Below, piece by piece: positions 1 to 64,000 of a stretch of 64,000 bases of DNA. The stretch is from NCBI GenBank assembly GCA_036677365.1, contig JAVBWN010000027.1, forward strand, positions 1 to 64,000. Reading direction: 5' to 3'. The DNA comes from Acholeplasma sp. (GTDB taxonomy: Bacteria; Bacillota_I; Bacilli_A; Acholeplasmatales; UBA5453). Numbering within the stretch: position 1 is the first letter of the stretch; every line of letters starts with the position of its first letter. The notes beneath the pieces are model-generated. The model did not search any database and was not told the DNA's origin. It was given only the letters and a program-made list of their open reading frames with translations. The translations under genes were made by a program, and so were the position numbers.

Positions 1-145
1 CCTAAGCGTACATATTTATTTGATATGTAGTCGCTTTAAATAAGACGAGTTAAATCGTTAAGAGGAAATCAAATCATTCTGTAAAGGGTGATTTATTCAC
101 CTCTTTGTTCTTCATTATTTGCGTATTTTTTTCACCGTAAATGAC

Positions 146-174
146 TTTCAATTTAGTTTGTTAAAGCGTATAAT
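146..174 (+). promoter_or_regulatory. Putative sigma-A promoter for the ABC exporter pair
   Basis: TTTCAA (146-151), 17 bp, TATAAT (169-174); RBS-like AAGGAAG before ATG 208. Confidence 0.5.
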
Positions 175-207
175 CATAATGACAACGTTTGGATAAGGAA
201 GAAATTT

Positions 208-1941
208 ATGAAGAAAATCATCAAACATCTTGGCTGGTTCATCTATGCCGAATGGAAACAATATACCATCATGTTCATCCTATTGGTGGGCATTTCAATC
301 ATCGCTTTAGCACCGGCGAAAGTCCTTGGTGAAGCGATCGACGTCATCGTATCATCCCGTTTAACGAAAGAAAGTCTATACTGGCTTGCTGGTTTATTGT
401 TGTTGATTCCCCTGACGCGGTATACCATGTCTTTTGTTTATAACTACATGGTCACCAAAGAAGCACAAAAACTGGCTTACAAATTGAGACAAAAATACTT
501 AAAACACCTCTTTAATATGGATTCTAAATTTTATGAGATGTTTGAGAAAGGCGACTTGATTTCAAGAGTTACTAGTGATTTGGATGCCATCACTCAAGCG
601 GCCACCTCCTTGCTTGAAGGCATCATTTTTAACGTTGGTTTAATCCTTTTTGCCATCATCGTCATGGGAACCACCATCAGCTGGAAGTTGACCCTGATTT
701 CGATTACCATCATGCCGATTGGGATTACGATCCTCAACGTCATCCGAAATCAAAAACGTAAATACATTAAAAAACACCGTGAAATCTACGCGGATATGAC
801 TGAAAAAGTGCTTGAAAGTGTCGAAGGACAAAAAACCATCCGTGCGTATGTACAAGAAGAAAATGATTTAATCAGACAAAATGATGCCATCCATAAAGAC
901 ATTGAATCGTGGCGATATATCGTCAAATACGAAAACTGGTTTACCCCAATGTTTGAGGTCATTTATGGGATTGCTTATATTTTGGCATTTTCATTTGGTA
1001 CGTATTACATCATCCAACAAGAGATGACTTTAGGTGGATTGATTACATTTGTCGCTTATATTGGGCAACTCTATGGGCCAATCACCTCAATTTCTGGAAT
1101 TTTTACACAGATCAACAATGCGCACATTTCAATCGACCGTTTTGATGAAATCATGAACCAAAAACCTGAAGTACACGATGAGTCTGATTCACTGAACATC
1201 ATTGAGTTCAATGAGATTCAGTTTAAAAATGTGACATTCAAGTACCCATTTGATAAACATCCAGTCATTAAAAATATCGACATATCGATTAAAAAAGGTC
1301 AAACGATTGGTATTGTTGGACCGACTGGGGCAGGTAAATCTACCTTAATCCGCCAATTACTCCGTGAATTCAATGTATCCGAAGGTACGATTTTGGTCGA
1401 TGATAAGCCGATCGAGTCTTATAAGATCGAAGACATCCGTAACCTCGTTGGGTACGTGCCACAGTCACACATTTTGTTTAGACGCAGTGTCGATGAAAAC
1501 ATTTTGATTGGTAAACCCAAAGCAACATCTCAAATGTTGGATAAAGCCGTCAAACTCGCAGACTTTGAAAAAGACTTGATGTTTTTACACGATGGTTTGC
1601 ATACGATGGTTGGTGAATCTGGTGTCAGTCTATCGGGGGGACAAAAACAACGCTTGTCCATCGCAAGAGCTTTAATCAAGGACCCCGAAATCTTGATTTT
1701 GGATGATTCATTATCGGCAGTAGATGCGAAAACAGAAGACAACATCATCAACCACTTAAAAGAATTCCGAAAAGGTAAAACCAACATCATCGTTGCGCAC
1801 CGTTTCTCAGCAATCCATGATGCCGACATCATATTGGTCCTTGAATCGGGTCAAATCACCCAACGCGGGACACACAACGAACTCATTCGCCAAGAGGGCT
1901 GGTATAAAGCCCAATTCATTGAGCAAATGACGATGAGGTAG
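208..1941 (+). CDS. Heterodimeric ABC multidrug exporter subunit (BmrC/YheI-like), TMD+NBD
   Basis: 6 TM helices; Walker A GPTGAGKS; signature LSGGQ; degenerate Walker B LILDDS. Confidence 0.9.
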   Translation: MKKIIKHLGWFIYAEWKQYTIMFILLVGISIIALAPAKVLGEAIDVIVSSRLTKESLYWLAGLLLLIPLTRYTMSFVYNYMVTKEAQKLAYKLRQKYLKHLFNMDSKFYEMFEKGDLISRVTSDLDAITQAATSLLEGIIFNVGLILFAIIVMGTTISWKLTLISITIMPIGITILNVIRNQKRKYIKKHREIYADMTEKVLESVEGQKTIRAYVQEENDLIRQNDAIHKDIESWRYIVKYENWFTPMFEVIYGIAYILAFSFGTYYIIQQEMTLGGLITFVAYIGQLYGPITSISGIFTQINNAHISIDRFDEIMNQKPEVHDESDSLNIIEFNEIQFKNVTFKYPFDKHPVIKNIDISIKKGQTIGIVGPTGAGKSTLIRQLLREFNVSEGTILVDDKPIESYKIEDIRNLVGYVPQSHILFRRSVDENILIGKPKATSQMLDKAVKLADFEKDLMFLHDGLHTMVGESGVSLSGGQKQRLSIARALIKDPEILILDDSLSAVDAKTEDNIINHLKEFRKGKTNIIVAHRFSAIHDADIILVLESGQITQRGTHNELIRQEGWYKAQFIEQMTMR

Positions 1942-1944
1942 CCC

Positions 1945-3930
1945 ATGAAAACCATGAAAAAAGTATGGCGCTACATCGCCAAATATAAAAAATATTTAAC
2001 CATCAGCATCACAGCGATGGTGATTGTTCAAGTATTGGGTCTGTTCGCCCCTCTCATTGTTAAATCCATTTTAGACGATTACTTAACTGGGATTGAACGT
2101 CCTTGGTATCAAACAGGAGAACAAAGCGGCATTTTATATGAGGGTCATTACTACACCCAAGATGAGGTTTCTGAGGATGTTCTGTCGGTCATCATTTATG
2201 AAGGTAAGTATTACGCCATCATGGATATTGTGGAAATCGGTACGAAATCCATCGATGGACAAACATTGACGGTTAGAAATAATCAAGGCGAAGTGTTCAC
2301 CTATGATATCACCCGCTTGAGTAAAACCGAAGTGCTTTCGTTCTATCAGCCATTCATCAACCCAATCATCATTTTATTGATTTTACTCATCGTACGGTTC
2401 TTCCTACAAATTTTATTTACCTACATTCAACGTATTTCAACGATGATGATCAACGTCAATATCGTCAGAGATGCCCGTTTGGACGCGATTAAATCGCTTC
2501 AAAAGATGCCTATGAATTACTTTGAAAAAGAACCCGCAGGCAAAATTGCCAACCGAATCATCAACGATGTTGGTGGGATGATGAACTTATTTTCCACCAT
2601 CATGAACTTGTTGGTAAATGCTACGATGGCCATTGTATTTGCTTATATCGGGATGTTTTATCTCGATGCGAGACTGGCCTTAATCACCTTCGTCATCTTC
2701 CCATTTGTTTATATTTGGTTGCGATACTTCATTAAGAAACTCAATATCATCGCCGTCAAAGTCAATGAACAAAACTCGATGATTACCGCGAACCTAAATG
2801 AAATCATCAATGGCATATCTGTGTTACAAATATTCAATTTTGAAGCCCAAACCTCAGAAAAATTCAATCAATTGTCTGAAGATTTCTTGAAAGAAAAACT
2901 CAAAGAAACCAAACTCCACTTGTCGATTGGTTGGAACATGATACGATTGATTGGTCAATTGGTAACCGCCTTTGTCATTTTATATTTCGGTATTTCTTAT
3001 ATGAATATTGCTGGATTTGTGGTCACTGCAGGGGTGATTTACGCCTACAATGATTATTTATCGCGATTGATTGAACCTGTGGGTACATTGTTTAGAGAAA
3101 TTGGGAACTTACAACACGCCATCGTGCGTACAGAACGTTTGTTCGTAATCATCGATGGTGAACAAGAGGACAGCGATTTTCATCCAATTGACCGTTATCA
3201 AGGCAAAATCGTCTTTGACAATGTTTGGTTTGCTTATGAAAAAAATAACCCCGTATTGAAAGGGATTGATTTGAACATTGAACCAGGTCAAATGGTCGGA
3301 TTGGTTGGGCATACGGGCTCTGGTAAAACCTCGTTGATGAGCTTATTACTCCGTTTTTATGACATCAAACCCGATGATATGGGCAATATCTACATTGATG
3401 ATCAAGACATTAGAACTTATAGTAAACGGACTTACCGTCAACACATCGGCATCATTCTCCAAGACCCTGTGTTATTTAAAGGCACGATTGCTGATAACAT
3501 TCGCTTTGGCGTAGATATCAGCGACGCTGAAATTGAACGAATTCTTCGGGAAATTGGTGGCGATAAACTCTTGGATAAACTTGAAGATGGGATCCATTCA
3601 AAAGTCTCTCGTCAGGGCAGCAACTTCTCGGTGGGTGAAAAACAAATCATCTCATTCGCACGGGCAGTGGTTCATAACCCATCGATTTTGGTGATGGATG
3701 AAGCGACCGCGAATATCGATACTGAAACCGAAGTGATGATTCAAACTGCACTCAATAAAGTCAAAGTGGGTAGAACCACCATCGTCATTGCGCACCGCTT
3801 ATCAACGATTAAAAATGCCGATAAGATTGTTGTTTTAGAAAAAGGGATCAAAGTAGAAGAAGGCAATCACAGCGCGTTACTCGAAAAAAATGGGGTTTAC
3901 GCCAATATTTATCGTTCCCAAATCAAATGA
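1945..3930 (+). CDS. Heterodimeric ABC multidrug exporter subunit (BmrD/YheH-like)
   Basis: Large extracellular loop after TM1; Walker A GHTGSGKT; non-canonical signature FSVGEKQ; Walker B LVMDEAT. Confidence 0.9.
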   Translation: MKTMKKVWRYIAKYKKYLTISITAMVIVQVLGLFAPLIVKSILDDYLTGIERPWYQTGEQSGILYEGHYYTQDEVSEDVLSVIIYEGKYYAIMDIVEIGTKSIDGQTLTVRNNQGEVFTYDITRLSKTEVLSFYQPFINPIIILLILLIVRFFLQILFTYIQRISTMMINVNIVRDARLDAIKSLQKMPMNYFEKEPAGKIANRIINDVGGMMNLFSTIMNLLVNATMAIVFAYIGMFYLDARLALITFVIFPFVYIWLRYFIKKLNIIAVKVNEQNSMITANLNEIINGISVLQIFNFEAQTSEKFNQLSEDFLKEKLKETKLHLSIGWNMIRLIGQLVTAFVILYFGISYMNIAGFVVTAGVIYAYNDYLSRLIEPVGTLFREIGNLQHAIVRTERLFVIIDGEQEDSDFHPIDRYQGKIVFDNVWFAYEKNNPVLKGIDLNIEPGQMVGLVGHTGSGKTSLMSLLLRFYDIKPDDMGNIYIDDQDIRTYSKRTYRQHIGIILQDPVLFKGTIADNIRFGVDISDAEIERILREIGGDKLLDKLEDGIHSKVSRQGSNFSVGEKQIISFARAVVHNPSILVMDEATANIDTETEVMIQTALNKVKVGRTTIVIAHRLSTIKNADKIVVLEKGIKVEEGNHSALLEKNGVYANIYRSQIK

Positions 3931-3948
3931 TGTAAACGTTACATAGAT

Positions 3949-3975
3949 AACCGTCTATTTATAGGCGGTTTTTTT
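3949..3975 (+). terminator. Rho-independent terminator
   Basis: AACCGTCTAT-tt-ATAGGCGGTT stem (one G-U pair) followed by a T run. Confidence 0.8.
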
Positions 3976-3976
3976 A

Positions 3977-4005
3977 TTGACATCATACGCATGACGGTCT
4001 ATATT
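3977..4005 (+). promoter_or_regulatory. Sigma-A promoter for the CoA-disulfide reductase fusion
   Basis: TTGACA (3977-3982), 17 bp, TATATT (4000-4005); GGAGG RBS downstream. Confidence 0.75.
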
Positions 4006-4028
4006 AAAGATTTGGAGGGATACGTTAT

Positions 4029-6482
4029 ATGTCCAATAAAATTGTCATTGTGGGTGGTGTCGCCGGCGGCGCAACCACTGCAGCACGTTTGCGCAGACTC
4101 GATGAATTTGCCGATATCATCCTTTTAGAACGCGGCGAATACATCAGTTTTGCGAACTGTGGTTTACCTTATCATGTGGGCGGTGTGATTGAATCTAGAG
4201 ACGCGTTGGTCGTCCAAACCGTGGCTGATATGAAGAAGAAGTTCAATATCGATGTGAGAAACTTCAGTGAAGTAATCAAAATCGATACCGGTTCGAAAGT
4301 GGTCCAAATTAGGGATGTTCAAACCAACCGTGTGTACACCGAAACATACGATAAACTGGTGTTATCGACAGGTTCAGTACCTGTAAAACCGAGAATTCCC
4401 GGGATAGAAACCGCGAAAACCTTATTTACATTGAGAAACATTCCAGACATGGATCAAATCATTTCATTCATCCAAAAAGAACAACCGAAACACGCGACTG
4501 TCATCGGTGGTGGGTTCATTGGGATTGAAATGATGGAAAATTTACATCATTTGGGTTTGAAAGTCACGTTGATTGAAATGGCCCCACAAGTCATGGGGAT
4601 GTTCGATTTTGAAATGGCTCAAATTATCCATCAAGGGATTGCCGACCAAGGGGTAGAACTCCTCTTGAATGATGGGGTCAAATCATTTGACCAAGCAGGC
4701 AAACAAATCACTTTGTCTTCAGGTAGAGTTGTTCAAACCGATTTAATCATCTTCGCGATTGGTGTTAGACCTGACAATGCCTTAGCCAAAGAGGCTAATT
4801 TAGCCTTATCAGATCGGGGTTCGATTAAAGTCAATGAATACATGCTGACATCCAACCCGGACATATACGCCATTGGCGATGTCGTTGAAGTGCCAAACCG
4901 CGTCTCTAATCAAATGATGATGGCAGCACTGGCAGGTCCAGCCAACCGTCAAGGGCGAATTGTAGCCAACCATATTTGTGGAATTATAGAAGCATACCAG
5001 GGCACACTTGCGACCTCAGCAGCGAAAATTTTCAATCAAACCGTCGCTTCAACCGGCTTAAATGAGAAACAAGTCAAAGCGTTAGGGTTCAACTATAAAG
5101 TATTACACATCCATCCTTCTAACCATGCGTCGTATTACCCAGGGTCTGAACCGATTTCATTGAAAGTCTTATTTAACCCAGATACCGAAGAGATCTATGG
5201 GGCACAAGCCATCGGTGGCGATGGTGTTGACAAGCGTATCGATGTGATTGCTACAGCCATGTATGCAAAAATGAAGATTACCGATTTGAAAAATATCGAC
5301 CTTGCTTACGCACCACCGTATTCATCGGCCAAAGATCCAGTGAATATGGTAGGTTATGTCGCAGAAAACATGATTAAAGGCCTCACCCAAGTGGTGACAT
5401 GGGCAGAGATTCAAGAACTCGCTTCCAAAGGGGCCTATATTCTAGATATCCGTGAACACCAAGAAGTATTGATCCATTATTTGTCGGGTTCTGTGAATAT
5501 CCCATTGTCAGAACTACGTGCACGGTTGGCAGAATTGCCTCAAAATGAAACGATTTATGTGTATTGTCAAGTAGGCACACGGGGTTACACTGCCCAACGT
5601 ATCCTCACACAACACGGCTTCAAAGCCATCAACCTCGATGGTGGTTTCAAATCATTTTCCTGCGTATTTGATGAAAATGGCAGTCAAGTTTGTTTCTTTC
5701 CAGTCAACGAATTGGGCGACCCTGTCATCGCGCCTATAGGAAAAGTAGAAACATCGAATAAAGAAATGGTGATCGTGGACGCGTGTGGTTTACAATGTCC
5801 TGGTCCGATCATGAAAGTCTATCAAACGATGGAAACCATGAAGCCAGGTGAAGTTTTAGAAGTCAAAGCGTCTGACCCAGGTTTCATGAAAGACATTCAA
5901 ACGTGGGCAAACAAAACAGGCAACACGTTAATCCACATAAACAAAGATAACAAAACCATCACGGCGAAACTTCAAAAAGGTAAACCTGTGAAAAACGAAA
6001 AAGAAGATCCAAAAAATGGATCAACCATCGTGGTATTTTCTGAAGATTTGGACAAAGCCATCGCTGCTTTTATCATCGCCACAGGTGCGAAATCGATGGG
6101 TAAAGAGGTCTCCTTGTTCTTTACATTCTGGGGTCTCAATATCTTAAGAAAACCAAAACATACCAAAGTGAAGAAATCATTCATTGAGAAGATGTTTGGC
6201 TTCATGATGCCAAAAGGTACCGAAAAACTGCCGATTTCCAAGATGAACATGCTTGGCATGGGACCTAAGATGATCCGTTATATCATGAAAAAGAAAAATG
6301 TCGATTCACTTCAAACATTGATGAAAAATGCCATGGATATGGGCGTCAAAATCACCGCTTGTGCGATGTCAATGGACATCATGGGGATCAAAAAAGAGGA
6401 ACTCATGGATGGCATTGAAATCGCTGGGGTGGCTACCTATTTAGGCGATGTCCAATCTGCGAACCACAATCTATTTATCTAA
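4029..6482 (+). CDS. CoA-disulfide/persulfide reductase fused to rhodanese, TusA/SirA and DsrE2-like domains
   Basis: GGVAGG FAD motif; SFANCGLPY redox Cys; GGGFIG; LAYAPPYS; rhodanese loop YCQVGTRG; TusA motif CGLQCPGP; DsrE2 motifs FFTFWGL and ACAMSMDIMG. Confidence 0.9.
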   Translation: MSNKIVIVGGVAGGATTAARLRRLDEFADIILLERGEYISFANCGLPYHVGGVIESRDALVVQTVADMKKKFNIDVRNFSEVIKIDTGSKVVQIRDVQTNRVYTETYDKLVLSTGSVPVKPRIPGIETAKTLFTLRNIPDMDQIISFIQKEQPKHATVIGGGFIGIEMMENLHHLGLKVTLIEMAPQVMGMFDFEMAQIIHQGIADQGVELLLNDGVKSFDQAGKQITLSSGRVVQTDLIIFAIGVRPDNALAKEANLALSDRGSIKVNEYMLTSNPDIYAIGDVVEVPNRVSNQMMMAALAGPANRQGRIVANHICGIIEAYQGTLATSAAKIFNQTVASTGLNEKQVKALGFNYKVLHIHPSNHASYYPGSEPISLKVLFNPDTEEIYGAQAIGGDGVDKRIDVIATAMYAKMKITDLKNIDLAYAPPYSSAKDPVNMVGYVAENMIKGLTQVVTWAEIQELASKGAYILDIREHQEVLIHYLSGSVNIPLSELRARLAELPQNETIYVYCQVGTRGYTAQRILTQHGFKAINLDGGFKSFSCVFDENGSQVCFFPVNELGDPVIAPIGKVETSNKEMVIVDACGLQCPGPIMKVYQTMETMKPGEVLEVKASDPGFMKDIQTWANKTGNTLIHINKDNKTITAKLQKGKPVKNEKEDPKNGSTIVVFSEDLDKAIAAFIIATGAKSMGKEVSLFFTFWGLNILRKPKHTKVKKSFIEKMFGFMMPKGTEKLPISKMNMLGMGPKMIRYIMKKKNVDSLQTLMKNAMDMGVKITACAMSMDIMGIKKEELMDGIEIAGVATYLGDVQSANHNLFI

Positions 6483-6486
6483 AAAC

Positions 6487-6521
6487 AAAACGTCAAACCT
6501 TTGTAGGCTTGACGTTTTTTT
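6487..6521. terminator. Bidirectional terminator between convergent genes
   Basis: AAAACGTCAA...TTGACGTTTT inverted repeat flanked by A and T runs. Confidence 0.85.
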
Positions 6522-7607
6522 TCATGAAAATTTGTCGTAGAAGACGTTGTGTTGTTTGATTTCGTGTTTGTTCAAGACTTTGATGCACGCATTGATCATG
6601 CCTGGTGAACCGCACAAATAAGCTTCGGCTTCGGTAAGATCACCTGTCAAACGGTCGACCACATTGGTAATTAAGCCTGTTTCACCTGTCCAGTTATCTT
6701 CAGGAAGTGGTTCTGAAAGTGCTGGAATGTATTCAAAGTTAGGAAATTCTTTTTGAAGGGCTTCAAATTCTTCGGTCATATATAAATCGCGTTTTGATTT
6801 CGCGCCGAAGAAGTATTTCACTTTACGGTGCATACCACGATCTTTAAGGTAATACAAAATGCTGCGAATTGGGGCTTTACCAGACCCACCTGCGATGCAG
6901 ATCATATCGCGGCTTGATTCCTCTTGTAAGTAGAAATCCCCAAATGGCCCTGTCAATGTGATTTTGTCACCGACTTGAAGTGCCTTATGAACGAACGTGG
7001 TCGCTTTACCATTAGGTACTTGACGGATGATGAGTTCGATTTCTTCTGGATTTGCAGGGTTTGAAGCAATCGAATAGGCTCGAATCACGTCGATGCCAGG
7101 CACAACAATTTGAGCAAATTGACCGGGTTTAAAGTTCATCACTTTAGGGTCAATCAGTTTGAATTTCACCAGTTTGATATCATAGGTTTGATCGATGATC
7201 GATACGACTTTAGTCTTATACGATTTCGCGTTCAACAGTTGTTTTGGAATTTCGATTTTCATGTCGTCTTTGACTTTGACTTGACAGGATAATCTTACCC
7301 CATTTTCTTTTTCTGAAGGGGATAAGAAGGGCAATTCTGTGGGTTTGACTTCTCCGCCACCTTCAATTAAGCGGAATTTGCAGGTACCGCAAGTGGCTTT
7401 ACCCCCACAAGCGGATGGCAAATAAATCTTTTGTTCGGATAATGTATTCAAAACAGTATCTTCATTTTTCACAGGGACGATGATTTCATCGTTGATCATG
7501 AGGATTTTTTCTTTTCCGCCGCCGAGTAATTTATCGACAACGATGAGCAGTAGGGTAATGACCATCAATACCCCAACTAAGATGATTGGTACAAATATAT
7601 TCATCAT
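6522..7607 (-). CDS. NqrF-like membrane-anchored [2Fe-2S]/FAD/NAD(P)H oxidoreductase
   Basis: N-terminal TM helix; CGGKATCGTC and RLSCQ (2Fe-2S); RAYSIAS (FAD); GGSGKAP and YLCGSPGM (NAD). Confidence 0.85.
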   Translation of the reverse strand: MMNIFVPIILVGVLMVITLLLIVVDKLLGGGKEKILMINDEIIVPVKNEDTVLNTLSEQKIYLPSACGGKATCGTCKFRLIEGGGEVKPTELPFLSPSEKENGVRLSCQVKVKDDMKIEIPKQLLNAKSYKTKVVSIIDQTYDIKLVKFKLIDPKVMNFKPGQFAQIVVPGIDVIRAYSIASNPANPEEIELIIRQVPNGKATTFVHKALQVGDKITLTGPFGDFYLQEESSRDMICIAGGSGKAPIRSILYYLKDRGMHRKVKYFFGAKSKRDLYMTEEFEALQKEFPNFEYIPALSEPLPEDNWTGETGLITNVVDRLTGDLTEAEAYLCGSPGMINACIKVLNKHEIKQHNVFYDKFS

Positions 7608-7614
7608 GACCCTC

Positions 7615-8196
7615 CTATATGCTTGCCAAGCCGGTCAAGCCAATGAATGCAAGTGCTAGGATACCAAGTAGTACGAACACGATACCTTTGCCTTTAAGAC
7701 CTTTAGGGACATCGGCATATTTCGCCATTTTTTCTCTTAATCCCGCGATCAATACGATGGCTAGCATCCACCCTAAGGAAGAACCAAAGGAGAAGACGGC
7801 AGTTTCACTGAAAGTGTATTCTCTGTTGACAAAGAATAACGATACAGCAAGAACCACGCAGTTTACGGTAATCAAAGGCAAGAATATCCCAAAAGCGTTG
7901 TATAGTTTTGGTACAAACTTTTCCATCAATAGTTCTAAAATTTGAACGGTAGCTGCAATCGTAATGATGAATACCAAAAGCGCAAGCGATGTGGTTTCGG
8001 TTTGTTTCAATAATTGGTAAATTGGGTAATTGATGATCCCTGTCAAAGTAACCACGATGACAACAGCAATCCCCATGCCTTTCGCGTTTTTAACGCTGGT
8101 TGAAATGGCAATCAGTGGACACATCCCTAAAATATACACCAATGCGATGTTATGATTTAAAATCGTTGCAATAAAAATTTCAATGAGTCTTTCCAT
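7615..8196 (-). CDS. NqrE/RnfA-family membrane subunit
   Basis: LGMCPLIAIS and GIFLPLITVNC conserved-Cys motifs; 6 TM. Confidence 0.9.
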   Translation of the reverse strand: MERLIEIFIATILNHNIALVYILGMCPLIAISTSVKNAKGMGIAVVIVVTLTGIINYPIYQLLKQTETTSLALLVFIITIAATVQILELLMEKFVPKLYNAFGIFLPLITVNCVVLAVSLFFVNREYTFSETAVFSFGSSLGWMLAIVLIAGLREKMAKYADVPKGLKGKGIVFVLLGILALAFIGLTGLASI

Positions 8197-8201
8197 ATTA
8201 T

Positions 8202-8828
8202 TTAAGCCTCACTCTCATAGAATTTGAGCCATTCACGAATGCCCCAAATGAACAACGCGATGACGAAGAATCCGCCTGGTGCTAATGCCATGATGGACCA
8301 ATTGGTAAAGCTTGCTGGCATCACTCTGAAACCTAAAATCGTACCGAAAGCTAGCGATTCACGAATGATGGAAACAACCACCAATACAAATGTATATCCC
8401 ATACCCGCAGCGAATCCATCGACTAAGGAGTATTTCACAGGGTTTTTAACCGCATAAGCTTCAGCACGTCCCATGACGATACAGTTGGTGATGATTAAGC
8501 CAACATACGCACCCAATTGGGCAGCGATGATTGGAAAATAGGCTTCAAGCGTCATTTGTACCAAGATAACAAAGGTAGAAATAACCACCATGTAAGTGAC
8601 CATTCTCAACTTACCTGGGATCAATTTACGCAAAGAGGAGATAAAAGCACTCGATGCCATGACGACAAAGGTGACCCCTAAACCCATCGCGATGGCATTT
8701 TCAACTTTGTTCGATACCGCAAGCGAGGAACAAATCCCTAAAACTGTAACCACGATGGGGTTATTGACAGAGATGCCGTCTTTTAAAATATTGAACCATT
8801 TTTTATATTTAAGTCGTATGAGTTTCAT
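8202..8828 (-). CDS. NqrD/RnfE-family membrane subunit
   Basis: NNP..VLGICSSLAV; GLIITNCIVMGRAEA; LAPGGF. Confidence 0.9.
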   Translation of the reverse strand: MKLIRLKYKKWFNILKDGISVNNPIVVTVLGICSSLAVSNKVENAIAMGLGVTFVVMASSAFISSLRKLIPGKLRMVTYMVVISTFVILVQMTLEAYFPIIAAQLGAYVGLIITNCIVMGRAEAYAVKNPVKYSLVDGFAAGMGYTFVLVVVSIIRESLAFGTILGFRVMPASFTNWSIMALAPGGFFVIALFIWGIREWLKFYESEA

Positions 8829-8831
8829 ATA

Positions 8832-9428
8832 TTATACCCCCACCAAATCCCATTTAGCCTTAAACGCTTCATAGGTTGTATTTAGGATTTCCATAAATTT
8901 TTCAGACGTTCTTGTCCCACCTGTGATGGCGTCAACTTCGTTGGCTAAATTGTCTTCTTGAGCATGGCGAATGATGATGTATGGGGAAGCGGTATCAAAT
9001 ACCGTGCCAATGTAGGTATCTAAATACCAACGTTCAGCGACCACACCACCCAAACCAGGGGTTTCGGATTGTTCCAAAATACTGATATTAACGACCGTTC
9101 TAAAATCACTTTCGAAGGTAATGACGCCACGAATTGTGCCCCAAACCCCACCACCAGTGAAGATGTATGAAATTTGTCCCGTACGATTGTCAACATAGAA
9201 GGTATCTTCGCCTTCATACTGAATGACATTGATTTCAGTTTCAAAAATATCGTGGATATTGTTTAAATTGTAGCTGATATCATACGCATCTAAAATGGCC
9301 GATTTGATGCTCGCTTCTTTGTTTAATGCGATTCTGTCTTTGGTGAGTAAATCCATCCCCACCAATAAACCCGAAGTGACACCACCAAGAATGATGACGA
9401 ATAACATCATGCGGATGTATTGTTTCAT
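8832..9428 (-). CDS. NqrC/RnfG-family FMN-binding (flavinylated) subunit
   Basis: N-terminal TM; GVWG; ETPGLG; VDAITGGTRTS flavinylation-type motif. Confidence 0.88.
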   Translation of the reverse strand: MKQYIRMMLFVIILGGVTSGLLVGMDLLTKDRIALNKEASIKSAILDAYDISYNLNNIHDIFETEINVIQYEGEDTFYVDNRTGQISYIFTGGGVWGTIRGVITFESDFRTVVNISILEQSETPGLGGVVAERWYLDTYIGTVFDTASPYIIIRHAQEDNLANEVDAITGGTRTSEKFMEILNTTYEAFKAKWDLVGV

Positions 9429-10345
9429 GCGGCTACCTCCATAGAAGGTTCTTTTTTATAACTGTCAATGAGGGGTGAAATGGCATTCATGATGACGATG
9501 GCAAAGGCAGTCCCTTCAGGGTATGCACCAGCATCGGCACGGATAACCATCACAATGATCCCTATACCAATACCATAAATGACTCTTCCCCAACCAAATG
9601 TGGGTGCTGTCACTGGGTCAGTCGCCACGAAGAAGGCACCAAATAAGACGCTACCAACCAAGAGGGAAGAAACAGGATCACGGAATAAATCCGAAAATAG
9701 GAATCCACCGACCCAGTTGATCAAGAAGATGGTTGCCAAGAAGGATACGGTGATTCTCCAATCGATGATCTTAAGTACGATCAAAGCAATCCCTAAAACC
9801 AAAATACCTAGACGGAAGGTTTCACCCAACGTGCCTGGTACATTCCCTACCAACAACTCCCATAAATTATAAGCTAAGGCATTGTTGTTGAGTTGAATTA
9901 ATGGTGTCGTTGAGGCAACGACATCGGTTTGTGGGTTTAACCATTGGGTATTTAAGTATCGAGGGAATGAAATGGATACGAAGATGTAACCAACCAACGC
10001 TGGGTTGAATACGTTTTTTCCTAACCCACCAAACAATGATTTCGCAAAGAATGTCCCAAACACACTACCAATTAAAACAATCCATAGTGGGACAGTTGGG
10101 GGCATGATCAATGTGAAAATGAGAGGTGTGATGAGTAAACTGTAATCCAAAGGTTTTTTCCTAATCTTCGCGAATGCAAACTCGACCGATACAGAACCAA
10201 GGATGGCAACAAACGCGATTAAAAAGGCATAAAGCCCAAAGATGATACTGGAAGATACCAGTAAAATGAATAAGAAACCTGTGTAAATGAGGAGGTTTCG
10301 CTTGCTTAAAACATCTAAATGACTAGATGCTTTCGCTGTTTCCAT
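9425..10345 (-). CDS. NqrB/RnfD-family membrane subunit (start re-placed at METAK, 306 aa)
   Basis: FGGLGKNVFNPALVG; DVVASTTPL; GTLGET; FVATDPVTAP; YPEG; RBS AAAGCGGTGA before ATG 10345. Confidence 0.88.
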   Translation of the reverse strand: METAKASSHLDVLSKRNLLIYTGFLFILLVSSSIIFGLYAFLIAFVAILGSVSVEFAFAKIRKKPLDYSLLITPLIFTLIMPPTVPLWIVLIGSVFGTFFAKSLFGGLGKNVFNPALVGYIFVSISFPRYLNTQWLNPQTDVVASTTPLIQLNNNALAYNLWELLVGNVPGTLGETFRLGILVLGIALIVLKIIDWRITVSFLATIFLINWVGGFLFSDLFRDPVSSLLVGSVLFGAFFVATDPVTAPTFGWGRVIYGIGIGIIVMVIRADAGAYPEGTAFAIVIMNAISPLIDSYKKEPSMEVAA

Positions 10346-10405
10346 ATAATATTCACCGCTTTCTAAGATTGAAATGTTGAATTTCAAACCTTTATGTTTA
10401 ACGTT

Positions 10406-10435
10406 ATTGTATCATAGCGCTTCCAATAATGACAA
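10406..10435 (-). promoter_or_regulatory. Sigma-A promoter of the Nqr/Rnf-like operon with a cre-like box in the spacer
   Basis: Minus strand: TTGTCA, 18 bp, TG-A-TACAAT; spacer contains TGGAAGCGCTATGA (10412-10425). Confidence 0.55.
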
Positions 10436-10496
10436 ATCGTTTGCACAGGCAGGTGTGAAGAAAATCTTTAAAAGAAAAAAAATAAACCGTTTTGGT

Positions 10497-11078
10497 TTAT
10501 TTTTGAGTGGCTTCAATATTGTAAGCAAGGGTAATCAATGTTTTTCCATCATAATCAAATATACACATACTGGCATTATTTAACCATGTTTGAAAGTTGT
10601 AGTTTTGTGGGTCAGACAAAATCAATAATGACTTCGTAACATGTGAGTGACAAGACAGTAAGATGTCGTCATTTGGATACTGAAGATAAAGTGATTTCAG
10701 TGCTTGATCGATGCGTTGTAATAAGGCTTCATCATGCTCATATCCAGCTTGTTTAAATCCTTTTTGATAGATGATTGGCATGGTTTCATCCACCGAGGTC
10801 CCTTCGAATACACCGAAGTCTCTTTCAATGAATTGAGGTATAATATCCATCGGTAAATTTGTGCCCATTTCTTGTTGGATGATTTCTGCGGACCTCATGG
10901 TTCTCGATAGGGGTGACGAAACAATTCGATCGAAACGGTACCCATGATTCTTTAAATGTTGTCCGATTTGAATAGCTTGGGTGATGCCATTCGCATTGAG
11001 TGGCTGGTCTGACCACCCTTGAACAATGCGGTTTAAGTTGCGGTCGGTTTGCCCATGTCGGATGGCAAATATTCTCAT
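10497..11078 (-). CDS. Histidine phosphatase / phosphoglycerate mutase family protein (start re-placed at MRIFAIRHG)
   Basis: RHGQT; SSPLSR; ERDFG; SH; RBS AGGGAGTGA. Confidence 0.88.
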   Translation of the reverse strand: MRIFAIRHGQTDRNLNRIVQGWSDQPLNANGITQAIQIGQHLKNHGYRFDRIVSSPLSRTMRSAEIIQQEMGTNLPMDIIPQFIERDFGVFEGTSVDETMPIIYQKGFKQAGYEHDEALLQRIDQALKSLYLQYPNDDILLSCHSHVTKSLLILSDPQNYNFQTWLNNASMCIFDYDGKTLITLAYNIEATQK

Positions 11079-11097
11079 ATAATTCACTCCCTTGCTT

Positions 11098-11144
11098 ATT
11101 ATAACACAAAGCATTTATGTATAAAAACGATTCTATGTTATAAT
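11098..11144. promoter_or_regulatory. Back-to-back extended -10 promoters (phosphatase / pdp)
   Basis: ATTATAACA (minus TGTTATAAT, 11098-11106) and TGTTATAAT (plus, 11136-11144). Confidence 0.6.
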
Positions 11145-11166
11145 ATTTTCACGAGGTGTTAATACG

Positions 11167-12462
11167 ATGAGAATGTTAGATTTAATCACAAAAAAACGCG
11201 ATGGTTTTGAACTGACCAAAGCTGAAATTGAGTTTATTGTCCATGGCTATACGCAAGGCAATATCCCCGATTATCAAATGTCATCTTTCTTGATGGCAAC
11301 CTATTTTAATGGCATGACTGACCAGGAATCCACCGATTTAGCCATCGCGATGATGCACAGTGGTGATACCTTTAATTTAGAGGATATCTCAGGCATCAAA
11401 GTCGATAAGCACTCAACCGGTGGTGTTGGCGATAAAGTCACTTTGGTATTGGGACCACTCGTGGCTGCCTGTGGCGCGAAATTCGCGAAGATGAGCGGAC
11501 GCGGTCTAGGTCATACAGGTGGTACCTTAGATAAGTTAGAATCCATCCCTGGATACAACATCGTTTTGGATGAAGATGCTTTTAAAGCACAAGTCAATCG
11601 CATCGGCATATCTGTCATTGGTCAATCCAAAAACATCACGCCTGCCGATAAAAAGATGTATGCGCTACGCGATGTGACAGGTACCGTACCAAGCATCCCT
11701 TTGATTGCTTCATCGATCATGTCTAAAAAATTAGCGTCAGGGGCGGATGCCATCTGCTTGGACGTTAAAGTTGGTAATGGTGCATTTATGACCGACTTAG
11801 AAGAAGCAAAAAAACTGGCGATTTTGATGGTTCAAATCGGTAAATTGGCCGGTAAGAGTGTTAAAGCGATTTTAACCAACATGGATGAACCCCTTGGATT
11901 CGCTGTGGGTAATACGTTAGAAGTCATAGAAGCGATTGAAACCCTTCAAGGCAAAGGTCCTAAAGATTTGGAATCGGTCGTCCTTGAAATTGGTTCTTAT
12001 TTATTAGAAGATGCAGGGATTGCGAAAAAAGAAGAGGCCATGGCGTTATTAAAATCCAAACTCGAAAATGGTGAAGCCCTTCAAAAACTGGTCGAATTGG
12101 TTACTGCCCAAGGCGGCGATGCGTCTTATATTTTAAACCCTGAAAAGTTCAAAAGAGCTACCCAAGTATTGCCTTTAAAGGCACAACAATCGGGTTATAT
12201 CGATTCAATGGTCACCATCGATATTGGTCTAGCTGCTGCCTATTTAGGTGCGGGTAGAGAAACCGTTGATGGTGTCATCGACCCAGCGGTGGGTATCATT
12301 TTTAAAAAGAAAATCGGAGATTACGTTCAAAAAGGCGATGTCATCTTAGAAGTTCATGCAAATCAAAAAGGTGTCAATGATGCCATGAGTACTTTAGAAA
12401 AATCAATCAAAATTGGTCAACAAAAGCATGAAGTTGTCCTCATTGAAGGCGTGATTCTATGA
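11167..12462 (+). CDS. pdp: Pyrimidine-nucleoside phosphorylase
   Basis: DKHSTGGVGDK; KMSGRGLGHTGGTLDKLESIPG; YALRDVT; SSIMSKK. Confidence 0.96.
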   Translation: MRMLDLITKKRDGFELTKAEIEFIVHGYTQGNIPDYQMSSFLMATYFNGMTDQESTDLAIAMMHSGDTFNLEDISGIKVDKHSTGGVGDKVTLVLGPLVAACGAKFAKMSGRGLGHTGGTLDKLESIPGYNIVLDEDAFKAQVNRIGISVIGQSKNITPADKKMYALRDVTGTVPSIPLIASSIMSKKLASGADAICLDVKVGNGAFMTDLEEAKKLAILMVQIGKLAGKSVKAILTNMDEPLGFAVGNTLEVIEAIETLQGKGPKDLESVVLEIGSYLLEDAGIAKKEEAMALLKSKLENGEALQKLVELVTAQGGDASYILNPEKFKRATQVLPLKAQQSGYIDSMVTIDIGLAAAYLGAGRETVDGVIDPAVGIIFKKKIGDYVQKGDVILEVHANQKGVNDAMSTLEKSIKIGQQKHEVVLIEGVIL

Positions 12463-13220
12463 GTTATGCACTCATCACAGGTGGGGCGATTGGTTTAGGT
12501 AGAGCATTTTCAGATTTACTGGCTGATCGTGGTTATGATTTGATCATCACATCGCGTAGTTTAGAACATTTGGCTTCAGCACAAAAAGAAATTCAGTCCA
12601 AATATCGCGTCAAAGTTCAAATATTTGTCGGTGATCTTGCAAAACATGAGTTTCGCGACAAACTGATTGAATTTGTATCCCCTTATGACATCGAGATTTT
12701 GGTCAATAACGCAGGTTTTGGTCACAATGATTTATTCATTGATGCGCCTCTAGACAAAGAATTTCAAATGATCGATGTCAATATCAAAGCACTTCAGCAC
12801 TTGATGAAACATTTTTATGGTTACTTTAAAGATAAAAATGGGGGCAGAATCATCAACGTCAGTTCGTTGGCTGGATTCGTTCCAGGGGCTTACGCTGCCA
12901 CGTATTATGCGACTAAAGCTTACGTAACCAGTTTAACCAGAGCCGCTGCTTATGAAGCAAAAATCACAAAAAGTGGTGTTCAAATTCAAGCCTTGTGTCC
13001 TGGCCCACTCAAAACACAGTTTTTTGAAACGGCGGGTACAGACATTAAGTTTTATAAGAAAGACCCGAAAATGGCTGCCAGAGAAGCACTCGATGCGAAA
13101 CGTGTCATCATCGTGCCTGGCTTTAAAGAAAAAATCGCCCATGGGTTACTTAAAATCATGCCGACCGGTTTTTCTGTTCAGTTTGCTGGATTCGGTCAAA
13201 AACGTAAAAAACGACAATAA
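12459..13220 (+). CDS. Short-chain dehydrogenase/reductase
   Basis: TGGAIGLG; NNAG; YYATK; ATGA overlap with pdp. Confidence 0.9.
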   Translation: MSYALITGGAIGLGRAFSDLLADRGYDLIITSRSLEHLASAQKEIQSKYRVKVQIFVGDLAKHEFRDKLIEFVSPYDIEILVNNAGFGHNDLFIDAPLDKEFQMIDVNIKALQHLMKHFYGYFKDKNGGRIINVSSLAGFVPGAYAATYYATKAYVTSLTRAAAYEAKITKSGVQIQALCPGPLKTQFFETAGTDIKFYKKDPKMAAREALDAKRVIIVPGFKEKIAHGLLKIMPTGFSVQFAGFGQKRKKRQ

Positions 13221-13243
13221 GCCTTTTGGTTTATTGTTTTTTT
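13214..13243 (+). terminator. Rho-independent terminator
   Basis: ACAATAAGCC-tttt-GGTTTATTGT followed by a T run. Confidence 0.7.
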
Positions 13244-13252
13244 GTCTTAAAA

Positions 13253-13281
13253 TTGCAAAAAAAGGCCAAAAAAGTTACAAT
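13253..13281 (+). promoter_or_regulatory. Sigma-A promoter
   Basis: TTGCAA, 17 bp, TACAAT; GAGGT RBS before ATG 13299. Confidence 0.6.
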
Positions 13282-13298
13282 ATATGTGAGGTATATGT

Positions 13299-13940
13299 AT
13301 GAAAATCGAAGATAAAAAAGCACTCCCACCAAAAGAGGCTGAAAAGTTGAGAGAAAAACAACTCGGTCAACAGATCAGTAAATTCAAAGAGGCGGACAAA
13401 GAAGTCCTTAAAATTGAATACGAAGAGTATGATGAAGATGAGGATTATGCGGTGATTGACTTAGAAATCAATCAAGAAAGTGATATTTATCAAAAATTCA
13501 CGATGCTCAGTCGTCGTCGCATCAGTCAAGAAATCATGAATCACTTGGAAGAAAATGCGAAATATGTGCCTTTATACAAGCCACTATTGATCAATGTGAC
13601 AAGGCCACACCAAACCATTGAAGCGGATTTGCTTAAAACGATTGAACTCATGGTTGAGCGCAGTTTGACCAAACGCATCATCGACTTGACAGTCAACATC
13701 AAGCAAATAAAAATTCTATCGACGCTGATGGTTCTTTTTGGCTTAACTGCGATGATGATTTCGATTTTATTATCCGAACGTTACTTAAACCTATTTATCA
13801 TCAATGAAGTCTTTTACATTTCTAGCTGGGTGTTTGTTTGGAAGGCTGTCGAAGGTTTTTTATTTGACTTACGTAAAACAACCGAGCAAAAATATAAACT
13901 ACTTCAAATTTATTCAGCAGATTATTGTTCAAAGATTTAG
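13299..13940 (+). CDS. Hypothetical membrane protein (charged N-terminus, 2 C-terminal TM helices)
   Basis: 213-aa ORF with its own promoter and RBS; two hydrophobic segments. Confidence 0.75.
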   Translation: MKIEDKKALPPKEAEKLREKQLGQQISKFKEADKEVLKIEYEEYDEDEDYAVIDLEINQESDIYQKFTMLSRRRISQEIMNHLEENAKYVPLYKPLLINVTRPHQTIEADLLKTIELMVERSLTKRIIDLTVNIKQIKILSTLMVLFGLTAMMISILLSERYLNLFIINEVFYISSWVFVWKAVEGFLFDLRKTTEQKYKLLQIYSADYCSKI

Positions 13941-13985
13941 ACCATTTCACTTGAGTTTCAAATAAAATGTGTTAAACTAATTGTG

Positions 13986-14064
13986 TACTACGGGGAGCCT
14001 TTTGGCTGAGAGGAAGATTTTCGACCCGAATACCTGATCTGGATCATGCCAGCGGAGGAATAGT
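13986..14064 (+). ncRNA. TPP riboswitch aptamer
   Basis: GGGGAGCC...GGCTGAGAGG...GACCC..ACCTGATCTGGATCATGCCAGCGGAGGAA matches the THI-box; lies directly upstream of thiT. Confidence 0.95.
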
Positions 14065-14078
14065 CACATTCACTAGAC

Positions 14079-14107
14079 ATTCTTTTGGCATACCAAAGGA
14101 ATTTTTT
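14079..14107 (+). terminator. Riboswitch expression-platform terminator
   Basis: ATTCTTTTGG-cata-CCAAAGGAAT followed by a T run, upstream of the AAGGAG RBS. Confidence 0.8.
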
Positions 14108-14122
14108 ATTTTATAAGGAGAA

Positions 14123-14668
14123 ATGTCTATGAACAAAGATTTAAACAAATTAACTGAATCCGCTATTTTGGTCGCATTAGCGGTGGTTTTAGAACTGATT
14201 TCTAAAATGATTCCCATCTTACAAATGCCTTATGGTGGGTCTGCATCGCTCGCGATGTTTCCCATCTTTATTTTGAGTTATCGCCATGGTTTAAAATGGG
14301 GTCTCATCTCTGGTTTAGTATTTGGGATTGTCAACTTTTTTATCGATGGTTATGCTTTTTTCTGGGGGTCATTCGTCTTCGATTACACCTTGGCATTCGC
14401 ATCCATTGGGTTGGCTGGCTTGTTCAGTAAAAAAGCACTGAAATTGGAAGTCAGTGCTGTGGTCTATGGCATTGTATTGGGTTCATTCGTCCGATTCATC
14501 ATCCATACCTTATCTGGGATACTCTTTTTCGCAGAATACGCTGGGGATGAAAATGTGATCATCTATTCTGTCACTTACAATGGTGGATACATGCTCGCAT
14601 CGATGGTATTGTGTTTATTGGTTTCAGTACTTACGTACAAACGCTTGCTTTTAAAAGACCTGGTATAA
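14123..14668 (+). CDS. thiT: Energy-coupling-factor thiamine transporter S component
   Basis: MPYGGS; RHGLKWG; FDY; RFIIHTLSGILFFAEYA; YSVTYNGGY; TPP riboswitch upstream. Confidence 0.93.
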   Translation: MSMNKDLNKLTESAILVALAVVLELISKMIPILQMPYGGSASLAMFPIFILSYRHGLKWGLISGLVFGIVNFFIDGYAFFWGSFVFDYTLAFASIGLAGLFSKKALKLEVSAVVYGIVLGSFVRFIIHTLSGILFFAEYAGDENVIIYSVTYNGGYMLASMVLCLLVSVLTYKRLLLKDLV

Positions 14669-15233
14669 CATAAGTATCGATGACTTTTAGATAATCTAAA
14701 CGTGGATTATAGCCGAATTTGATTGGATAGGCTTCGGTTTTAAAGGTTTCATAAGCGATGGATTTCCGTCCGCCTTTTAATGACGCCATGTAGTGGTCAT
14801 AAAGCACATCAAATGGTAAATAGTAGTATTCATTATATATCGCAAAATAGACGATCATAAACCCGATTCCGCCCGCATCCACAATGCGTTTGAGATGCAA
14901 GATTTGATGTTCAGGGATATTTTTCAAAGGAATCGATGTTTTAGATTGTGTCTCTTTCGCATCAAAATCAATATAATAGCCTTTATACACCCCATTGAAG
15001 TCCGTTGTCGATGGGGTTTTATAATACGCTTCTGTAATCTTGGCTTTATTTCTGGCTGGATAACTGACCGTCACTACTTGAACAGGGGTAGGTTTTTTGT
15101 AGATCACCGCGATCTGTTTATCTAAATAAAACTGATTGGTCGCTTCAACATCGCCTTCTAGGGTCATCCCCAAATTGGAACGATTGATGATTTTGGTTGT
15201 GGTTTTTTTTGGATTTGGGTATTTGATTGCCAT
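14631..15233 (-). CDS. recU: Holliday junction resolvase RecU
   Basis: NLGMTLE; IYKKPTPVQ; STTDFNG; FDAKET; HQILHL. Confidence 0.95.
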   Translation of the reverse strand: MAIKYPNPKKTTTKIINRSNLGMTLEGDVEATNQFYLDKQIAVIYKKPTPVQVVTVSYPARNKAKITEAYYKTPSTTDFNGVYKGYYIDFDAKETQSKTSIPLKNIPEHQILHLKRIVDAGGIGFMIVYFAIYNEYYYLPFDVLYDHYMASLKGGRKSIAYETFKTEAYPIKFGYNPRLDYLKVIDTYVIPGLLKASVCT

Positions 15234-15325
15234 AAGTGTTCACCTATTTGTATATTACCATAAAGTGGGATTGTTTTTACTTTGAAATCCGTCATAAGCC
15301 AATATGTTTTAAAAGTGTAATAAAC

Positions 15326-15355
15326 TTGCTGATTTTTTCTTCTCCATGTTATAAT
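15326..15355 (+). promoter_or_regulatory. Sigma-A promoter of rnj
   Basis: TTGCTG, 18 bp, TG-T-TATAAT. Confidence 0.55.
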
Positions 15356-15397
15356 TAAATAAACTTTGACGTTTCTAGTATTGAAAGGAAGTATGCT

Positions 15398-17071
15398 ATG
15401 AGCTTAATTAAAATATTCGCCTTAGGCGGTCTCGGTGAAAACGGGAAAAATATGTATTGTGTCGAGGTGGATTCTCAACTATTCATCTTGGATGCTGGGA
15501 TTAAATACCCAACCTCTGAATTGTTTGGTGTCGATGAAATCGTGCCGGATTATAAGGTTTTGGTTGAATTTTTACCCAAAATCAAAGGTTTTTTCATGAC
15601 CCATGCCCATGAGGACCACATCGGTGCTTTGTCACATATCCTAAAAGACATCAATGTGCCAGTCTACGCCACCAACTTTACGATGGAATTGATTAAAGAC
15701 AATTTGAAAGAAGAAGGGTATGATTTAAGTAAACTCAAACTTCATGTCATCAATCAAGACTCCATCATCAAATTCGATCACGTAAAAGTCACCTTTTTTA
15801 CAACCACCCACTCCATCCCAGAGAGTGTCGGGGTTGCGATTAACACGATGGATGGGTCGATTATTTATACGTCGGATTATACGTTTGACCAAAGTGCTGA
15901 CCCAAGGTATCAAACCGACTTTAAGAAAATCAATGAACTCGCTGAAAAAAAGGTCTTGTGTTTGCTGACTGAATCCTTGGGTTCTGGTTTAGTACTCAAT
16001 GGTTCGATTACCAAAGAGCTCGATCATGCCATCAACCAAGCCATCTCAAACGCGCCAGGCCGTGTGATTGCTTCATTATTCTCCTCTGACTTATTGAAAA
16101 TTCAACGCGTCATCGACATTGCCTTAAAACATAAAAAACGCATCGCCATCATCGGTCGACGTGCCCAACGTATCGTCGATATCGCGATTGAAATGAGCTA
16201 TTTAAACATCCCGAAAGAATCATTGATTGCATTAAGATATATTGACGATAAAAACAAAAATGATGATAAAGACATCGTTGCTTTGGTCACAGGGAATCGT
16301 CATGAACCTTTCTTCATGTTACAACGCATGTGTAAGAAAGCGGACCGTTTGATTCACATCGATGAAAACGACTCCGTATTGGTTGTGGCATCCCCGATCC
16401 CTGGTACAGAAAAAATGGCTGCGAAAACACTCGATATCTTGTACCGCACAGATGCGAAAGTCACGGTGATCGATAAAAAGATTTTGACCACATCCCATGC
16501 CACATCCGATGAAATCAAAATGATGATGAACATGCTTAAACCACGTTATATTTTGCCAGTCATTGGTGAATACCGTATGCAATATGCTGTTCAACGATTA
16601 GCGATGGAAATGGGTTATGACAAAGATCAAGTCTTCCTCATGGACAATGGGGATGCGCTGGTGTTTAAAGATGGTACACCCGATGTACAAAGAGCCAGAT
16701 ACCGCAGTGGCGACATCTTAATCGATGGTTCAGCCATCGGTGATGTCAATGACATCGTCATACACGATCGAGAATTGTTATCTGAAGATGGTGTTTTGTT
16801 GATTGTTGCAAACATCAATCCACGTTCTAAACGTATTTTAGGCGATATTGAAATTGTCACCAAAGGGTTTGTCTACGTTAAAGAGTCCGAACAACTTTTA
16901 CAAGAAGTTAAAGATTTGTTCATTAAAGCTTGTGACAAACACTTAAAGGGCAAATACATCAACTGGAATGAACTCAAGACCAATGTCAGAGAAGACATCA
17001 ATAAGTTTCTATATAAAGAAACCAAACGCAGTCCGATCACCATCCCAGTGATCATTGCGACGGAAATATAA
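15398..17071 (+). CDS. rnj: Ribonuclease J family protein
   Basis: LGGLGENGKNM; THAHEDHIG; THSIPE; PIPG; DRELLSEDG. Confidence 0.93.
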   Translation: MSLIKIFALGGLGENGKNMYCVEVDSQLFILDAGIKYPTSELFGVDEIVPDYKVLVEFLPKIKGFFMTHAHEDHIGALSHILKDINVPVYATNFTMELIKDNLKEEGYDLSKLKLHVINQDSIIKFDHVKVTFFTTTHSIPESVGVAINTMDGSIIYTSDYTFDQSADPRYQTDFKKINELAEKKVLCLLTESLGSGLVLNGSITKELDHAINQAISNAPGRVIASLFSSDLLKIQRVIDIALKHKKRIAIIGRRAQRIVDIAIEMSYLNIPKESLIALRYIDDKNKNDDKDIVALVTGNRHEPFFMLQRMCKKADRLIHIDENDSVLVVASPIPGTEKMAAKTLDILYRTDAKVTVIDKKILTTSHATSDEIKMMMNMLKPRYILPVIGEYRMQYAVQRLAMEMGYDKDQVFLMDNGDALVFKDGTPDVQRARYRSGDILIDGSAIGDVNDIVIHDRELLSEDGVLLIVANINPRSKRILGDIEIVTKGFVYVKESEQLLQEVKDLFIKACDKHLKGKYINWNELKTNVREDINKFLYKETKRSPITIPVIIATEI

Positions 17072-17072
17072 T

Positions 17073-17804
17073 ATGTTCAATAAAATACTATACGGCGTCA
17101 TTACTGTGATTTTGGTGGTTGTCATTTATATCACGTCATTGTTAGGCATCATTTATGAACGACAAGCCATTTTATTAGAGCAATTGATTGACACATCGAT
17201 TGAACAAAGAGATTTCACCAACTACATCAAATACTCATCCCTTTATTATAAAGAACTCAACCCTACAACTGTCAGTGATCACAACGATTATCAAGTGACC
17301 TATTTTAAAACGATTGAAAGAAATCGTAACGGTGAAGTCATCAGCCAATTGATTGTGTTCGTGATGGCCAATGACGAGGTCACGATGAGTGATTCTGAAA
17401 AAGACATCAACGACCAAACACGCATGGAAGTTTGGATGAATGGCATCAAAACCTATTCGACCAAAGACGATGATGTGTATAAAGATTTCTCAATCAGTTG
17501 GGGCTTGAAAGAACAAGATTTCTACTATTACAATTTTCTCATCGAAGATGCCTCTTTTGAGGTTAAACTTTTTGATTATACCGGTTTTCCAATCGAGATT
17601 GCAACCCTAGATTTACCTGTGGTTGACCTCAATAACGAATCCAGTTATGCCCAAGCCGGTTTTGAAATGTCTTATACCGTCGATGAAGTCGAAGATATGT
17701 TAGAAATTCAAGACCACATTTGGAAAATATACATGTATATTGGGATTTTTATGGTGATTGATATCGCTTTTGCATTCTTTATATTCAGAAAAAAATCCGC
17801 TTAA
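17073..17804 (+). CDS. Hypothetical membrane protein (N- and C-terminal TM, acidic external domain); start re-placed at MFNK
   Basis: ATG 1 nt after the rnj stop; two TM segments. Confidence 0.75.
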   Translation: MFNKILYGVITVILVVVIYITSLLGIIYERQAILLEQLIDTSIEQRDFTNYIKYSSLYYKELNPTTVSDHNDYQVTYFKTIERNRNGEVISQLIVFVMANDEVTMSDSEKDINDQTRMEVWMNGIKTYSTKDDDVYKDFSISWGLKEQDFYYYNFLIEDASFEVKLFDYTGFPIEIATLDLPVVDLNNESSYAQAGFEMSYTVDEVEDMLEIQDHIWKIYMYIGIFMVIDIAFAFFIFRKKSA

Positions 17805-17811
17805 ACACACC

Positions 17812-17837
17812 AAAATGACCAACATTGGTCATTTTTT
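17812..17837 (+). terminator. Rho-independent terminator
   Basis: AAAATGACCAA-ca-TTGGTCATTTT followed by T. Confidence 0.8.
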
Positions 17838-17927
17838 ACTTTGTAAAGGCTGATTTTAAATGCATTCGAAGCGATTAATTGATAAATAGTAGAACATGTA
17901 CACAATCAAATTTCATTCTTGAAACCC

Positions 17928-17955
17928 TTTACAATTCTTTTTTATACGATATAAT
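17928..17955 (+). promoter_or_regulatory. Sigma-A promoter of the first glucan operon
   Basis: TTTACA, 16 bp, TATAAT. Confidence 0.65.
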
Positions 17956-17963
17956 GGAATTAA

Positions 17964-17977
17964 GGAAACCGATTTCC
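17964..17977. promoter_or_regulatory. LacI-type operator, copy 1
   Basis: GGAAACCGATTTCC, near-palindrome with central CG, just downstream of the -10. Confidence 0.8.
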
Positions 17978-17998
17978 AAAACAGCATGAGGTGTTCAA

Positions 17999-20509
17999 AT
18001 GGGAACGATTGAAAAACAAAATTTAAAAGGATTCACAGGCTACTATTTCCCGTTATTCAACAAAACGGGCTTAATGTCATACATCACCCCGACATTATCT
18101 GGCGACATTAAATTGGATTATCACCACTATGTCACAGAACCATTTTCTGAGAAAGACTTGGTCAATAGTCTTTTTTCGCGTAATGTCATCTTCACAGTCG
18201 ATGGCAAACCCTATCATTTGAATGGCAATATGCCCTACCAACAAAATGACAAAATTGACCTCAAAGTTGGACCACTCTATCAAGTGGTTGAAAGAAGAAA
18301 TAAAAAAATAGCTTTAAAGACCACGTCATTTATCGTGAATGATGACTCGATTGAACTACATGAAATCGTCTTTACCAATCTTTCGGATAAATCAGTTCAT
18401 CTCGATGTATTGACGGCTTCTCCACTGTATGGCAGAAGTGCAGATAATTTAAGAGACCACAGACACGTCACCTCGTTATTAAACCGTGTATGGGTAAAAG
18501 ACCACCTCATCGAATTAAAACCAACCTTATCTTTTGACGAACGCGGTCACAAACCAAACGATGTATTTTATGGTTTCCATGCGAAATCAACTGACATGAG
18601 CATTAAAGCCTATTACCCATCACTCGATGAATTTGTAGGTAAAGGCAATCTCTTATATCCACAACCCAAAAAAGCATCTCATGTGGGCGATTATGTTGAA
18701 GGTTATGAAGCGATGGGTGGCATATTATTCGAAACCATCCATGTTCAACCGCATGCATCGATTGCTTTATTTATGGGTTTTTCAGCCAGTTACGAAGACA
18801 AATTGAGCGCATTCAATGCGTATTTGAATAAAAACGCATTCGATCAAGCGTTTGAAGCATCCAAGGCCTATTGGTTAGATGAAGTGACCCGTTTACAATT
18901 CTCCTATGGCAGTGCACAAAAGACGGCTTTATTGGATATGGTAGCGATTCAACCCATCTTGAGAAGATTTTTTGGTAACTCCTACATGCCACACCACGAT
19001 TATGGTAAAGGTGGCAAAGGTTGGCGTGACTTATGGCAGGATTTGTTGTCTTTAATCATGTACAATGACCCAACCGTTAAAGAAGCGTTGATCAACAACT
19101 TTGCAGGCATTCGTATCGATGGGTCTAACGCCACCATCATCGGTTCGAAAAAGGGTGAATTCAAAGCGGATAGAAACAACATTGTCCGTGTTTGGAGTGA
19201 CCATGGTGCTTGGCCACTCATCACAACCCTCATGTACATTCATGAAACCGGTGATTTGGATTTCCTATGGATTCAAACCCCTTATTTTGAAGACCAATTC
19301 ACACACTACACCAAACAAACGAAAAAGGTATTTCCTAAAGATTACATCCTTCGTGTCGATCAAACGCCTTACCAAGGGTCGATTTATGAACATTTATTAT
19401 TAGAAAACGTCGTCGCTGCATTAAATATCGGTGAACAAGGGTTCATTAAACTCGAGGACGCGGACTGGAACGATGGCCTAGATATGGCCAACAAAAAAGG
19501 TGAAACCCTGGCATTCACCCATTTCTACGCGAATAATTTACGCCTATTGGCTGAGATTTTAGAAGTATCGAATCAAACCGAAATCACTTTATTCAAGTCA
19601 CTTGCTGAACTCAGCCTAAACATCCATAAAGACGCCGATTTGGAAAAATTCTTCCATGAGGTTGCGCATTTTGATGGAACAGTGGTTTCAGTCAATGTCC
19701 TTAAGTTGGCACAAGCATTGAAAAATAAAGCCAAACAAATGATCAAGCATTTAGAATCGTTCGGTGTCCATCCGAATGGGGCATTACAATCCTACATTGA
19801 CAACGATGGTTTGTTCTTAGATCGAAAAGATACGTTATCGTTAACAGGTCAAACCATGGCATTGTTATCAGAAACGGTCAGTAAAAAACGCGCTAAGAAC
19901 ATCGCAGTTGAAACCAAAAAAGCACTGTTTGATGTGAATATTGGTGGCTACAAACTCAATTCAAATTTCCATGAAGTTAAACTCAACATGGGCCGTGCCT
20001 ATGGTTTTGCTTACGGACATAAAGAAAATGGGGCTGTTTTCTCACACATGGCAGTGATGTATGCGTATGGTCTATATCAATATGATTTGGTGAAATATGG
20101 GCATCAAGCCATGAATGCCTTGATGAACCGTGCATTACATAAGGATGCGAACATGTTGGCAGGTATCCCAGAATATTTCACACCGAAAGGCGAAGGCAAA
20201 TACAGTTATCTCACTGGGTCAGCCTCATGGTTGCTCAAATTATTGAGAACTGAAGTATTTGGTATTCAAATGCATTTAGGTACCTTAACCTTAAATCCGA
20301 AACTGATGAAATTCGATTTCATCGATGGTAAAGCATGGATTGAAACGTATTTGTTTGGTCAAAAACGCCGCATTACTTACCACAATCCAAAAGGGTTAGA
20401 ATACGGTCACTATGACATCCGTAAAATTGAAATGAATCAACGTTTGGTTCCAAACTATTTTGTTGAACTGGACGGCAACTTGGAGGTGTATTTAGATGAA
20501 AGGTATTGA
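17999..20509 (+). CDS. GH94 glycoside phosphorylase, probable laminaribiose phosphorylase
   Basis: RSADNLRDHRHVTSLL; PHHDYGKGGKGWRDLWQD; DADWNDGLD; HKENGAVFSHM; YLTGSASW; GH16/GH161 context. Confidence 0.85.
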   Translation: MGTIEKQNLKGFTGYYFPLFNKTGLMSYITPTLSGDIKLDYHHYVTEPFSEKDLVNSLFSRNVIFTVDGKPYHLNGNMPYQQNDKIDLKVGPLYQVVERRNKKIALKTTSFIVNDDSIELHEIVFTNLSDKSVHLDVLTASPLYGRSADNLRDHRHVTSLLNRVWVKDHLIELKPTLSFDERGHKPNDVFYGFHAKSTDMSIKAYYPSLDEFVGKGNLLYPQPKKASHVGDYVEGYEAMGGILFETIHVQPHASIALFMGFSASYEDKLSAFNAYLNKNAFDQAFEASKAYWLDEVTRLQFSYGSAQKTALLDMVAIQPILRRFFGNSYMPHHDYGKGGKGWRDLWQDLLSLIMYNDPTVKEALINNFAGIRIDGSNATIIGSKKGEFKADRNNIVRVWSDHGAWPLITTLMYIHETGDLDFLWIQTPYFEDQFTHYTKQTKKVFPKDYILRVDQTPYQGSIYEHLLLENVVAALNIGEQGFIKLEDADWNDGLDMANKKGETLAFTHFYANNLRLLAEILEVSNQTEITLFKSLAELSLNIHKDADLEKFFHEVAHFDGTVVSVNVLKLAQALKNKAKQMIKHLESFGVHPNGALQSYIDNDGLFLDRKDTLSLTGQTMALLSETVSKKRAKNIAVETKKALFDVNIGGYKLNSNFHEVKLNMGRAYGFAYGHKENGAVFSHMAVMYAYGLYQYDLVKYGHQAMNALMNRALHKDANMLAGIPEYFTPKGEGKYSYLTGSASWLLKLLRTEVFGIQMHLGTLTLNPKLMKFDFIDGKAWIETYLFGQKRRITYHNPKGLEYGHYDIRKIEMNQRLVPNYFVELDGNLEVYLDERY

Positions 20510-20900
20510 AGTGCACCATTTTGACGGTATTGGGTATCAAAAATTATACCACTACCAATCTTGGCGAATTGCCATTTTAAATTACATTGAAGAACTCGAA
20601 CCTCAAAACATTCATCGTTTTCAAGCACACGATTTAACCGATGAAGCTTTTGTCTTGTTAGAAGGGGCTTGTACCTTATTCATTGTAGAAAACGATCAAA
20701 TTGTGCCCATCCATTTAGAACCAAAAAAAGTATACAACATTAAAAAAGGGGTATTTCACTCCCATACACTATCGAAAAACTGCAAATTACTCATCATCGA
20801 AGAAGAGAATACTTCAGATGAGAATTCACCAGTGATGGTGTTAACAGAAGCTCAAAAACAACAATTAATAGAATTTGCGAGGATGAATCATGGCCTTTAA
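20496..20900 (+). CDS. Cupin-fold protein of unknown function
   Basis: H..TDEAFVLLEG and KKGVFHSH cupin motifs; overlaps both neighbours. Confidence 0.75.
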   Translation: MKGIEVHHFDGIGYQKLYHYQSWRIAILNYIEELEPQNIHRFQAHDLTDEAFVLLEGACTLFIVENDQIVPIHLEPKKVYNIKKGVFHSHTLSKNCKLLIIEEENTSDENSPVMVLTEAQKQQLIEFARMNHGL

Positions 20901-21621
20901 ATTATTGTGGCAAGATCTTTTTGATCGAGATGGTAGACCCGATGAATCGATTTGGGTTTACGAAACTGGCGGCCACGGGTTCGGTAATGGGGAAGCCCAA
21001 TACTATACAGATAGATTAAAAAATGCATTTGTAAAAGACGGTTTACTCAATATTGTTGGTTACAAAGAAGATTACGAAAAAAACCATTATACTTCAGCCA
21101 AATTAACGACTTATGGCAAAAAATCCATCCTATTTGGTCGTGTTGAAGTATGTGCAAAACTGCCATTGGGCTTAGGCACTTGGCCGGCCATTTGGTTATT
21201 ATCAGATGCATTTAAAAAAGGCGTTTCATGGCCACTTTGTGGTGAAATTGACCTCATAGAACACGTGGGTAATCATCCAGGATTTGTCCATTTTTCCTTG
21301 CATTCTAAGAGTTATAATCACTTGAATCATTTACAACCCACCCACATCGTTGAGGATATGAAGTTAACTCAAGGTTTTCATGAATATGCTTTTGAGTGGG
21401 ATGAAGAAGAACTTCGATTCTTCATCGATAAAAAACACCATGTGACCTTCCATCGCGGCGACGAACACCGTCTGACCGATGAGGGCGGCTGGCCATTCCA
21501 TCAACCGTTTTATCTCATTTTAAACTTAGCTTTAGGTGGCTGGTGGGGCGGTAAAATCGACGATAGCATCTTCCCTGTGACCATGCAGTTTAAATACGTC
21601 AAAGTATACGAAAGGATTTGA
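20890..21621 (+). CDS. GH16 endo-beta-1,3-glucanase (laminarinase type), cytoplasmic
   Basis: WPAIW; WPLCGEIDLIE catalytic motif; LNLALGG; no signal peptide. Confidence 0.92.
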   Translation: MAFKLLWQDLFDRDGRPDESIWVYETGGHGFGNGEAQYYTDRLKNAFVKDGLLNIVGYKEDYEKNHYTSAKLTTYGKKSILFGRVEVCAKLPLGLGTWPAIWLLSDAFKKGVSWPLCGEIDLIEHVGNHPGFVHFSLHSKSYNHLNHLQPTHIVEDMKLTQGFHEYAFEWDEEELRFFIDKKHHVTFHRGDEHRLTDEGGWPFHQPFYLILNLALGGWWGGKIDDSIFPVTMQFKYVKVYERI

Positions 21622-22634
21622 GTGGATTGAAACGAACCATTTACACCATCGCCGCTGAACTCGGGTTATCTCCGGGTACCATCTCCAAAGTCATCAATAA
21701 GACAGGCAATGTCTCCGATGAAACCCGTGAACGTGTCCTCACTTATATCAAAGAAGTGGGTTATGTCCCAGTCACGTCAGCCCGCATGTTGAAATCCAAA
21801 CGCAGCTATACCATAGGTGTTGTCTTTTCAGAAGACTTACACATTGGTTTAGAGCACCCATTCTTCTCATCGATCCTCCAACATTTTAAAAATTATGTTG
21901 AAAATGAAGGGTATGAGTTGTCTTTTATTGTGTCCAAATTAGGCAATAACCGCATGAGTTATTACGAATGGTGTATGAATAAAAAAGTCGATGGCGTCTA
22001 TATTGTTGTCGGTGACTATGGGGATGAAGGCCTATATGAACTGGCTAAAAAACACATCCCTTGTGTATCCACAGACATCTTGATCCCGGGCATCCATTCC
22101 ATCATTTCCGATAATGTGATGGGCATCCGTGTCAGTTTAGACCATTTATATGAACACAATCATCTAAAATCGGTGGGATTAATCGCGGGCCCACAACAAT
22201 CCAAAGCGTTTTTAGAACGTTATGAGGCGTATAAAGCATACCACGAAGAAAAAGGCATCACCATTCAAAAAGAACACATCGTGTTTGCTGAATCATTTGG
22301 ATTTACCTCTGGCTATCAGGCAGCCATGAAATTGATGGAATCCCCCTTACCAGAAGGTTTATTGGTAGGGTCAGATGACATCGCTTTAGGTGTCCTCAAA
22401 GCCTTTAAAGATAAGGGGATTCGAATCCCTGAAGACATTCAAATCATCGGTTACGATGATATTGCATTTGCGAAACACTTTACACCGAGTTTGACCACGG
22501 TCAAACAGGACCGCGAATTGATTGCAACCACTGCAGCCAAAAAACTATTACAACTGATCAATAACCCCAACAGTAGGGTAGAAGAAGTCATTAGAGTACC
22601 AGTAGAATTGGTACTTCGTGAAACTACCCAATAA
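21618..22634 (+). CDS. LacI-family transcriptional regulator
   Basis: TIYTIAAELGLSPGTISKVIN HTH; IIGYDD; PSLTTV; TTG start in a TTGA overlap. Confidence 0.93.
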   Translation: MSGLKRTIYTIAAELGLSPGTISKVINKTGNVSDETRERVLTYIKEVGYVPVTSARMLKSKRSYTIGVVFSEDLHIGLEHPFFSSILQHFKNYVENEGYELSFIVSKLGNNRMSYYEWCMNKKVDGVYIVVGDYGDEGLYELAKKHIPCVSTDILIPGIHSIISDNVMGIRVSLDHLYEHNHLKSVGLIAGPQQSKAFLERYEAYKAYHEEKGITIQKEHIVFAESFGFTSGYQAAMKLMESPLPEGLLVGSDDIALGVLKAFKDKGIRIPEDIQIIGYDDIAFAKHFTPSLTTVKQDRELIATTAAKKLLQLINNPNSRVEEVIRVPVELVLRETTQ

Positions 22635-22649
22635 AACAAATAAAAATGC

Positions 22650-22678
22650 TTGTAAACGATTACACAATGTGATAATAT
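22650..22678 (+). promoter_or_regulatory. Sigma-A promoter of the large glucan operon, overlapped by a cre-like box
   Basis: TTGTAA, 17 bp, TG-A-TAATAT; TGTAAACGATTACA at 22651-22664. Confidence 0.65.
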
Positions 22679-22693
22679 AATATATGGAAAGTA

Positions 22694-22707
22694 AGAAACC
22701 GATTTCC
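22694..22707. promoter_or_regulatory. LacI-type operator, copy 2
   Basis: AGAAACCGATTTCC. Confidence 0.8.
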
Positions 22708-22768
22708 TAAAATATGTAAGCGTTTTTAAATAAAGGTCGCACAAAGTGCACCTTTAAATGTTAATTAA

Positions 22769-22782
22769 AGAAACCGATTTCC
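22769..22782. promoter_or_regulatory. LacI-type operator, copy 3 (abuts the RBS)
   Basis: AGAAACCGATTTCC immediately before GGAGG. Confidence 0.8.
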
Positions 22783-22792
22783 GGAGGCCATT

Positions 22793-25700
22793 ATGAAGTC
22801 GAATCACCAAACCACATTTATCCAAAAGAACTATCAAAAACAAAAACCTTTCTCCTCCTTTTTACCGGGCATCGCTGGTAAAAAAGGGATTCCACTATGG
22901 AGTTTTTATGTCAACCGCGGACAAGTCATCACCAGTTTTGGCCGTAGAGATAAAAACGGCGCTATCCTAGAATTCTTCCCAGCAAACGCCGCTTACATGT
23001 ACACCAAAACCATTGGCTTTAGAACATTCATCCGTGTCGATGGCATCATTTACGAATTTTTTAAAGAAGATGGTCTCAATCAAAACCTATACGTTGAACG
23101 TGATTCAGTGTCCATTTCTGAGATCAATGAATCCATACAAATCAAAGTCACCGTCAAATACTTTACATTACCCAATGAAAAAGTCGGTGCTTTGGTCAGA
23201 AAAGTTACCTTCGAAAATTTATCCTTCAACAAAAAGCACATTGAAGTGTTGGATGGATTGACTCAAATATTACCATCTGGGATCGATTACGGCGGCTTCA
23301 AAGCCATCTCGAATTTACTTCAATCTTGGATGGATGTCGATTTCAAACCAGGGTATGCTTTTTATAAATTAAGAGCATCCACTGGGGACTCTGCTGAAGT
23401 GAGTGAGGTCACCGATGGTAACTTCTACATTTCTAAACTTGAAAATCAAACCGTAAAAATCATCGCAGATACCCGTATGGTGTTCGACATGGATACCGCG
23501 TTTGCGAAACCATATGGCTTCATGTACCACCCATTTGATGTGTTTAAAGATAAACCCCAAGTGGTCGTGAACCAAGTGCCTTGTGCCTTCAGTTTATTCA
23601 GTCACGAGTTGGATAAAACGGTCACATTAAATAGCTTGGTAGGTTACACATCCGATAAAACCTTGTTAGATGAATATGTTCAAAAATTAAACACCGATTA
23701 TTTAATGGCGAAAGACCGTGAAAATATCGAGTTACACAAAACATTGACCAGTGCGATTGAAACCGAAACAGCCGAACCACTCTTCGATGCGTACCTCAAA
23801 CAATGTTATTTAGATAATTTGCTTCGTGGCGGTGAACCCTTCCCAATTGAAACCAAATCCGGGGTGGCGAGTTATCACTTATTTAGCCGTAAGCATGGTG
23901 ACTTAGAAAGGGATTATAATTTCTTTGTCATCGAACCTGAGTATTACTCTCAGGGCAATGGTAATTTCCGTGACGTTTTACAAAATAGACGCAATGACAC
24001 GCTGTTCCATAGTTTTGTGGGTGATCATAACTTATGGCACTTCGCATCCTTAATCAGCGCGGATGGTTATAACCCATTGTCGATTGAAGGTTTGCAGTTC
24101 GAGTATCTCGGTAAAGTTGTTTACCCAGGACTCGATGGGTTCATTCAAAAACCATTTACCCCAGGTTCGATTTATAAAAAACTGATTGACTTGGGCTATG
24201 ATGATTCACAAGCAGAAAATACAATGAAGGTCATTTTAAAAGAATCCAATCCAATCATCAAAGCGAGTTTTGGTGAAGGCTACTGGAATGACCACTTCAC
24301 CTACATTTATGATTTGATCGAAGGGTATTTAGACATCTACCCAGAACAAGAAAAAGCCTTGTTATTTGAGAAGAAGAAATACCGATTCTTCGATAACCAC
24401 ACCGATGTTTTACCAAGACGTGAAAAAACCGTGTTAACCAAAGATGGTAAAGTGCGTCAATATGGCGCGTTGGCTCACCACCATGGTCATAGTGACTGGC
24501 TGCTCATCGGTGGTAAACCCGTGGAAGTCAGCCTCGCTTCGAAATTACTCACACTCGTATTAAATAAATATGGCCTCTTAGACCCAGCTGGCATTGGTTT
24601 ATCCTATGATGCCAATAAACCGGGTTGGAATGACGCAATGAACGGATTGCCTGGCTTGTTTGGTTCTGGTGTATCCGAAATGTTCGAACTCAAACGTTTG
24701 AATCAATTCTTATTAGAAGCATTTAAACAACACCCATCCGAACACATCGAAGTGCTCACACCATTGGTAGACTTGATGAGGTCATTCGAATCATTACAAT
24801 CCGAAGGTTACCAACTTTGGGATGAAAGAACCACCGCTTTGGAACAATACCGTGAAGCTATAAAACAACCGCTCTCCCTCAGCTGGATCGATACCAAAGC
24901 AGCAATTCGTGTCCTTACAAGAATCCAAACTGACTTGAGTGTGGCTGAAGAAAAGGCCCATGAAATTGACCCGGTTTATCCAACATACCTCACATTTGAG
25001 GCTGTGAAATATGAACCGATTTTAGAAAATGGTCAACCGAAGATTGGTAACTACAAACTCCCACTCGTCAAAGTACTTGAGTTTAAGATGAATCCAATCC
25101 CAGCATTCCTAGAAGCCCCTGCGCGTTATTTAAAACAAACGAAAGACGTTTCTAAAGCGAGAGACTTATATCAAACGATTAAAGGCACCGAGTTGTATGA
25201 TGCGAAAATGAAGTTTTACCAAACCAGCGTATCGCTCGATGCGTACTCCAACGAAATCGGTCGTATTCGTGCATTCACCAAAGGTTGGTTGGAACGTGAG
25301 TCGAACTTCTTACACATGACTTATAAATACTTGCTTGGGTTATTAAAATCCGGCTTATATGATGAATTCTACAGTGAAATGGATACCAACATGGTCTGCT
25401 TCATGAATCCTGAAGTGTACGGTCGTTCGCCCCTTGAAAACTCAAGTTTCATCGCAACCTCAACGAACCCAGATCCTAACAAACACGGACAAGGATTTGT
25501 ATCCAGATTATCTGGGTCTACCGCAGAAATGCTTTCGATGTATAAAGAAATGTTCATCGGTAAACACCCATTTACAGTATTGAATAATCAATTGGTGTTG
25601 AAATTTAAGCCCATATTACACAAACGTTTCTTTAAAGAAGGCAAAGTGTCCTTTAAATTCTTGAATACCAAAGTCACGTACATCAATCCACTCGGGTTGA

Positions 25701-25861
25701 ATACCTATGACAAAGCAGCACGTATCACCGATATTGAAGTCATCGATGCATTCGGTTCACACTGGATCAAAGGTGATCAATTGACCCAATTGGCATCAAA
25801 TGTTCGCTCCGGCGGCATTGATCAAATAAATGTATACATAAATAGGGAGGAAGCCAAATGA
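22793..25861 (+). CDS. GH161-like beta-1,3-glucan phosphorylase
   Basis: FSSFLPGIAG..GIPLWSFYVNRGQ; SRKHGDLERDYN; SQGNGNFRDV.QNRR; KPGWNDAMNGLPG; GWLERES.FLHM.YKY; 1022 aa; no signal peptide. Confidence 0.82.
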   Translation: MKSNHQTTFIQKNYQKQKPFSSFLPGIAGKKGIPLWSFYVNRGQVITSFGRRDKNGAILEFFPANAAYMYTKTIGFRTFIRVDGIIYEFFKEDGLNQNLYVERDSVSISEINESIQIKVTVKYFTLPNEKVGALVRKVTFENLSFNKKHIEVLDGLTQILPSGIDYGGFKAISNLLQSWMDVDFKPGYAFYKLRASTGDSAEVSEVTDGNFYISKLENQTVKIIADTRMVFDMDTAFAKPYGFMYHPFDVFKDKPQVVVNQVPCAFSLFSHELDKTVTLNSLVGYTSDKTLLDEYVQKLNTDYLMAKDRENIELHKTLTSAIETETAEPLFDAYLKQCYLDNLLRGGEPFPIETKSGVASYHLFSRKHGDLERDYNFFVIEPEYYSQGNGNFRDVLQNRRNDTLFHSFVGDHNLWHFASLISADGYNPLSIEGLQFEYLGKVVYPGLDGFIQKPFTPGSIYKKLIDLGYDDSQAENTMKVILKESNPIIKASFGEGYWNDHFTYIYDLIEGYLDIYPEQEKALLFEKKKYRFFDNHTDVLPRREKTVLTKDGKVRQYGALAHHHGHSDWLLIGGKPVEVSLASKLLTLVLNKYGLLDPAGIGLSYDANKPGWNDAMNGLPGLFGSGVSEMFELKRLNQFLLEAFKQHPSEHIEVLTPLVDLMRSFESLQSEGYQLWDERTTALEQYREAIKQPLSLSWIDTKAAIRVLTRIQTDLSVAEEKAHEIDPVYPTYLTFEAVKYEPILENGQPKIGNYKLPLVKVLEFKMNPIPAFLEAPARYLKQTKDVSKARDLYQTIKGTELYDAKMKFYQTSVSLDAYSNEIGRIRAFTKGWLERESNFLHMTYKYLLGLLKSGLYDEFYSEMDTNMVCFMNPEVYGRSPLENSSFIATSTNPDPNKHGQGFVSRLSGSTAEMLSMYKEMFIGKHPFTVLNNQLVLKFKPILHKRFFKEGKVSFKFLNTKVTYINPLGLNTYDKAARITDIEVIDAFGSHWIKGDQLTQLASNVRSGGIDQINVYINREEAK

Positions 25862-28374
25862 AAAAAACATTTATGTTGTTAGTTTTAACGGTTTTAAGTG
25901 TTGTAACTTTGGTCGCTTGTCAAACAGAAGCCAAGTTGACTAAGATTACGTTCACAGGCGTAGCCGACGTTACAAACATCGCTTACGGTTCAGAATTTAA
26001 CGTTCTAACCGGTGTCAAAGCGATCGGTGACGATAACAAAGATTATACAGACCAAATCACTGTACAATCGGTTGCGACCATTTCAGCATCAGGCGTTTTA
26101 GATACCCAAACCGTGGGTGTTGCTGCAGTTAAATATCAAGTTAAAGTCGGCAATGTCACCGGTGAAAAGTGGCGTTATCTAACCGTATTGAATCCTACAG
26201 CTGTTGAAGGCGAAATGCTCATCAACGGAGACTTCTCCGGTGGTACAGGTGGATGGACAGACCCAGCTGTTAACTACATTTCCGATGGCGCAGAAATGAC
26301 CATTTCCGCTGACAATGGCGCGTTAAAAGTCGAAGTAGTCGCTGGTTCAAATTTATGGACACCACGTTTTGGACAAATGAACGTGCCATTTGAACAAAAC
26401 AAGACATACCAAGTCTCCTTCAGAGCAAAATCCTCTGTGGAAAAGGCAATCAACCTTCAAGTGGGTGAATTGTTAACTTCAGCACCATGGTTTACAGATT
26501 TCAAACCTGGTCAAACTGAACAAAGAACCATCACCACTGAATGGGCAACTTATTCTTACAAGTTTACACACAAGCTTGACAACAAGCGTGGTGGTATCTT
26601 ATTCGAATTGGGTACACTTAATGGACAAGCCATCAATGCTACATTATGGTTTGATGACATTGAAATCACTGAATCGACACCAGATGCCGATACTCTAGCA
26701 CCTACATTCTCTGGATTGGTCGCTGAAAGATCTGTTTTAATTGGTGCAACATTCAACCCACTTGCTGGCGTTACAGCATTTGACGTGGTTGACGGTGATG
26801 TCACTGAAAACATCGTTGTTGTGATTAAAGATGCTTCTCAAGCAGTTGTTACGGCTGTAGATACTTCCGTTGAAGGCGTATTTACCATCGAATACTCTGT
26901 TGAAGACGAAGCTGGTAACGAAGCTACATTTACAGTTACTGTATCCGTTTTAGGTATGTTATTCTCACAAACAAACATTCTTAAGAATGGTGACTTCTCA
27001 GCGCCAATCAACGAAACAACACCAGAATGGACCACATGGGGTCAAGACTGGGATGTTCCAGCTGCATTTACAAGCGGCATCGTTGATGGACAATTCCAAA
27101 TGAATATTACAAACACAGGTAATGCTGCTGGTTGGTCTATTCAATTGGTTCAAAAAGTAGATTTAGTCGAAGGTAAGACTTACCGTGCATCATTTGATGT
27201 TAAGTCCTCTGTAGCAAGAGACATCGACTTTGTCGTTACACAAGATGGCACTTATTACGAACATTTCAAACAAGCAGGCATTCAATTAACCACTGAATTC
27301 CAAACATTCCAATTCGTGTTTACTGTCGATAAGACAACGGACAATACGAAGTTCGAATTCGATTTAGGTAAGACACCAAATGGTGTACCTTCAATCATCA
27401 CATTCGATAATATTAAATTACAAGAAGCTGTTTTAGACACCTTATTGGTTAATACAACATTTGACGCTCTTGGATGGCAAGCATTCCACAACGATTGGGA
27501 AGGCTCAGTTGCATCTCTATCCGTTGTTAATGGCGAATTCAAGTATGAATTAACTAAGTATGCAGGTGGCGCAAACCCAGCATCATGGATGTTACAATTG
27601 ATTTATGGTACTAAGTTAGTGCTTGAACCAGAAACCACTTATACATTCACATTTGATGCTTATGCATCTAAAGCATTGACCTTAAACCCATTCTTTACAC
27701 AAGGTGAACCTAAAGGTTATAACAACATCGTTACTTCTGGTACTGTAGCAATTACCACAGAAAAAGCAACTTACACTGTCACTGCAACTACAGGTACAGA
27801 TATGTCATTACCATTCGAAATCAAACTTGAATTTGGTAATCAATTCGTGTCCTTTGAATCCGGTTCAGAATTCATCATGTTTGATAACCTATCCTTCAAG
27901 AAAACTGCAGGTACAGAACTATTGGTTAATGGTACAGCGCAAGAAGTATTGCAATGGACATATGACAATTCCGGTGGTGCTACTGGTAATATGCAATTAC
28001 TCAATGGTAATGCAGTCGTTACAGTTGAAACCATGGGTGCAGCTTATCAACCTCATATGTATCAAATGCTATCCGGTCTAAAAGCTGGTAACTACATGCT
28101 TAAAGTGGTTGTGACCTCATCTGTAACAAGAGACCTACGTGTTAACTTCGTTGTTCCAAACTGGGGTTATGCATCGATTCTATCTGCTGGATCACACGAT
28201 TTCAGAGCTGAAGCTAACGTTGAAAAAGTGGTTTATGTACCATTCACAGTCGCTAATGACATCACTGATCCTGTGAAGTTTGAATTTGACTTTGGTACAC
28301 TTGGTGGCGAACTCATCAGCTTACCTGGTACTTTCACCATTTCTGAAATCCTTCTTTATCAAGTCATAGCTTAG
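25858..28374 (+). CDS. Surface lipoprotein with Ig-like and about four CBM4-like carbohydrate-binding modules; no catalytic domain seen
   Basis: Lipobox LVAC; repeated L.NGDFS / Y..SF.AKSS / FELG / FDNI module patterns; DTLAPTF..AFDVVDGDVT Ig-like repeat. Confidence 0.8.
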   Translation: MKKTFMLLVLTVLSVVTLVACQTEAKLTKITFTGVADVTNIAYGSEFNVLTGVKAIGDDNKDYTDQITVQSVATISASGVLDTQTVGVAAVKYQVKVGNVTGEKWRYLTVLNPTAVEGEMLINGDFSGGTGGWTDPAVNYISDGAEMTISADNGALKVEVVAGSNLWTPRFGQMNVPFEQNKTYQVSFRAKSSVEKAINLQVGELLTSAPWFTDFKPGQTEQRTITTEWATYSYKFTHKLDNKRGGILFELGTLNGQAINATLWFDDIEITESTPDADTLAPTFSGLVAERSVLIGATFNPLAGVTAFDVVDGDVTENIVVVIKDASQAVVTAVDTSVEGVFTIEYSVEDEAGNEATFTVTVSVLGMLFSQTNILKNGDFSAPINETTPEWTTWGQDWDVPAAFTSGIVDGQFQMNITNTGNAAGWSIQLVQKVDLVEGKTYRASFDVKSSVARDIDFVVTQDGTYYEHFKQAGIQLTTEFQTFQFVFTVDKTTDNTKFEFDLGKTPNGVPSIITFDNIKLQEAVLDTLLVNTTFDALGWQAFHNDWEGSVASLSVVNGEFKYELTKYAGGANPASWMLQLIYGTKLVLEPETTYTFTFDAYASKALTLNPFFTQGEPKGYNNIVTSGTVAITTEKATYTVTATTGTDMSLPFEIKLEFGNQFVSFESGSEFIMFDNLSFKKTAGTELLVNGTAQEVLQWTYDNSGGATGNMQLLNGNAVVTVETMGAAYQPHMYQMLSGLKAGNYMLKVVVTSSVTRDLRVNFVVPNWGYASILSAGSHDFRAEANVEKVVYVPFTVANDITDPVKFEFDFGTLGGELISLPGTFTISEILLYQVIA

Positions 28375-28384
28375 GAGATTAACT

Positions 28385-29824
28385 ATGAAAAAACTATTTG
28401 CTTTACTCGTTATTTCATTGTTCGCATTGACACTCGCCGCTTGTAATGGCGGCGGTGGCAACAATGTGAAATACATTGAATTGACATACGCAGACTGGGG
28501 CGACGCTGCATTCAATCAACGCATGATTGATAAGTTTATGGAAAAATACCCTAACATCACTGTTACATTAAGACAAGATATTTCCGGTTCTGGTGCAACC
28601 TTTACTGGTAACCTTGTCACAGCAGCACAAGCAGGTTTATTGCCTGACGTATTCGCAACCGATAACGTACCAACCGTTGTAAGAGCCGGTTTAACCTTAG
28701 ACGTTGCAGAGTATTGGGATGCCGATTCAGACACCGAAATGGTTTATGAAGACGTAGCCAAAACCGCTGTTTATAATGGACACAGATATGCAGTCCCTAG
28801 TTTCCAATTCTTAAAAGGTATTTTCATCAACCTAGACATTTTTGAAGAATCTGGTTTACAATCGGTTTCTGGTAAATATCGTTTAGACGCGGATGGTTAC
28901 CCTGTTAAAGACTGGACCCACGCTGAATTCGTTGAAATTGCAAAAGCAATCACCAACTATGACATCGTGAACGTTGAAAACCTTGTGGTCGGTTTTGATA
29001 CATGGTATGGTTCCCCTGACTTCCAACAAGTATGGCCAATGATGAATTCAACTCGCTTTGGTTATGACACTTGGGATGGCACTAAATTCAACTATACTTC
29101 CCCTGAATGGATTGCAGCGATGCGCGCTAAAGTTGAAATCGACAACTACGAACTCAATCTAGGTGTCACTTCACGCTATCCGACTACTGACTGGGAAAAT
29201 ACACCTGCATTACAAACCTACGTCATCCAAGCTGGTTATGCCGCAATGGATATCGAAGGTTCTTGGCAATTCTGGGTGATCCAAGAAGCACAAGATAAAG
29301 GTATCAACATGGGCTTCTGGCCTTACCCATCGGGTTCTGAAGGATTATTCCCTCCAACCATTCTTGACTATCAAGCGATTTCTAGCCAAACCGCACACCC
29401 TGAAGAAGCATATCTACTTGCTAAATGGATGACATTTGGACAAGACGGATGGAACGCTCGTTTAGATTTATATGAAGAAGACAAAGCGGCTGCAGAAGCT
29501 GCTGGTCAAACCCCTAAATATCTAGACCGTTTCCCTGTGGCTTCATACCCTGGTGTTTGGGAAAGAGTTGCAGATTTAGTCGATGGTATCCCTGGTATCG
29601 AATATACCCTTGAACGTATTGAAAATGCACGTCCTGACCTTGACAAATGGTTGGCGGGCTATAAAGATTTCTGGGCATGGGTTAGCGATGCTGAAAATCC
29701 ATATAGCTGGGCAAATCTACAAATTGCAGGTCCGAACTCTGTTGCAGCATTTGCTGAACAATGGAATCAAAAAGCCAATGAATTGGTTCAACAAGAAATT
29801 GCCAATTTAGGTAAAGACGAATAA
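28385..29824 (+). CDS. Sugar ABC transporter substrate-binding lipoprotein
   Basis: Lipobox LAAC; FMEKYPNITV; PDVF; YAVP; NLDIFEE; AAMDIEGSW. Confidence 0.9.
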   Translation: MKKLFALLVISLFALTLAACNGGGGNNVKYIELTYADWGDAAFNQRMIDKFMEKYPNITVTLRQDISGSGATFTGNLVTAAQAGLLPDVFATDNVPTVVRAGLTLDVAEYWDADSDTEMVYEDVAKTAVYNGHRYAVPSFQFLKGIFINLDIFEESGLQSVSGKYRLDADGYPVKDWTHAEFVEIAKAITNYDIVNVENLVVGFDTWYGSPDFQQVWPMMNSTRFGYDTWDGTKFNYTSPEWIAAMRAKVEIDNYELNLGVTSRYPTTDWENTPALQTYVIQAGYAAMDIEGSWQFWVIQEAQDKGINMGFWPYPSGSEGLFPPTILDYQAISSQTAHPEEAYLLAKWMTFGQDGWNARLDLYEEDKAAAEAAGQTPKYLDRFPVASYPGVWERVADLVDGIPGIEYTLERIENARPDLDKWLAGYKDFWAWVSDAENPYSWANLQIAGPNSVAAFAEQWNQKANELVQQEIANLGKDE

Positions 29825-29835
29825 CAAACTCATGT

Positions 29836-29868
29836 GTCAAGAGGGCAAATTAAACCTGCCCTCTTGAT
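29836..29868 (+). other. Intra-operon stem-loop without a U-tract (probable mRNA stabiliser or partial terminator)
   Basis: TCAAGAGGGCA (29837-29847) / TGCCCTCTTGA (29857-29867), perfect 11-bp stem; no poly-T follows. Confidence 0.7.
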
Positions 29869-29891
29869 ATCATATCTATTGGAGGAAATCT

Positions 29892-32800
29892 ATGATTAAA
29901 CGCCTGAAAAAAATGAAATGGGTGCGCTTTTTAAGCGAATACTACCAAAAAGTCAAAGCATTTTTCATCGCTTTTGGCTTAAAGAAGACGTTATTGTCTT
30001 TGATATCTTTGGTACTGGTCGTTTATGTAGTTGCATCTTTTTTTAGAGTAGCATCAAATCATCTTTTTTTTGATGCGCGTGCGCTCACACATGCCTATGA
30101 AGACAGCGCAGCGCTCAGTTTAAGTGAATCTACTTACTCTACTGTGAAAAAAGGGTATTTAACCAACAAATATACCCACAGTTCACTCGAAGAAACGTTT
30201 AACCCAATAGATATGACAGGGTCATTAGTGACCGCACTAGAGGCACGTTATCAAGCACCGATCAATGCTTACGCTACCTACAGACCTGGTGCGAATGATA
30301 CCGTATCGGCGTATCGTAATCAAACAGACAAAGTGACTTTTTCCGTGGGGACCATCCCAACAGGGCTTTACTATATTGCTGTTGATTACTATGAACTATC
30401 TGAAAGCGTTCAAGCAACCCAAGTGGGTGTCAAAATCAATGGGACATTCCCATTTTACGAATCCAGAACACTGATTTTAGAAAGTGAATGGGTGTTTGAT
30501 AGTACTGAATTTAAACTAGACCGTTATCAAAATGAAATTCAACCAAGTTCAAGTAAACAACGTACATGGAAAACCATGATTTTACGTGACCTCAAAGGGA
30601 TGCATGCAGGGTATTATGAATTTTACTTGAAATCCAACGATGAGATTACTTTAGAACATGTGTCAGGTGAGTATTTAATTGGTCAAGTTCATTTTGTTCA
30701 AGTCGATGACTTATTAAGTTATGATGCCTACTTGAATCAACACACTGGTGCCACCGTTGTCAATAAGCTCATTCAAGTGAGTGCTAAAGATTTAGCTACC
30801 CGCAATGATGCTTCCATCCGTTTAAGAGCAGAACGTGACCCATCTTCGTTACATTATGATACTCAATTCTTAAAAATGAATACCATATTTGGTGACTCGT
30901 GGCAAAATGGTGGTCAAGCCGTTACCTATGAAATTGATGTTGAAACCGCTGGATTCTATCATATTTCATTCAAGTATCGTCAGTACATGATCAAAGACAT
31001 GCCCGTTTTTAGAAAAATATATGTCAATGGCGAAGTGCCGTTTGATTTATTAGAAAGTTATGCATTTCCATACACAACTTCATTCATACATCGCACTTTA
31101 ACCGATGAAAATAATGATGCTTTAAAGATTTATTTAGAAGCTGGTACCAACACCATCACACTTGAAGCGGTGTTGTATCCATACAGAAATACGATTGAAT
31201 CCATCAAGTACATCATGTCAGAAATCCAAGATTTGGCATTACGTATTAAGAAATATACCTCTGGTGGTACCGACCGTTATCGTGACTGGGATATTGAAAC
31301 CTATTTCCCAAATGCTGAAGGCGATATCCGCTTTTGGGCATTAGAACTCGATGATATTTATAACCATCTGTTGGTCTTGACCAATAACAACGCCCCTTCA
31401 GAAATATTGAATTTGAGGGTAGCAGCCACCAGATTACGTAGTATTGCCAATAATGTCAACAAACTACCGGGTAGAATGGTTCAATTTTCTGATGGTGACT
31501 CATCCGTTAACCAAATGCTTGGTGATTTGATGCAACGATTGATGCGTGCCAATGTTGAACTAGAAAGAACGATGGTTCATGGCGATAAAGCCTTACCAAA
31601 ACCATATGCGAACGTGTTTGTTAGCACATGGGAAGGCTTAAAACGATTGGTATTGTCTTTCATCAACAACCCATACTCTACTCAAAGAAGAGGTCAAAAT
31701 GAATTGATTGTTTGGGTAAATCACCCACGTCAATATATTGAAATCATGCAAATGATGATTGACCAATCTTATGATGGCGACATGAAAGTCACACTTTCAC
31801 AGATGCCTGACCAAAATAAACTAATTTTAGCCAACGTGGCTGGCAATTCGCCGGATGTTGCGATTGGTGTTGACCACTGGATTCCATATGAATTCGCGAT
31901 TCGTGACGCTTCATTGGATTTAAGACAATTTCAAGGGTATGCCGATTTAGTAACGAATTTTACCAAAGGTGCTATGATTCCATATGTCTTTGAAGATGGT
32001 GTTTACGGGATTCCTGAAACACAAAACTTCTGGGTTACATACTATAGAACCGATATTTTAAACTCAATTGGTATCACTGAAATCCCTCAAACTTGGGATC
32101 AAATCATTGAAATTCTCCCATTATTACAAAGCTATGGTATGAACTATTTCGTACCACTAGCACAATATGAAGGGTTAAAACCATTCGTCGCGACCTTGCC
32201 ATTCATCTATCAATTTGGTGGTGACTTATACGCTCCAAATGGGATGTCTACAGCAATCAATAGTGACCAAACCTTACGAGGTATTCAATTGATGAGTAAC
32301 TTGTATACGTTGTATAATTTACCTCAACGTGTTGCATCGTTTTATAATCAGTTTAGATACGGTACATTACCGATTGGTATTTCAGATTTATCTTCATACA
32401 TTTTATTATCGACTGCCGCTTCCGAATTGGATGGTTTATGGTCGATGGATTTACACCCTGGTGTATACAATGAACTCACCGATGAAATTGTCAGATATTC
32501 TGCAGTCGGTGCACAAGCGTCCATGATTTTATCGTCCACAAAATACAAAGAAGCCTCTTGGGATTTCTTGAGCTGGTGGATGTCCACAGAAGTTCAAAGC
32601 GATTTTGCATTCAATTTACAAACCACTTATGGTAGACAATACTTTTGGAACTCAGCCAATGTCAATGCATTCATGAATTCATCGATGCCAGAACGTTTCA
32701 AAAATGTCGTCTTAGAACAATGGACATACGGTATTGAAGCTTCACGTATTCCTGGCGCATACATGGTTGAACGTGAACTCTCCAATGCTTGGAGCAAAGT

Positions 32801-32981
32801 CGTATACAATGGTACAAACGTCAGATTAGCGCTTGATGACGCGGTTAGAATTTCTAATCGTGAAATTTTATATAAGATGGCTGAGTTTGGTTATGTCCAA
32901 AACGGGGTCATCATTAAGAATTATACAGTGCCTTCGATTTATAACATCGACTTGTGGCTAACGGAGGTAAACAATGCTTAA
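29892..32981 (+). CDS. Large membrane-anchored solute-binding protein (two CBM-like beta domains, helical linker, C-terminal SBP)
   Basis: N-terminal [11 protein letters not shown] and GFYHISFKY repeated beta modules; C-terminal [32 protein letters not shown]. Confidence 0.85.
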
Positions 32982-33858
32982 ACGTATGAATCATCCAGCA
33001 TGGTTTATTCTCCCTTACTGGATATTATTCTCACTGTTCATCATTATCCCTGTAGTGATTGCGATGGGGTTATCGTTCACATACTTTAACTCGATTCAAG
33101 CACCACGTTATATTGGGGTTACAAATTACATCGAACTCATTACGATGGACAATATTTTCATGCAAAATGTCTTGCCAAATACCGTTAAATTTGCTTTGAT
33201 TGTCGGTCCAATCGGGTATTTATTATCCTTCCTATTGGCATGGATGTTGGCTCAAATACCACAAAAACCAAGAACCGTATTGGCCATCATTTTGTATTCT
33301 CCATCCTTAACCATGGGGGTTGCAATGGCATCCATGTGGCGTATCATTTTCTCTGGGGATGCCAATGGTTATTTGAACAGCTGGCTCTTAAACTGGGGCA
33401 TCATCCTCGAACCGATACAATTCTTACAATCCCCACAATACTTGATGAACATCATGATCATCGTGTCATTGTGGAGTAGTATGGGGGTAGGGTTCTTAGC
33501 GATGTTGGCCGGGGTTTTGAATATCGACCAAACGCTTTATGAAGCCGCTTATATCGACGGTATCAAAAACCGTACACAAGAAATTTTCTACATCACCATC
33601 CCGCAAATGCGTCCTCAGATGCTATTCGGTGCGGTTATGGCGGTGGTTGGAACCTTCCAAGCCGGCGGGATTGGTGTGGCCTTATCTGGGTCAAACCCAA
33701 CACCACAATACGCTGGTCAATTGATAGTGAACCACATCGAGGACTTCGGTTTCATCCGATATGCGATGGGCTATGCTTCAGCGATCAGTGTGGTTTTATT
33801 GGCACTGGTCTACATGTTGTCTAAAGTGACTCAAAAAATTCTAGGAGAGAGGGATTAA
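32974..33858 (+). CDS. Carbohydrate ABC permease (MalF-like)
   Basis: EAA loop [15 protein letters not shown]. Confidence 0.93.
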
Positions 33859-33859
33859 T

Positions 33860-34735
33860 ATGGCTAGTTTCCAAGGCACAAAAATCAATCCGACGAGCTT
33901 CCATCGCAGTCAACTCACCTTTTATGCATTCTTGATTCCACTGTCGATTTTGATGTTATTACCCATTCTTTTCATCATTAATCATGCATTTAAACCCATT
34001 TCAGAATTGTTCGCGTATCCACCTGCATTCTTTGTTAAGAACCCAACGATGAACAACTTTACTGAATTGGCGCGCATATCAAGTGGTTCAGGGATTCCTT
34101 TTTCTCGATATTTAATCAACAGTTTATTGATAACATCGATTGGCGTATTTTTCGCCATCACCATCACCGCACTCAGTGCTTATGGTTTATCGAAACTGCA
34201 CTTCAAAGGGAAGAAGGCATTGTTTGAAATCAATACACTCGCGTTGATGTTCGTCCCGATTGCCGTTCAAATTCCAAGGTATTTGGTCATTGCGAGAATG
34301 GGTATCATCGATACTTATCTCGCTCACATTTTACCTGTGGTTGTCATGCCAGTCGCGATGTTCTTAATCAAGCAATTCATCGATCAAACACCCAACGAGT
34401 TGATTGAATCGGCGAAAATCGATGGGGCATCTGAAATGCAAATTTTCTATCACATCATCGTACCAATCGTGTCACCAGCCATCGCTACCGTAGGTATCTT
34501 GGCTTTCCAAGCGATATGGAACGATACATCGACTTCGACCATCTTTATTACCGATGAATCGAAACGAACACTCGCCTTCTATATGATGAGCTTAACCAGT
34601 TCAGTAGGGAATAATATCGCGGGTCAGGGGATGGCTGCGGCAGCGAGCTTAATCATGTTTATACCAAACTTGGTATTGTTCGTATTCTTACAAAGTAAAG
34701 TCATGAATACCATGGCACACTCGGGTATCAAATAA
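33860..34735 (+). CDS. Carbohydrate ABC permease (MalG-like)
   Basis: ELIESAKIDGAS; WND. Confidence 0.93.
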   Translation: MASFQGTKINPTSFHRSQLTFYAFLIPLSILMLLPILFIINHAFKPISELFAYPPAFFVKNPTMNNFTELARISSGSGIPFSRYLINSLLITSIGVFFAITITALSAYGLSKLHFKGKKALFEINTLALMFVPIAVQIPRYLVIARMGIIDTYLAHILPVVVMPVAMFLIKQFIDQTPNELIESAKIDGASEMQIFYHIIVPIVSPAIATVGILAFQAIWNDTSTSTIFITDESKRTLAFYMMSLTSSVGNNIAGQGMAAAASLIMFIPNLVLFVFLQSKVMNTMAHSGIK

Positions 34736-36771
34736 TGAAAAAATTACTGATTGCAGCACTATTCATCCTCGTTTGTCTCCTCCCAGTCAACGTCGATGCC
34801 AACAATGGTATTCCGTATTACACATTTACGTACTCCTCGACACAACGTCGTATCGTACCTACACAAGATGCATATTTGCCGTTATCGATTACTTCTGAGA
34901 TTGGTGGTTATATCCTCAATTCACCAGAAGATATCACGATTGACAAGCAGAATAATATTTACATTGCTGACACAAAAAATGGCCGTGTCATCAAATATAA
35001 CATTCAGTCTAATGTTGCAACCCTCATCGGAGATGGATTTTTAACCAGTCCAATGGGTGTTCATGTTGGGTTAGATGGCGCAGTATATGTCGTCGATTTT
35101 ACACATAAAAAAGCATATAAGTATGTGTATGATCAATCCAACGATAGTTACGATTTGACCGTTACGTATGAAAGACCTGTCAATTCACCTTATTTCGCAC
35201 CATCCGATACATTTGAACCAACCAAAGTCATCACTGACTCTGGGAATAACGTATACCTGTTATTGGCAGGTTCCATCAATGGGTTAGCCGAATATAAGAA
35301 TGATGGTGAGTTCTTTGGATTCTTCGGTGCAAACCGTATTCCAAACACTTGGGACAACATCATCAAGTCATTATTATTCGATGAACAACAACGTCGTGAA
35401 TGGTTTAAAATGATTCCTAAAGCTTTGAACAATGTGGCTGTTGACCAAGATGGTTTGATCTTAACGATTACCAATGGCCAATCCGGTTACTTGAAACTCA
35501 ACATCGCAAACTTGGTATTCAGCCAATCCAACTGGGGTTTTGAGAATTTGATGGATCTTTATGTAGGTCCTCACAACACCATCTTTACAATCAATGCTGA
35601 AGGCTACATCACAGAATATACCCAAGAAGGACAAACTTTATTCATCTTTGCAGGTCCAGATAAGTCCTCGAATACCAAAGGGTTGTTCAACTCACCAACC
35701 GCCATTGCTGTCGATGCGAGAAACAATATTTATGCCCTCGATAAATCGACATCGTCATTGCAAATCTTTGTCCCTACAGCATTTGCTGATTTGGTACATA
35801 ACGCCATTACGTTATATCAAGCTGGTAAATACAGCGAATCCGAAGAACCTTGGAAACAAGTATTAAAGATGAATAGCTTATTTGATTTGGCCAACAAAGG
35901 CATTGGTGATGCGCATTTTGCTAAAGGTGAATATGAAGATGCGATGCACTATTATGCATTGTCTCGTCATCTTGAAGGTTATTCAAATGCCTATTGGGAA
36001 GTGAGAAATACAGCATTACTCGCATCCGCTTCTTGGTTGGTTTATGTCATTTTTGCCATGATCATACTTACCATTGTCAATCGATTCCTACCATTCATGA
36101 AGTATGTTAAAGCACCTATCAAGAAATCGCATGCTTATATGAAACGGTTTAAATTGTACAATGAATTGTTGTTTGGTTTCCATGTGTTGAGAAATCCAAA
36201 CGATGGTTATTATGGTATCAAACGCGAAGGTAAAACTTCAAACTTATCCGCAACGATTTACCTATTCACATTCTTTTTGATGTATATCATTTTCATCTAC
36301 ACCACCTCATTCTTGTTTAATGACCGTGTCGTCGCTGAAATCAATATGATCCAACAAGTCATTACCGTTTTCATCCCATTCTTCCTATGGGTCATTGCGA
36401 ACTACTTGGTATGTAGCATTCGTGATGGTGAAGGTAAATTGAGTGATGTCTATCAATCGAGTGCCTATGCTTTATTACCAATGATTATTTCCTTACCAAT
36501 CCTCGCGTTCATTTCGCATGGATTGACATTGAATGAAGCATTCATTTATACATTCTTATTCAACGTTTCTGTGATGATTACCGTGATTTACCTCATCGTC
36601 ATGGTCAAAGAAATTCATTTCTATGAGATGAAGAAAACCATCGCCAACATCTTCATTACAATTTTTACCGCATTGATGATTTTATTGATGGTATCGATTG
36701 TTTACATCTTATTGAGTGAAATTTTACAAGTATTCTTAGATATATATAGGGAGGTGACCTCACGTGCTTAA
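34735..36771 (+). CDS. NHL beta-propeller + TPR + YIP1-like multi-TM protein
   Basis: Signal peptide; NSPEDI..IYIADT.NGRV and FNSPTAIAVD NHL repeats; TPR-like LYQAGKY..W..VL; about 6 C-terminal TM with GEGK motif. Confidence 0.8.
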   Translation: MKKLLIAALFILVCLLPVNVDANNGIPYYTFTYSSTQRRIVPTQDAYLPLSITSEIGGYILNSPEDITIDKQNNIYIADTKNGRVIKYNIQSNVATLIGDGFLTSPMGVHVGLDGAVYVVDFTHKKAYKYVYDQSNDSYDLTVTYERPVNSPYFAPSDTFEPTKVITDSGNNVYLLLAGSINGLAEYKNDGEFFGFFGANRIPNTWDNIIKSLLFDEQQRREWFKMIPKALNNVAVDQDGLILTITNGQSGYLKLNIANLVFSQSNWGFENLMDLYVGPHNTIFTINAEGYITEYTQEGQTLFIFAGPDKSSNTKGLFNSPTAIAVDARNNIYALDKSTSSLQIFVPTAFADLVHNAITLYQAGKYSESEEPWKQVLKMNSLFDLANKGIGDAHFAKGEYEDAMHYYALSRHLEGYSNAYWEVRNTALLASASWLVYVIFAMIILTIVNRFLPFMKYVKAPIKKSHAYMKRFKLYNELLFGFHVLRNPNDGYYGIKREGKTSNLSATIYLFTFFLMYIIFIYTTSFLFNDRVVAEINMIQQVITVFIPFFLWVIANYLVCSIRDGEGKLSDVYQSSAYALLPMIISLPILAFISHGLTLNEAFIYTFLFNVSVMITVIYLIVMVKEIHFYEMKKTIANIFITIFTALMILLMVSIVYILLSEILQVFLDIYREVTSRA

Positions 36772-39181
36772 AATTGTTAAATACCTGATTGTAGTCGTAA
36801 CATTCAGTGCCCTAACGTTCACTGTGGTCAACGCTGCCACCCAAGACAATGCTTATGAGATTGTATTATCGGATAACTTTGGTTACATTGAACAAATGGT
36901 ATTACAAAGCTCGAGATATACCCAACCTGATAATATAACCCCAGCGGCATTACAGGATTATCGCGATAATTACACTTTGTCTTTCACAACCGATGAACTG
37001 GCGTTTCTAGGTTATGAAGAAATCTTAAATGATTCAAAATTACGTGTTTATTTTGAACAAAAATCATTTTCAGTCGTCATTGAAAACAAAGAAACTGGAT
37101 ACTTTTGGTCATCGCGTGCTGAATTCCAACACATCGAAGGCACCAATGAAACCCCACTCTTTAGAAATATGATGAATTCAGGTTTATGGATTGAATCGGT
37201 TCGAATGCTCACCAATGGTGGCGCTCCCATCAATATCAATGAAAAATCTTTAACCACCGAGTCGCTATACCGTATCGCAGGTGTGGCTTATCCAAACGAT
37301 GAGTCCTTAATTGATTTATATCCAGAATGCCCGACAGGGTATGCAAGTTCCAATGTGTGTTCACAAGTCATCATCCCAGAAAGATACAATCAAAGTCGTG
37401 TCCGTGTGGATCGTGTCTCTACAACAACATCCGCCATTGTTACCAAAGTCAATATTTTTGAATATGGGTTCTCATTTAACGTAGAACTACGTCTCGAAGA
37501 TGGTGTCTTTAAGTCGAGAGTATTCTCAGACACCATTCAAGAATCAGACCCTAAATTTAAATTGACTGGCATATATTTATTCCCATACTTGGGTTCTACA
37601 CGTAAGGACAAAACCCCGGGTTATTTCTTAATTCCTGATGGTGTGGGTGCTTTGGTTCGTATCAATCAAATGCATGGAGATTCATTCCAAAGCCGTTTCT
37701 ATGGTTCAGAGTTTGGATACGATTCCTATACCACCAGTCAATTGACCATGCCGATTTATGGTATTGTCCATGAAGTCGGTGGCAATGGGTTTTATGCCGA
37801 TATCACTGAAGGGTCTGAACAAGGCATTCTATATGCCGATTTATATGGCGCAAACACCCGTTACAATTATATGCGCACCAAGTATAGTGTCCGCGAATTG
37901 TACCGAAGAATCATCAATGCTTCAGGTGGTGGGTCTTTAACACTACTGGATCAGTTCACACAAACCGATTACGCCATCGACTATCACTTTTTAGGTGGTT
38001 CAGATGCTTCCTATGTTGGGATTGCGAAAAACTACCGTGATAAATTGCGTGATGCAGGTGTTTTAAAAGACATGGTTGAACCAAGCACCAATATCCCAAT
38101 TCATCTCAACTACTTAATGGCAGATACTGAAAATGCCTTCATTGGTGTTAGACGTATTCGCATGACGCGCATTAAAGATGTTTTGGATATTTATGAAACA
38201 TTAAAAGAAGCCGGTGTCACCAATCAAATGGTCACCTTGCATGGTTGGAGTAAAGATGGTAATGGTGTTGGATTGGCTCGAACCAATTTAAATGAATCTA
38301 AACGTACGTTTGAAAAATTGGCCGATACACTGGCTGAAGATGGCAACACAGTCTATCTGTATAATGATTATGTGGTGGCATCAGACTCAAAACGTGTCAA
38401 CTACATCAACGACATTGCAAGAAATGTGTCTAGATTAAAAATGACTTATAGCAACCGTTCATTTAGCGGTGTTGAATCGAACATTCAGTTATTATACCCA
38501 GAAGCTACGGCGAAAAAATTAAAAGCGGACGCTTCATTCTACGATAAATTGGGGTATGGTGCAGAAGTAGGTTCTATTGGTAATATGTTATTCAGCTACT
38601 ACGACAACAAAGTATTTGAACGTGGTGACGCGATGAATTATTACCAAGAAGCCTTATCAAACTATGATCATTTGATATTATCTAGCCCTAACAGTTATTT
38701 ATGGCAATACATGAGTGGTTATACCGATATGGCCGTAACCAATGGACAGTTTAATTTCTACACGGACTTGGTTCCTGTATTACCGATTGTTTTATCTGGA
38801 AGTGTGCCAATGTTTACCCCATTCTTAAATTTCAATGCCTTGGGTAGTGAACGTTTATTGATGATGATTGATTTTGGTATCAACCCACGATATATTCTCA
38901 CAGAGGAAAATACCTATAAGATGCGTTACACACGTTCATCCAATCTGTACACCACAGCCATTAAGGATTACGAAACAGAAATCATCGATACCTATCATTA
39001 CATCAATGATGCTTTAAAACACGTGGTTGGTGCCATGGTTGTCGAACGCGAAGTGCTTGGTTTAGGTATTGTAAAAGTAACTTATGACAATGGTGTGTCG
39101 ATTTATATCAATTACAGTGACCAAATATTTATGAATCCGGATGTCATCTTATTTGGTAAATCGTATGAGGTGGTCCTATGA
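36764..39181 (+). CDS. Secreted DUF5696-like protein
   Basis: GTG start with GGAGG RBS; signal peptide; TGYFWSS; PYLGS; GYFLIPDGVGAL; MPIYG; YVGIAKNYR; GW; VPVLPIVL.G; VTYDNG..IYINY. Confidence 0.75.
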   Translation: MLKIVKYLIVVVTFSALTFTVVNAATQDNAYEIVLSDNFGYIEQMVLQSSRYTQPDNITPAALQDYRDNYTLSFTTDELAFLGYEEILNDSKLRVYFEQKSFSVVIENKETGYFWSSRAEFQHIEGTNETPLFRNMMNSGLWIESVRMLTNGGAPININEKSLTTESLYRIAGVAYPNDESLIDLYPECPTGYASSNVCSQVIIPERYNQSRVRVDRVSTTTSAIVTKVNIFEYGFSFNVELRLEDGVFKSRVFSDTIQESDPKFKLTGIYLFPYLGSTRKDKTPGYFLIPDGVGALVRINQMHGDSFQSRFYGSEFGYDSYTTSQLTMPIYGIVHEVGGNGFYADITEGSEQGILYADLYGANTRYNYMRTKYSVRELYRRIINASGGGSLTLLDQFTQTDYAIDYHFLGGSDASYVGIAKNYRDKLRDAGVLKDMVEPSTNIPIHLNYLMADTENAFIGVRRIRMTRIKDVLDIYETLKEAGVTNQMVTLHGWSKDGNGVGLARTNLNESKRTFEKLADTLAEDGNTVYLYNDYVVASDSKRVNYINDIARNVSRLKMTYSNRSFSGVESNIQLLYPEATAKKLKADASFYDKLGYGAEVGSIGNMLFSYYDNKVFERGDAMNYYQEALSNYDHLILSSPNSYLWQYMSGYTDMAVTNGQFNFYTDLVPVLPIVLSGSVPMFTPFLNFNALGSERLLMMIDFGINPRYILTEENTYKMRYTRSSNLYTTAIKDYETEIIDTYHYINDALKHVVGAMVVEREVLGLGIVKVTYDNGVSIYINYSDQIFMNPDVILFGKSYEVVL

Positions 39182-40152
39182 AAAAACAAAACATAGCCCC
39201 GAAAACCCTTGATAAAACCCCTAAAGTGAAACGTGCAAGCCGATTGACCCGAAAACAAAGAGAATATCTTCATGGGTTCGCATTTATCGGTTTATGGTTA
39301 TTTGGATATTTGGTATTTACCTTTTACCCAATGCTTAAATCATTTTATCTAACATTCACCAAATCGTTTTATAACATCAACCGTGGGATTTACCAAGTGG
39401 AATTCAATGTCGGTCAAGGCAATTTATTTGGATTTTCTAACTATATCAACATCGTTAGAAGTCAAACACTTTTACCATTATTTAGTGACTACTTAGCCAG
39501 AATCATCATTGCAGTCCCTCTCATCATCGTGTTCTCTATTATGATTTCGATGCTGATTAATTTGCCCATTAAAGGCAAAGGATTGTGGCGTACGATATTC
39601 TTCCTTCCAGTCATTATTTCATCCGGTCCTGTCATTTCTGAATTATCACGTCAAGAAGCAACCAGTTTACCATCAATTCAAGAATCGGCTGCTTTACAGT
39701 TCATTTTTACCAACTTGGGTGAATGGATTGCAAGACCGTTAGAAGCGTTGTTTTCTTCCTTATTGCTCATTTTATGGTATGCTGGTGTACCGATTCTCAT
39801 CTTCCTGGCTGGTCTTCAAAAGATTGACTCTTCCGTATATGAAGCCGCATCCATCGACGGTGCATCCCCTTGGGATCGTTTTTGGAAAATTACGCTACCT
39901 TCAATCAAACCATTGATCTCTGTCGCCATCATTTATGTGGTTGTCTCGATGTCTTTATTCGTAGAAGAAGGCGGCATTCTCGCCATCACCCGAACACACA
40001 TGTTGAACGGGGCACCGGATTCACAAGTATGGCTTGGTTATGGCTACGCAGCGACCATCGCATGGATTTATTTCATCCTGATGGTTCTGGTGATGGTCGT
40101 ATTCATTGGCCTACTCTCGATTAAGCGAAAAGAGGTGAAACGATGGGGTTAA
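39178..40152 (+). CDS. Carbohydrate ABC permease (second MalF-like)
   Basis: FLAGLQ; YEAASIDGAS; FWKITLP; GYAA. Confidence 0.93.
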   Translation: MKKQNIAPKTLDKTPKVKRASRLTRKQREYLHGFAFIGLWLFGYLVFTFYPMLKSFYLTFTKSFYNINRGIYQVEFNVGQGNLFGFSNYINIVRSQTLLPLFSDYLARIIIAVPLIIVFSIMISMLINLPIKGKGLWRTIFFLPVIISSGPVISELSRQEATSLPSIQESAALQFIFTNLGEWIARPLEALFSSLLLILWYAGVPILIFLAGLQKIDSSVYEAASIDGASPWDRFWKITLPSIKPLISVAIIYVVVSMSLFVEEGGILAITRTHMLNGAPDSQVWLGYGYAATIAWIYFILMVLVMVVFIGLLSIKRKEVKRWG

Positions 40153-41129
40153 TCGCTAAACTCAAAGACCGCGTCGGTGACCAACACCATCGCAAAGTCA
40201 AAATTAAAAAACTCTTATTAGGGATGAATTTGACCGATGGTTTATTATTCAAAATAGCCATCTATACCTTACTCATCAGTTTCGCTTATGTATACTTATA
40301 TCCACTTTTATTCATGTTGGTCAACTCATTTAAAACGGTAGATGACCTCATTGACCCAGGTGTCAAATGGATTCCAACCACCATCGAAATTGAAAACTAT
40401 AACCGTGCATTCAAAGTATTGGCGTTGCCAAGATCGATTTTTGGTACTTTGGGTTATGTCCTTAAAGTGTCCATCGCATCGACAGTCACTTCCGCTTTGG
40501 TGGGTTATGGATTCGCAAAATTCGAATTTCCATTCAAAAAGACTTTATTCGTCTTGATGTTGGCAACCTTCATTTTGCCACCACAAGTGACCATGGTTAC
40601 CAACATTGAAATCTTCAATGCTTTAGGCAAGAGTGTTCCATTTGTTTGGATTGGTGGGTTCATGAGTTCACAAAACGCCATGTTCTTCCCAGCTTTATTT
40701 GGTCAAGGCTTGAATCAATCGATTTTCATTTTGATTTTCTATCAATTTTTCAAAACCATTCCACAAGTATTGATGGAATCGGCTGAAATTGATGGTGCAG
40801 GTCAGTTCAAAATTTTCACCAAAATCGCATTACCATCAGCCATACCTTCGATTGTGATCGTTTTCCTTTTCGCAACCGTTTGGTATTGGAATGAAACGTT
40901 TATGACCGCGCTTTATGTCGGTGGTAACGTGACGATGCCTTTACGTTTAGTACAGTTTGTATCGTCGTATGAAACATTATATCCGCCTGGAACCCTCGGT
41001 TCTGAACTCAATGAAGCCATTCGTTTGGCTGGTAACATGGTTTCCATTTTGCCATTGTTGTTGCTCTATTTCGTCGCACAAAAACAATTCACTGAAAGTA
41101 TTGACCGTACTGGTATCACAGGTGAGTAA
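40143..41129 (+). CDS. Carbohydrate ABC permease (second MalG-like)
   Basis: MESAEIDGAG; VWYWNE; QKQFTESIDRTGITG. Confidence 0.93.
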   Translation: MGLIAKLKDRVGDQHHRKVKIKKLLLGMNLTDGLLFKIAIYTLLISFAYVYLYPLLFMLVNSFKTVDDLIDPGVKWIPTTIEIENYNRAFKVLALPRSIFGTLGYVLKVSIASTVTSALVGYGFAKFEFPFKKTLFVLMLATFILPPQVTMVTNIEIFNALGKSVPFVWIGGFMSSQNAMFFPALFGQGLNQSIFILIFYQFFKTIPQVLMESAEIDGAGQFKIFTKIALPSAIPSIVIVFLFATVWYWNETFMTALYVGGNVTMPLRLVQFVSSYETLYPPGTLGSELNEAIRLAGNMVSILPLLLLYFVAQKQFTESIDRTGITGE

Positions 41130-41140
41130 GGAGGCATGAG

Positions 41141-42253
41141 ATGAAAAAAATCAATTTACTCGTATTATTTGTGCTGGCCATCGTTTTGGTCGCATGTACA
41201 AAAGAACCCAGTCTACCCCCGTTGGAAAGTGCTGAAGATTGCAACGAAAAAACACTCGAAGGTGGTTGGGTGTGTGTTTGGGCCGATGAATTTGAAGGCA
41301 CAGAAGTCGATTTAACCAAGTGGACGTATGAAGTCAATGGCTATGGTGGCGGTAACAATGAGTTACAATACTACACCGCAGACAACACGGTGGTTCAAGA
41401 TTCCATATTAAGCATCATCGCGAAGAAAGAAGTTTATTTAGGCAAACAATATACCTCTAGCCGTATCGTATCCAAATACAAAGGGGATTGGACCTATGGT
41501 CGTTTCATCATTCGTGCGAAGAACCCAGTGGGTGGCGGTACATGGCCTGCCATTTGGATGATGCCAACCATGAATGCATATGGTGGTTGGCCAAAGAGCG
41601 GTGAAATTGACATCATGGAATATGTGGGCAATAACCCAACCAAAGTTTCGGGTACAGTCCATACTGAAATCCGTAATGGTGGCAACACCCCAGTCCGTGA
41701 ATATACTTTACCAACCGCGAATTCTGAATTTCACAACTATGAAGTTCAATGGGAACCAGGCACCATCCGTTGGTATGTCGATGGTGTAAAATTCAATGAA
41801 GTTATTTACACCCCACAATTCACCCAACAATACAAATACAATCAAGTTTTCCCATTTGATCAAAACTTCTTCATGATTTTGAATCTAGCAATTGGTGGTA
41901 CTTTGGGTGGTAATGTCGATGATTCGATTTTCCCTACCGCTTTTGAAGTCGATTATGTCCGCGTTTATCAACGTGATTATGGTCAAATCGATAAAGAAGC
42001 CCCATCAAAAGTGACGGATATCAGCTTACAACAACTCGCCAATACGATATATTGGAAGCGTCCAGATGATGATTTTGGCGTCGAAAAGTTCAACATTTAT
42101 ATCGATGGTGAATTTAAAGGGGTTGCAAGACTCAATCAATTCACATTTGGTGGCTTAACCAAGGGACAAACCTACAGCATTCGCATTGAAGCGGTTGACT
42201 TTAGAGGTCGTGTTTCTAAATTGAGTGAACCATTCAGCTTTACATTTCAATAA
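41141..42253 (+). CDS. GH16 beta-1,3-glucanase lipoprotein with C-terminal FN3 domain
   Basis: Lipobox LVAC; GNNELQYY; WPAIWM; WPKSGEIDIME; FN3 pattern W..P.DD..V..F...GLT.G.TY.I. Confidence 0.92.
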   Translation: MKKINLLVLFVLAIVLVACTKEPSLPPLESAEDCNEKTLEGGWVCVWADEFEGTEVDLTKWTYEVNGYGGGNNELQYYTADNTVVQDSILSIIAKKEVYLGKQYTSSRIVSKYKGDWTYGRFIIRAKNPVGGGTWPAIWMMPTMNAYGGWPKSGEIDIMEYVGNNPTKVSGTVHTEIRNGGNTPVREYTLPTANSEFHNYEVQWEPGTIRWYVDGVKFNEVIYTPQFTQQYKYNQVFPFDQNFFMILNLAIGGTLGGNVDDSIFPTAFEVDYVRVYQRDYGQIDKEAPSKVTDISLQQLANTIYWKRPDDDFGVEKFNIYIDGEFKGVARLNQFTFGGLTKGQTYSIRIEAVDFRGRVSKLSEPFSFTFQ

Positions 42254-42259
42254 AAAATG

Positions 42260-42293
42260 AAAACCGTTAAGTCGATAGGACCTAACGGTTTTT
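42260..42293. terminator. Bidirectional terminator ending the glucan operon and ppi
   Basis: AAAACCGTTA...TAACGGTTTT. Confidence 0.85.
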
Positions 42294-42295
42294 CT

Positions 42296-42820
42296 TTAGA
42301 CATATTGAGGTTTTGGATAAGCGATGCCTTTTAAATCGATGGTGACCGATTCAATCAAGATGTCTTGATGCGGTTTATCGCTGTAATCCCTTGGACTCCT
42401 GACAATCGCATCGACAACTTCGATGCCCTTGGTGACGATACCAAAAGCAGCATAAGCACCATCGAGGTGTGGTGAGGCTTTATGCATGATGAAGAATTGT
42501 CCAGTGGCTGAGTTCGGATTGCTGGTTCGCGCCATGGAGATGACGCCGCGTTCGTGAAGCAATGGGTTAGCAAAGCCGTTTTGTTTAAATTCACCACGGA
42601 TGGGTTTAAGTTCACTGCCCCAGCCCCCTTGAATCATGAAATTGGGAATAATTCGATGGAATTTAAGGCCTGTGTAATAACCGCGTTCAACCAGATCGAT
42701 GAAGTTATGAACGGTATTGGGTGCGACCTCAGGAAATAAGGCTAATTCGATGGTGCCGAAATCTTTGACCACCATAACCACCTGTGGATTTTTTGGATTT
42801 AGATAAGTCTCGTATGACAT
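42296..42820 (-). CDS. Cyclophilin-type peptidyl-prolyl isomerase
   Basis: FHRIIPNFMIQGG; SMAR; QFFI; HLDGAYAAFG. Confidence 0.95.
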   Translation of the reverse strand: MSYETYLNPKNPQVVMVVKDFGTIELALFPEVAPNTVHNFIDLVERGYYTGLKFHRIIPNFMIQGGWGSELKPIRGEFKQNGFANPLLHERGVISMARTSNPNSATGQFFIMHKASPHLDGAYAAFGIVTKGIEVVDAIVRSPRDYSDKPHQDILIESVTIDLKGIAYPKPQYV

Positions 42821-42952
42821 GATGATACCTCCATTGGTTTCATTATACTAAATGGCTATGGTTTTGTCATCTATTGGATTTCCATAGCATTTTAGCCTTA
42901 ATTATTATATAATTAGTATGTTGAAAATATTTCTATAGATGAAGGGGAACCT

Positions 42953-43675
42953 ATGGCTAAATTTAAACTGGCTTTTGAAGAAAACTTTGATTATACTGGG
43001 CAGCCTGACCCAGCGGTATGGACATATCAGGTCGGACCCAAATGGGCAAACAATGAAAAACAATGTTACGTCGATTTTAAAGAAAATTGTTTTGTCAAAG
43101 ATGGTGCATTAAATATCATCGCGACCAAAACCAATGACCCAGGGTGTCCATACCACTCGGCAAGATTGATGACTAAAGATAAAAAACACTTTCAATATGG
43201 TCGTTTTGTCGTTAGAGCGAAGATGCCACAAGGGCGTGGGGCATGGCCTGCAGTTTGGTTTTTAGGCACGACGAAAGAACACCGATGGCCAGCGATGGGT
43301 GAAATCGATTTATTGGAATTTGCAGGTAATCGTAAAAACCAAGTGACGTGTGCCATTCATACGCAAACCTATAACCACAAGATCGATACACATAAAGGGG
43401 CAACCCACAAAATGACCGACTTAGAGGGACAATTCCACGATTATATCTTAGAATGGACACCCGACTATTTATCATTTCAAGTCGATTATCATGAAATTCT
43501 TAAAGTCGAAAAACAACCGAACGATACATTTGCTGAGTGGCCATTTGATCAACCCTACTACATGATTGTCAATCTCGCTGTGGGTGGTTGGTATGCGGGT
43601 GAAATCGTGGATAAAGATTTACCATTTCACTTTGAAGTAGCTTTCATTCGCCATTATGAGCTTATAGAAGCATAA
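42953..43675 (+). CDS. GH16 beta-1,3-glucanase-like protein, cytoplasmic
   Basis: WANNEKQ; WPAVW; WPAMGEIDLLE; VNLAVGG; no signal peptide. Confidence 0.9.
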   Translation: MAKFKLAFEENFDYTGQPDPAVWTYQVGPKWANNEKQCYVDFKENCFVKDGALNIIATKTNDPGCPYHSARLMTKDKKHFQYGRFVVRAKMPQGRGAWPAVWFLGTTKEHRWPAMGEIDLLEFAGNRKNQVTCAIHTQTYNHKIDTHKGATHKMTDLEGQFHDYILEWTPDYLSFQVDYHEILKVEKQPNDTFAEWPFDQPYYMIVNLAVGGWYAGEIVDKDLPFHFEVAFIRHYELIEA

Positions 43676-43682
43676 AAGCCGT

Positions 43683-44915
43683 TTATTTAACGGCTTTTCT
43701 TTTTTTGATCCATTCTAAGCGTTCTTTTAGTGCTGTTTCGTAGGTGGAATCGTCTTTCGGTTCATAGTAATGTTTGTCTTTTAAATTGTCTGGTAAATAG
43801 GTTTGATCTACCATGGCATAGGGATAATTGTGCGGATACTTGTACAAAGAAGCGTCTCCTTTAATCTCTCGGTTGATGATGTGTTTTGGGATTGGTCCAG
43901 AGGCACCCTGTTGAAAATCTTCAATGGCATGGTCGAGTGCCTCAAGTGCAGTATTCGATTTAGGTGAAAGTGCACAATCGATGACAGCCACAGACAAAGG
44001 GATGCGGGCCTCAGGTAAACCAAGTTTAATCGCTGCGTCACAAGCCGCCATCACTTTTGGACCGATTTGAGGGTTGGCTAAGCCAATATCTTCATAAGCA
44101 ATGACCATCAAACGGCGGGTTAAGGATACCAAATCTTGCATCACGATGAGGCGTGCTAAGTAATGTAAACTCGCATCTACATCCGACCCTCGTATCGATT
44201 TTTGAAAAGCACTGAGTACTTCATAATAGTTATCCTGATCGCCATCGAGCTGTAAAACGGGTTTGCCGATGGCTAGTTTCGCAATCTTCGGCGTAATGAT
44301 GTCATAGTGTGTGAGCAATAATGTCGCCTCAAGCATGTTCAATGCGGTTCTGATTTCACCACCCGCGCTTTGAGCAATATACGCAAGGGTGTCTTTAGTG
44401 AGTGTAAGATGGGTATCGATTTCGTCTGATTTTAATGCGAGTTCCAAAACGTGGATGATGTCTTGTTCGGTGATGTCATTGAGCTGGTATATATGACAGC
44501 GTGATCGAATCGCTGGGTTGACGGTGATGTAGGGGTTATTGGTCGTCAAACCAATGATGGTAACCTTGCCTTCCTCGACGTAAGGCAATAAGTAATCTTG
44601 AATGTCTGTTTTCATTCGATGTATTTCATCGATGATCAATAGCACATCATGATAAGCCGTCATATCGATGATTTCTTTCAATCGTTGTTTTGAATCGGTG
44701 GCTGCTGAAAATTGGTAATCATCCAATTGGGCTTTTTGTGCTACCAAGGATGCAATCGTGGTTTTGCCTGTACCTGGGTTGCCATACAAAATAAAAGAGA
44801 TGAGTTTATTTTGATCAATCATGTGGGTAATGATGCCTTCTTTGCCAATCAAATGGTCTTGACCAACCACATCTTCAAATCGTGTTGGTCTTAGCCTGTG
44901 TGCGAGTGGTTTCAT
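43683..44915 (-). CDS. rarA: Replication-associated recombination protein A (RarA/MgsA)
   Basis: PLAHRLRP; GNPGTGKTT; IDEIHR; SAFQKSIRGSD; EDIGLANP; YKYPH. Confidence 0.95.
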   Translation of the reverse strand: MKPLAHRLRPTRFEDVVGQDHLIGKEGIITHMIDQNKLISFILYGNPGTGKTTIASLVAQKAQLDDYQFSAATDSKQRLKEIIDMTAYHDVLLIIDEIHRMKTDIQDYLLPYVEEGKVTIIGLTTNNPYITVNPAIRSRCHIYQLNDITEQDIIHVLELALKSDEIDTHLTLTKDTLAYIAQSAGGEIRTALNMLEATLLLTHYDIITPKIAKLAIGKPVLQLDGDQDNYYEVLSAFQKSIRGSDVDASLHYLARLIVMQDLVSLTRRLMVIAYEDIGLANPQIGPKVMAACDAAIKLGLPEARIPLSVAVIDCALSPKSNTALEALDHAIEDFQQGASGPIPKHIINREIKGDASLYKYPHNYPYAMVDQTYLPDNLKDKHYYEPKDDSTYETALKERLEWIKKRKAVK

Positions 44916-45014
44916 CCAATCAACTCCTTAATCATTTATGATTATAGCACATTATGCTTGCAAGCAGACGACCAACAAGGCTAAAATAGAAGCATCAAGA
45001 AAGGGTGTGTTCAT

Positions 45015-45791
45015 ATGTTAAGGTATTTTGAAACCATCATGGAGTCATTAAGAGGCAAACAAAACCCGATGGTTGACAAAACAGAGGGCATTTTTTATTT
45101 ATTCAGCAAAGAAGAAGGCATCGTTTCTGGATTGGATGAAATTCAAACATTGATCCAATTGTATGACATCGATATCGTATTTAGAAAACACAAGAACAAT
45201 GGACAATCCGTCAAACGTGGTGAGATTTTATGTTCTATGCAAGGTGAAAAAGATGCCATTTATTTAATCTTGCCGAGCCTCACCTATGTGGTTGGCAAGA
45301 TGATGGGGTTGGCCAGTTTGGTTCGGTTATACCAATCCAAACTACAAAACGCTGCCATCATCGATTTGGGTGAATTTTCAACATATGAAGCCGGGATTGC
45401 TACAAAAGCCATGAAAGATGGCGGTGCTGTCCAATTGGATTTATTTAAACTCGATGAAGTATTGTTGGATATGTATGGCAACCGTTCGATAGCGATTGAA
45501 AAAGCCAAACAAATTCAATCTAAGCCCGTAATGGTTGAAATTACAGACATCCAACAGTTTTATGAAATCGAATCTTCGAGCATCGATTTCATTTGCTTGA
45601 AGTATTTTAACGATGAAGCGATTCGCCGTGTTATTTTGGATAACCGTGGGAAGAAGCGATTGATCATTGGTGGCTTGATTTTGCCACAACGTTTAGATGT
45701 GATTGGTTCTTATCAATTTGATTATTTGCATACAACCTTGTTCACAAACGCCGCGAGAATCTATGATATCGGTGTGAAAGTTGGCGTTTAG
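45015..45791 (+). CDS. Divergent NadC/ModD-fold (type II phosphoribosyltransferase-like) protein lacking catalytic motifs
   Basis: KEEGIVSG; G..VKRGEI...G; MGLAS; AMKDGG; AIEKAK; VEI; DFICL; GGLI align in order with QPRTase, but the TRKT, HR, KDNH and LDN motifs are absent. Confidence 0.65.
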   Translation: MLRYFETIMESLRGKQNPMVDKTEGIFYLFSKEEGIVSGLDEIQTLIQLYDIDIVFRKHKNNGQSVKRGEILCSMQGEKDAIYLILPSLTYVVGKMMGLASLVRLYQSKLQNAAIIDLGEFSTYEAGIATKAMKDGGAVQLDLFKLDEVLLDMYGNRSIAIEKAKQIQSKPVMVEITDIQQFYEIESSSIDFICLKYFNDEAIRRVILDNRGKKRLIIGGLILPQRLDVIGSYQFDYLHTTLFTNAARIYDIGVKVGV

Positions 45792-45846
45792 TCTAGTAAA
45801 AACATGGTTTTTATAGTAAAATAATGATGTTACACGGAGGAATTAT

Positions 45847-46359
45847 ATGAACTTAAAAGATTACATCGCATCGATTGAAAATTTCCCAAAAGAAGGTATT
45901 TTATTTAGAGATATAACCCCGCTCATGCTCAATGGCGAAGCGTATAAATATGCCTGTGACCAAATGGTTGACTTTGCAAAGAAAGTTGGTGCAACCGTCA
46001 TCGTAGGTCCTGAAGCGCGCGGCTTCATTTTTGGTTGTCCTGTGGCTTATGCCTTGAATTTGGGTTTCGCACCTGTGAGAAAACCAGGGAAGTTACCCAG
46101 AGAAACCGTGACTGTTAAATACGATTTGGAGTATGGTTCGAATGAACTGTCCTTGCACGCTGACGCCGTTAAAAAAGGTGACCGTGTCCTCATCGTTGAT
46201 GACTTATTGGCGACCGGTGGTACGGTTGACGCAACCGTCCAACTCGTTGAAAAGTTGGGTGGCATCGTTGTGGGTGCTGCATTCTTTATTGAACTAGAAG
46301 CACTGAATGGCAGAGAAAGATTGTCTAAATATCCGATTTTTGCTTCATTGAAATACTAG
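45847..46359 (+). CDS. apt: Adenine phosphoribosyltransferase
   Basis: [39 protein letters not shown]. Confidence 0.97.
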
Positions 46360-46368
46360 GGTGATAGT

Positions 46369-48552
46369 TTGGAAACGTTGATGACATTCGAAAAATTAAT
46401 CGAAAATGTCAAGACTTACATCAGACGTGAAAGTGACTTGGCTAGACTTGAGGCGGCATATCAAATGTCGTCTTTTAAACATGCCAGTCAAACACGTAAA
46501 AGTGGTGCCCCGTACATCACCCACCCACTCGCCGTTGCCTATATATTGAGCGAGCTCTCTGCGGGTCCAAATACGCTCATCGCTGCATTATTGCACGATA
46601 CACTCGAAGATACCCAAACCACCTACGATGAAATCAGAACCCAATTTGGCGATGAAGTCGCACAATTGGTCGATGGGGTGACCAAGATTGGTAAACTCTC
46701 ATTCAATCAAGAGGTGTCACAAGCGGACAATCATCAGAAAATGCTACTTGCGATGGGCAAAGACATTCGTGTCGTCTTAATCAAAATTGCGGATCGATTG
46801 CATAACATGCGTACCATTCATTACCAGTCATCCGAAAAACAATTGAAGATTGCCAATGAAACGTTAGAGATTTACGCACCTCTCGCCCATCGATTGGGTC
46901 TATTTAAAATTAAAGCTGAACTCGAAGATTCCTCTTTGCGTATCGTCAATGGGCCATTTTATCATCGAATCAAACATTTGATTGAAAACCAAGAACAAAT
47001 TAAAAATGTGTCGATTGAACATATGATGAGTAAGATCAGAGAACACTTAGATGAACACCATGTGTCGCATTATCAAATCTCAGGTCGTACAAAAAACATT
47101 TACTCCATCTATAAAAAAATGACAAAACAAAACAAGGATTTTGAGGATATTTATGATATCTTAGCCATCCGTGTTATTGTCGATAAAATTGAAGACTGTT
47201 ATCAAGTATTGGGTGTCATTCATGCCCATTTCATTCCGATTCCAAAGCGCTTTAAAGACTATATCGCTGTACCTAAACCAAACATGTATCAATCCTTGCA
47301 TACGACCATCCTATCCGATGATGGGTCGATCTTTGAAGTTCAAATTCGCACCTATGAAATGGATAAAGTCGCTGAATATGGGATTGCTGCCCACTGGGCA
47401 TACAAAGAAAGTAAAGAATACTCCAAAGAAAAAGAACAATTTGAAATTGCTCAAAAATTGAAATGGTATGCCGATCTACTCAAAATGAGTGAAGATGCCG
47501 ATGACAAGAATGAAGGGGCCAATGAATTTGTTCAAACCGTCAAAAATGACATTTTGGATGCCAACGTATATGTATTCACACCCAAGGGCCAAGTGGTTGA
47601 ACTCACCAAAGGGTGCACACCCATCGACTTTGCTTACCGCATTCACTCAGATGTTGGTAACAAAATGGTTGGCGCATCGGTCAATAACCGAATTGTCCCT
47701 CTCGATTATGAATTACAAACCGGGGACATTGTTGCGATTAGAACGTCTAAAAACGTGACGGGTCCATCCGAAGACTGGCTTAAAATGGCCAAATCTTCCC
47801 ACGCAAGACATAAGATCAAAGGCTTTTTAAATAAACAGAACAAAGACAATTTACAACAAATGGGTAAGGACATGATTGAACGTGAAATCAATCCACTCAA
47901 ACTCGAATTGTCTCAAATCACCGATGATTTCGTTGCGAAACACTTTTCAAAGAACATGACCAATACGGTCGATGAGTTGTTTGTTGAAGTTGGTAAAGGC
48001 ATCATCAGTCCAAAAACAGTTGCAGCAAAATTATCCGGTAAAGAATTGGATAAAGAAACGATGTTGCAACGTCAACTCGACAAAGCCAAACGCATTTTGA
48101 CCACCAATCATGAATCGGGTCTGATTGTTGAAGGACTATCCACACCACAGATCAAAATCGCCAACTGTTGCTTACCTGTACCTGGGGACTCAATCGTAGG
48201 CTATGTTACCAAAGGTAGTGGCATCGCCGTTCACCATGAGAACTGCCCAAATGTCAAAAACCTCACTGAAATGCGCTTTGTTGATGTTTACTGGGCAACC
48301 AATATTACTAGAAAATACCCAACACGCATTCAAATCATTGGACAAAATCGGGATAATATCCTATCTGAAATCATTGCGACCATCAACGCAACTTCATTGA
48401 CCATCGCTGAAGTCAATGCCATCAGTAATGCAAGATTAGAAAGCATTACCACCTTAAAGATATTGACCAATAGTAAGTCCGAAATCGAAAATGTGATGGT
48501 CAACTTGATGAAAATCAACAACATTTATCACATAGAAAGAAGATTTAAATAA
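46369..48552 (+). CDS. rel: Bifunctional (p)ppGpp synthetase/hydrolase Rel
   Basis: HD domain LLHDTLED; ADRLHNMRT; RFKDY; YQSLHT; EVQIRT; TGS DFAY.IHS; CC.PVPGD; ACT domain. Confidence 0.97.
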   Translation: METLMTFEKLIENVKTYIRRESDLARLEAAYQMSSFKHASQTRKSGAPYITHPLAVAYILSELSAGPNTLIAALLHDTLEDTQTTYDEIRTQFGDEVAQLVDGVTKIGKLSFNQEVSQADNHQKMLLAMGKDIRVVLIKIADRLHNMRTIHYQSSEKQLKIANETLEIYAPLAHRLGLFKIKAELEDSSLRIVNGPFYHRIKHLIENQEQIKNVSIEHMMSKIREHLDEHHVSHYQISGRTKNIYSIYKKMTKQNKDFEDIYDILAIRVIVDKIEDCYQVLGVIHAHFIPIPKRFKDYIAVPKPNMYQSLHTTILSDDGSIFEVQIRTYEMDKVAEYGIAAHWAYKESKEYSKEKEQFEIAQKLKWYADLLKMSEDADDKNEGANEFVQTVKNDILDANVYVFTPKGQVVELTKGCTPIDFAYRIHSDVGNKMVGASVNNRIVPLDYELQTGDIVAIRTSKNVTGPSEDWLKMAKSSHARHKIKGFLNKQNKDNLQQMGKDMIEREINPLKLELSQITDDFVAKHFSKNMTNTVDELFVEVGKGIISPKTVAAKLSGKELDKETMLQRQLDKAKRILTTNHESGLIVEGLSTPQIKIANCCLPVPGDSIVGYVTKGSGIAVHHENCPNVKNLTEMRFVDVYWATNITRKYPTRIQIIGQNRDNILSEIIATINATSLTIAEVNAISNARLESITTLKILTNSKSEIENVMVNLMKINNIYHIERRFK

Positions 48553-48992
48553 TGCGCGCCGTCATTCAAAGGGTAACACGTGCCTCTGTCACGGTTTTAG
48601 ATTATCATCGTTCGATTGGCCTAGGGTATATGATTTTACTGGGTATCCATGTGGATGATACCGACGAAGATTACGACTACATGCTTAAGAAAATCTTAGC
48701 GTTACGCATCTTCGAAGACAGTGAAGGTAAAATGAATTTGAGTTTATCTCAAGTCAATGGCAGTATTTTACTTGTTTCTCAATTCACATTGTTGGGTTCT
48801 GTGAAAGGCAATAATCGGCCATCATTTACACAGAGTGCGAAGCCAGATAAAGCGCTTGCTTATTATGAAAAATTATATAATGATTTAAAACAATCGGTGC
48901 CTGTGGTAGAAAAAGGGTTGTTTGGTGAAGACATGACGATTGAACTTACCAACCAAGGCCCTGTCACCATCCTCATCGATACGAAGGAGTGA
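48552..48992 (+). CDS. dtd: D-aminoacyl-tRNA deacylase
   Basis: MRAVIQRV; SQFTL; NRPSF; NQGPVT. Confidence 0.97.
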   Translation: MRAVIQRVTRASVTVLDYHRSIGLGYMILLGIHVDDTDEDYDYMLKKILALRIFEDSEGKMNLSLSQVNGSILLVSQFTLLGSVKGNNRPSFTQSAKPDKALAYYEKLYNDLKQSVPVVEKGLFGEDMTIELTNQGPVTILIDTKE

Positions 48993-48996
48993 TCCG

Positions 48997-50079
48997 ATGA
49001 AAAGTAAACTGAATTGGCGTTATGTCAACATTTTGATGTTATTGCTCATCATTTACATGTTGTACGTCTTGTCACCACTTTGGGGTAGTTTGTTTGAAAA
49101 AGCCATCATGGCATTATTACCCATCCTCATTGCGTTTGCTATTGCATTCGTATTCAATCCGATTGTAACGACACTCGAAAAGAAGTTTAAAATACCACGT
49201 GTGGTTGCTATTTTGTTTTTATATGCGTTTATCATCGGTATGGTATTGCTCATCATTTTCGTTTTTGTCAAACCTTACATTGAAGACTTAAGTAATATCA
49301 CTGTTGGGTTAAATAACTTAATGGTCCAAATCGGAGAATTGTTCAATATTGATACCACATCGGTTCAACAATCGTTGTCTGCGATGGTTACCGATATTTA
49401 CAACAGCATATTCTCATTCTTTACCGCCACTGGTGAAGGTGCGAATTTGGTTATTGGCACCATCTTTGGTGGCGCTGTGATTGTCATTGTTGGGATCATT
49501 TTCTTAATCAATTTTGAACACATTAAAAATCGTACTAAAGATTACTTGATGGCGAGAGAATCGAAAAAAATGTATCTTTATGTTTCTCAACTCTATCATG
49601 ATTTGACCAACTATTTGGTGGCAGAGATCATCATCGCTGGCATTCAATTTATTGAATATGCGGGATTATTCTTACTCATTGGGATATTCATTCCTGAATA
49701 TTTAAATCTGGCTTTGTTGTTGGGGGTATCGGTTTCGGTATTCTCGCTCATCCCATATTTTGGTGGATATTTATCATCATTCTTTATGATTTTAATAGCC
49801 TTATCCTTACCAAAACCATTATTGGCTGCATTCCCAATCGGTTTATTTATTCTCATATTCCCGAATTTGGATGCCTACTTAATCAACCCTCATATTTATA
49901 AAAAGCAACTCAAATTGAACCCACTCTTATCGGTTTCAGCCATTTTGTTGATGCAGGCATTCTTTGGTTTGGTGGGCGTGGTGATTTCAATTCCAGTGAT
50001 CCTATTCATCACCATCACCTATAACTTTTATAAAGAACCCATCCATGCGAGAATCAAACGGTTTAAAGAATCGTTATAA
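48997..50079 (+). CDS. AI-2E family transporter (start re-placed at MKSKL)
   Basis: PILIAFAIAFVFNP; SLIPYFGG; FGLVG..ISIP; AAGGAG RBS. Confidence 0.85.
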   Translation: MKSKLNWRYVNILMLLLIIYMLYVLSPLWGSLFEKAIMALLPILIAFAIAFVFNPIVTTLEKKFKIPRVVAILFLYAFIIGMVLLIIFVFVKPYIEDLSNITVGLNNLMVQIGELFNIDTTSVQQSLSAMVTDIYNSIFSFFTATGEGANLVIGTIFGGAVIVIVGIIFLINFEHIKNRTKDYLMARESKKMYLYVSQLYHDLTNYLVAEIIIAGIQFIEYAGLFLLIGIFIPEYLNLALLLGVSVSVFSLIPYFGGYLSSFFMILIALSLPKPLLAAFPIGLFILIFPNLDAYLINPHIYKKQLKLNPLLSVSAILLMQAFFGLVGVVISIPVILFITITYNFYKEPIHARIKRFKESL

Positions 50080-50081
50080 GA

Positions 50082-50110
50082 TTGACTTTAAAAGCGTAAT
50101 ATTGTATCAT
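50082..50110 (+). promoter_or_regulatory. Sigma-A promoter of the T-box leader
   Basis: TTGACT, 17 bp, TATCAT. Confidence 0.75.
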
Positions 50111-50127
50111 TTAACTGTAATTTAATC

Positions 50128-50317
50128 GTCTTGTGATTGAAAAGAGTGACAACGCAATGTCTTAAAGCGAGGATGAACGGTGGAAGCATCCAGAATAAGC
50201 CTGTCAGAGACGCTTCATGAAGACAAAACTAGATGAGGGCTATGGGGTAACCATAGAACTAAGGTGGTACCGCGCATGTTTAGCGTCCTTAGAATTAAGG
50301 GCGCTTTTTATTTTTTT
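50128..50317 (+). ncRNA. T-box riboswitch, probable Asp (GAC) specifier
   Basis: Stem I GTCTT..AAGAC (50128-50224) with GA motifs, AGCGAG and GGTGGAA apical motifs; GAC at 50209-50211; T-box AAGGTGGTACCGCG (50261-50274); terminator AGCGTCCTTA/TAAGGGCGCT plus T run. Confidence 0.92.
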
Positions 50318-50329
50318 GTGGGTGAATCG

Positions 50330-50902
50330 ATGATAACAAACCGAAAAATGCCGACAATTGAATTGAGTAAAGTCCTCTTGAGAACTTTGCTCAAAAAGGA
50401 TGCCAATGATTTTTTTGAGGTTGGCCGTGACCCTTTGACCACTGAATTTTTAACATGGGGACCGTTTAAGACCATCAAGGAAGCAAAAACCATGATCAAA
50501 TTTACCTATTTTAGACGTATGGCACGACAGGAACCGATTGGGTATGCCATATTGGATAAAGAAAGTCATAAAATGATTGGTACCATTGAGTTTCACACAT
50601 TTAACCAAAAAATGAATACCTGTGAAATCGGTTATGTCCTTTCAAGACCTTACTGGAATCAAGGCATCATGACAGACTGTGTTCAAGCCATGACTGGGAT
50701 TGCTTTTAGTCATTTAGAGGTCGACCGTGTCATCATCAAACACATTAAAGAAAATATGGCCAGCCAACGTGTCATACTGAAGGCAGGGTACCGATTCATC
50801 GAAGTTAACAAACAAAGTTTTTTTCACCCGAAAACACACCGTTTTCATGATGTTTATGTATACGAAAAATGGAGGAACGAACAACATGATCAGCAAAGCT
50901 AA
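50330..50902 (+). CDS. GNAT N-acetyltransferase, RimJ/RimL family (start re-placed at MITNR)
   Basis: LLRTL..DA; MIGTI; CEIGYVL..YWNQGIMT; N.ASQRV..KAGY. Confidence 0.88.
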   Translation: MITNRKMPTIELSKVLLRTLLKKDANDFFEVGRDPLTTEFLTWGPFKTIKEAKTMIKFTYFRRMARQEPIGYAILDKESHKMIGTIEFHTFNQKMNTCEIGYVLSRPYWNQGIMTDCVQAMTGIAFSHLEVDRVIIKHIKENMASQRVILKAGYRFIEVNKQSFFHPKTHRFHDVYVYEKWRNEQHDQQS

Positions 50903-52151
50903 AGGGACATACGATGTCCTACCAAACGAGTCCTACAAGTGGCACACATTAGAAGATAAAGCCCGTCAAATATGTGTTCAATTTGGTTACAAAGAAGTCA
51001 GAACACCGATTTTTGAATACCGTGAAGTGTTTCACCGTCAAAATGAGCAATCCGACATGGTAACCAAAGAAACCTACAACTTCATGGATAAAGGGGACCG
51101 CGAATTGACATTAAGACCCGAAGGTACGGCGGGTGTCATCCGTAGTTTTGTTGAAAACAAACTCTACGTTGAAAACCCACTCAATAAGTTGTATTATATC
51201 GGACCGAATTTCCGATATGAACGCCCACAAAAAGGTCGTTTCAGACAATTTTCACAATTTGGGGTGGAAGCGATTGGTTCAAATGACCCAGCACTCGACG
51301 CTGAAGTCATTGGATTGGCGTATGCATTCATCCAAAAATTGGGTCTTAAAGGGGTCCGTGTTCGTATCAATACCTTAGGCGATAATGACTCTAGAGCGGC
51401 ATTTAAAGATGCTTTAAAACAGCATTTCTTACCGCATGTGGATACCCTTTGTGAAGACTGCAAGCAACGCATCGAAAAAAATCCGTTGCGTATCTTGGAT
51501 TGCAAAGTCGATCACAACCACGTCGCTGTTCTCAAAGCACCAACCACACAAGATTATTTAAACGAGGTCTCAAAAACCTATTTCCAAAGCGTTTTAACGT
51601 ATTTAGACGCGGCCAACATCGATTATGAGATTGCGCCAAAATTGGTACGAGGATTGGATTACTACACCCACACTGTATTCGAAATTGAAGCCGACATCGA
51701 GGGCTTTGGTGCACAAAATGTGTTGGGTGGCGGTGGTCGTTATCAATCACTCGTTAAAGAATTGGGTGGACCTGATTTACCTGGTATCGGTTTTGCTTTC
51801 GGGATGGAACGTTTGATCATCGCCATGGAATCGGAAAACATCACTTTTGAAGAAGCACCATCGAACGACATTTTCTTCATAGCAACCGATGAAGCCGCCC
51901 GCGTTTTAGCGCTTAAACTCTTGTTTGAAGCGCGACAACAAGGGATGGTAGCGGATATGGATTTTGTCTCCTCGTCCTTTAAAGCACAACTCAAATCTGG
52001 ATTAAAATCCAATGCCAAATATTTAGGCATCATCGGTGAATCGGAATTAGTCAACAAAACCATTTCACTTAAAAACACAAAAACTCAACAACAGGAAGAA
52101 ATACCAGTGAAGATTGCGATCCGTTCCGTCAAAAGCTGGTTAGGAAAATAA
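50886..52151 (+). CDS. hisS: Histidyl-tRNA synthetase (start re-placed at MISKAKG)
   Basis: LRPEGTA; FRYERPQKGRFRQF; LVRGLDYY; GGGRY; GFAFGMER. Confidence 0.97.
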   Translation: MISKAKGTYDVLPNESYKWHTLEDKARQICVQFGYKEVRTPIFEYREVFHRQNEQSDMVTKETYNFMDKGDRELTLRPEGTAGVIRSFVENKLYVENPLNKLYYIGPNFRYERPQKGRFRQFSQFGVEAIGSNDPALDAEVIGLAYAFIQKLGLKGVRVRINTLGDNDSRAAFKDALKQHFLPHVDTLCEDCKQRIEKNPLRILDCKVDHNHVAVLKAPTTQDYLNEVSKTYFQSVLTYLDAANIDYEIAPKLVRGLDYYTHTVFEIEADIEGFGAQNVLGGGGRYQSLVKELGGPDLPGIGFAFGMERLIIAMESENITFEEAPSNDIFFIATDEAARVLALKLLFEARQQGMVADMDFVSSSFKAQLKSGLKSNAKYLGIIGESELVNKTISLKNTKTQQQEEIPVKIAIRSVKSWLGK

Positions 52152-52152
52152 T

Positions 52153-53877
52153 ATGGCCTATACACACCACAACAATGAATTGAATTTATCCCACTTAGGA
52201 CAACACGTCCACTTAAAAGGGTGGGTTGCAAGAAAACGTAATTTAGGTGGTCTCATTTTCATCGATTTACGTGACCGCTTTGGCATCACCCAATTGTTGG
52301 TTCAACCAGGACACCCATCCTATGAACTCGCCAGCACATTAAAAAGTGAATATGTCATTGACATCACTGGGGTTGTCATCGAAAGAGAATCCAAAAATCC
52401 CAATATGGCCACCGGAGAAATCGAAGTTAACATCGAAAACTTAATTGTGCTCAATGTGGCGGAAACACCACCCATCGGCATTTCAAACGAAGACACTGCC
52501 TTAGAAGATACCCGTTTGAAATACCGTTATTTAGACTTAAGACGCCCAGTGATGCAAAACTACATGATCAAACGTGCCCAAATCACACAGGCAGTTCGTG
52601 AAGCCCTATTAAACGAAGGCTTCAATGAATTTGAAACACCGATTTTGGGTAAATCCACCCCAGAAGGGGCGAGAGATTTCTTGGTCCCATCGAGATTGTA
52701 TGCGGGTGAATTTTACGCTTTACCACAATCCCCACAAATCTATAAACAACTATATATGGTGGCTGGATTTGAAAAATACTTCCAAATTGCTCGTTGCTTC
52801 AGAGATGAAGATTTGCGTGCAGACCGTCAATTGGAGTTTACACAAGTCGATATCGAAACTTCATTTTTAAGTGAAGTTGAAATCCAATCGATGATTGAAC
52901 GTGTTTTAGCACACACATTCAAAAAAGTGCTCAACGTCGACGTCAAATTACCAATTGAACGGATGTCATTCGACCGTGCCATGGCTTTATATGGTTCAGA
53001 CAAACCCGACTTACGTTTTGGCTTATTATTAAAAGACTTAAACCCGCTACTGGATGTCTATTCAATCCCGTTCTTGGCGAATAAGACCATCCGTGGATTC
53101 ATTGTTCCCAATGGGGCACATTTATCACGTAAAGAACTCGACGGTTTTACCACCACTGTGAAGAAGAACCACGGGGATGCTTTGGCATTCTTAAAATTAG
53201 CTAACCATGAATTATCGGGGTCATTATCCAAAAATATAACCAACCCACAAGCTTTCATTGAATCCGCTGGTTTGGTTGAAAATGACTTATTGTTGATCAT
53301 CGCGGGTAAGGACTATGAATCCGCCTCTAAAGCCGCAGGTGCTTTACGTAAAGAACTTGGTGATTATTTGAATCTTGCGAGTGACGATGATTATCGTTTT
53401 GTTTGGATTGTCGATTGGCCGCTATTTGATGTCAATGAAGATGGCTCATTAACTGCAGCACATCACCCATTCACCTCGCCTAAAGAAGCCGATAAACCAC
53501 TCTTATTCACGAACCCTAAATTGTGTCGTGCTCAAGCGTACGACATCGTGCTCAACGGGTATGAATTGGGTGGCGGGTCTGTCCGTATCCATGAATCACA
53601 CATCCAACAACAGATGTTTGAAGCCATCGGTTTATCCAAAGAAGTCATCGAAGAACGTTTTGGTTTCCTCGTAGGTGCGCTTAAATATGGTACCCCGCCG
53701 CATGGTGGATTGGCACTCGGACTTGACCGTTTGGTGATGTTGATGACCCATACCAAAAACATCAAAGACGTCATCGCCTTCCCTAAGACCCAAAGCGCAA
53801 GAGACTTGATGATGCAAGCCCCTTCAAGTGTCGCAGATGCCCAACTTGAAGAACTCAATTTAGTCGTAAAAAAATAA
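52153..53877 (+). CDS. aspS: Aspartyl-tRNA synthetase
   Basis: FIDLRD; STPEGARDF; LPQSPQ; CFRDEDLRADRQ; HHPFT; PPHGGLALGLDR. Confidence 0.97.
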   Translation: MAYTHHNNELNLSHLGQHVHLKGWVARKRNLGGLIFIDLRDRFGITQLLVQPGHPSYELASTLKSEYVIDITGVVIERESKNPNMATGEIEVNIENLIVLNVAETPPIGISNEDTALEDTRLKYRYLDLRRPVMQNYMIKRAQITQAVREALLNEGFNEFETPILGKSTPEGARDFLVPSRLYAGEFYALPQSPQIYKQLYMVAGFEKYFQIARCFRDEDLRADRQLEFTQVDIETSFLSEVEIQSMIERVLAHTFKKVLNVDVKLPIERMSFDRAMALYGSDKPDLRFGLLLKDLNPLLDVYSIPFLANKTIRGFIVPNGAHLSRKELDGFTTTVKKNHGDALAFLKLANHELSGSLSKNITNPQAFIESAGLVENDLLLIIAGKDYESASKAAGALRKELGDYLNLASDDDYRFVWIVDWPLFDVNEDGSLTAAHHPFTSPKEADKPLLFTNPKLCRAQAYDIVLNGYELGGGSVRIHESHIQQQMFEAIGLSKEVIEERFGFLVGALKYGTPPHGGLALGLDRLVMLMTHTKNIKDVIAFPKTQSARDLMMQAPSSVADAQLEELNLVVKK

Positions 53878-53902
53878 AGACGAGCAATCGTCTTTATCTT
53901 TT
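53874..53902. terminator. Terminator after aspS (probably bidirectional)
   Basis: ATAAAGACGA-gcaa-TCGTCTTTAT with a GNRA loop. Confidence 0.8.
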
Positions 53903-53914
53903 ATTTGGCTTTAT

Positions 53915-55285
53915 TTAGCCATTATTTTGTTGTGTTTGTTGTCTTACCATGTGTTCATAACGGATTTCTAAACGGGCTTGAACATTGATTTGAGCCATTT
54001 GTAATCTGAATTGATTGAGCACTTGGTTGTATTGTAAGAGGGTAGCTTGAAGTTGTAAGTTCAAATTGCCCATGAACAAAGCTTCAAAAGGAGCGAGGTC
54101 TACTTGATGTTCTAAGAATAAGAGGCGGTAAGTTTCACGGATGGATCTGTAATCATCCATGAAGTTTTCTAATAAGATGATTTCAATTTGGCCATTTTGA
54201 TAGAAGAACAAGTATTCATGTGGGATGTTTTCAGCTTCTACATAAGCTTCAACCAATACATCTAACTCTGCTTTGGTGGCCATATAATTCATGAATATGG
54301 TTTGGGCTTGAGCTCTAAGGTCTGTACGGCCTTGACGATTACCACTGAATTCTTCATAAAGTGTTTTCATTTCAGCCTTATATCCCAACAACAGTTCATT
54401 TTTCGCTTGAATGGCTAAATCCGCATCCAATTTGACTTGAAGGGCAGTTTCATAAGCCTCTGGGGAAGGGATTTCAATGGCTTCGATGGCATTCACATAA
54501 TCACTATATAAAGCCACGAGCGCTACCGCATCTAAATCTGAATCCACCAATAAGGCGTCGAATCCTGAAGGATTGGCGAGTAACATGAGGTTGGCTTGGG
54601 TTTCAATGTATGAAACGCGTAGGAAGTGGAATGCAGCTTTCGCATTCGATTTGAGCTGCAAGTATGCCAATCGAACGTGATCTTGAGCAAAATCTTTCAA
54701 TGCTTCACGATTTTCATTGATGATGGTTAATAATTCTCGAACACTCATTTCAATGGCTTCTTCATAGGTTAAGTCCACATCGAGGGCCATCGCTGCTTTG
54801 ATGATGCGGTATTTACCCACGGAAATGCCTAATGCTGCCGCTTGATCCATATCTGCTTGAGTGATCCCGGCATTCCCATCAACGACATCCACAGGGATGT
54901 TTTTTTGTTCCAGATGGGCTTGAATACGGCTACGAATGTGGGCTTGAATACGATTCATTTGTGCTCTATCATCGGTTTCAGTGGTAACCACAACCGCATT
55001 TTCAACACCAGCTTTGATATAGCCATATTGTCTGGCCAATTCGGTGATTTCTACTACCACATCGGCAGCAACTTTACCTTTAAAATTGGTATCTAATAAT
55101 AATGTTTGAGCATCGTCATTGAGGGGAGTGACTGTTTCGACACGACCTCTCGCATTCGTGATGATTTCAACACTCGGGTTGATGTCCATGGTGATTCTAG
55201 CATTCGCTGCATTGACCGATTCGGTACAAGCAGCAAGCAGGGTGACTGCGAATAATATAAATGTAAATACGAATATTTTTCTCAT
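53915..55285 (-). CDS. Lipoprotein with an RsgI-type periplasmic (DINPS) domain and a long helical C-terminus (start re-placed at MRKIF)
   Basis: Lipobox LAAC; ITMDINPSVE..V....LNDDA..LL; AAALGISVGK; AAGGAG RBS. Confidence 0.78.
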   Translation of the reverse strand: MRKIFVFTFILFAVTLLAACTESVNAANARITMDINPSVEIITNARGRVETVTPLNDDAQTLLLDTNFKGKVAADVVVEITELARQYGYIKAGVENAVVVTTETDDRAQMNRIQAHIRSRIQAHLEQKNIPVDVVDGNAGITQADMDQAAALGISVGKYRIIKAAMALDVDLTYEEAIEMSVRELLTIINENREALKDFAQDHVRLAYLQLKSNAKAAFHFLRVSYIETQANLMLLANPSGFDALLVDSDLDAVALVALYSDYVNAIEAIEIPSPEAYETALQVKLDADLAIQAKNELLLGYKAEMKTLYEEFSGNRQGRTDLRAQAQTIFMNYMATKAELDVLVEAYVEAENIPHEYLFFYQNGQIEIILLENFMDDYRSIRETYRLLFLEHQVDLAPFEALFMGNLNLQLQATLLQYNQVLNQFRLQMAQINVQARLEIRYEHMVRQQTQQNNG

Positions 55286-55289
55286 GATG

Positions 55290-56609
55290 TTATTGCTCCT
55301 TTTGTTCATATTGTAAAATGATGTTTTGAATGTAAGTAGATTCTTTCAATGATGTACTGACTTGATTCGATGTATAATACACCATAAATTCTTGATAAGC
55401 TTCGACCAATATGCGCTTATAGGCTTGCCCTGAACCAGAAGAAGACTGATTCAATAAAACATCGAGTCGTTTCGCACTGGCTAAAAATAATTGGTCATAA
55501 ATGGAAGCATCTAAGTATTCTTCAATGGATGTTAGGACACCCATCACATGGTTTGGTGCTTGCCATTGATTCAATTGGATCAGATTGGCATGCGTATCAA
55601 CCAAATGTGAATATAAACCTCGGATACTGGCTTCAAATAGTGTTTCTACTTGTTGTTTTAAATAAGCTTCATACGCATCCATTTTAGATTCTAATTGTAA
55701 CAATCGTTGATACTTAAGGGTTGGTAGTAATGGGACTTGTGCATTTGGAAAGTATGTATTTGAAAATGTAGTATAGGCTATGTTGAATTCAATCAAATCA
55801 TTGGCATATAGATTTTTTAGGTTTACAATTTCTGCATTCACTAAAGAAATATACGCTTCCACTTCAAGTAAGAGTGCGGATTTTTGATCCTCGAGTTCAG
55901 CTTTCAGTGTTTCAACTTTTACTTTCAATTCAGCAAGTTCTGCTGCGACAAACCCACGTTTGATTTCATTGAGTTTAGGAATGTCAAAGTTTCGTAAATC
56001 ATCGACTGTGTATGTTGGATCGATTTCAATGATTTCTTGAATGAGTGCCAATTTTCTTGGGGTAATCTTCAATGCTTTGGCTTCATTGATCAGTTCATCT
56101 GTGATTTCAATCATTTGAATTCTGGATTGAAAATGTGTTTTGATGCGTTCATTCAGTTTATTTTCAATATCAGATTTTTCATTGAATGCAGTGACATTGA
56201 CTACGGATGTTTGAGTCATATACCCCAATGCTGTGGCATGTTCAATGACTGCTTCGATGGCTTCATTAAGAGATAATTTTGTCAAAACCATCGTTTCAAT
56301 TAAGACCTCACCATCCAAGTTGAGTGCGCGATAAGCAATCACTTCATCCTTCGCATCCACTGTAAATTCGATCGATGGATTGATGTCAACCGTCACAATC
56401 GATGGGTTGTTTGGTGTTTGCCTAAATAAGGTGATACCAAGCACAACCAATAAGAGTAGTCCAAACATCATCGCGAGTTTCGGGTGCCATGAAACCAAAC
56501 GTGGTTTATGCTGTTCTTGTCTAGGGATTTGGGATAAAATACGTTTTTTATCGATTTCGATGGTCTTACCTTCCGCTTTTAATTGTTTGATCAAATCTTT
56601 ATTTGTCAT
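55290..56609 (-). CDS. Membrane anti-sigma factor with an RsgI-type DINPS domain (start re-placed at MTNKD)
   Basis: About 45-aa cytoplasmic N-terminus, one TM, VTVDINPSIEF..V....LNLDG; overlaps the ECF stop; GGAGGT RBS. Confidence 0.8.
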   Translation of the reverse strand: MTNKDLIKQLKAEGKTIEIDKKRILSQIPRQEQHKPRLVSWHPKLAMMFGLLLLVVLGITLFRQTPNNPSIVTVDINPSIEFTVDAKDEVIAYRALNLDGEVLIETMVLTKLSLNEAIEAVIEHATALGYMTQTSVVNVTAFNEKSDIENKLNERIKTHFQSRIQMIEITDELINEAKALKITPRKLALIQEIIEIDPTYTVDDLRNFDIPKLNEIKRGFVAAELAELKVKVETLKAELEDQKSALLLEVEAYISLVNAEIVNLKNLYANDLIEFNIAYTTFSNTYFPNAQVPLLPTLKYQRLLQLESKMDAYEAYLKQQVETLFEASIRGLYSHLVDTHANLIQLNQWQAPNHVMGVLTSIEEYLDASIYDQLFLASAKRLDVLLNQSSSGSGQAYKRILVEAYQEFMVYYTSNQVSTSLKESTYIQNIILQYEQKEQ

Positions 56610-57126
56610 GATTGGTACCTCCTTCCAGCTGGTTTTTGAGTTTTTCAAGTGCGACATTGAGTTTAAATGTTACACCTGAAGTGGATAAATTTAATACATT
56701 GGCAACCGTTTGTCTGGTTTTGCCTTCAACAACACATTGCATGACGATGAAAAATTCATCTTCATCCAAAATTTGAGCTGCCATATCGATGAGTGGTGTT
56801 TCGCTTTTGTCATCGGTGGGTTGATTGAGTGTTTCCATATCCACGAGGGTTTCTCGAGATTGTTTGTGGTAATGATTGATGGCTTCATTTTTTGCAATCC
56901 GCATAATCCAAGACTTCGGTTGGTCTTCTTGATAAGATGCACGATGTTGAAATACTTTCATGTAGACGTCTTGCATGATTTCTTCAGACACATCTTTTCT
57001 TTTCACGATGCGATAAATTTGATAGAACACCATTCGGTTGGTTATATCATAAATCACATCCATGGCATCATGATGACCATTTTTCAGTTGTTTCATGGCT
57101 TGCTTCAATTTGATTTGATCAAACAT
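56599..57126 (-). CDS. ECF RNA polymerase sigma factor
   Basis: Region 2 SEEIMQDVYMKV and KSWIMRIAKN; region 4 EGKT...VANVLNL..SGV..KL..ALEKLK; 175 aa. Confidence 0.9.
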   Translation of the reverse strand: MFDQIKLKQAMKQLKNGHHDAMDVIYDITNRMVFYQIYRIVKRKDVSEEIMQDVYMKVFQHRASYQEDQPKSWIMRIAKNEAINHYHKQSRETLVDMETLNQPTDDKSETPLIDMAAQILDEDEFFIVMQCVVEGKTRQTVANVLNLSTSGVTFKLNVALEKLKNQLEGGTNHDK

Positions 57127-57368
57127 ATGATCACTCCCAACATCCCTGACACCTATATAACAAATGAATAACCTGCTTTTGTCAGTAATTTTTTAAAAAT
57201 ATGCTTAATTCCATTATACGCCCTTTGAAATGAAAGCTGTTTTGGGATTTGAATAGATCATCAAAAAAAATCCCATAATTAAGAATCCGATGCGATTTGT
57301 GGCTTGTTTACTAGTCAAAATGACCAATTTAAGGTATGATATTTATAAAGCAATTTGGAGGGATTATC

Positions 57369-57875
57369 ATGAAAAAGATTATTTTGGCAGGTGGATGCTT
57401 TTGGGGTGTCCAAGCCTATTTTAGAGATGTAAAAGGCGTTAAACATACCGAAGTTGGGTATGCCAATGGGAACAAAGAAAACCCAACCTACAAAGAAGTA
57501 TGCAATGGGATTGCTACCCATGCAGAAGTCACATTAGTGGAATATGATGAAAAAATCGTTCAATTACCAACCATTTTAGAACACTTTTTTAGAATCATCA
57601 ATCCATATACACTCAACAGACAAGGGCACGATGTTGGTATCCAATACCGTTCAGGGGTGTATTTTGAGCACGAAGAAGATGCTGTGATTTCCCGTCAATT
57701 TATCTCATCAAGACAAGCATTATCCGATCGAAAATTTGCGGTTGTTGTCGAACCTTTGAAAAATTATTATAAAGCAGAAGAATATCATCAGGATTATTTA
57801 ATCAAGAATCCAAATGGGTATTGTCATGTGAATTTGGGTTTATTAAAAGAGGAAGAAAAAAATGAAAAGAACTGA
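57369..57875 (+). CDS. msrA: Peptide methionine sulfoxide reductase A (start re-placed at MKKII)
   Basis: AGGCFWG; PTYKEVC; RQGHDVGIQYRSG; AEEYHQDY; GYCH. Confidence 0.96.
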   Translation: MKKIILAGGCFWGVQAYFRDVKGVKHTEVGYANGNKENPTYKEVCNGIATHAEVTLVEYDEKIVQLPTILEHFFRIINPYTLNRQGHDVGIQYRSGVYFEHEEDAVISRQFISSRQALSDRKFAVVVEPLKNYYKAEEYHQDYLIKNPNGYCHVNLGLLKEEEKNEKN

Positions 57876-58332
57876 TTACATTTCTTGGGATCAGTATTTT
57901 ATGGGTGTGGCTTCATTATCTGCACTCCGTTCAAAAGACCCCAACACACAGGTAGGCGCGTGCATCATTAATCCAGATAAACGCATCATTGGGATAGGTT
58001 ACAATGGTTTACCTCAGGTCTTATCTGACGATGAATTTCCTTGGACCAAAGAGGGTGACTTGCAAGATACCAAATACCCTTATGTCGTTCATGCTGAAGC
58101 CAACGCCATTTTAAATGCAACCCAATCCATCAAAAATGGGGTGTGTTATGTCACATTGTTTCCATGCCATGAATGCACAAAATTGTTGATTCAAAGTGGC
58201 ATCAAAGAGTTGGTATATCAAGAAAACAAGTATGAAGATACACCATCCAGTCAAGCAGCAATGCGTATGTTTACTGCCGCTGGTGTTAAAATACGTCAAT
58301 TTCATTTAGGACAAATCGAGATTAAAAAATGA
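57862..58332 (+). CDS. dCMP deaminase (ComEB family)
   Basis: RSKDP.TQVGA; GYNG; HAEANA; PCHEC. Confidence 0.93.
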   Translation: MKRTDYISWDQYFMGVASLSALRSKDPNTQVGACIINPDKRIIGIGYNGLPQVLSDDEFPWTKEGDLQDTKYPYVVHAEANAILNATQSIKNGVCYVTLFPCHECTKLLIQSGIKELVYQENKYEDTPSSQAAMRMFTAAGVKIRQFHLGQIEIKK

Positions 58333-59324
58333 AGTGGCTATTAAAACACAAAATCATTGGTGTCATCCTGGTTTTATTATATGCCAGCTTAAGTGTCTTT
58401 TTTACGTACAGACTGGAGGATTATACATTAACCCTCAAAGGCGACCTAACCCCAGTGAAAACAGAGATTTTGGAAACAGATCGCAGTCATTTTTATACAA
58501 TATATGTCGTGAGCATGGATAAACCGACCCTATTTCAATATGTTTTGGCGATGTTTACAGATACCATTGATATTTCTAAGCTACCCGATGCCTATCGAGG
58601 TATGAGTGCGATGGACCAATTCAAAATGGGTCAAATTGCAGAAGAAATCAGTTATCAATACGCCACCATTCAAGCCTATACCAAAGCTAAACTCACAGAC
58701 TCAAGCATCGAAATCGACTACACACCCTTGGGTTATATGGTCAGTTTTGTTGAAAAAGGTCAAACTGGCATCCGTTTGGGTGATATTTTAGTTGAAGTCG
58801 AAGGTGTTTCCCATTTAGATGTCCCACAACATGAGTTTTTTGGTTATTTTTCTAATCAAAATAGCGTTATGGTTAAAGTATTAAGAGATGGAAACTTAGT
58901 AACATTATCTTTAAATAAACTGACCACCATCGATCGTTATGGCATTCGTTTAGAACCTTATTTTGACATTGAAACCACCCCAAATATCGGTACTACCTAT
59001 GGCAATGACTTCATTGGTGGGCCTTCTGGGGGCATGATTCAAACACTCGATATTTACATGAAATTATTGAATATCGACTTAAAAGATTTGAAGATCGCTG
59101 GCACAGGGACCATTGAACTGGATGGTTCGATTGGTGAAATTGGTGGCATCGAACAAAAAATATATACCGCCTATGATCATGATGTGGACTTATTTTTATG
59201 TGCAGCGGCCAATTATGATGCTGCCTTAGCCGTATATGAAAAATTGAATAACCCATCATTTACACTGATAAAGGTAGGTGACATCGATGAAGCGATTCAA
59301 AGCATCCTTACACGACTACCTTGA
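58329..59324 (+). CDS. YlbL-like PDZ/Lon-type (S16) membrane protease
   Basis: N-terminal TM; PDZ GDIL..V.G; IGGPSGG (Ser); IAGTGTI..DG.IG.IGGI.QK (Lys). Confidence 0.88.
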   Translation: MKWLLKHKIIGVILVLLYASLSVFFTYRLEDYTLTLKGDLTPVKTEILETDRSHFYTIYVVSMDKPTLFQYVLAMFTDTIDISKLPDAYRGMSAMDQFKMGQIAEEISYQYATIQAYTKAKLTDSSIEIDYTPLGYMVSFVEKGQTGIRLGDILVEVEGVSHLDVPQHEFFGYFSNQNSVMVKVLRDGNLVTLSLNKLTTIDRYGIRLEPYFDIETTPNIGTTYGNDFIGGPSGGMIQTLDIYMKLLNIDLKDLKIAGTGTIELDGSIGEIGGIEQKIYTAYDHDVDLFLCAAANYDAALAVYEKLNNPSFTLIKVGDIDEAIQSILTRLP

Positions 59325-59682
59325 GGCAAGAAAAACGTATCGAATCCTAACGAACACCTGGTCGATTAAGAAAAACATCACCTATGTGTTACAGACCACC
59401 GGGCTTGCTTTAATGATCATGCTGTTACCTGCACTATTGGTCATCAATTTATTGGTTTTTGTGAGTTACATTAAAGTTTGGATTGTGTATGGTGCCTTGA
59501 TTGGCTATGGGTTCATTCACCTTTCCTATGTGTTTCAAACATATTACATAAAAGACTATTCAAACGACCACGAATTTGTTAAAATAAGAAGGCTATTCAA
59601 ACTGTATACATACACCTATGGTGCCTTATGGTTTGGATTGGTTTATACCTTATACATGATATTTGGAGGTTACATCGTATGA
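59287..59682 (+). CDS. Hypothetical membrane protein (3 TM)
   Basis: ATG 59287 after AGGTGA; hydrophobic segments; fills the gap between ylbL and lspA. Confidence 0.65.
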   Translation: MKRFKASLHDYLEARKTYRILTNTWSIKKNITYVLQTTGLALMIMLLPALLVINLLVFVSYIKVWIVYGALIGYGFIHLSYVFQTYYIKDYSNDHEFVKIRRLFKLYTYTYGALWFGLVYTLYMIFGGYIV

Positions 59683-60134
59683 TCATTGGTATCATCATCA
59701 TTGGACTCATCATTATTTTGGATCAGATTACTAAATACTTAACCGTGACTCAAATTGGTAACCGTACCATTGTGGTCATTGATGGCTTTTTCAATTTGAT
59801 TGAACGCCACAATTATGGCGCAGGTTGGAGTATGTTTGAAGGTAACTGGCTATTCCTCGTCATTGTGACGATCATTTCCTTAGTTTTCTTTGGCTACTTA
59901 TTTAAATCCGTAGATTTTAAACAAAAATGGGTCTATAGTACCGCAATTTCATTGATGATTGGTGGTACACTAGGTAACTTCATTGACCGTTTACGATTGG
60001 GTTATGTGGTAGATTTCTTACAATTTATTTTTGGTAGTTACGAATTTCCGACGTTTAATATCGCCGATTCCGCATTGACGGTGGGTGTGATATTGTTCGC
60101 AATCGATGTATTCTTTTTGGAGCAAAAACGATGA
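59679..60134 (+). CDS. lspA: Lipoprotein signal peptidase II (start re-placed at MIIGI)
   Basis: DQITK; NYGAGWS; GGTLGNFIDR; VVDF; FNIADS. Confidence 0.95.
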   Translation: MIIGIIIIGLIIILDQITKYLTVTQIGNRTIVVIDGFFNLIERHNYGAGWSMFEGNWLFLVIVTIISLVFFGYLFKSVDFKQKWVYSTAISLMIGGTLGNFIDRLRLGYVVDFLQFIFGSYEFPTFNIADSALTVGVILFAIDVFFLEQKR

Positions 60135-61042
60135 ATAAATGGGTATTTAATGTAGAATCATCTCACGTGGGGTTACGCGCCGATGTGTTTGTAGCACAAC
60201 TGCTTACCGAAACCACACGCAGTCAAATTAAAAAGTTATTTGATGCGAAACAAGTACATATCGATGGTGAACCCATCAAGGCGAGTTATAATGTGCGTTT
60301 TGATGATGAACTCACTGTCTATTCAAGTGATGAAGTGGTCAAAATTGATCCGGTCAACTTAAACCTTGAAATCGTATATGAAGATGACGATGTCGCCGTC
60401 GTGTACAAACCTCAAGGGATGGTTGTCCACCCTGCAGTGAGTTTTAAAGAAGTCACCATGGTCCATGGTCTAAAGTATCAAATCAAGTCATTATCTGACA
60501 TCAATGGTACACTACGACCTGGGATTGTGCACCGTATCGATAAAGATACCTCGGGGTTACTGTTGGTAGCCAAAACCAATTTCGCCCATGAATCCTTGGT
60601 CACACAACTTCAGGAAAAAACAGTTAGACGTGTTTATGAGGCCATTTGTTTAAATCCAATCGTCGAAGATTCAGGTACAATATCCACCCCAGTCGGACGT
60701 GATGAAATCAACCGATTGAAAATGGCTGTGACCGACGACGGTAAATTGGCAATCACGCATTTTAAAGTCTTAAAACGCTATAAAAAACACAACTATATTG
60801 AATGTATACTGGAAACGGGTAGAACCCATCAAATCCGTGTCCACATGCAATATATTGGTCACCCGATTCTAGGCGACCCTTTGTATGGCAACAAACCTGT
60901 TTACGGCGAAACCGGACAATTTTTGCATGCGAAAACGTTGGGATTTGTTCATCCAAGAACCGGTAAATACCTTGAATTTACCCATGAATCACCAGAAATA
61001 TTCAAGAAAACCTTAGAAAAGCTTGAAAACAACGATTTATAA
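60131..61042 (+). CDS. rluD: RluA/RluD-family 23S rRNA pseudouridine synthase
   Basis: S4 domain; KPQGMVVHP; VHRIDKDTSG; ETGRTHQIRVH; GDPLYG; LHA. Confidence 0.92.
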   Translation: MNKWVFNVESSHVGLRADVFVAQLLTETTRSQIKKLFDAKQVHIDGEPIKASYNVRFDDELTVYSSDEVVKIDPVNLNLEIVYEDDDVAVVYKPQGMVVHPAVSFKEVTMVHGLKYQIKSLSDINGTLRPGIVHRIDKDTSGLLLVAKTNFAHESLVTQLQEKTVRRVYEAICLNPIVEDSGTISTPVGRDEINRLKMAVTDDGKLAITHFKVLKRYKKHNYIECILETGRTHQIRVHMQYIGHPILGDPLYGNKPVYGETGQFLHAKTLGFVHPRTGKYLEFTHESPEIFKKTLEKLENNDL

Positions 61043-61047
61043 AACAA

Positions 61048-61072
61048 AACCTCCACATTTTTTGTGGAGGTT
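61048..61072. terminator. Terminator between convergent rluD and rnhC
   Basis: AACCTCCACA-ttttt-TGTGGAGGTT. Confidence 0.75.
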
Positions 61073-61943
61073 AATTTATTTTGATGGGGCTTTCAATGTG
61101 ATTCTTGGTTAAATTTTTAAAATTGAGCTTGGTGATGGGTGGTAATGCCTGATAACCTCTGGATTTATAAATTTCCACGAGTTGTTTATCCACTTCACTG
61201 CCAGCGCCTTTCAATAAATTAAGGCCAATGTACTTGGAGAATTGTTGCATCTTCGCGAGGAATGCATACCTTGCAATGATGGAAGCAGCGGCTACACTGA
61301 TGTGGACACTTTCTGCTTTGGTATAGAAATTAATGTCACGGTAGATCAATTTTTCTGTTTTTAAATAATTAAAGTAAATCGGTGGTTCACAAAATTGATC
61401 CAAAATAACCGGTACTTTTTCCGTCAATTTCTCTGAAGTTTTGATGATGGCATGGTTGTGTAAGTAGGCTTTAATCTTATTCATATTGTAACCTTTACGA
61501 ACCATTTCATTGTATTTCTCGGGGTTTAAAATCAATATTGAGTGAATTAATCGGTTGGCTAAAATCGGTCCAATTTTAGAAATCATCGCATCTGTCATCG
61601 CTTTGGAGTCTTTGACGCCTAAGGATTCTAAGAATGCAATGTCTGTTTTAGACACATAAGCACTACAGACCACGATCGGACCAAACAGGTCACCAGTGCC
61701 AACTTCATCTGAACCAATCGCAGCATAGGTTTCGATGCCTAGAATGCTTTTGATGTGACTTAATTCTTGTTCATATTCGCCTTGTAGCACGACTTTACCG
61801 GTTTTATATGCATGAATCGTGAGTCCATTTTTAACGGCCGAAAATGCAACATACTGATTCGAGTGATCACGTTCGAACGATTTATATGCTTGAATCAGTA
61901 TATTTAATTGTTCGGGTGAAATACTCAAACTGTAATTTGCCAT
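61071..61943 (-). CDS. rnhC: Ribonuclease HIII
   Basis: N-terminal Y.TGKVVLQG; IGSDEVGTGD.FGP; VKDSK; DQF; KAES; VAAASIIAR. Confidence 0.95.
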   Translation of the reverse strand: MANYSLSISPEQLNILIQAYKSFERDHSNQYVAFSAVKNGLTIHAYKTGKVVLQGEYEQELSHIKSILGIETYAAIGSDEVGTGDLFGPIVVCSAYVSKTDIAFLESLGVKDSKAMTDAMISKIGPILANRLIHSILILNPEKYNEMVRKGYNMNKIKAYLHNHAIIKTSEKLTEKVPVILDQFCEPPIYFNYLKTEKLIYRDINFYTKAESVHISVAAASIIARYAFLAKMQQFSKYIGLNLLKGAGSEVDKQLVEIYKSRGYQALPPITKLNFKNLTKNHIESPIKIN

Positions 61944-62006
61944 ATATTTTCTCCTAACTCTATATGATTATACCATAAAATTTGATAAAATGTAAGAGGT
62001 GATACT

Positions 62007-64000
62007 ATGAGTTACGCTTTCAAAGCACTCGAGTTTGATGTCGTACTGACGCGAATTTCAAAATATGCGATGTGTCAAACGACGATTCAAAACATCTTAA
62101 ATCTGACCCCATTGGACAACCTTGAATCCGTTCAAATGGAAATACAGAAGACCAAACAAACCCTCGACTTGATTGCAAGGATGGGGTCTTTTCCGTTGAT
62201 TGAAGACTACGATATCGATGACCTATTCAACGCACTAACGATTGGACAGGTATTATCCATCAAAGACATATTGTCGGTTCGGTTGTTCATGGTTATGACC
62301 AAAGACGTCATCCATGTATTTAAAGAAATCATCCGAAATAAGATGAATTTTGATGATATAAAATTCATCTATGAAAGACTTTTCCCAACGGAACACCTCG
62401 TGTCTGTAATCGATTCGAAGATTGACCCCGATGGGATTGTCTTAGACAGTGCTTCAGAAGCACTCGCAACCATCCGAAAACAGCAACGCCGATTGGAACA
62501 ACAGCGTCGTGAAATTTTAAATAGCCTATTGCAAAAACGCGCTTCACAATTGAATGATCAAATGATTGTTATGCGTAACAACCGCTATTGTCTACCTGTA
62601 AAAGCAGAATATAAAAATACCTTTAAAGGCATCATTCATGATGAATCTTCTTCGGGAACAACAGCCTTCATCGAACCCATCGAAACGATTGAAAAGACCG
62701 TTGAGTTAGAACGCTTAATGTTCCAAGAACAACAAGAAATCATCAAAATATTGGAAGAAATCTCTGCTATACTCAAAGTGGATGTTGAAGAATTAAAAGG
62801 CAATTTGGATGCTTTATTGATATTGGATTTGCTCCAAAGTAAAGCCAAATACGCTTTAGAAATCGATGGTTATGCTGTACAAATGAATGACCAAGGTTTG
62901 ATACGTTTGGTCGATGCCAGACACCCACTCATCGATCCAAAAATCGTGGTGCCGATCTCTCTTGAGTTGAATGAAATCAAGCGTACGATATTGATTTCAG
63001 GCCCCAACACTGGGGGTAAAACGGTTGCTTTGAAAACCACGGGATTGCTGACACTCATGGCACAATCCGGTTTACTGGTCCCGATGAAATCAGAAGGGGT
63101 ATTATCGATATTCAAAGGTGTATATGCGGATATTGGCGATGAACAGTCCATATTGCAGTCGTTGTCTACGTTTTCATCTCACATGCGTAAGATAAAGCAC
63201 ATCGTTGATGTTGCAACTGACCATATTCTGGTTTTACTCGATGAACTGGGCAGTGGCACTGACCCACAAGAAGGCAGTGCACTTGCCATGGGTATCTTGG
63301 ACTATTTAGAACCGTTTAACTTGCGCATGATTGTTACAACCCACTATTCAGAACTCAAAGTCTACGCTTATACGCACCCTCACATTGCCAATGCGAGTGT
63401 TGCATTTGATATCGACACTTTAAAACCTTTATACCGTATCAATTATGGCATCAGTGGGTCTTCCAATGCCCTTTATATCGCTAAGAAGCTCGGACTCAGT
63501 GATGAGGTCATCCGATTAGCTCAAGGGTATTCGAGCTTGAAAGAAAATGACCTCACCAAATCCATCAAAGCCTTTGAAGATGAATCGCTCATCGTTAAAC
63601 AAAAAGAAGCGGCGTTATCTAAAACTTTGTTGGAAATTCAAACACTAAAACGGGATTATGAAACCAAAATCAGTACTTTAGAAGCCGAAAAAGACGCCAT
63701 ACTAGCGAAAACCAAGGCACAAGCCGACAAACAGATGAAAGCCAATTTGGAGAAAGCTCAAGCATTGATTGAAATCCTATCAATGAAGGATTTGAAAGAC
63801 CATGAGATTGCTCAAATTAAATATGAATTTAAACAATTAGACTTCGATGACCTCCCTAAGGAAGTGAATCGTGAATTAAAGGTAGGGGACCACGTGTTCA
63901 TCAAATCCTATGACCAAAATGGTGTCATCACGCAAAAAGTTAAGAACCAATTCAAAGTAAAATTCGGGATGTTCGAATTGATGTTTGATGCGAAAGATTT
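62007..64000 (+). CDS. mutS2: Endonuclease MutS2 (partial; runs off the window end, absent from the ORF track)
   Basis: AGAGGTGA RBS, ATG 62007, MSYAFKALEF; in-frame GIIHDESSSG, ARHPL, ISGPNTGGKT, DIGDEQSI.QSLSTFS, LDELGSGTDP.EG, TTHY; KOW-like LKVGDHV. Confidence 0.95.
   Translation, partial: MSYAFKALEFDVVLTRISKYAMCQTTIQNILNLTPLDNLESVQMEIQKTKQTLDLIARMGSFPLIEDYDIDDLFNALTIGQVLSIKDILSVRLFMVMTKDVIHVFKEIIRNKMNFDDIKFIYERLFPTEHLVSVIDSKIDPDGIVLDSASEALATIRKQQRRLEQQRREILNSLLQKRASQLNDQMIVMRNNRYCLPVKAEYKNTFKGIIHDESSSGTTAFIEPIETIEKTVELERLMFQEQQEIIKILEEISAILKVDVEELKGNLDALLILDLLQSKAKYALEIDGYAVQMNDQGLIRLVDARHPLIDPKIVVPISLELNEIKRTILISGPNTGGKTVALKTTGLLTLMAQSGLLVPMKSEGVLSIFKGVYADIGDEQSILQSLSTFSSHMRKIKHIVDVATDHILVLLDELGSGTDPQEGSALAMGILDYLEPFNLRMIVTTHYSELKVYAYTHPHIANASVAFDIDTLKPLYRINYGISGSSNALYIAKKLGLSDEVIRLAQGYSSLKENDLTKSIKAFEDESLIVKQKEAALSKTLLEIQTLKRDYETKISTLEAEKDAILAKTKAQADKQMKANLEKAQALIEILSMKDLKDHEIAQIKYEFKQLDFDDLPKEVNRELKVGDHVFIKSYDQNGVITQKVKNQFKVKFGMFELMFDAKD

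Follow-up and report, generated by a model that had tools for sequence, protein, structure and literature searches.

Among described systems, CUT1 importers that share an orphan ATPase, such as MalEFGK2, the MsmX-dependent systems of Firmicutes, and the β-1,2-glucooligosaccharide importer of Listeria innocua (SBP structures 5ysb-5ysf), are close counterparts of the uptake cassette described here, which resembles them in its family-1 SBPs, its MalF/MalG-like permease pairs with EAA loops, and the absence of an ATPase gene from the locus. The absence of the ATPase is also remarked for GH161 clusters and for Listeria in the accessible text of PMC6484121. According to the same text, laminarin-oligosaccharide clusters of Acholeplasma and Paenibacillus bring together GH161, GH94, GH16, and NBD-less ABC genes, as does the present locus, and the A. 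laidlawii cluster has "two permease components" and a "missing" SBP; the accessible part of that account makes no mention of a double permease set, a giant SBP, an NHL-TPR-Yip1 membrane protein (NTY), or a DUF5696 protein. In YknWXYZ of Bacillus, too, a bacterial membrane protein with a Yip1 domain is encoded alongside an ABC transporter; this protein, YknW, is described as modulating transporter assembly (PMC4887032, accessible text). However, YknYZ belongs to the MacB-type exporters and has a membrane-fusion protein, whereas the present cassette encodes type-I importers, a Pfam scan of the window detected no membrane-fusion protein, and the Yip1 domain of NTY, unlike that of YknW, has an extracytoplasmic NHL propeller and TPR as fusion partners. 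Furthermore, the locus shares with SusCD and the Bacteroidota PULs the co-location of a glycan-binding lipoprotein, a surface endo-glycanase, a transporter, a regulator, and intracellular exo-enzymes. The proposal of a monoderm SusCD counterpart, made in the first-pass annotation, holds as a functional analogy at most: the 53 window ORFs scanned include no SusC/SusD-type protein and no TonB-dependent barrel, no homology to Sus components was seen, and transport would proceed through ABC permeases across a single membrane. The cassette also departs from the orphan-ATPase CUT1 importers. In the 80 related loci surveyed, which score best among at least 543, two SBPs invariably accompany two permease pairs, and NTY and DUF5696 are additional components at fixed positions; moreover, one of the SBPs is the C-terminal part of a fusion that begins with a TM anchor and an N-module of about 520 aa, and conservation of one permease pair far exceeds that of the other. 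The eight-gene cassette appears to have been unstudied until now, and no publication on it was found in the literature.

The cassette lies in a stretch of 64,000 nucleotides (the window) from an Acholeplasmataceae-like, probably wall-less host, and the region 17999-43675 (about 25.7 kb) is best explained as a β-1,3-glucan (laminarin) utilisation locus with the eight genes as its uptake core (Table 1). ORF layout and Pfam and structure matches agree with the gene content originally assigned to 28385-41129, and the ORF coordinates bear out the tight spacing noted from 29892 on: the junctions from bigSBP to P2b are, in order, an 8-nt overlap, a 1-nt gap, a 1-nt overlap, and overlaps of 8, 4, and 10 nt. 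Gaps of 67 nt and 11 nt separate the small SBP gene from bigSBP and P2b from the following GH16 lipoprotein gene, respectively. Terminator-like hairpins at the locus were located only after 42253 and after 43675, and the hairpin search detected none comparable to the former inside the cassette. The GH94, GH161, and two short GH16 proteins are predicted to be cytoplasmic because they lack signal peptides.

Table 1. Features of the putative laminarin utilisation locus (positions in the window).
Feature	Position	Strand	Description
GH94-type phosphorylase	17999-20509	+	836 aa; Glyco_hydro_94 E 1.5e-20, GH94 supersandwich; no hydrophobic N-terminus
GH16 endo-glucanase, signal-less	20890-21621	+	243 aa; Glyco_hydro_16 E 3e-21; N-terminus non-hydrophobic
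LacI-family regulator	21618-22634	+	Pfam LacI and Peripla_BP_3; NCBIfam LacI-family matches all below equivalog cut-offs
GH161 β-1,3-glucan phosphorylase	22793-25861	+	1022 aa; PDB 9qqk "GH161 phosphorylase" E 4.6e-218 over residues 6-1019; no TM/signal segment
CBM surface lipoprotein (candidate glycan-capture protein)	25858-28374	+	CBM_4_9 E 7.9e-39, 3 stretches; Ig-like domain; lipobox
Small lipoprotein SBP	28385-29824	+	479 aa; lipobox N-terminus
bigSBP	29892-32981	+	1029 aa; TM anchor, C-terminal SBP domain
Permease P1a (MalF/UgpA-type)	32974-33858	+	294 aa; Pfam BPD_transp_1
Permease P1b (MalG/UgpE-type)	33860-34735	+	291 aa; Pfam BPD_transp_1
NTY (NHL-TPR-Yip1 membrane protein)	34735-36771	+	678 aa; Pfam NHL, TPR_16, Yip1
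DUF5696 protein	36764-39181	+	805 aa; PF18952 E 4.2e-124
Permease P2a	39178-40152	+	324 aa; Pfam BPD_transp_1
Permease P2b	40143-41129	+	328 aa; Pfam BPD_transp_1
GH16 endo-β-1,3-glucanase lipoprotein	41141-42253	+	Glyco_hydro_16 and fn3; lipobox
Terminator-like hairpin, strong	42260-42292	.	14-bp stem; operon end
Second signal-less GH16	42953-43675	+	Glyco_hydro_16 E 3.2e-24; no hydrophobic N-terminus
Terminator-like hairpin	43674-43698	.	Directly after second signal-less GH16

The small SBP has no Pfam match and matches a solved family-1 SBP (PDB 22hh, E 3.3e-19), and a lipobox is present in 30 of its 33 orthologues. bigSBP, previously described as a TM-anchored CBM-CBM-SBP fusion, retains the anchor (one hydrophobic segment, residues 33-51) and the SBP part (SBP_bac_1/SBP_bac_8 at about 630-906), whereas the CBM pair found little support, the CBM_35 match (E 6.3e-4) lying below the Pfam cut-off; its N-module matched no named family. 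The predicted model (pLDDT 86.1) places two β-sandwiches and a helical bundle ahead of the SBP fold, and Foldseek matches (9xf5, E 4.2e-19; 5ysb, TM 0.81) suggest that the C-terminal domain is of MalE type. All four permeases retain the EAA coupling loop, detected by a script motif search in three of them (P1b at 183, P2a at 222, and P2b at 212) and recognised by eye in P1a, which has six hydrophobic segments. The Pfam scan of the window supports the reported lack of an ATPase gene as regards the importer type, the only ABC_tran matches being two fused exporter half-transporters at 208-3930. NBD-like ORFs occur in 2 of the 80 related loci, both outside the cassette, and a single ugpC gene lies directly upstream of one annotated plasmid cassette. 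Dependence of both CUT1-like type-I importers on an ATPase encoded elsewhere is the best explanation.

The predicted topology of NTY comprises a signal peptide, an extracytoplasmic NHL propeller with TPR, one TM segment, a basic loop, and a multi-span Yip1 domain; among orthologues, Yip1 was recognised in 23/23 and NHL in 22/23, and 1043 cluster representatives match at E ≤ 1e-30. Carriers of DUF5696 relatives number at least 543 among the 600 pattern matches listed in species-representative genomes, and the 80 loci, being the best-scoring of these, lean towards relatives of the window protein; they belong to Bacillota (38), Chloroflexota (20), and Mycoplasmatota (19), with three not assigned to a phylum. 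Counting only loci with enough DNA on the relevant side, NTY is directly upstream of DUF5696 in 74/74 and P2a-P2b directly downstream in 65/65; P1a-P1b precede NTY in 62/65, bigSBP is in the expected place in 53/56, and 50/52 have the seven-gene core in order. The cassette is thus widespread, many single-membrane bacteria sharing its gene order, and the recurrence of this order in three phyla places it beyond chance. Co-conservation of the accessory genes with the double permease set, which the first-pass annotation had made a point of its proposal, is therefore observed, and from this synteny NTY and DUF5696 almost certainly work together with the transporters.

The supposed specificity for β-1,3-glucan did not hold for the cassette as a family. 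With substrates read from the flanking genes, sister cassettes adjoin β-1,2-glucan, α-glucan, mannoside, and arabinan-type enzyme sets, the permease trees group by substrate class rather than taxonomy, and the GH16 linkage is limited to the window's clade. In related loci, the gene after P2b encodes a lipoprotein endo-glycanase, with a paralogue lacking a signal further along. Signal-like N-termini were recorded in complete ORFs of GH16 (13/19) and PF10091 (34/61, a few being false owing to internal hydrophobic stretches), and in none of the GH35-like (0/25), GH3 (0/14), or SOGP (0/4) ORFs. The signal-less endo-enzymes suggest that large fragments are taken up.

On balance, we consider it somewhat probable that the locus as a whole takes up laminarin through a double importer equipped with an NTY/DUF5696 accessory part for long chains. 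Laminarin would be held on the cell exterior and cut to long fragments by the CBM4_9 and GH16-Fn3 lipoproteins. The small lipoprotein SBP would confer substrate specificity, probably serving P2a/P2b, whereas the anchored bigSBP with P1a/P1b would form a constant unit whose task is independent of the substrate; NTY, DUF5696, and the N-module of bigSBP would constitute an extracytoplasmic accessory part enabling the handling of long chains. Inside the cell, the two signal-less GH16 enzymes, GH161, and GH94 would complete the breakdown by endo-cleavage and phosphorolysis. Within this reading, any physical complex, the length of the imported chains, and the parts played by NTY and DUF5696 are inferred. 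A single stoichiometric surface complex, as proposed in the first-pass annotation, may exist, translational coupling and co-variation being indirect indications of it.

The "DUF5696-like" protein of the earlier description proved to be a member of PF18952 itself, and it bears an N-terminal signal or anchor. Its predicted model (pLDDT 84.3, pTM 0.86) has 5opq as the best Foldseek match (E 9.6e-32; TM 0.56 by query and 0.67-0.70 by target), its neighbours in the atlas, at 0.91, are clusters of GH101 and GH129, and it would therefore fold like GH129/GH101 glycosidases. It shares with the Zobellia 3,6-anhydro-D-galactosidase (5opq), Bifidobacterium NagBb (5wzn), EngBF, and SpGH101 a predicted architecture of a β-sandwich, an α/β barrel, and a C-terminal β domain, and with NagBb a weak "hLxGWxxxG" match at the start of the barrel, although identity is about 12%, the profile-to-PDB E-value is only 0.17, and, unlike these hydrolases, it always resides within a transporter operon in the best 80 loci. 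Across 74 sequences, D292 is invariant, position 703 holds only D or E, and position 668 is D/E in 93%, and on these residues DUF5696 may be a surface enzyme. Such a fold, confidently predicted and of GH129/GH101/GH36/GH31 type, together with the acidic positions and four permeases that all appear catalytically coupled, would suit an alternative in which two independent CUT1 importers, for instance for short and long oligosaccharides, operate beside a surface enzyme with no joint complex; DUF5696 would then be catalytically active and represent a new glycosidase family akin to GH129/GH101, NTY would be an unrelated membrane protein, and the fixed gene order would reflect co-regulation and block inheritance only. 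We regard this as unlikely. The same DUF5696 architecture accompanies enzyme sets of all the substrate classes named above, which is hard to reconcile with a single glycosidic specificity; no Pfam GH family matches the protein at E ≤ 0.01; no conserved acidic residue follows the strand tentatively taken as β-4 (numbering read off the model, with no superposition), column 601 being Ala or Ser in 58/74; and neither the NTY-DUF5696 nor the DUF5696-P2 junction has an exception over three phyla in the best 80 loci, an order that, in our judgement, is tighter than co-regulation alone usually yields.

The two importers cannot be taken as equivalents, conservation being far stronger in bigSBP-P1a-P1b than in the small SBP with P2a-P2b. 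Across 33 cassettes, median pairwise identity is 0.65 for P1a, 0.59 for P1b, 0.48 for the bigSBP SBP domain, and 0.46 for P2b, falling to 0.41 for P2a, 0.34 for NTY, 0.27 for DUF5696, and 0.26 for the small SBP, which also shows the largest drop between substrate classes (ratio 0.63 vs 0.77-0.89 for the other parts). Positions at least 90% identical make up 41.8% of P1a, 32.6% of P1b, and 20.0% of the bigSBP SBP domain, including 46 polar or aromatic residues, vs 4.4% of the small SBP. Furthermore, the window P1a is 66% identical to that of a Chloroflexota β-1,2-type cassette, as against about 24-27% for an ordinary CUT1 permease, and P1 and P2, at about 25% identity, are not recent duplicates. 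Such constancy across differing substrates would also be expected if bigSBP-P1a-P1b imported no nutrient and served as an ATP-driven sensor ("transceptor") or mechanical engine acting via the bigSBP N-module, NTY, and DUF5696, with true uptake left to the small SBP and P2a/P2b. This we judge distinctly improbable, since P1a/P1b carry the ordinary type-I importer fold signature with EAA loops, the bigSBP SBP domain resembles genuine oligosaccharide-binding proteins, and a LacI regulator encoded within the locus makes a separate sensor unnecessary; to our knowledge, no type-I importer works in this manner. That the accessory genes are mere passengers, for example in envelope or cell-wall maintenance, would fit their want of an assigned function and is very improbable indeed, given the strict adjacency over three phyla, the parallel divergence of NTY, DUF5696, and the transport genes along substrate classes, and the retention of both accessory proteins in lineages named as Mollicutes, which have no cell wall, making a wall-related role unlikely.

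As for the matching of SBPs with permeases in the double-importer reading, gene position and co-variation suggest the pairing given above. Residual correlations, computed over non-independent locus pairs, are 0.53-0.57 between the bigSBP C-terminal domain and P1a and P1b, and 0.57-0.59 between the bigSBP N-module and both the NTY ectodomain and DUF5696; co-variation of the extracytoplasmic parts could stem from shared substrate or history instead of contact. Oxidoreductases replace glycosidases as flanking genes in two plasmid or locus examples, and the label of glycan uptake may thus not cover every member of the family. In 40/41 of the best 80 loci with sufficient DNA, the small SBP gene is placed upstream or directly after P2b, the latter position being found in L042, L054, L065, and L076, and in Butyrivibrio two SBP genes follow P2b and NTY is naturally split into separate NHL and YIP1 proteins.

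The eight-gene import cassette of Acholeplasma sp. is a conserved functional unit, which consists of ABC importers with uncharacterized, obligatory accessory components and has a two-speed architecture. The first-pass annotation had described its genes as tightly arrayed from 29892 on, and the ORF listing agreed with this as well as with the coordinates and showed a co-directional run of plus-strand ORFs; neighbors within 29892–41129 overlap by 1–10 nt or sit 1 nt apart, and the gaps outside this run are 67 nt before 29892 and 11 nt before the gene at 41141. The cassette encodes a small solute-binding protein (small SBP), a 1029-aa membrane-anchored protein ending in an SBP domain (bigSBP; its front part of ~520 aa is termed the N-module), two MalF/MalG-like permease pairs (P1a/P1b and P2a/P2b), a 678-aa NHL-TPR-Yip1 membrane protein (NTY), and an 805-aa PF18952 protein (DUF5696). 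A Gram-positive polysaccharide utilization locus is a co-located set of glycan-degrading enzyme, transporter, and regulator, and the region 17999–43675, where GH16 (four genes), GH161, GH94, LacI, and the ABC cassette lie together, is such a locus. Long-stem terminator-like hairpins were found only 3′ of 42253 and 3′ of 43675, and a promoter scan was uninformative (51 sites vs. 61.5 expected from shuffles). A cyclophilin-type peptidyl-prolyl isomerase (PPIase) gene is situated between the genes of the surface GH16-Fn3 protein and the last cytoplasmic GH16, and has a terminator-like hairpin region in common with the operon end; furthermore, a 134-aa ORF without Pfam match is located between the GH94 gene and the first cytoplasmic GH16 gene and overlaps both. 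The G+C content of the window is about 0.40, and the named relatives of its DUF5696 protein are Acholeplasmataceae MAGs. The source is probably an Acholeplasmataceae-like Mollicute; such bacteria have no cell wall, which is consistent with the many lipoproteins.

Features of the window, with position, strand, and supporting observations
Feature	Position	Strand	Observations
Two fused exporters	208–3930		ABC_tran domains
Sulfur-carrier type fusion, 817 aa	4029–6482	+	
Rnf/Nqr-type redox cluster	6522–10387	−	
TPP riboswitch RF00059	13981–14077	+	63.4 bits; gathering score 54.3
Thia_YuaJ/ECF-type thiamine transporter	14123–14668		
GH94 phosphorylase	17999–20509		Upstream of cassette; Pfam
134-aa ORF	20496–20900	+	
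GH16 without signal	20890–21621		Upstream of cassette; Pfam
LacI regulator			Upstream of cassette; Pfam/NCBIfam
GH161 beta-1,3-glucan phosphorylase			Upstream of cassette; PDB 9qqk, E 4.6e-218
Lipoprotein, three CBM_4_9 stretches			Upstream of cassette; Pfam
Small SBP, lipoprotein family-1 SBP	28385–29824	+	Lipobox; PDB 22hh, E 3.3e-19
bigSBP	29892–32981	+	N-terminal hydrophobic anchor 33–51; C-terminal SBP domain
P1a/P1b and P2a/P2b, two MalF/MalG-like permease pairs	In cassette	+	Pfam, NCBIfam
NTY	34735–36771	+	NHL, TPR, Yip1 domains (Pfam)
DUF5696	36764–39181	+	Full-length PF18952, E 4.2e-124
Lipoprotein GH16-Fn3	Directly downstream of P2b		Pfam, lipobox
Shared hairpin region	42260–42292		
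Cyclophilin-type PPIase	42296–42820	−	
Second signal-less GH16	Downstream, beyond oppositely oriented PPIase gene		Pfam
RsgI-like adjacent paralogues	53915–57126	−	464 and 455 aa

The conservation of the unit was determined from a scan of species-representative genomes with the DUF5696 alignment, which gave at least 600 pattern matches, at least 543 of them encoding a DUF5696 relative. The best 80 of these at least 543 were compared as loci, each taken with a flank of 10 kb or less to either side; the sample is biased by similarity to the window protein, ORF calling was mechanical (unfiltered six-frame), and each synteny count is given out of those loci whose DNA extends far enough in the direction concerned. 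The accessory genes are co-conserved with the double permease set, and the mechanism proposed in the earlier reading is supported in this part: NTY is directly upstream of DUF5696 in 74/74 loci and P2a–P2b directly downstream in 65/65. P1a–P1b precedes NTY in 62/65 loci (L023 truly has no P1a, and a split NTY shifts the register in L035 and L046), bigSBP is in place in 53/56 (absent in L023, split in L024, register-shifted in L035), and the seven-gene core is ordered in 50 of 52, the exceptions being L023 and L035. The small SBP gene is upstream in 41/46 loci (exceptions L023, L041, L042, L067, and L072), and either upstream or directly after P2b in 40/41, with L023 as the exception; it comes right after P2b in L042, L054, L065, and L076. 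The Butyrivibrio locus L081 has a GH43 gene before bigSBP and a pair of SBP genes after P2b. Of the 52 loci long enough to show the whole core, L023, a Chloroflexota MAG, is the only one in which it is truly broken: upstream of position 7576, small SBP, bigSBP, and P1a are missing and no more than a P1b fragment is present, with NTY, DUF5696, P2a, and P2b intact. The 80 loci belong to Bacillota (38), Chloroflexota (20), and Mycoplasmatota (19), and three are unassigned records. A cell-wall role for NTY and DUF5696 was rejected because lineages that bear the name Mollicutes carry the full cassette.

The importer components are recognizable by sequence. The small SBP and the SBP part of bigSBP (SBP_bac_1, E 2.7e-13 in Pfam) are family-1 extracytoplasmic SBPs, as in CUT1-like importers, and all four permeases carry PF00528 (BPD_transp_1) above cut-off and an EAA coupling loop, the motif having been located by script in P1b, P2a, and P2b and read by eye in the translation of P1a. 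A search with Pfam/NCBIfam found no importer-type ATPase gene in the 64-kb window, where the sole ABC_tran domains are those of the two fused exporters, in agreement with the first reading; an NBD-like ORF occurs in 2/80 related loci, both beyond the cassette end. A single ugpC-type ATPase gene directly precedes bigSBP in one plasmid cassette (L082, Paenibacillus cellulosilyticus plasmid, 2789–24055). Passages of PMC6484121 describe borrowing of orphan ATPases as known for CUT1-type importers. Each importer half is thus, as predicted from sequence, of CUT1 type, the locally missing ATPase excepted. The notion that P2 is a recent copy of P1 was rejected because the two are ~25% identical, a level also seen with an unrelated CUT1 pair. 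Window P1a matches P2a and an ordinary CUT1 permease of L057 at only ~24–27% identity, compared with 66% for P1a of a Chloroflexota beta-1,2-type cassette.

Structural statements here and below rest on predicted models. The model of bigSBP (pLDDT 86.1) comprises a transmembrane helix (30–50), two beta-sandwiches (~138–270 and ~294–427), a helical bundle (~429–550), and an SBP fold (~604–1000). In structure comparison, the modeled SBP part resembles cycloisomaltooligosaccharide, beta-1,2-glucooligosaccharide, and maltodextrin binding proteins, with Foldseek TM of up to 0.83 by target against MalE-type SBPs. The front part had been annotated as a tandem of carbohydrate-binding modules, the one weak point of the first reading; the model has two beta-sandwiches and a helical bundle there, but the sole CBM match is below threshold. 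The N-module has only unnamed clusters as Atlas neighbors, and a search for stand-alone N-modules returned 21 proteins, mostly short-contig fragments or partial records.

NTY carries a multi-span hydrophobic Yip1 domain (PF04893, 44.2 bits vs. a cut-off of 28.6, residues 482–653), which is present in 23/23 aligned orthologues; NHL is present in 22/23. The window protein has a single NHL repeat above threshold, and an SMP-30/gluconolactonase-like propeller model matches 11/23 orthologues. Full-length NTY has 1043 cluster representatives at E ≤ 1e-30, mostly of ~660–700 aa and aligned end to end. Two giant proteins also match the NTY ectodomain: P0082, an NHL-repeat protein of 4911 aa, in 43 separate stretches, and a second one of 3680 aa in 21. 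In Butyrivibrio fibrisolvens pNP243 (L081, 8189–10284), NTY is divided over two genes that overlap, one for an “NHL repeat-containing protein” (498 aa) and one for a “YIP1 family protein” (206 aa); the division falls at a cytoplasmic loop, and a natural split and a frameshift are both possible. Passages of PMC4887032 report the bacterial Yip1 protein YknW as a modulator of ABC transporter assembly, and this precedent, together with the Butyrivibrio split, is consistent with NTY being a modular membrane scaffold. The cassette has the Yip1 domain in common with YknWXYZ (a MacB-type pair, a fusion protein, and a Yip1 protein) and nothing more, as Pfam found no MacB-type or membrane-fusion-protein domains among the window ORFs scanned.

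The DUF5696 protein matches PF18952 with 415.7 bits (cut-off 25.6) over model positions 13–601 of 612. Its model, built from a 21-sequence alignment (pLDDT 84.3, pTM 0.86), aligns in Foldseek with the GH129 structure 5opq (E 9.6e-32; TM 0.56 by query and 0.67 by target) and with 5wzn (TM 0.70 by target), and the ranking of folds is GH129 first, then GH101, GH36, and GH31, at ~12% identity; the Atlas concurs, with GH101 and GH129 clusters at 0.91. DUF5696 is therefore predicted to have a GH129/GH101-like three-domain fold. Its sequence appears to lie outside the GH129/GH101 families: Pfam gave no GH129/GH101 match at E ≤ 0.01, and a profile search against PDB sequences gave a marginal E of 0.17 to NagBb over the barrel start. 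To map a putative catalytic nucleophile and acid/base, DUF5696 was aligned profile to profile with six GH31 enzymes from related loci, which gave a probability of 0.1%. The lone invariant acidic residue among 74 DUF5696 sequences is D292, in a GYxxIPDGxGA motif of the beta-rich region preceding the barrel. Within the barrel region, D/E occupies position 703 in 100%, position 668 in 93%, and position 454 in 92% of the 74, and column 601, after the tentative beta-4 strand, is Ala or Ser in 58/74. An N-terminal hydrophobic segment is present in 32 of 33 complete cassettes and a lipobox in none of the 33. A search for longer relatives revealed no fusion forms of DUF5696, which is weak evidence.

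Alignment of the 33 complete cassettes indicates uneven evolution of the components; whole-protein median identities are 0.34 for NTY and 0.37 for bigSBP.

Conservation of cassette components over 33 complete cassettes
Component	Median identity	Positions ≥90% identical
P1a	0.65	41.8%
P1b	0.59	32.6%
bigSBP SBP domain	0.48	20.0% (46 polar or aromatic, including 8 Trp)
P2b	0.46	19.2%
P2a	0.41	13.0%
NTY ectodomain	0.35	12.9%
NTY Yip1 part	0.33	7.5%
bigSBP N-module	0.28	5.0%
DUF5696	0.27	6.4%
Small SBP	0.26	4.4%

Between flank classes, the small SBP drops most identity (ratio 0.63 vs. 0.77–0.89). Residual correlations, calculated from pairwise-identity matrices after removal of the common trend, link the C-terminal domain of bigSBP with P1a and P1b (0.53–0.57), the N-module with the NTY ectodomain and DUF5696 (0.57–0.59), and P2a with P2b (0.41), and the small SBP joins the N-module/NTY/DUF5696 group weakly (0.25–0.44); these values serve as leads only, because the pairs are non-independent and a shared substrate could underlie them besides contact.

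Substrates were assigned from neighboring genes in a flank survey, with Pfam on 87 ORFs of 26 loci (from 115 ORFs in 30 loci) and then a search of the 80 loci with the proteins so annotated. PF10091, which we take to represent GH144-type beta-1,2-glucanases, flanks 35/80 loci, often with GH35-like (25), GH3 (15), GH94 (13), or SOGP (7), the last being the Pfam name for 1,2-beta-oligoglucan phosphorylase. GH16 flanks 15/80 loci, as in the window, GH31 six (with GH65 in two), GH130 two, and GH43 and FAD-dependent oxidoreductases one each. The first-pass annotation had proposed a device for beta-1,3-glucan; the window does carry the GH16-linked form, but the beta-1,2-glucan, alpha-glucan, and other enzyme sets elsewhere argue that the architecture is no beta-1,3-glucan device as such. 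In the L082 plasmid, the flanks hold two more SBPs together with five oxidoreductases (four of the LLM-class flavin type and one NADPH-dependent), and the 24 kb examined contain no glycoside hydrolase, which hints at a non-glycan or oxidized substrate. In L018, a pair of FAD-dependent oxidoreductases is placed like those of L082.

Trees of the four permeases from the 33 complete cassettes cluster by flank class instead of taxonomy. All 12 GH16-linked cassettes are placed together by a branch with a FastTree local support of 97 and an IQ-TREE SH-aLRT of 88, on the same side of it, and the five class labels need four changes, the minimum, a value as low being reached in 0/200 shuffles. Monophyly is rejected by AU tests both for the 10 Acholeplasmataceae rows (p 2.2e-58) and for the eight Bacillales rows (p 1.8e-7), these p-values being weakened because the groups were chosen post hoc, after the first tree had been seen. 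The GH130 and GH31 pairs form two long branches that join each other, a placement that is untrustworthy.

The membrane subunits of the cassette make up two full importer sets, coupling loops included. To these come two SBPs, of which one has a transmembrane helix as its tether and the other a lipid anchor signal, and two accessory proteins, NTY and DUF5696, whose bulk is extracytoplasmic. In the proposed working, the small SBP would be the specificity carrier and serve P2a/P2b, as its gene follows P2b in four loci and two SBP genes do so in Butyrivibrio, and bigSBP would serve P1a/P1b, with which it is always adjacent and co-varies. NTY, DUF5696, and the N-module may form an accessory surface part, and a single ATPase encoded elsewhere could energize both importers, given the one ugpC gene before bigSBP in the plasmid cassette. 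A surface lipoprotein endo-glycanase is encoded directly after P2b, and other parts of the locus encode members of its family that have no signal, the window having both; the phosphorylases of the locus are cytoplasmic, and signal-less endo-glucanases are sensible only if chains of endo-cleavage length enter the cell. A bolder reading, considered chiefly because bigSBP and P1 are conserved across substrates, joins these elements in a dedicated, modular machine for long or cyclic glycans of single-membrane bacteria; we regard it, taken as a whole, as rather unlikely. Its constant half would be an ATP-driven core made of the membrane-tethered bigSBP and the near-invariant P1a/P1b, and NTY with a catalytically retired or re-purposed GH129-like DUF5696 would provide a surface-side platform working with it. 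The exchangeable half, one or more lipoprotein SBPs with P2a/P2b, would be fed chains by the core, and the whole unit would have been transferred among Bacillota, Mycoplasmatota, and Chloroflexota, with adaptation to beta-1,3-, beta-1,2-, or alpha-glucans or to other substrates.

Compared with CUT1 importers, the cassette is extended by NTY, DUF5696, another permease pair, and an SBP that is both giant and tethered, and literature searches found no system with this combination. Searches on the names DUF5696 and PF18952 found no publications, and further searches none on the cassette. Passages of PMC6484121 describe GH161 clusters with ABC transporter genes without ATPase genes, among them that of A. 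laidlawii with “two permease components” and a “missing” SBP; the accessory genes are unmentioned in those passages of the running text. RefSeq labels the parts “extracellular solute-binding protein” and “sugar ABC transporter permease,” and the accessory ones “YIP1 family protein,” “NHL repeat-containing protein,” and “DUF5696 domain-containing protein.” The comparison with a SusCD system drawn in the earlier reading stands as a functional analogy; in homology it fails for the window, as Pfam/NCBIfam found no SusC-like TonB barrel or SusD-like lipoprotein in the 18 + 35 ORFs scanned. Capture and import of large glycans are far less understood in bacteria without an outer membrane than in Bacteroidota with their Sus-type systems. 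For single-membrane bacteria, the cassette offers a concrete candidate for this function: it is widespread (at least 543 species-representative genomes, three phyla in the best 80 loci, near-invariant order), apparently unstudied, and directly testable, and two of its components have no assigned function. Flanks for laminarin, beta-1,2-glucan, alpha-glucan, and others suggest relevance to marine carbon turnover and to fiber use in rumen and gut. For DUF5696, a first predicted fold class and genomic context are provided, as far as the literature searches reach; if NTY and DUF5696 prove to be needed for long-chain uptake, they would constitute a new class of ABC importer accessory subunits.

Other features of the window were observed outside the locus. 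The TPP riboswitch is directly upstream of the thiamine transporter gene. The Rnf/Nqr-type membrane redox cluster, noteworthy in a small Mollicute-like genome, comprises NQR2_RnfD_RnfE, FMN_bind, two Rnf-Nqr subunits, and a 2Fe-2S/FAD/NAD-binding subunit, and the 817-aa fusion combines pyridine-nucleotide disulphide oxidoreductase, Rhodanese, TusA, and DsrE-like domains. RsgI systems are glycan sensors in clostridia; the two adjacent paralogues of the window share an RsgI-like anti-sigma central domain and adjoin a small sigma-70 region-2 protein.
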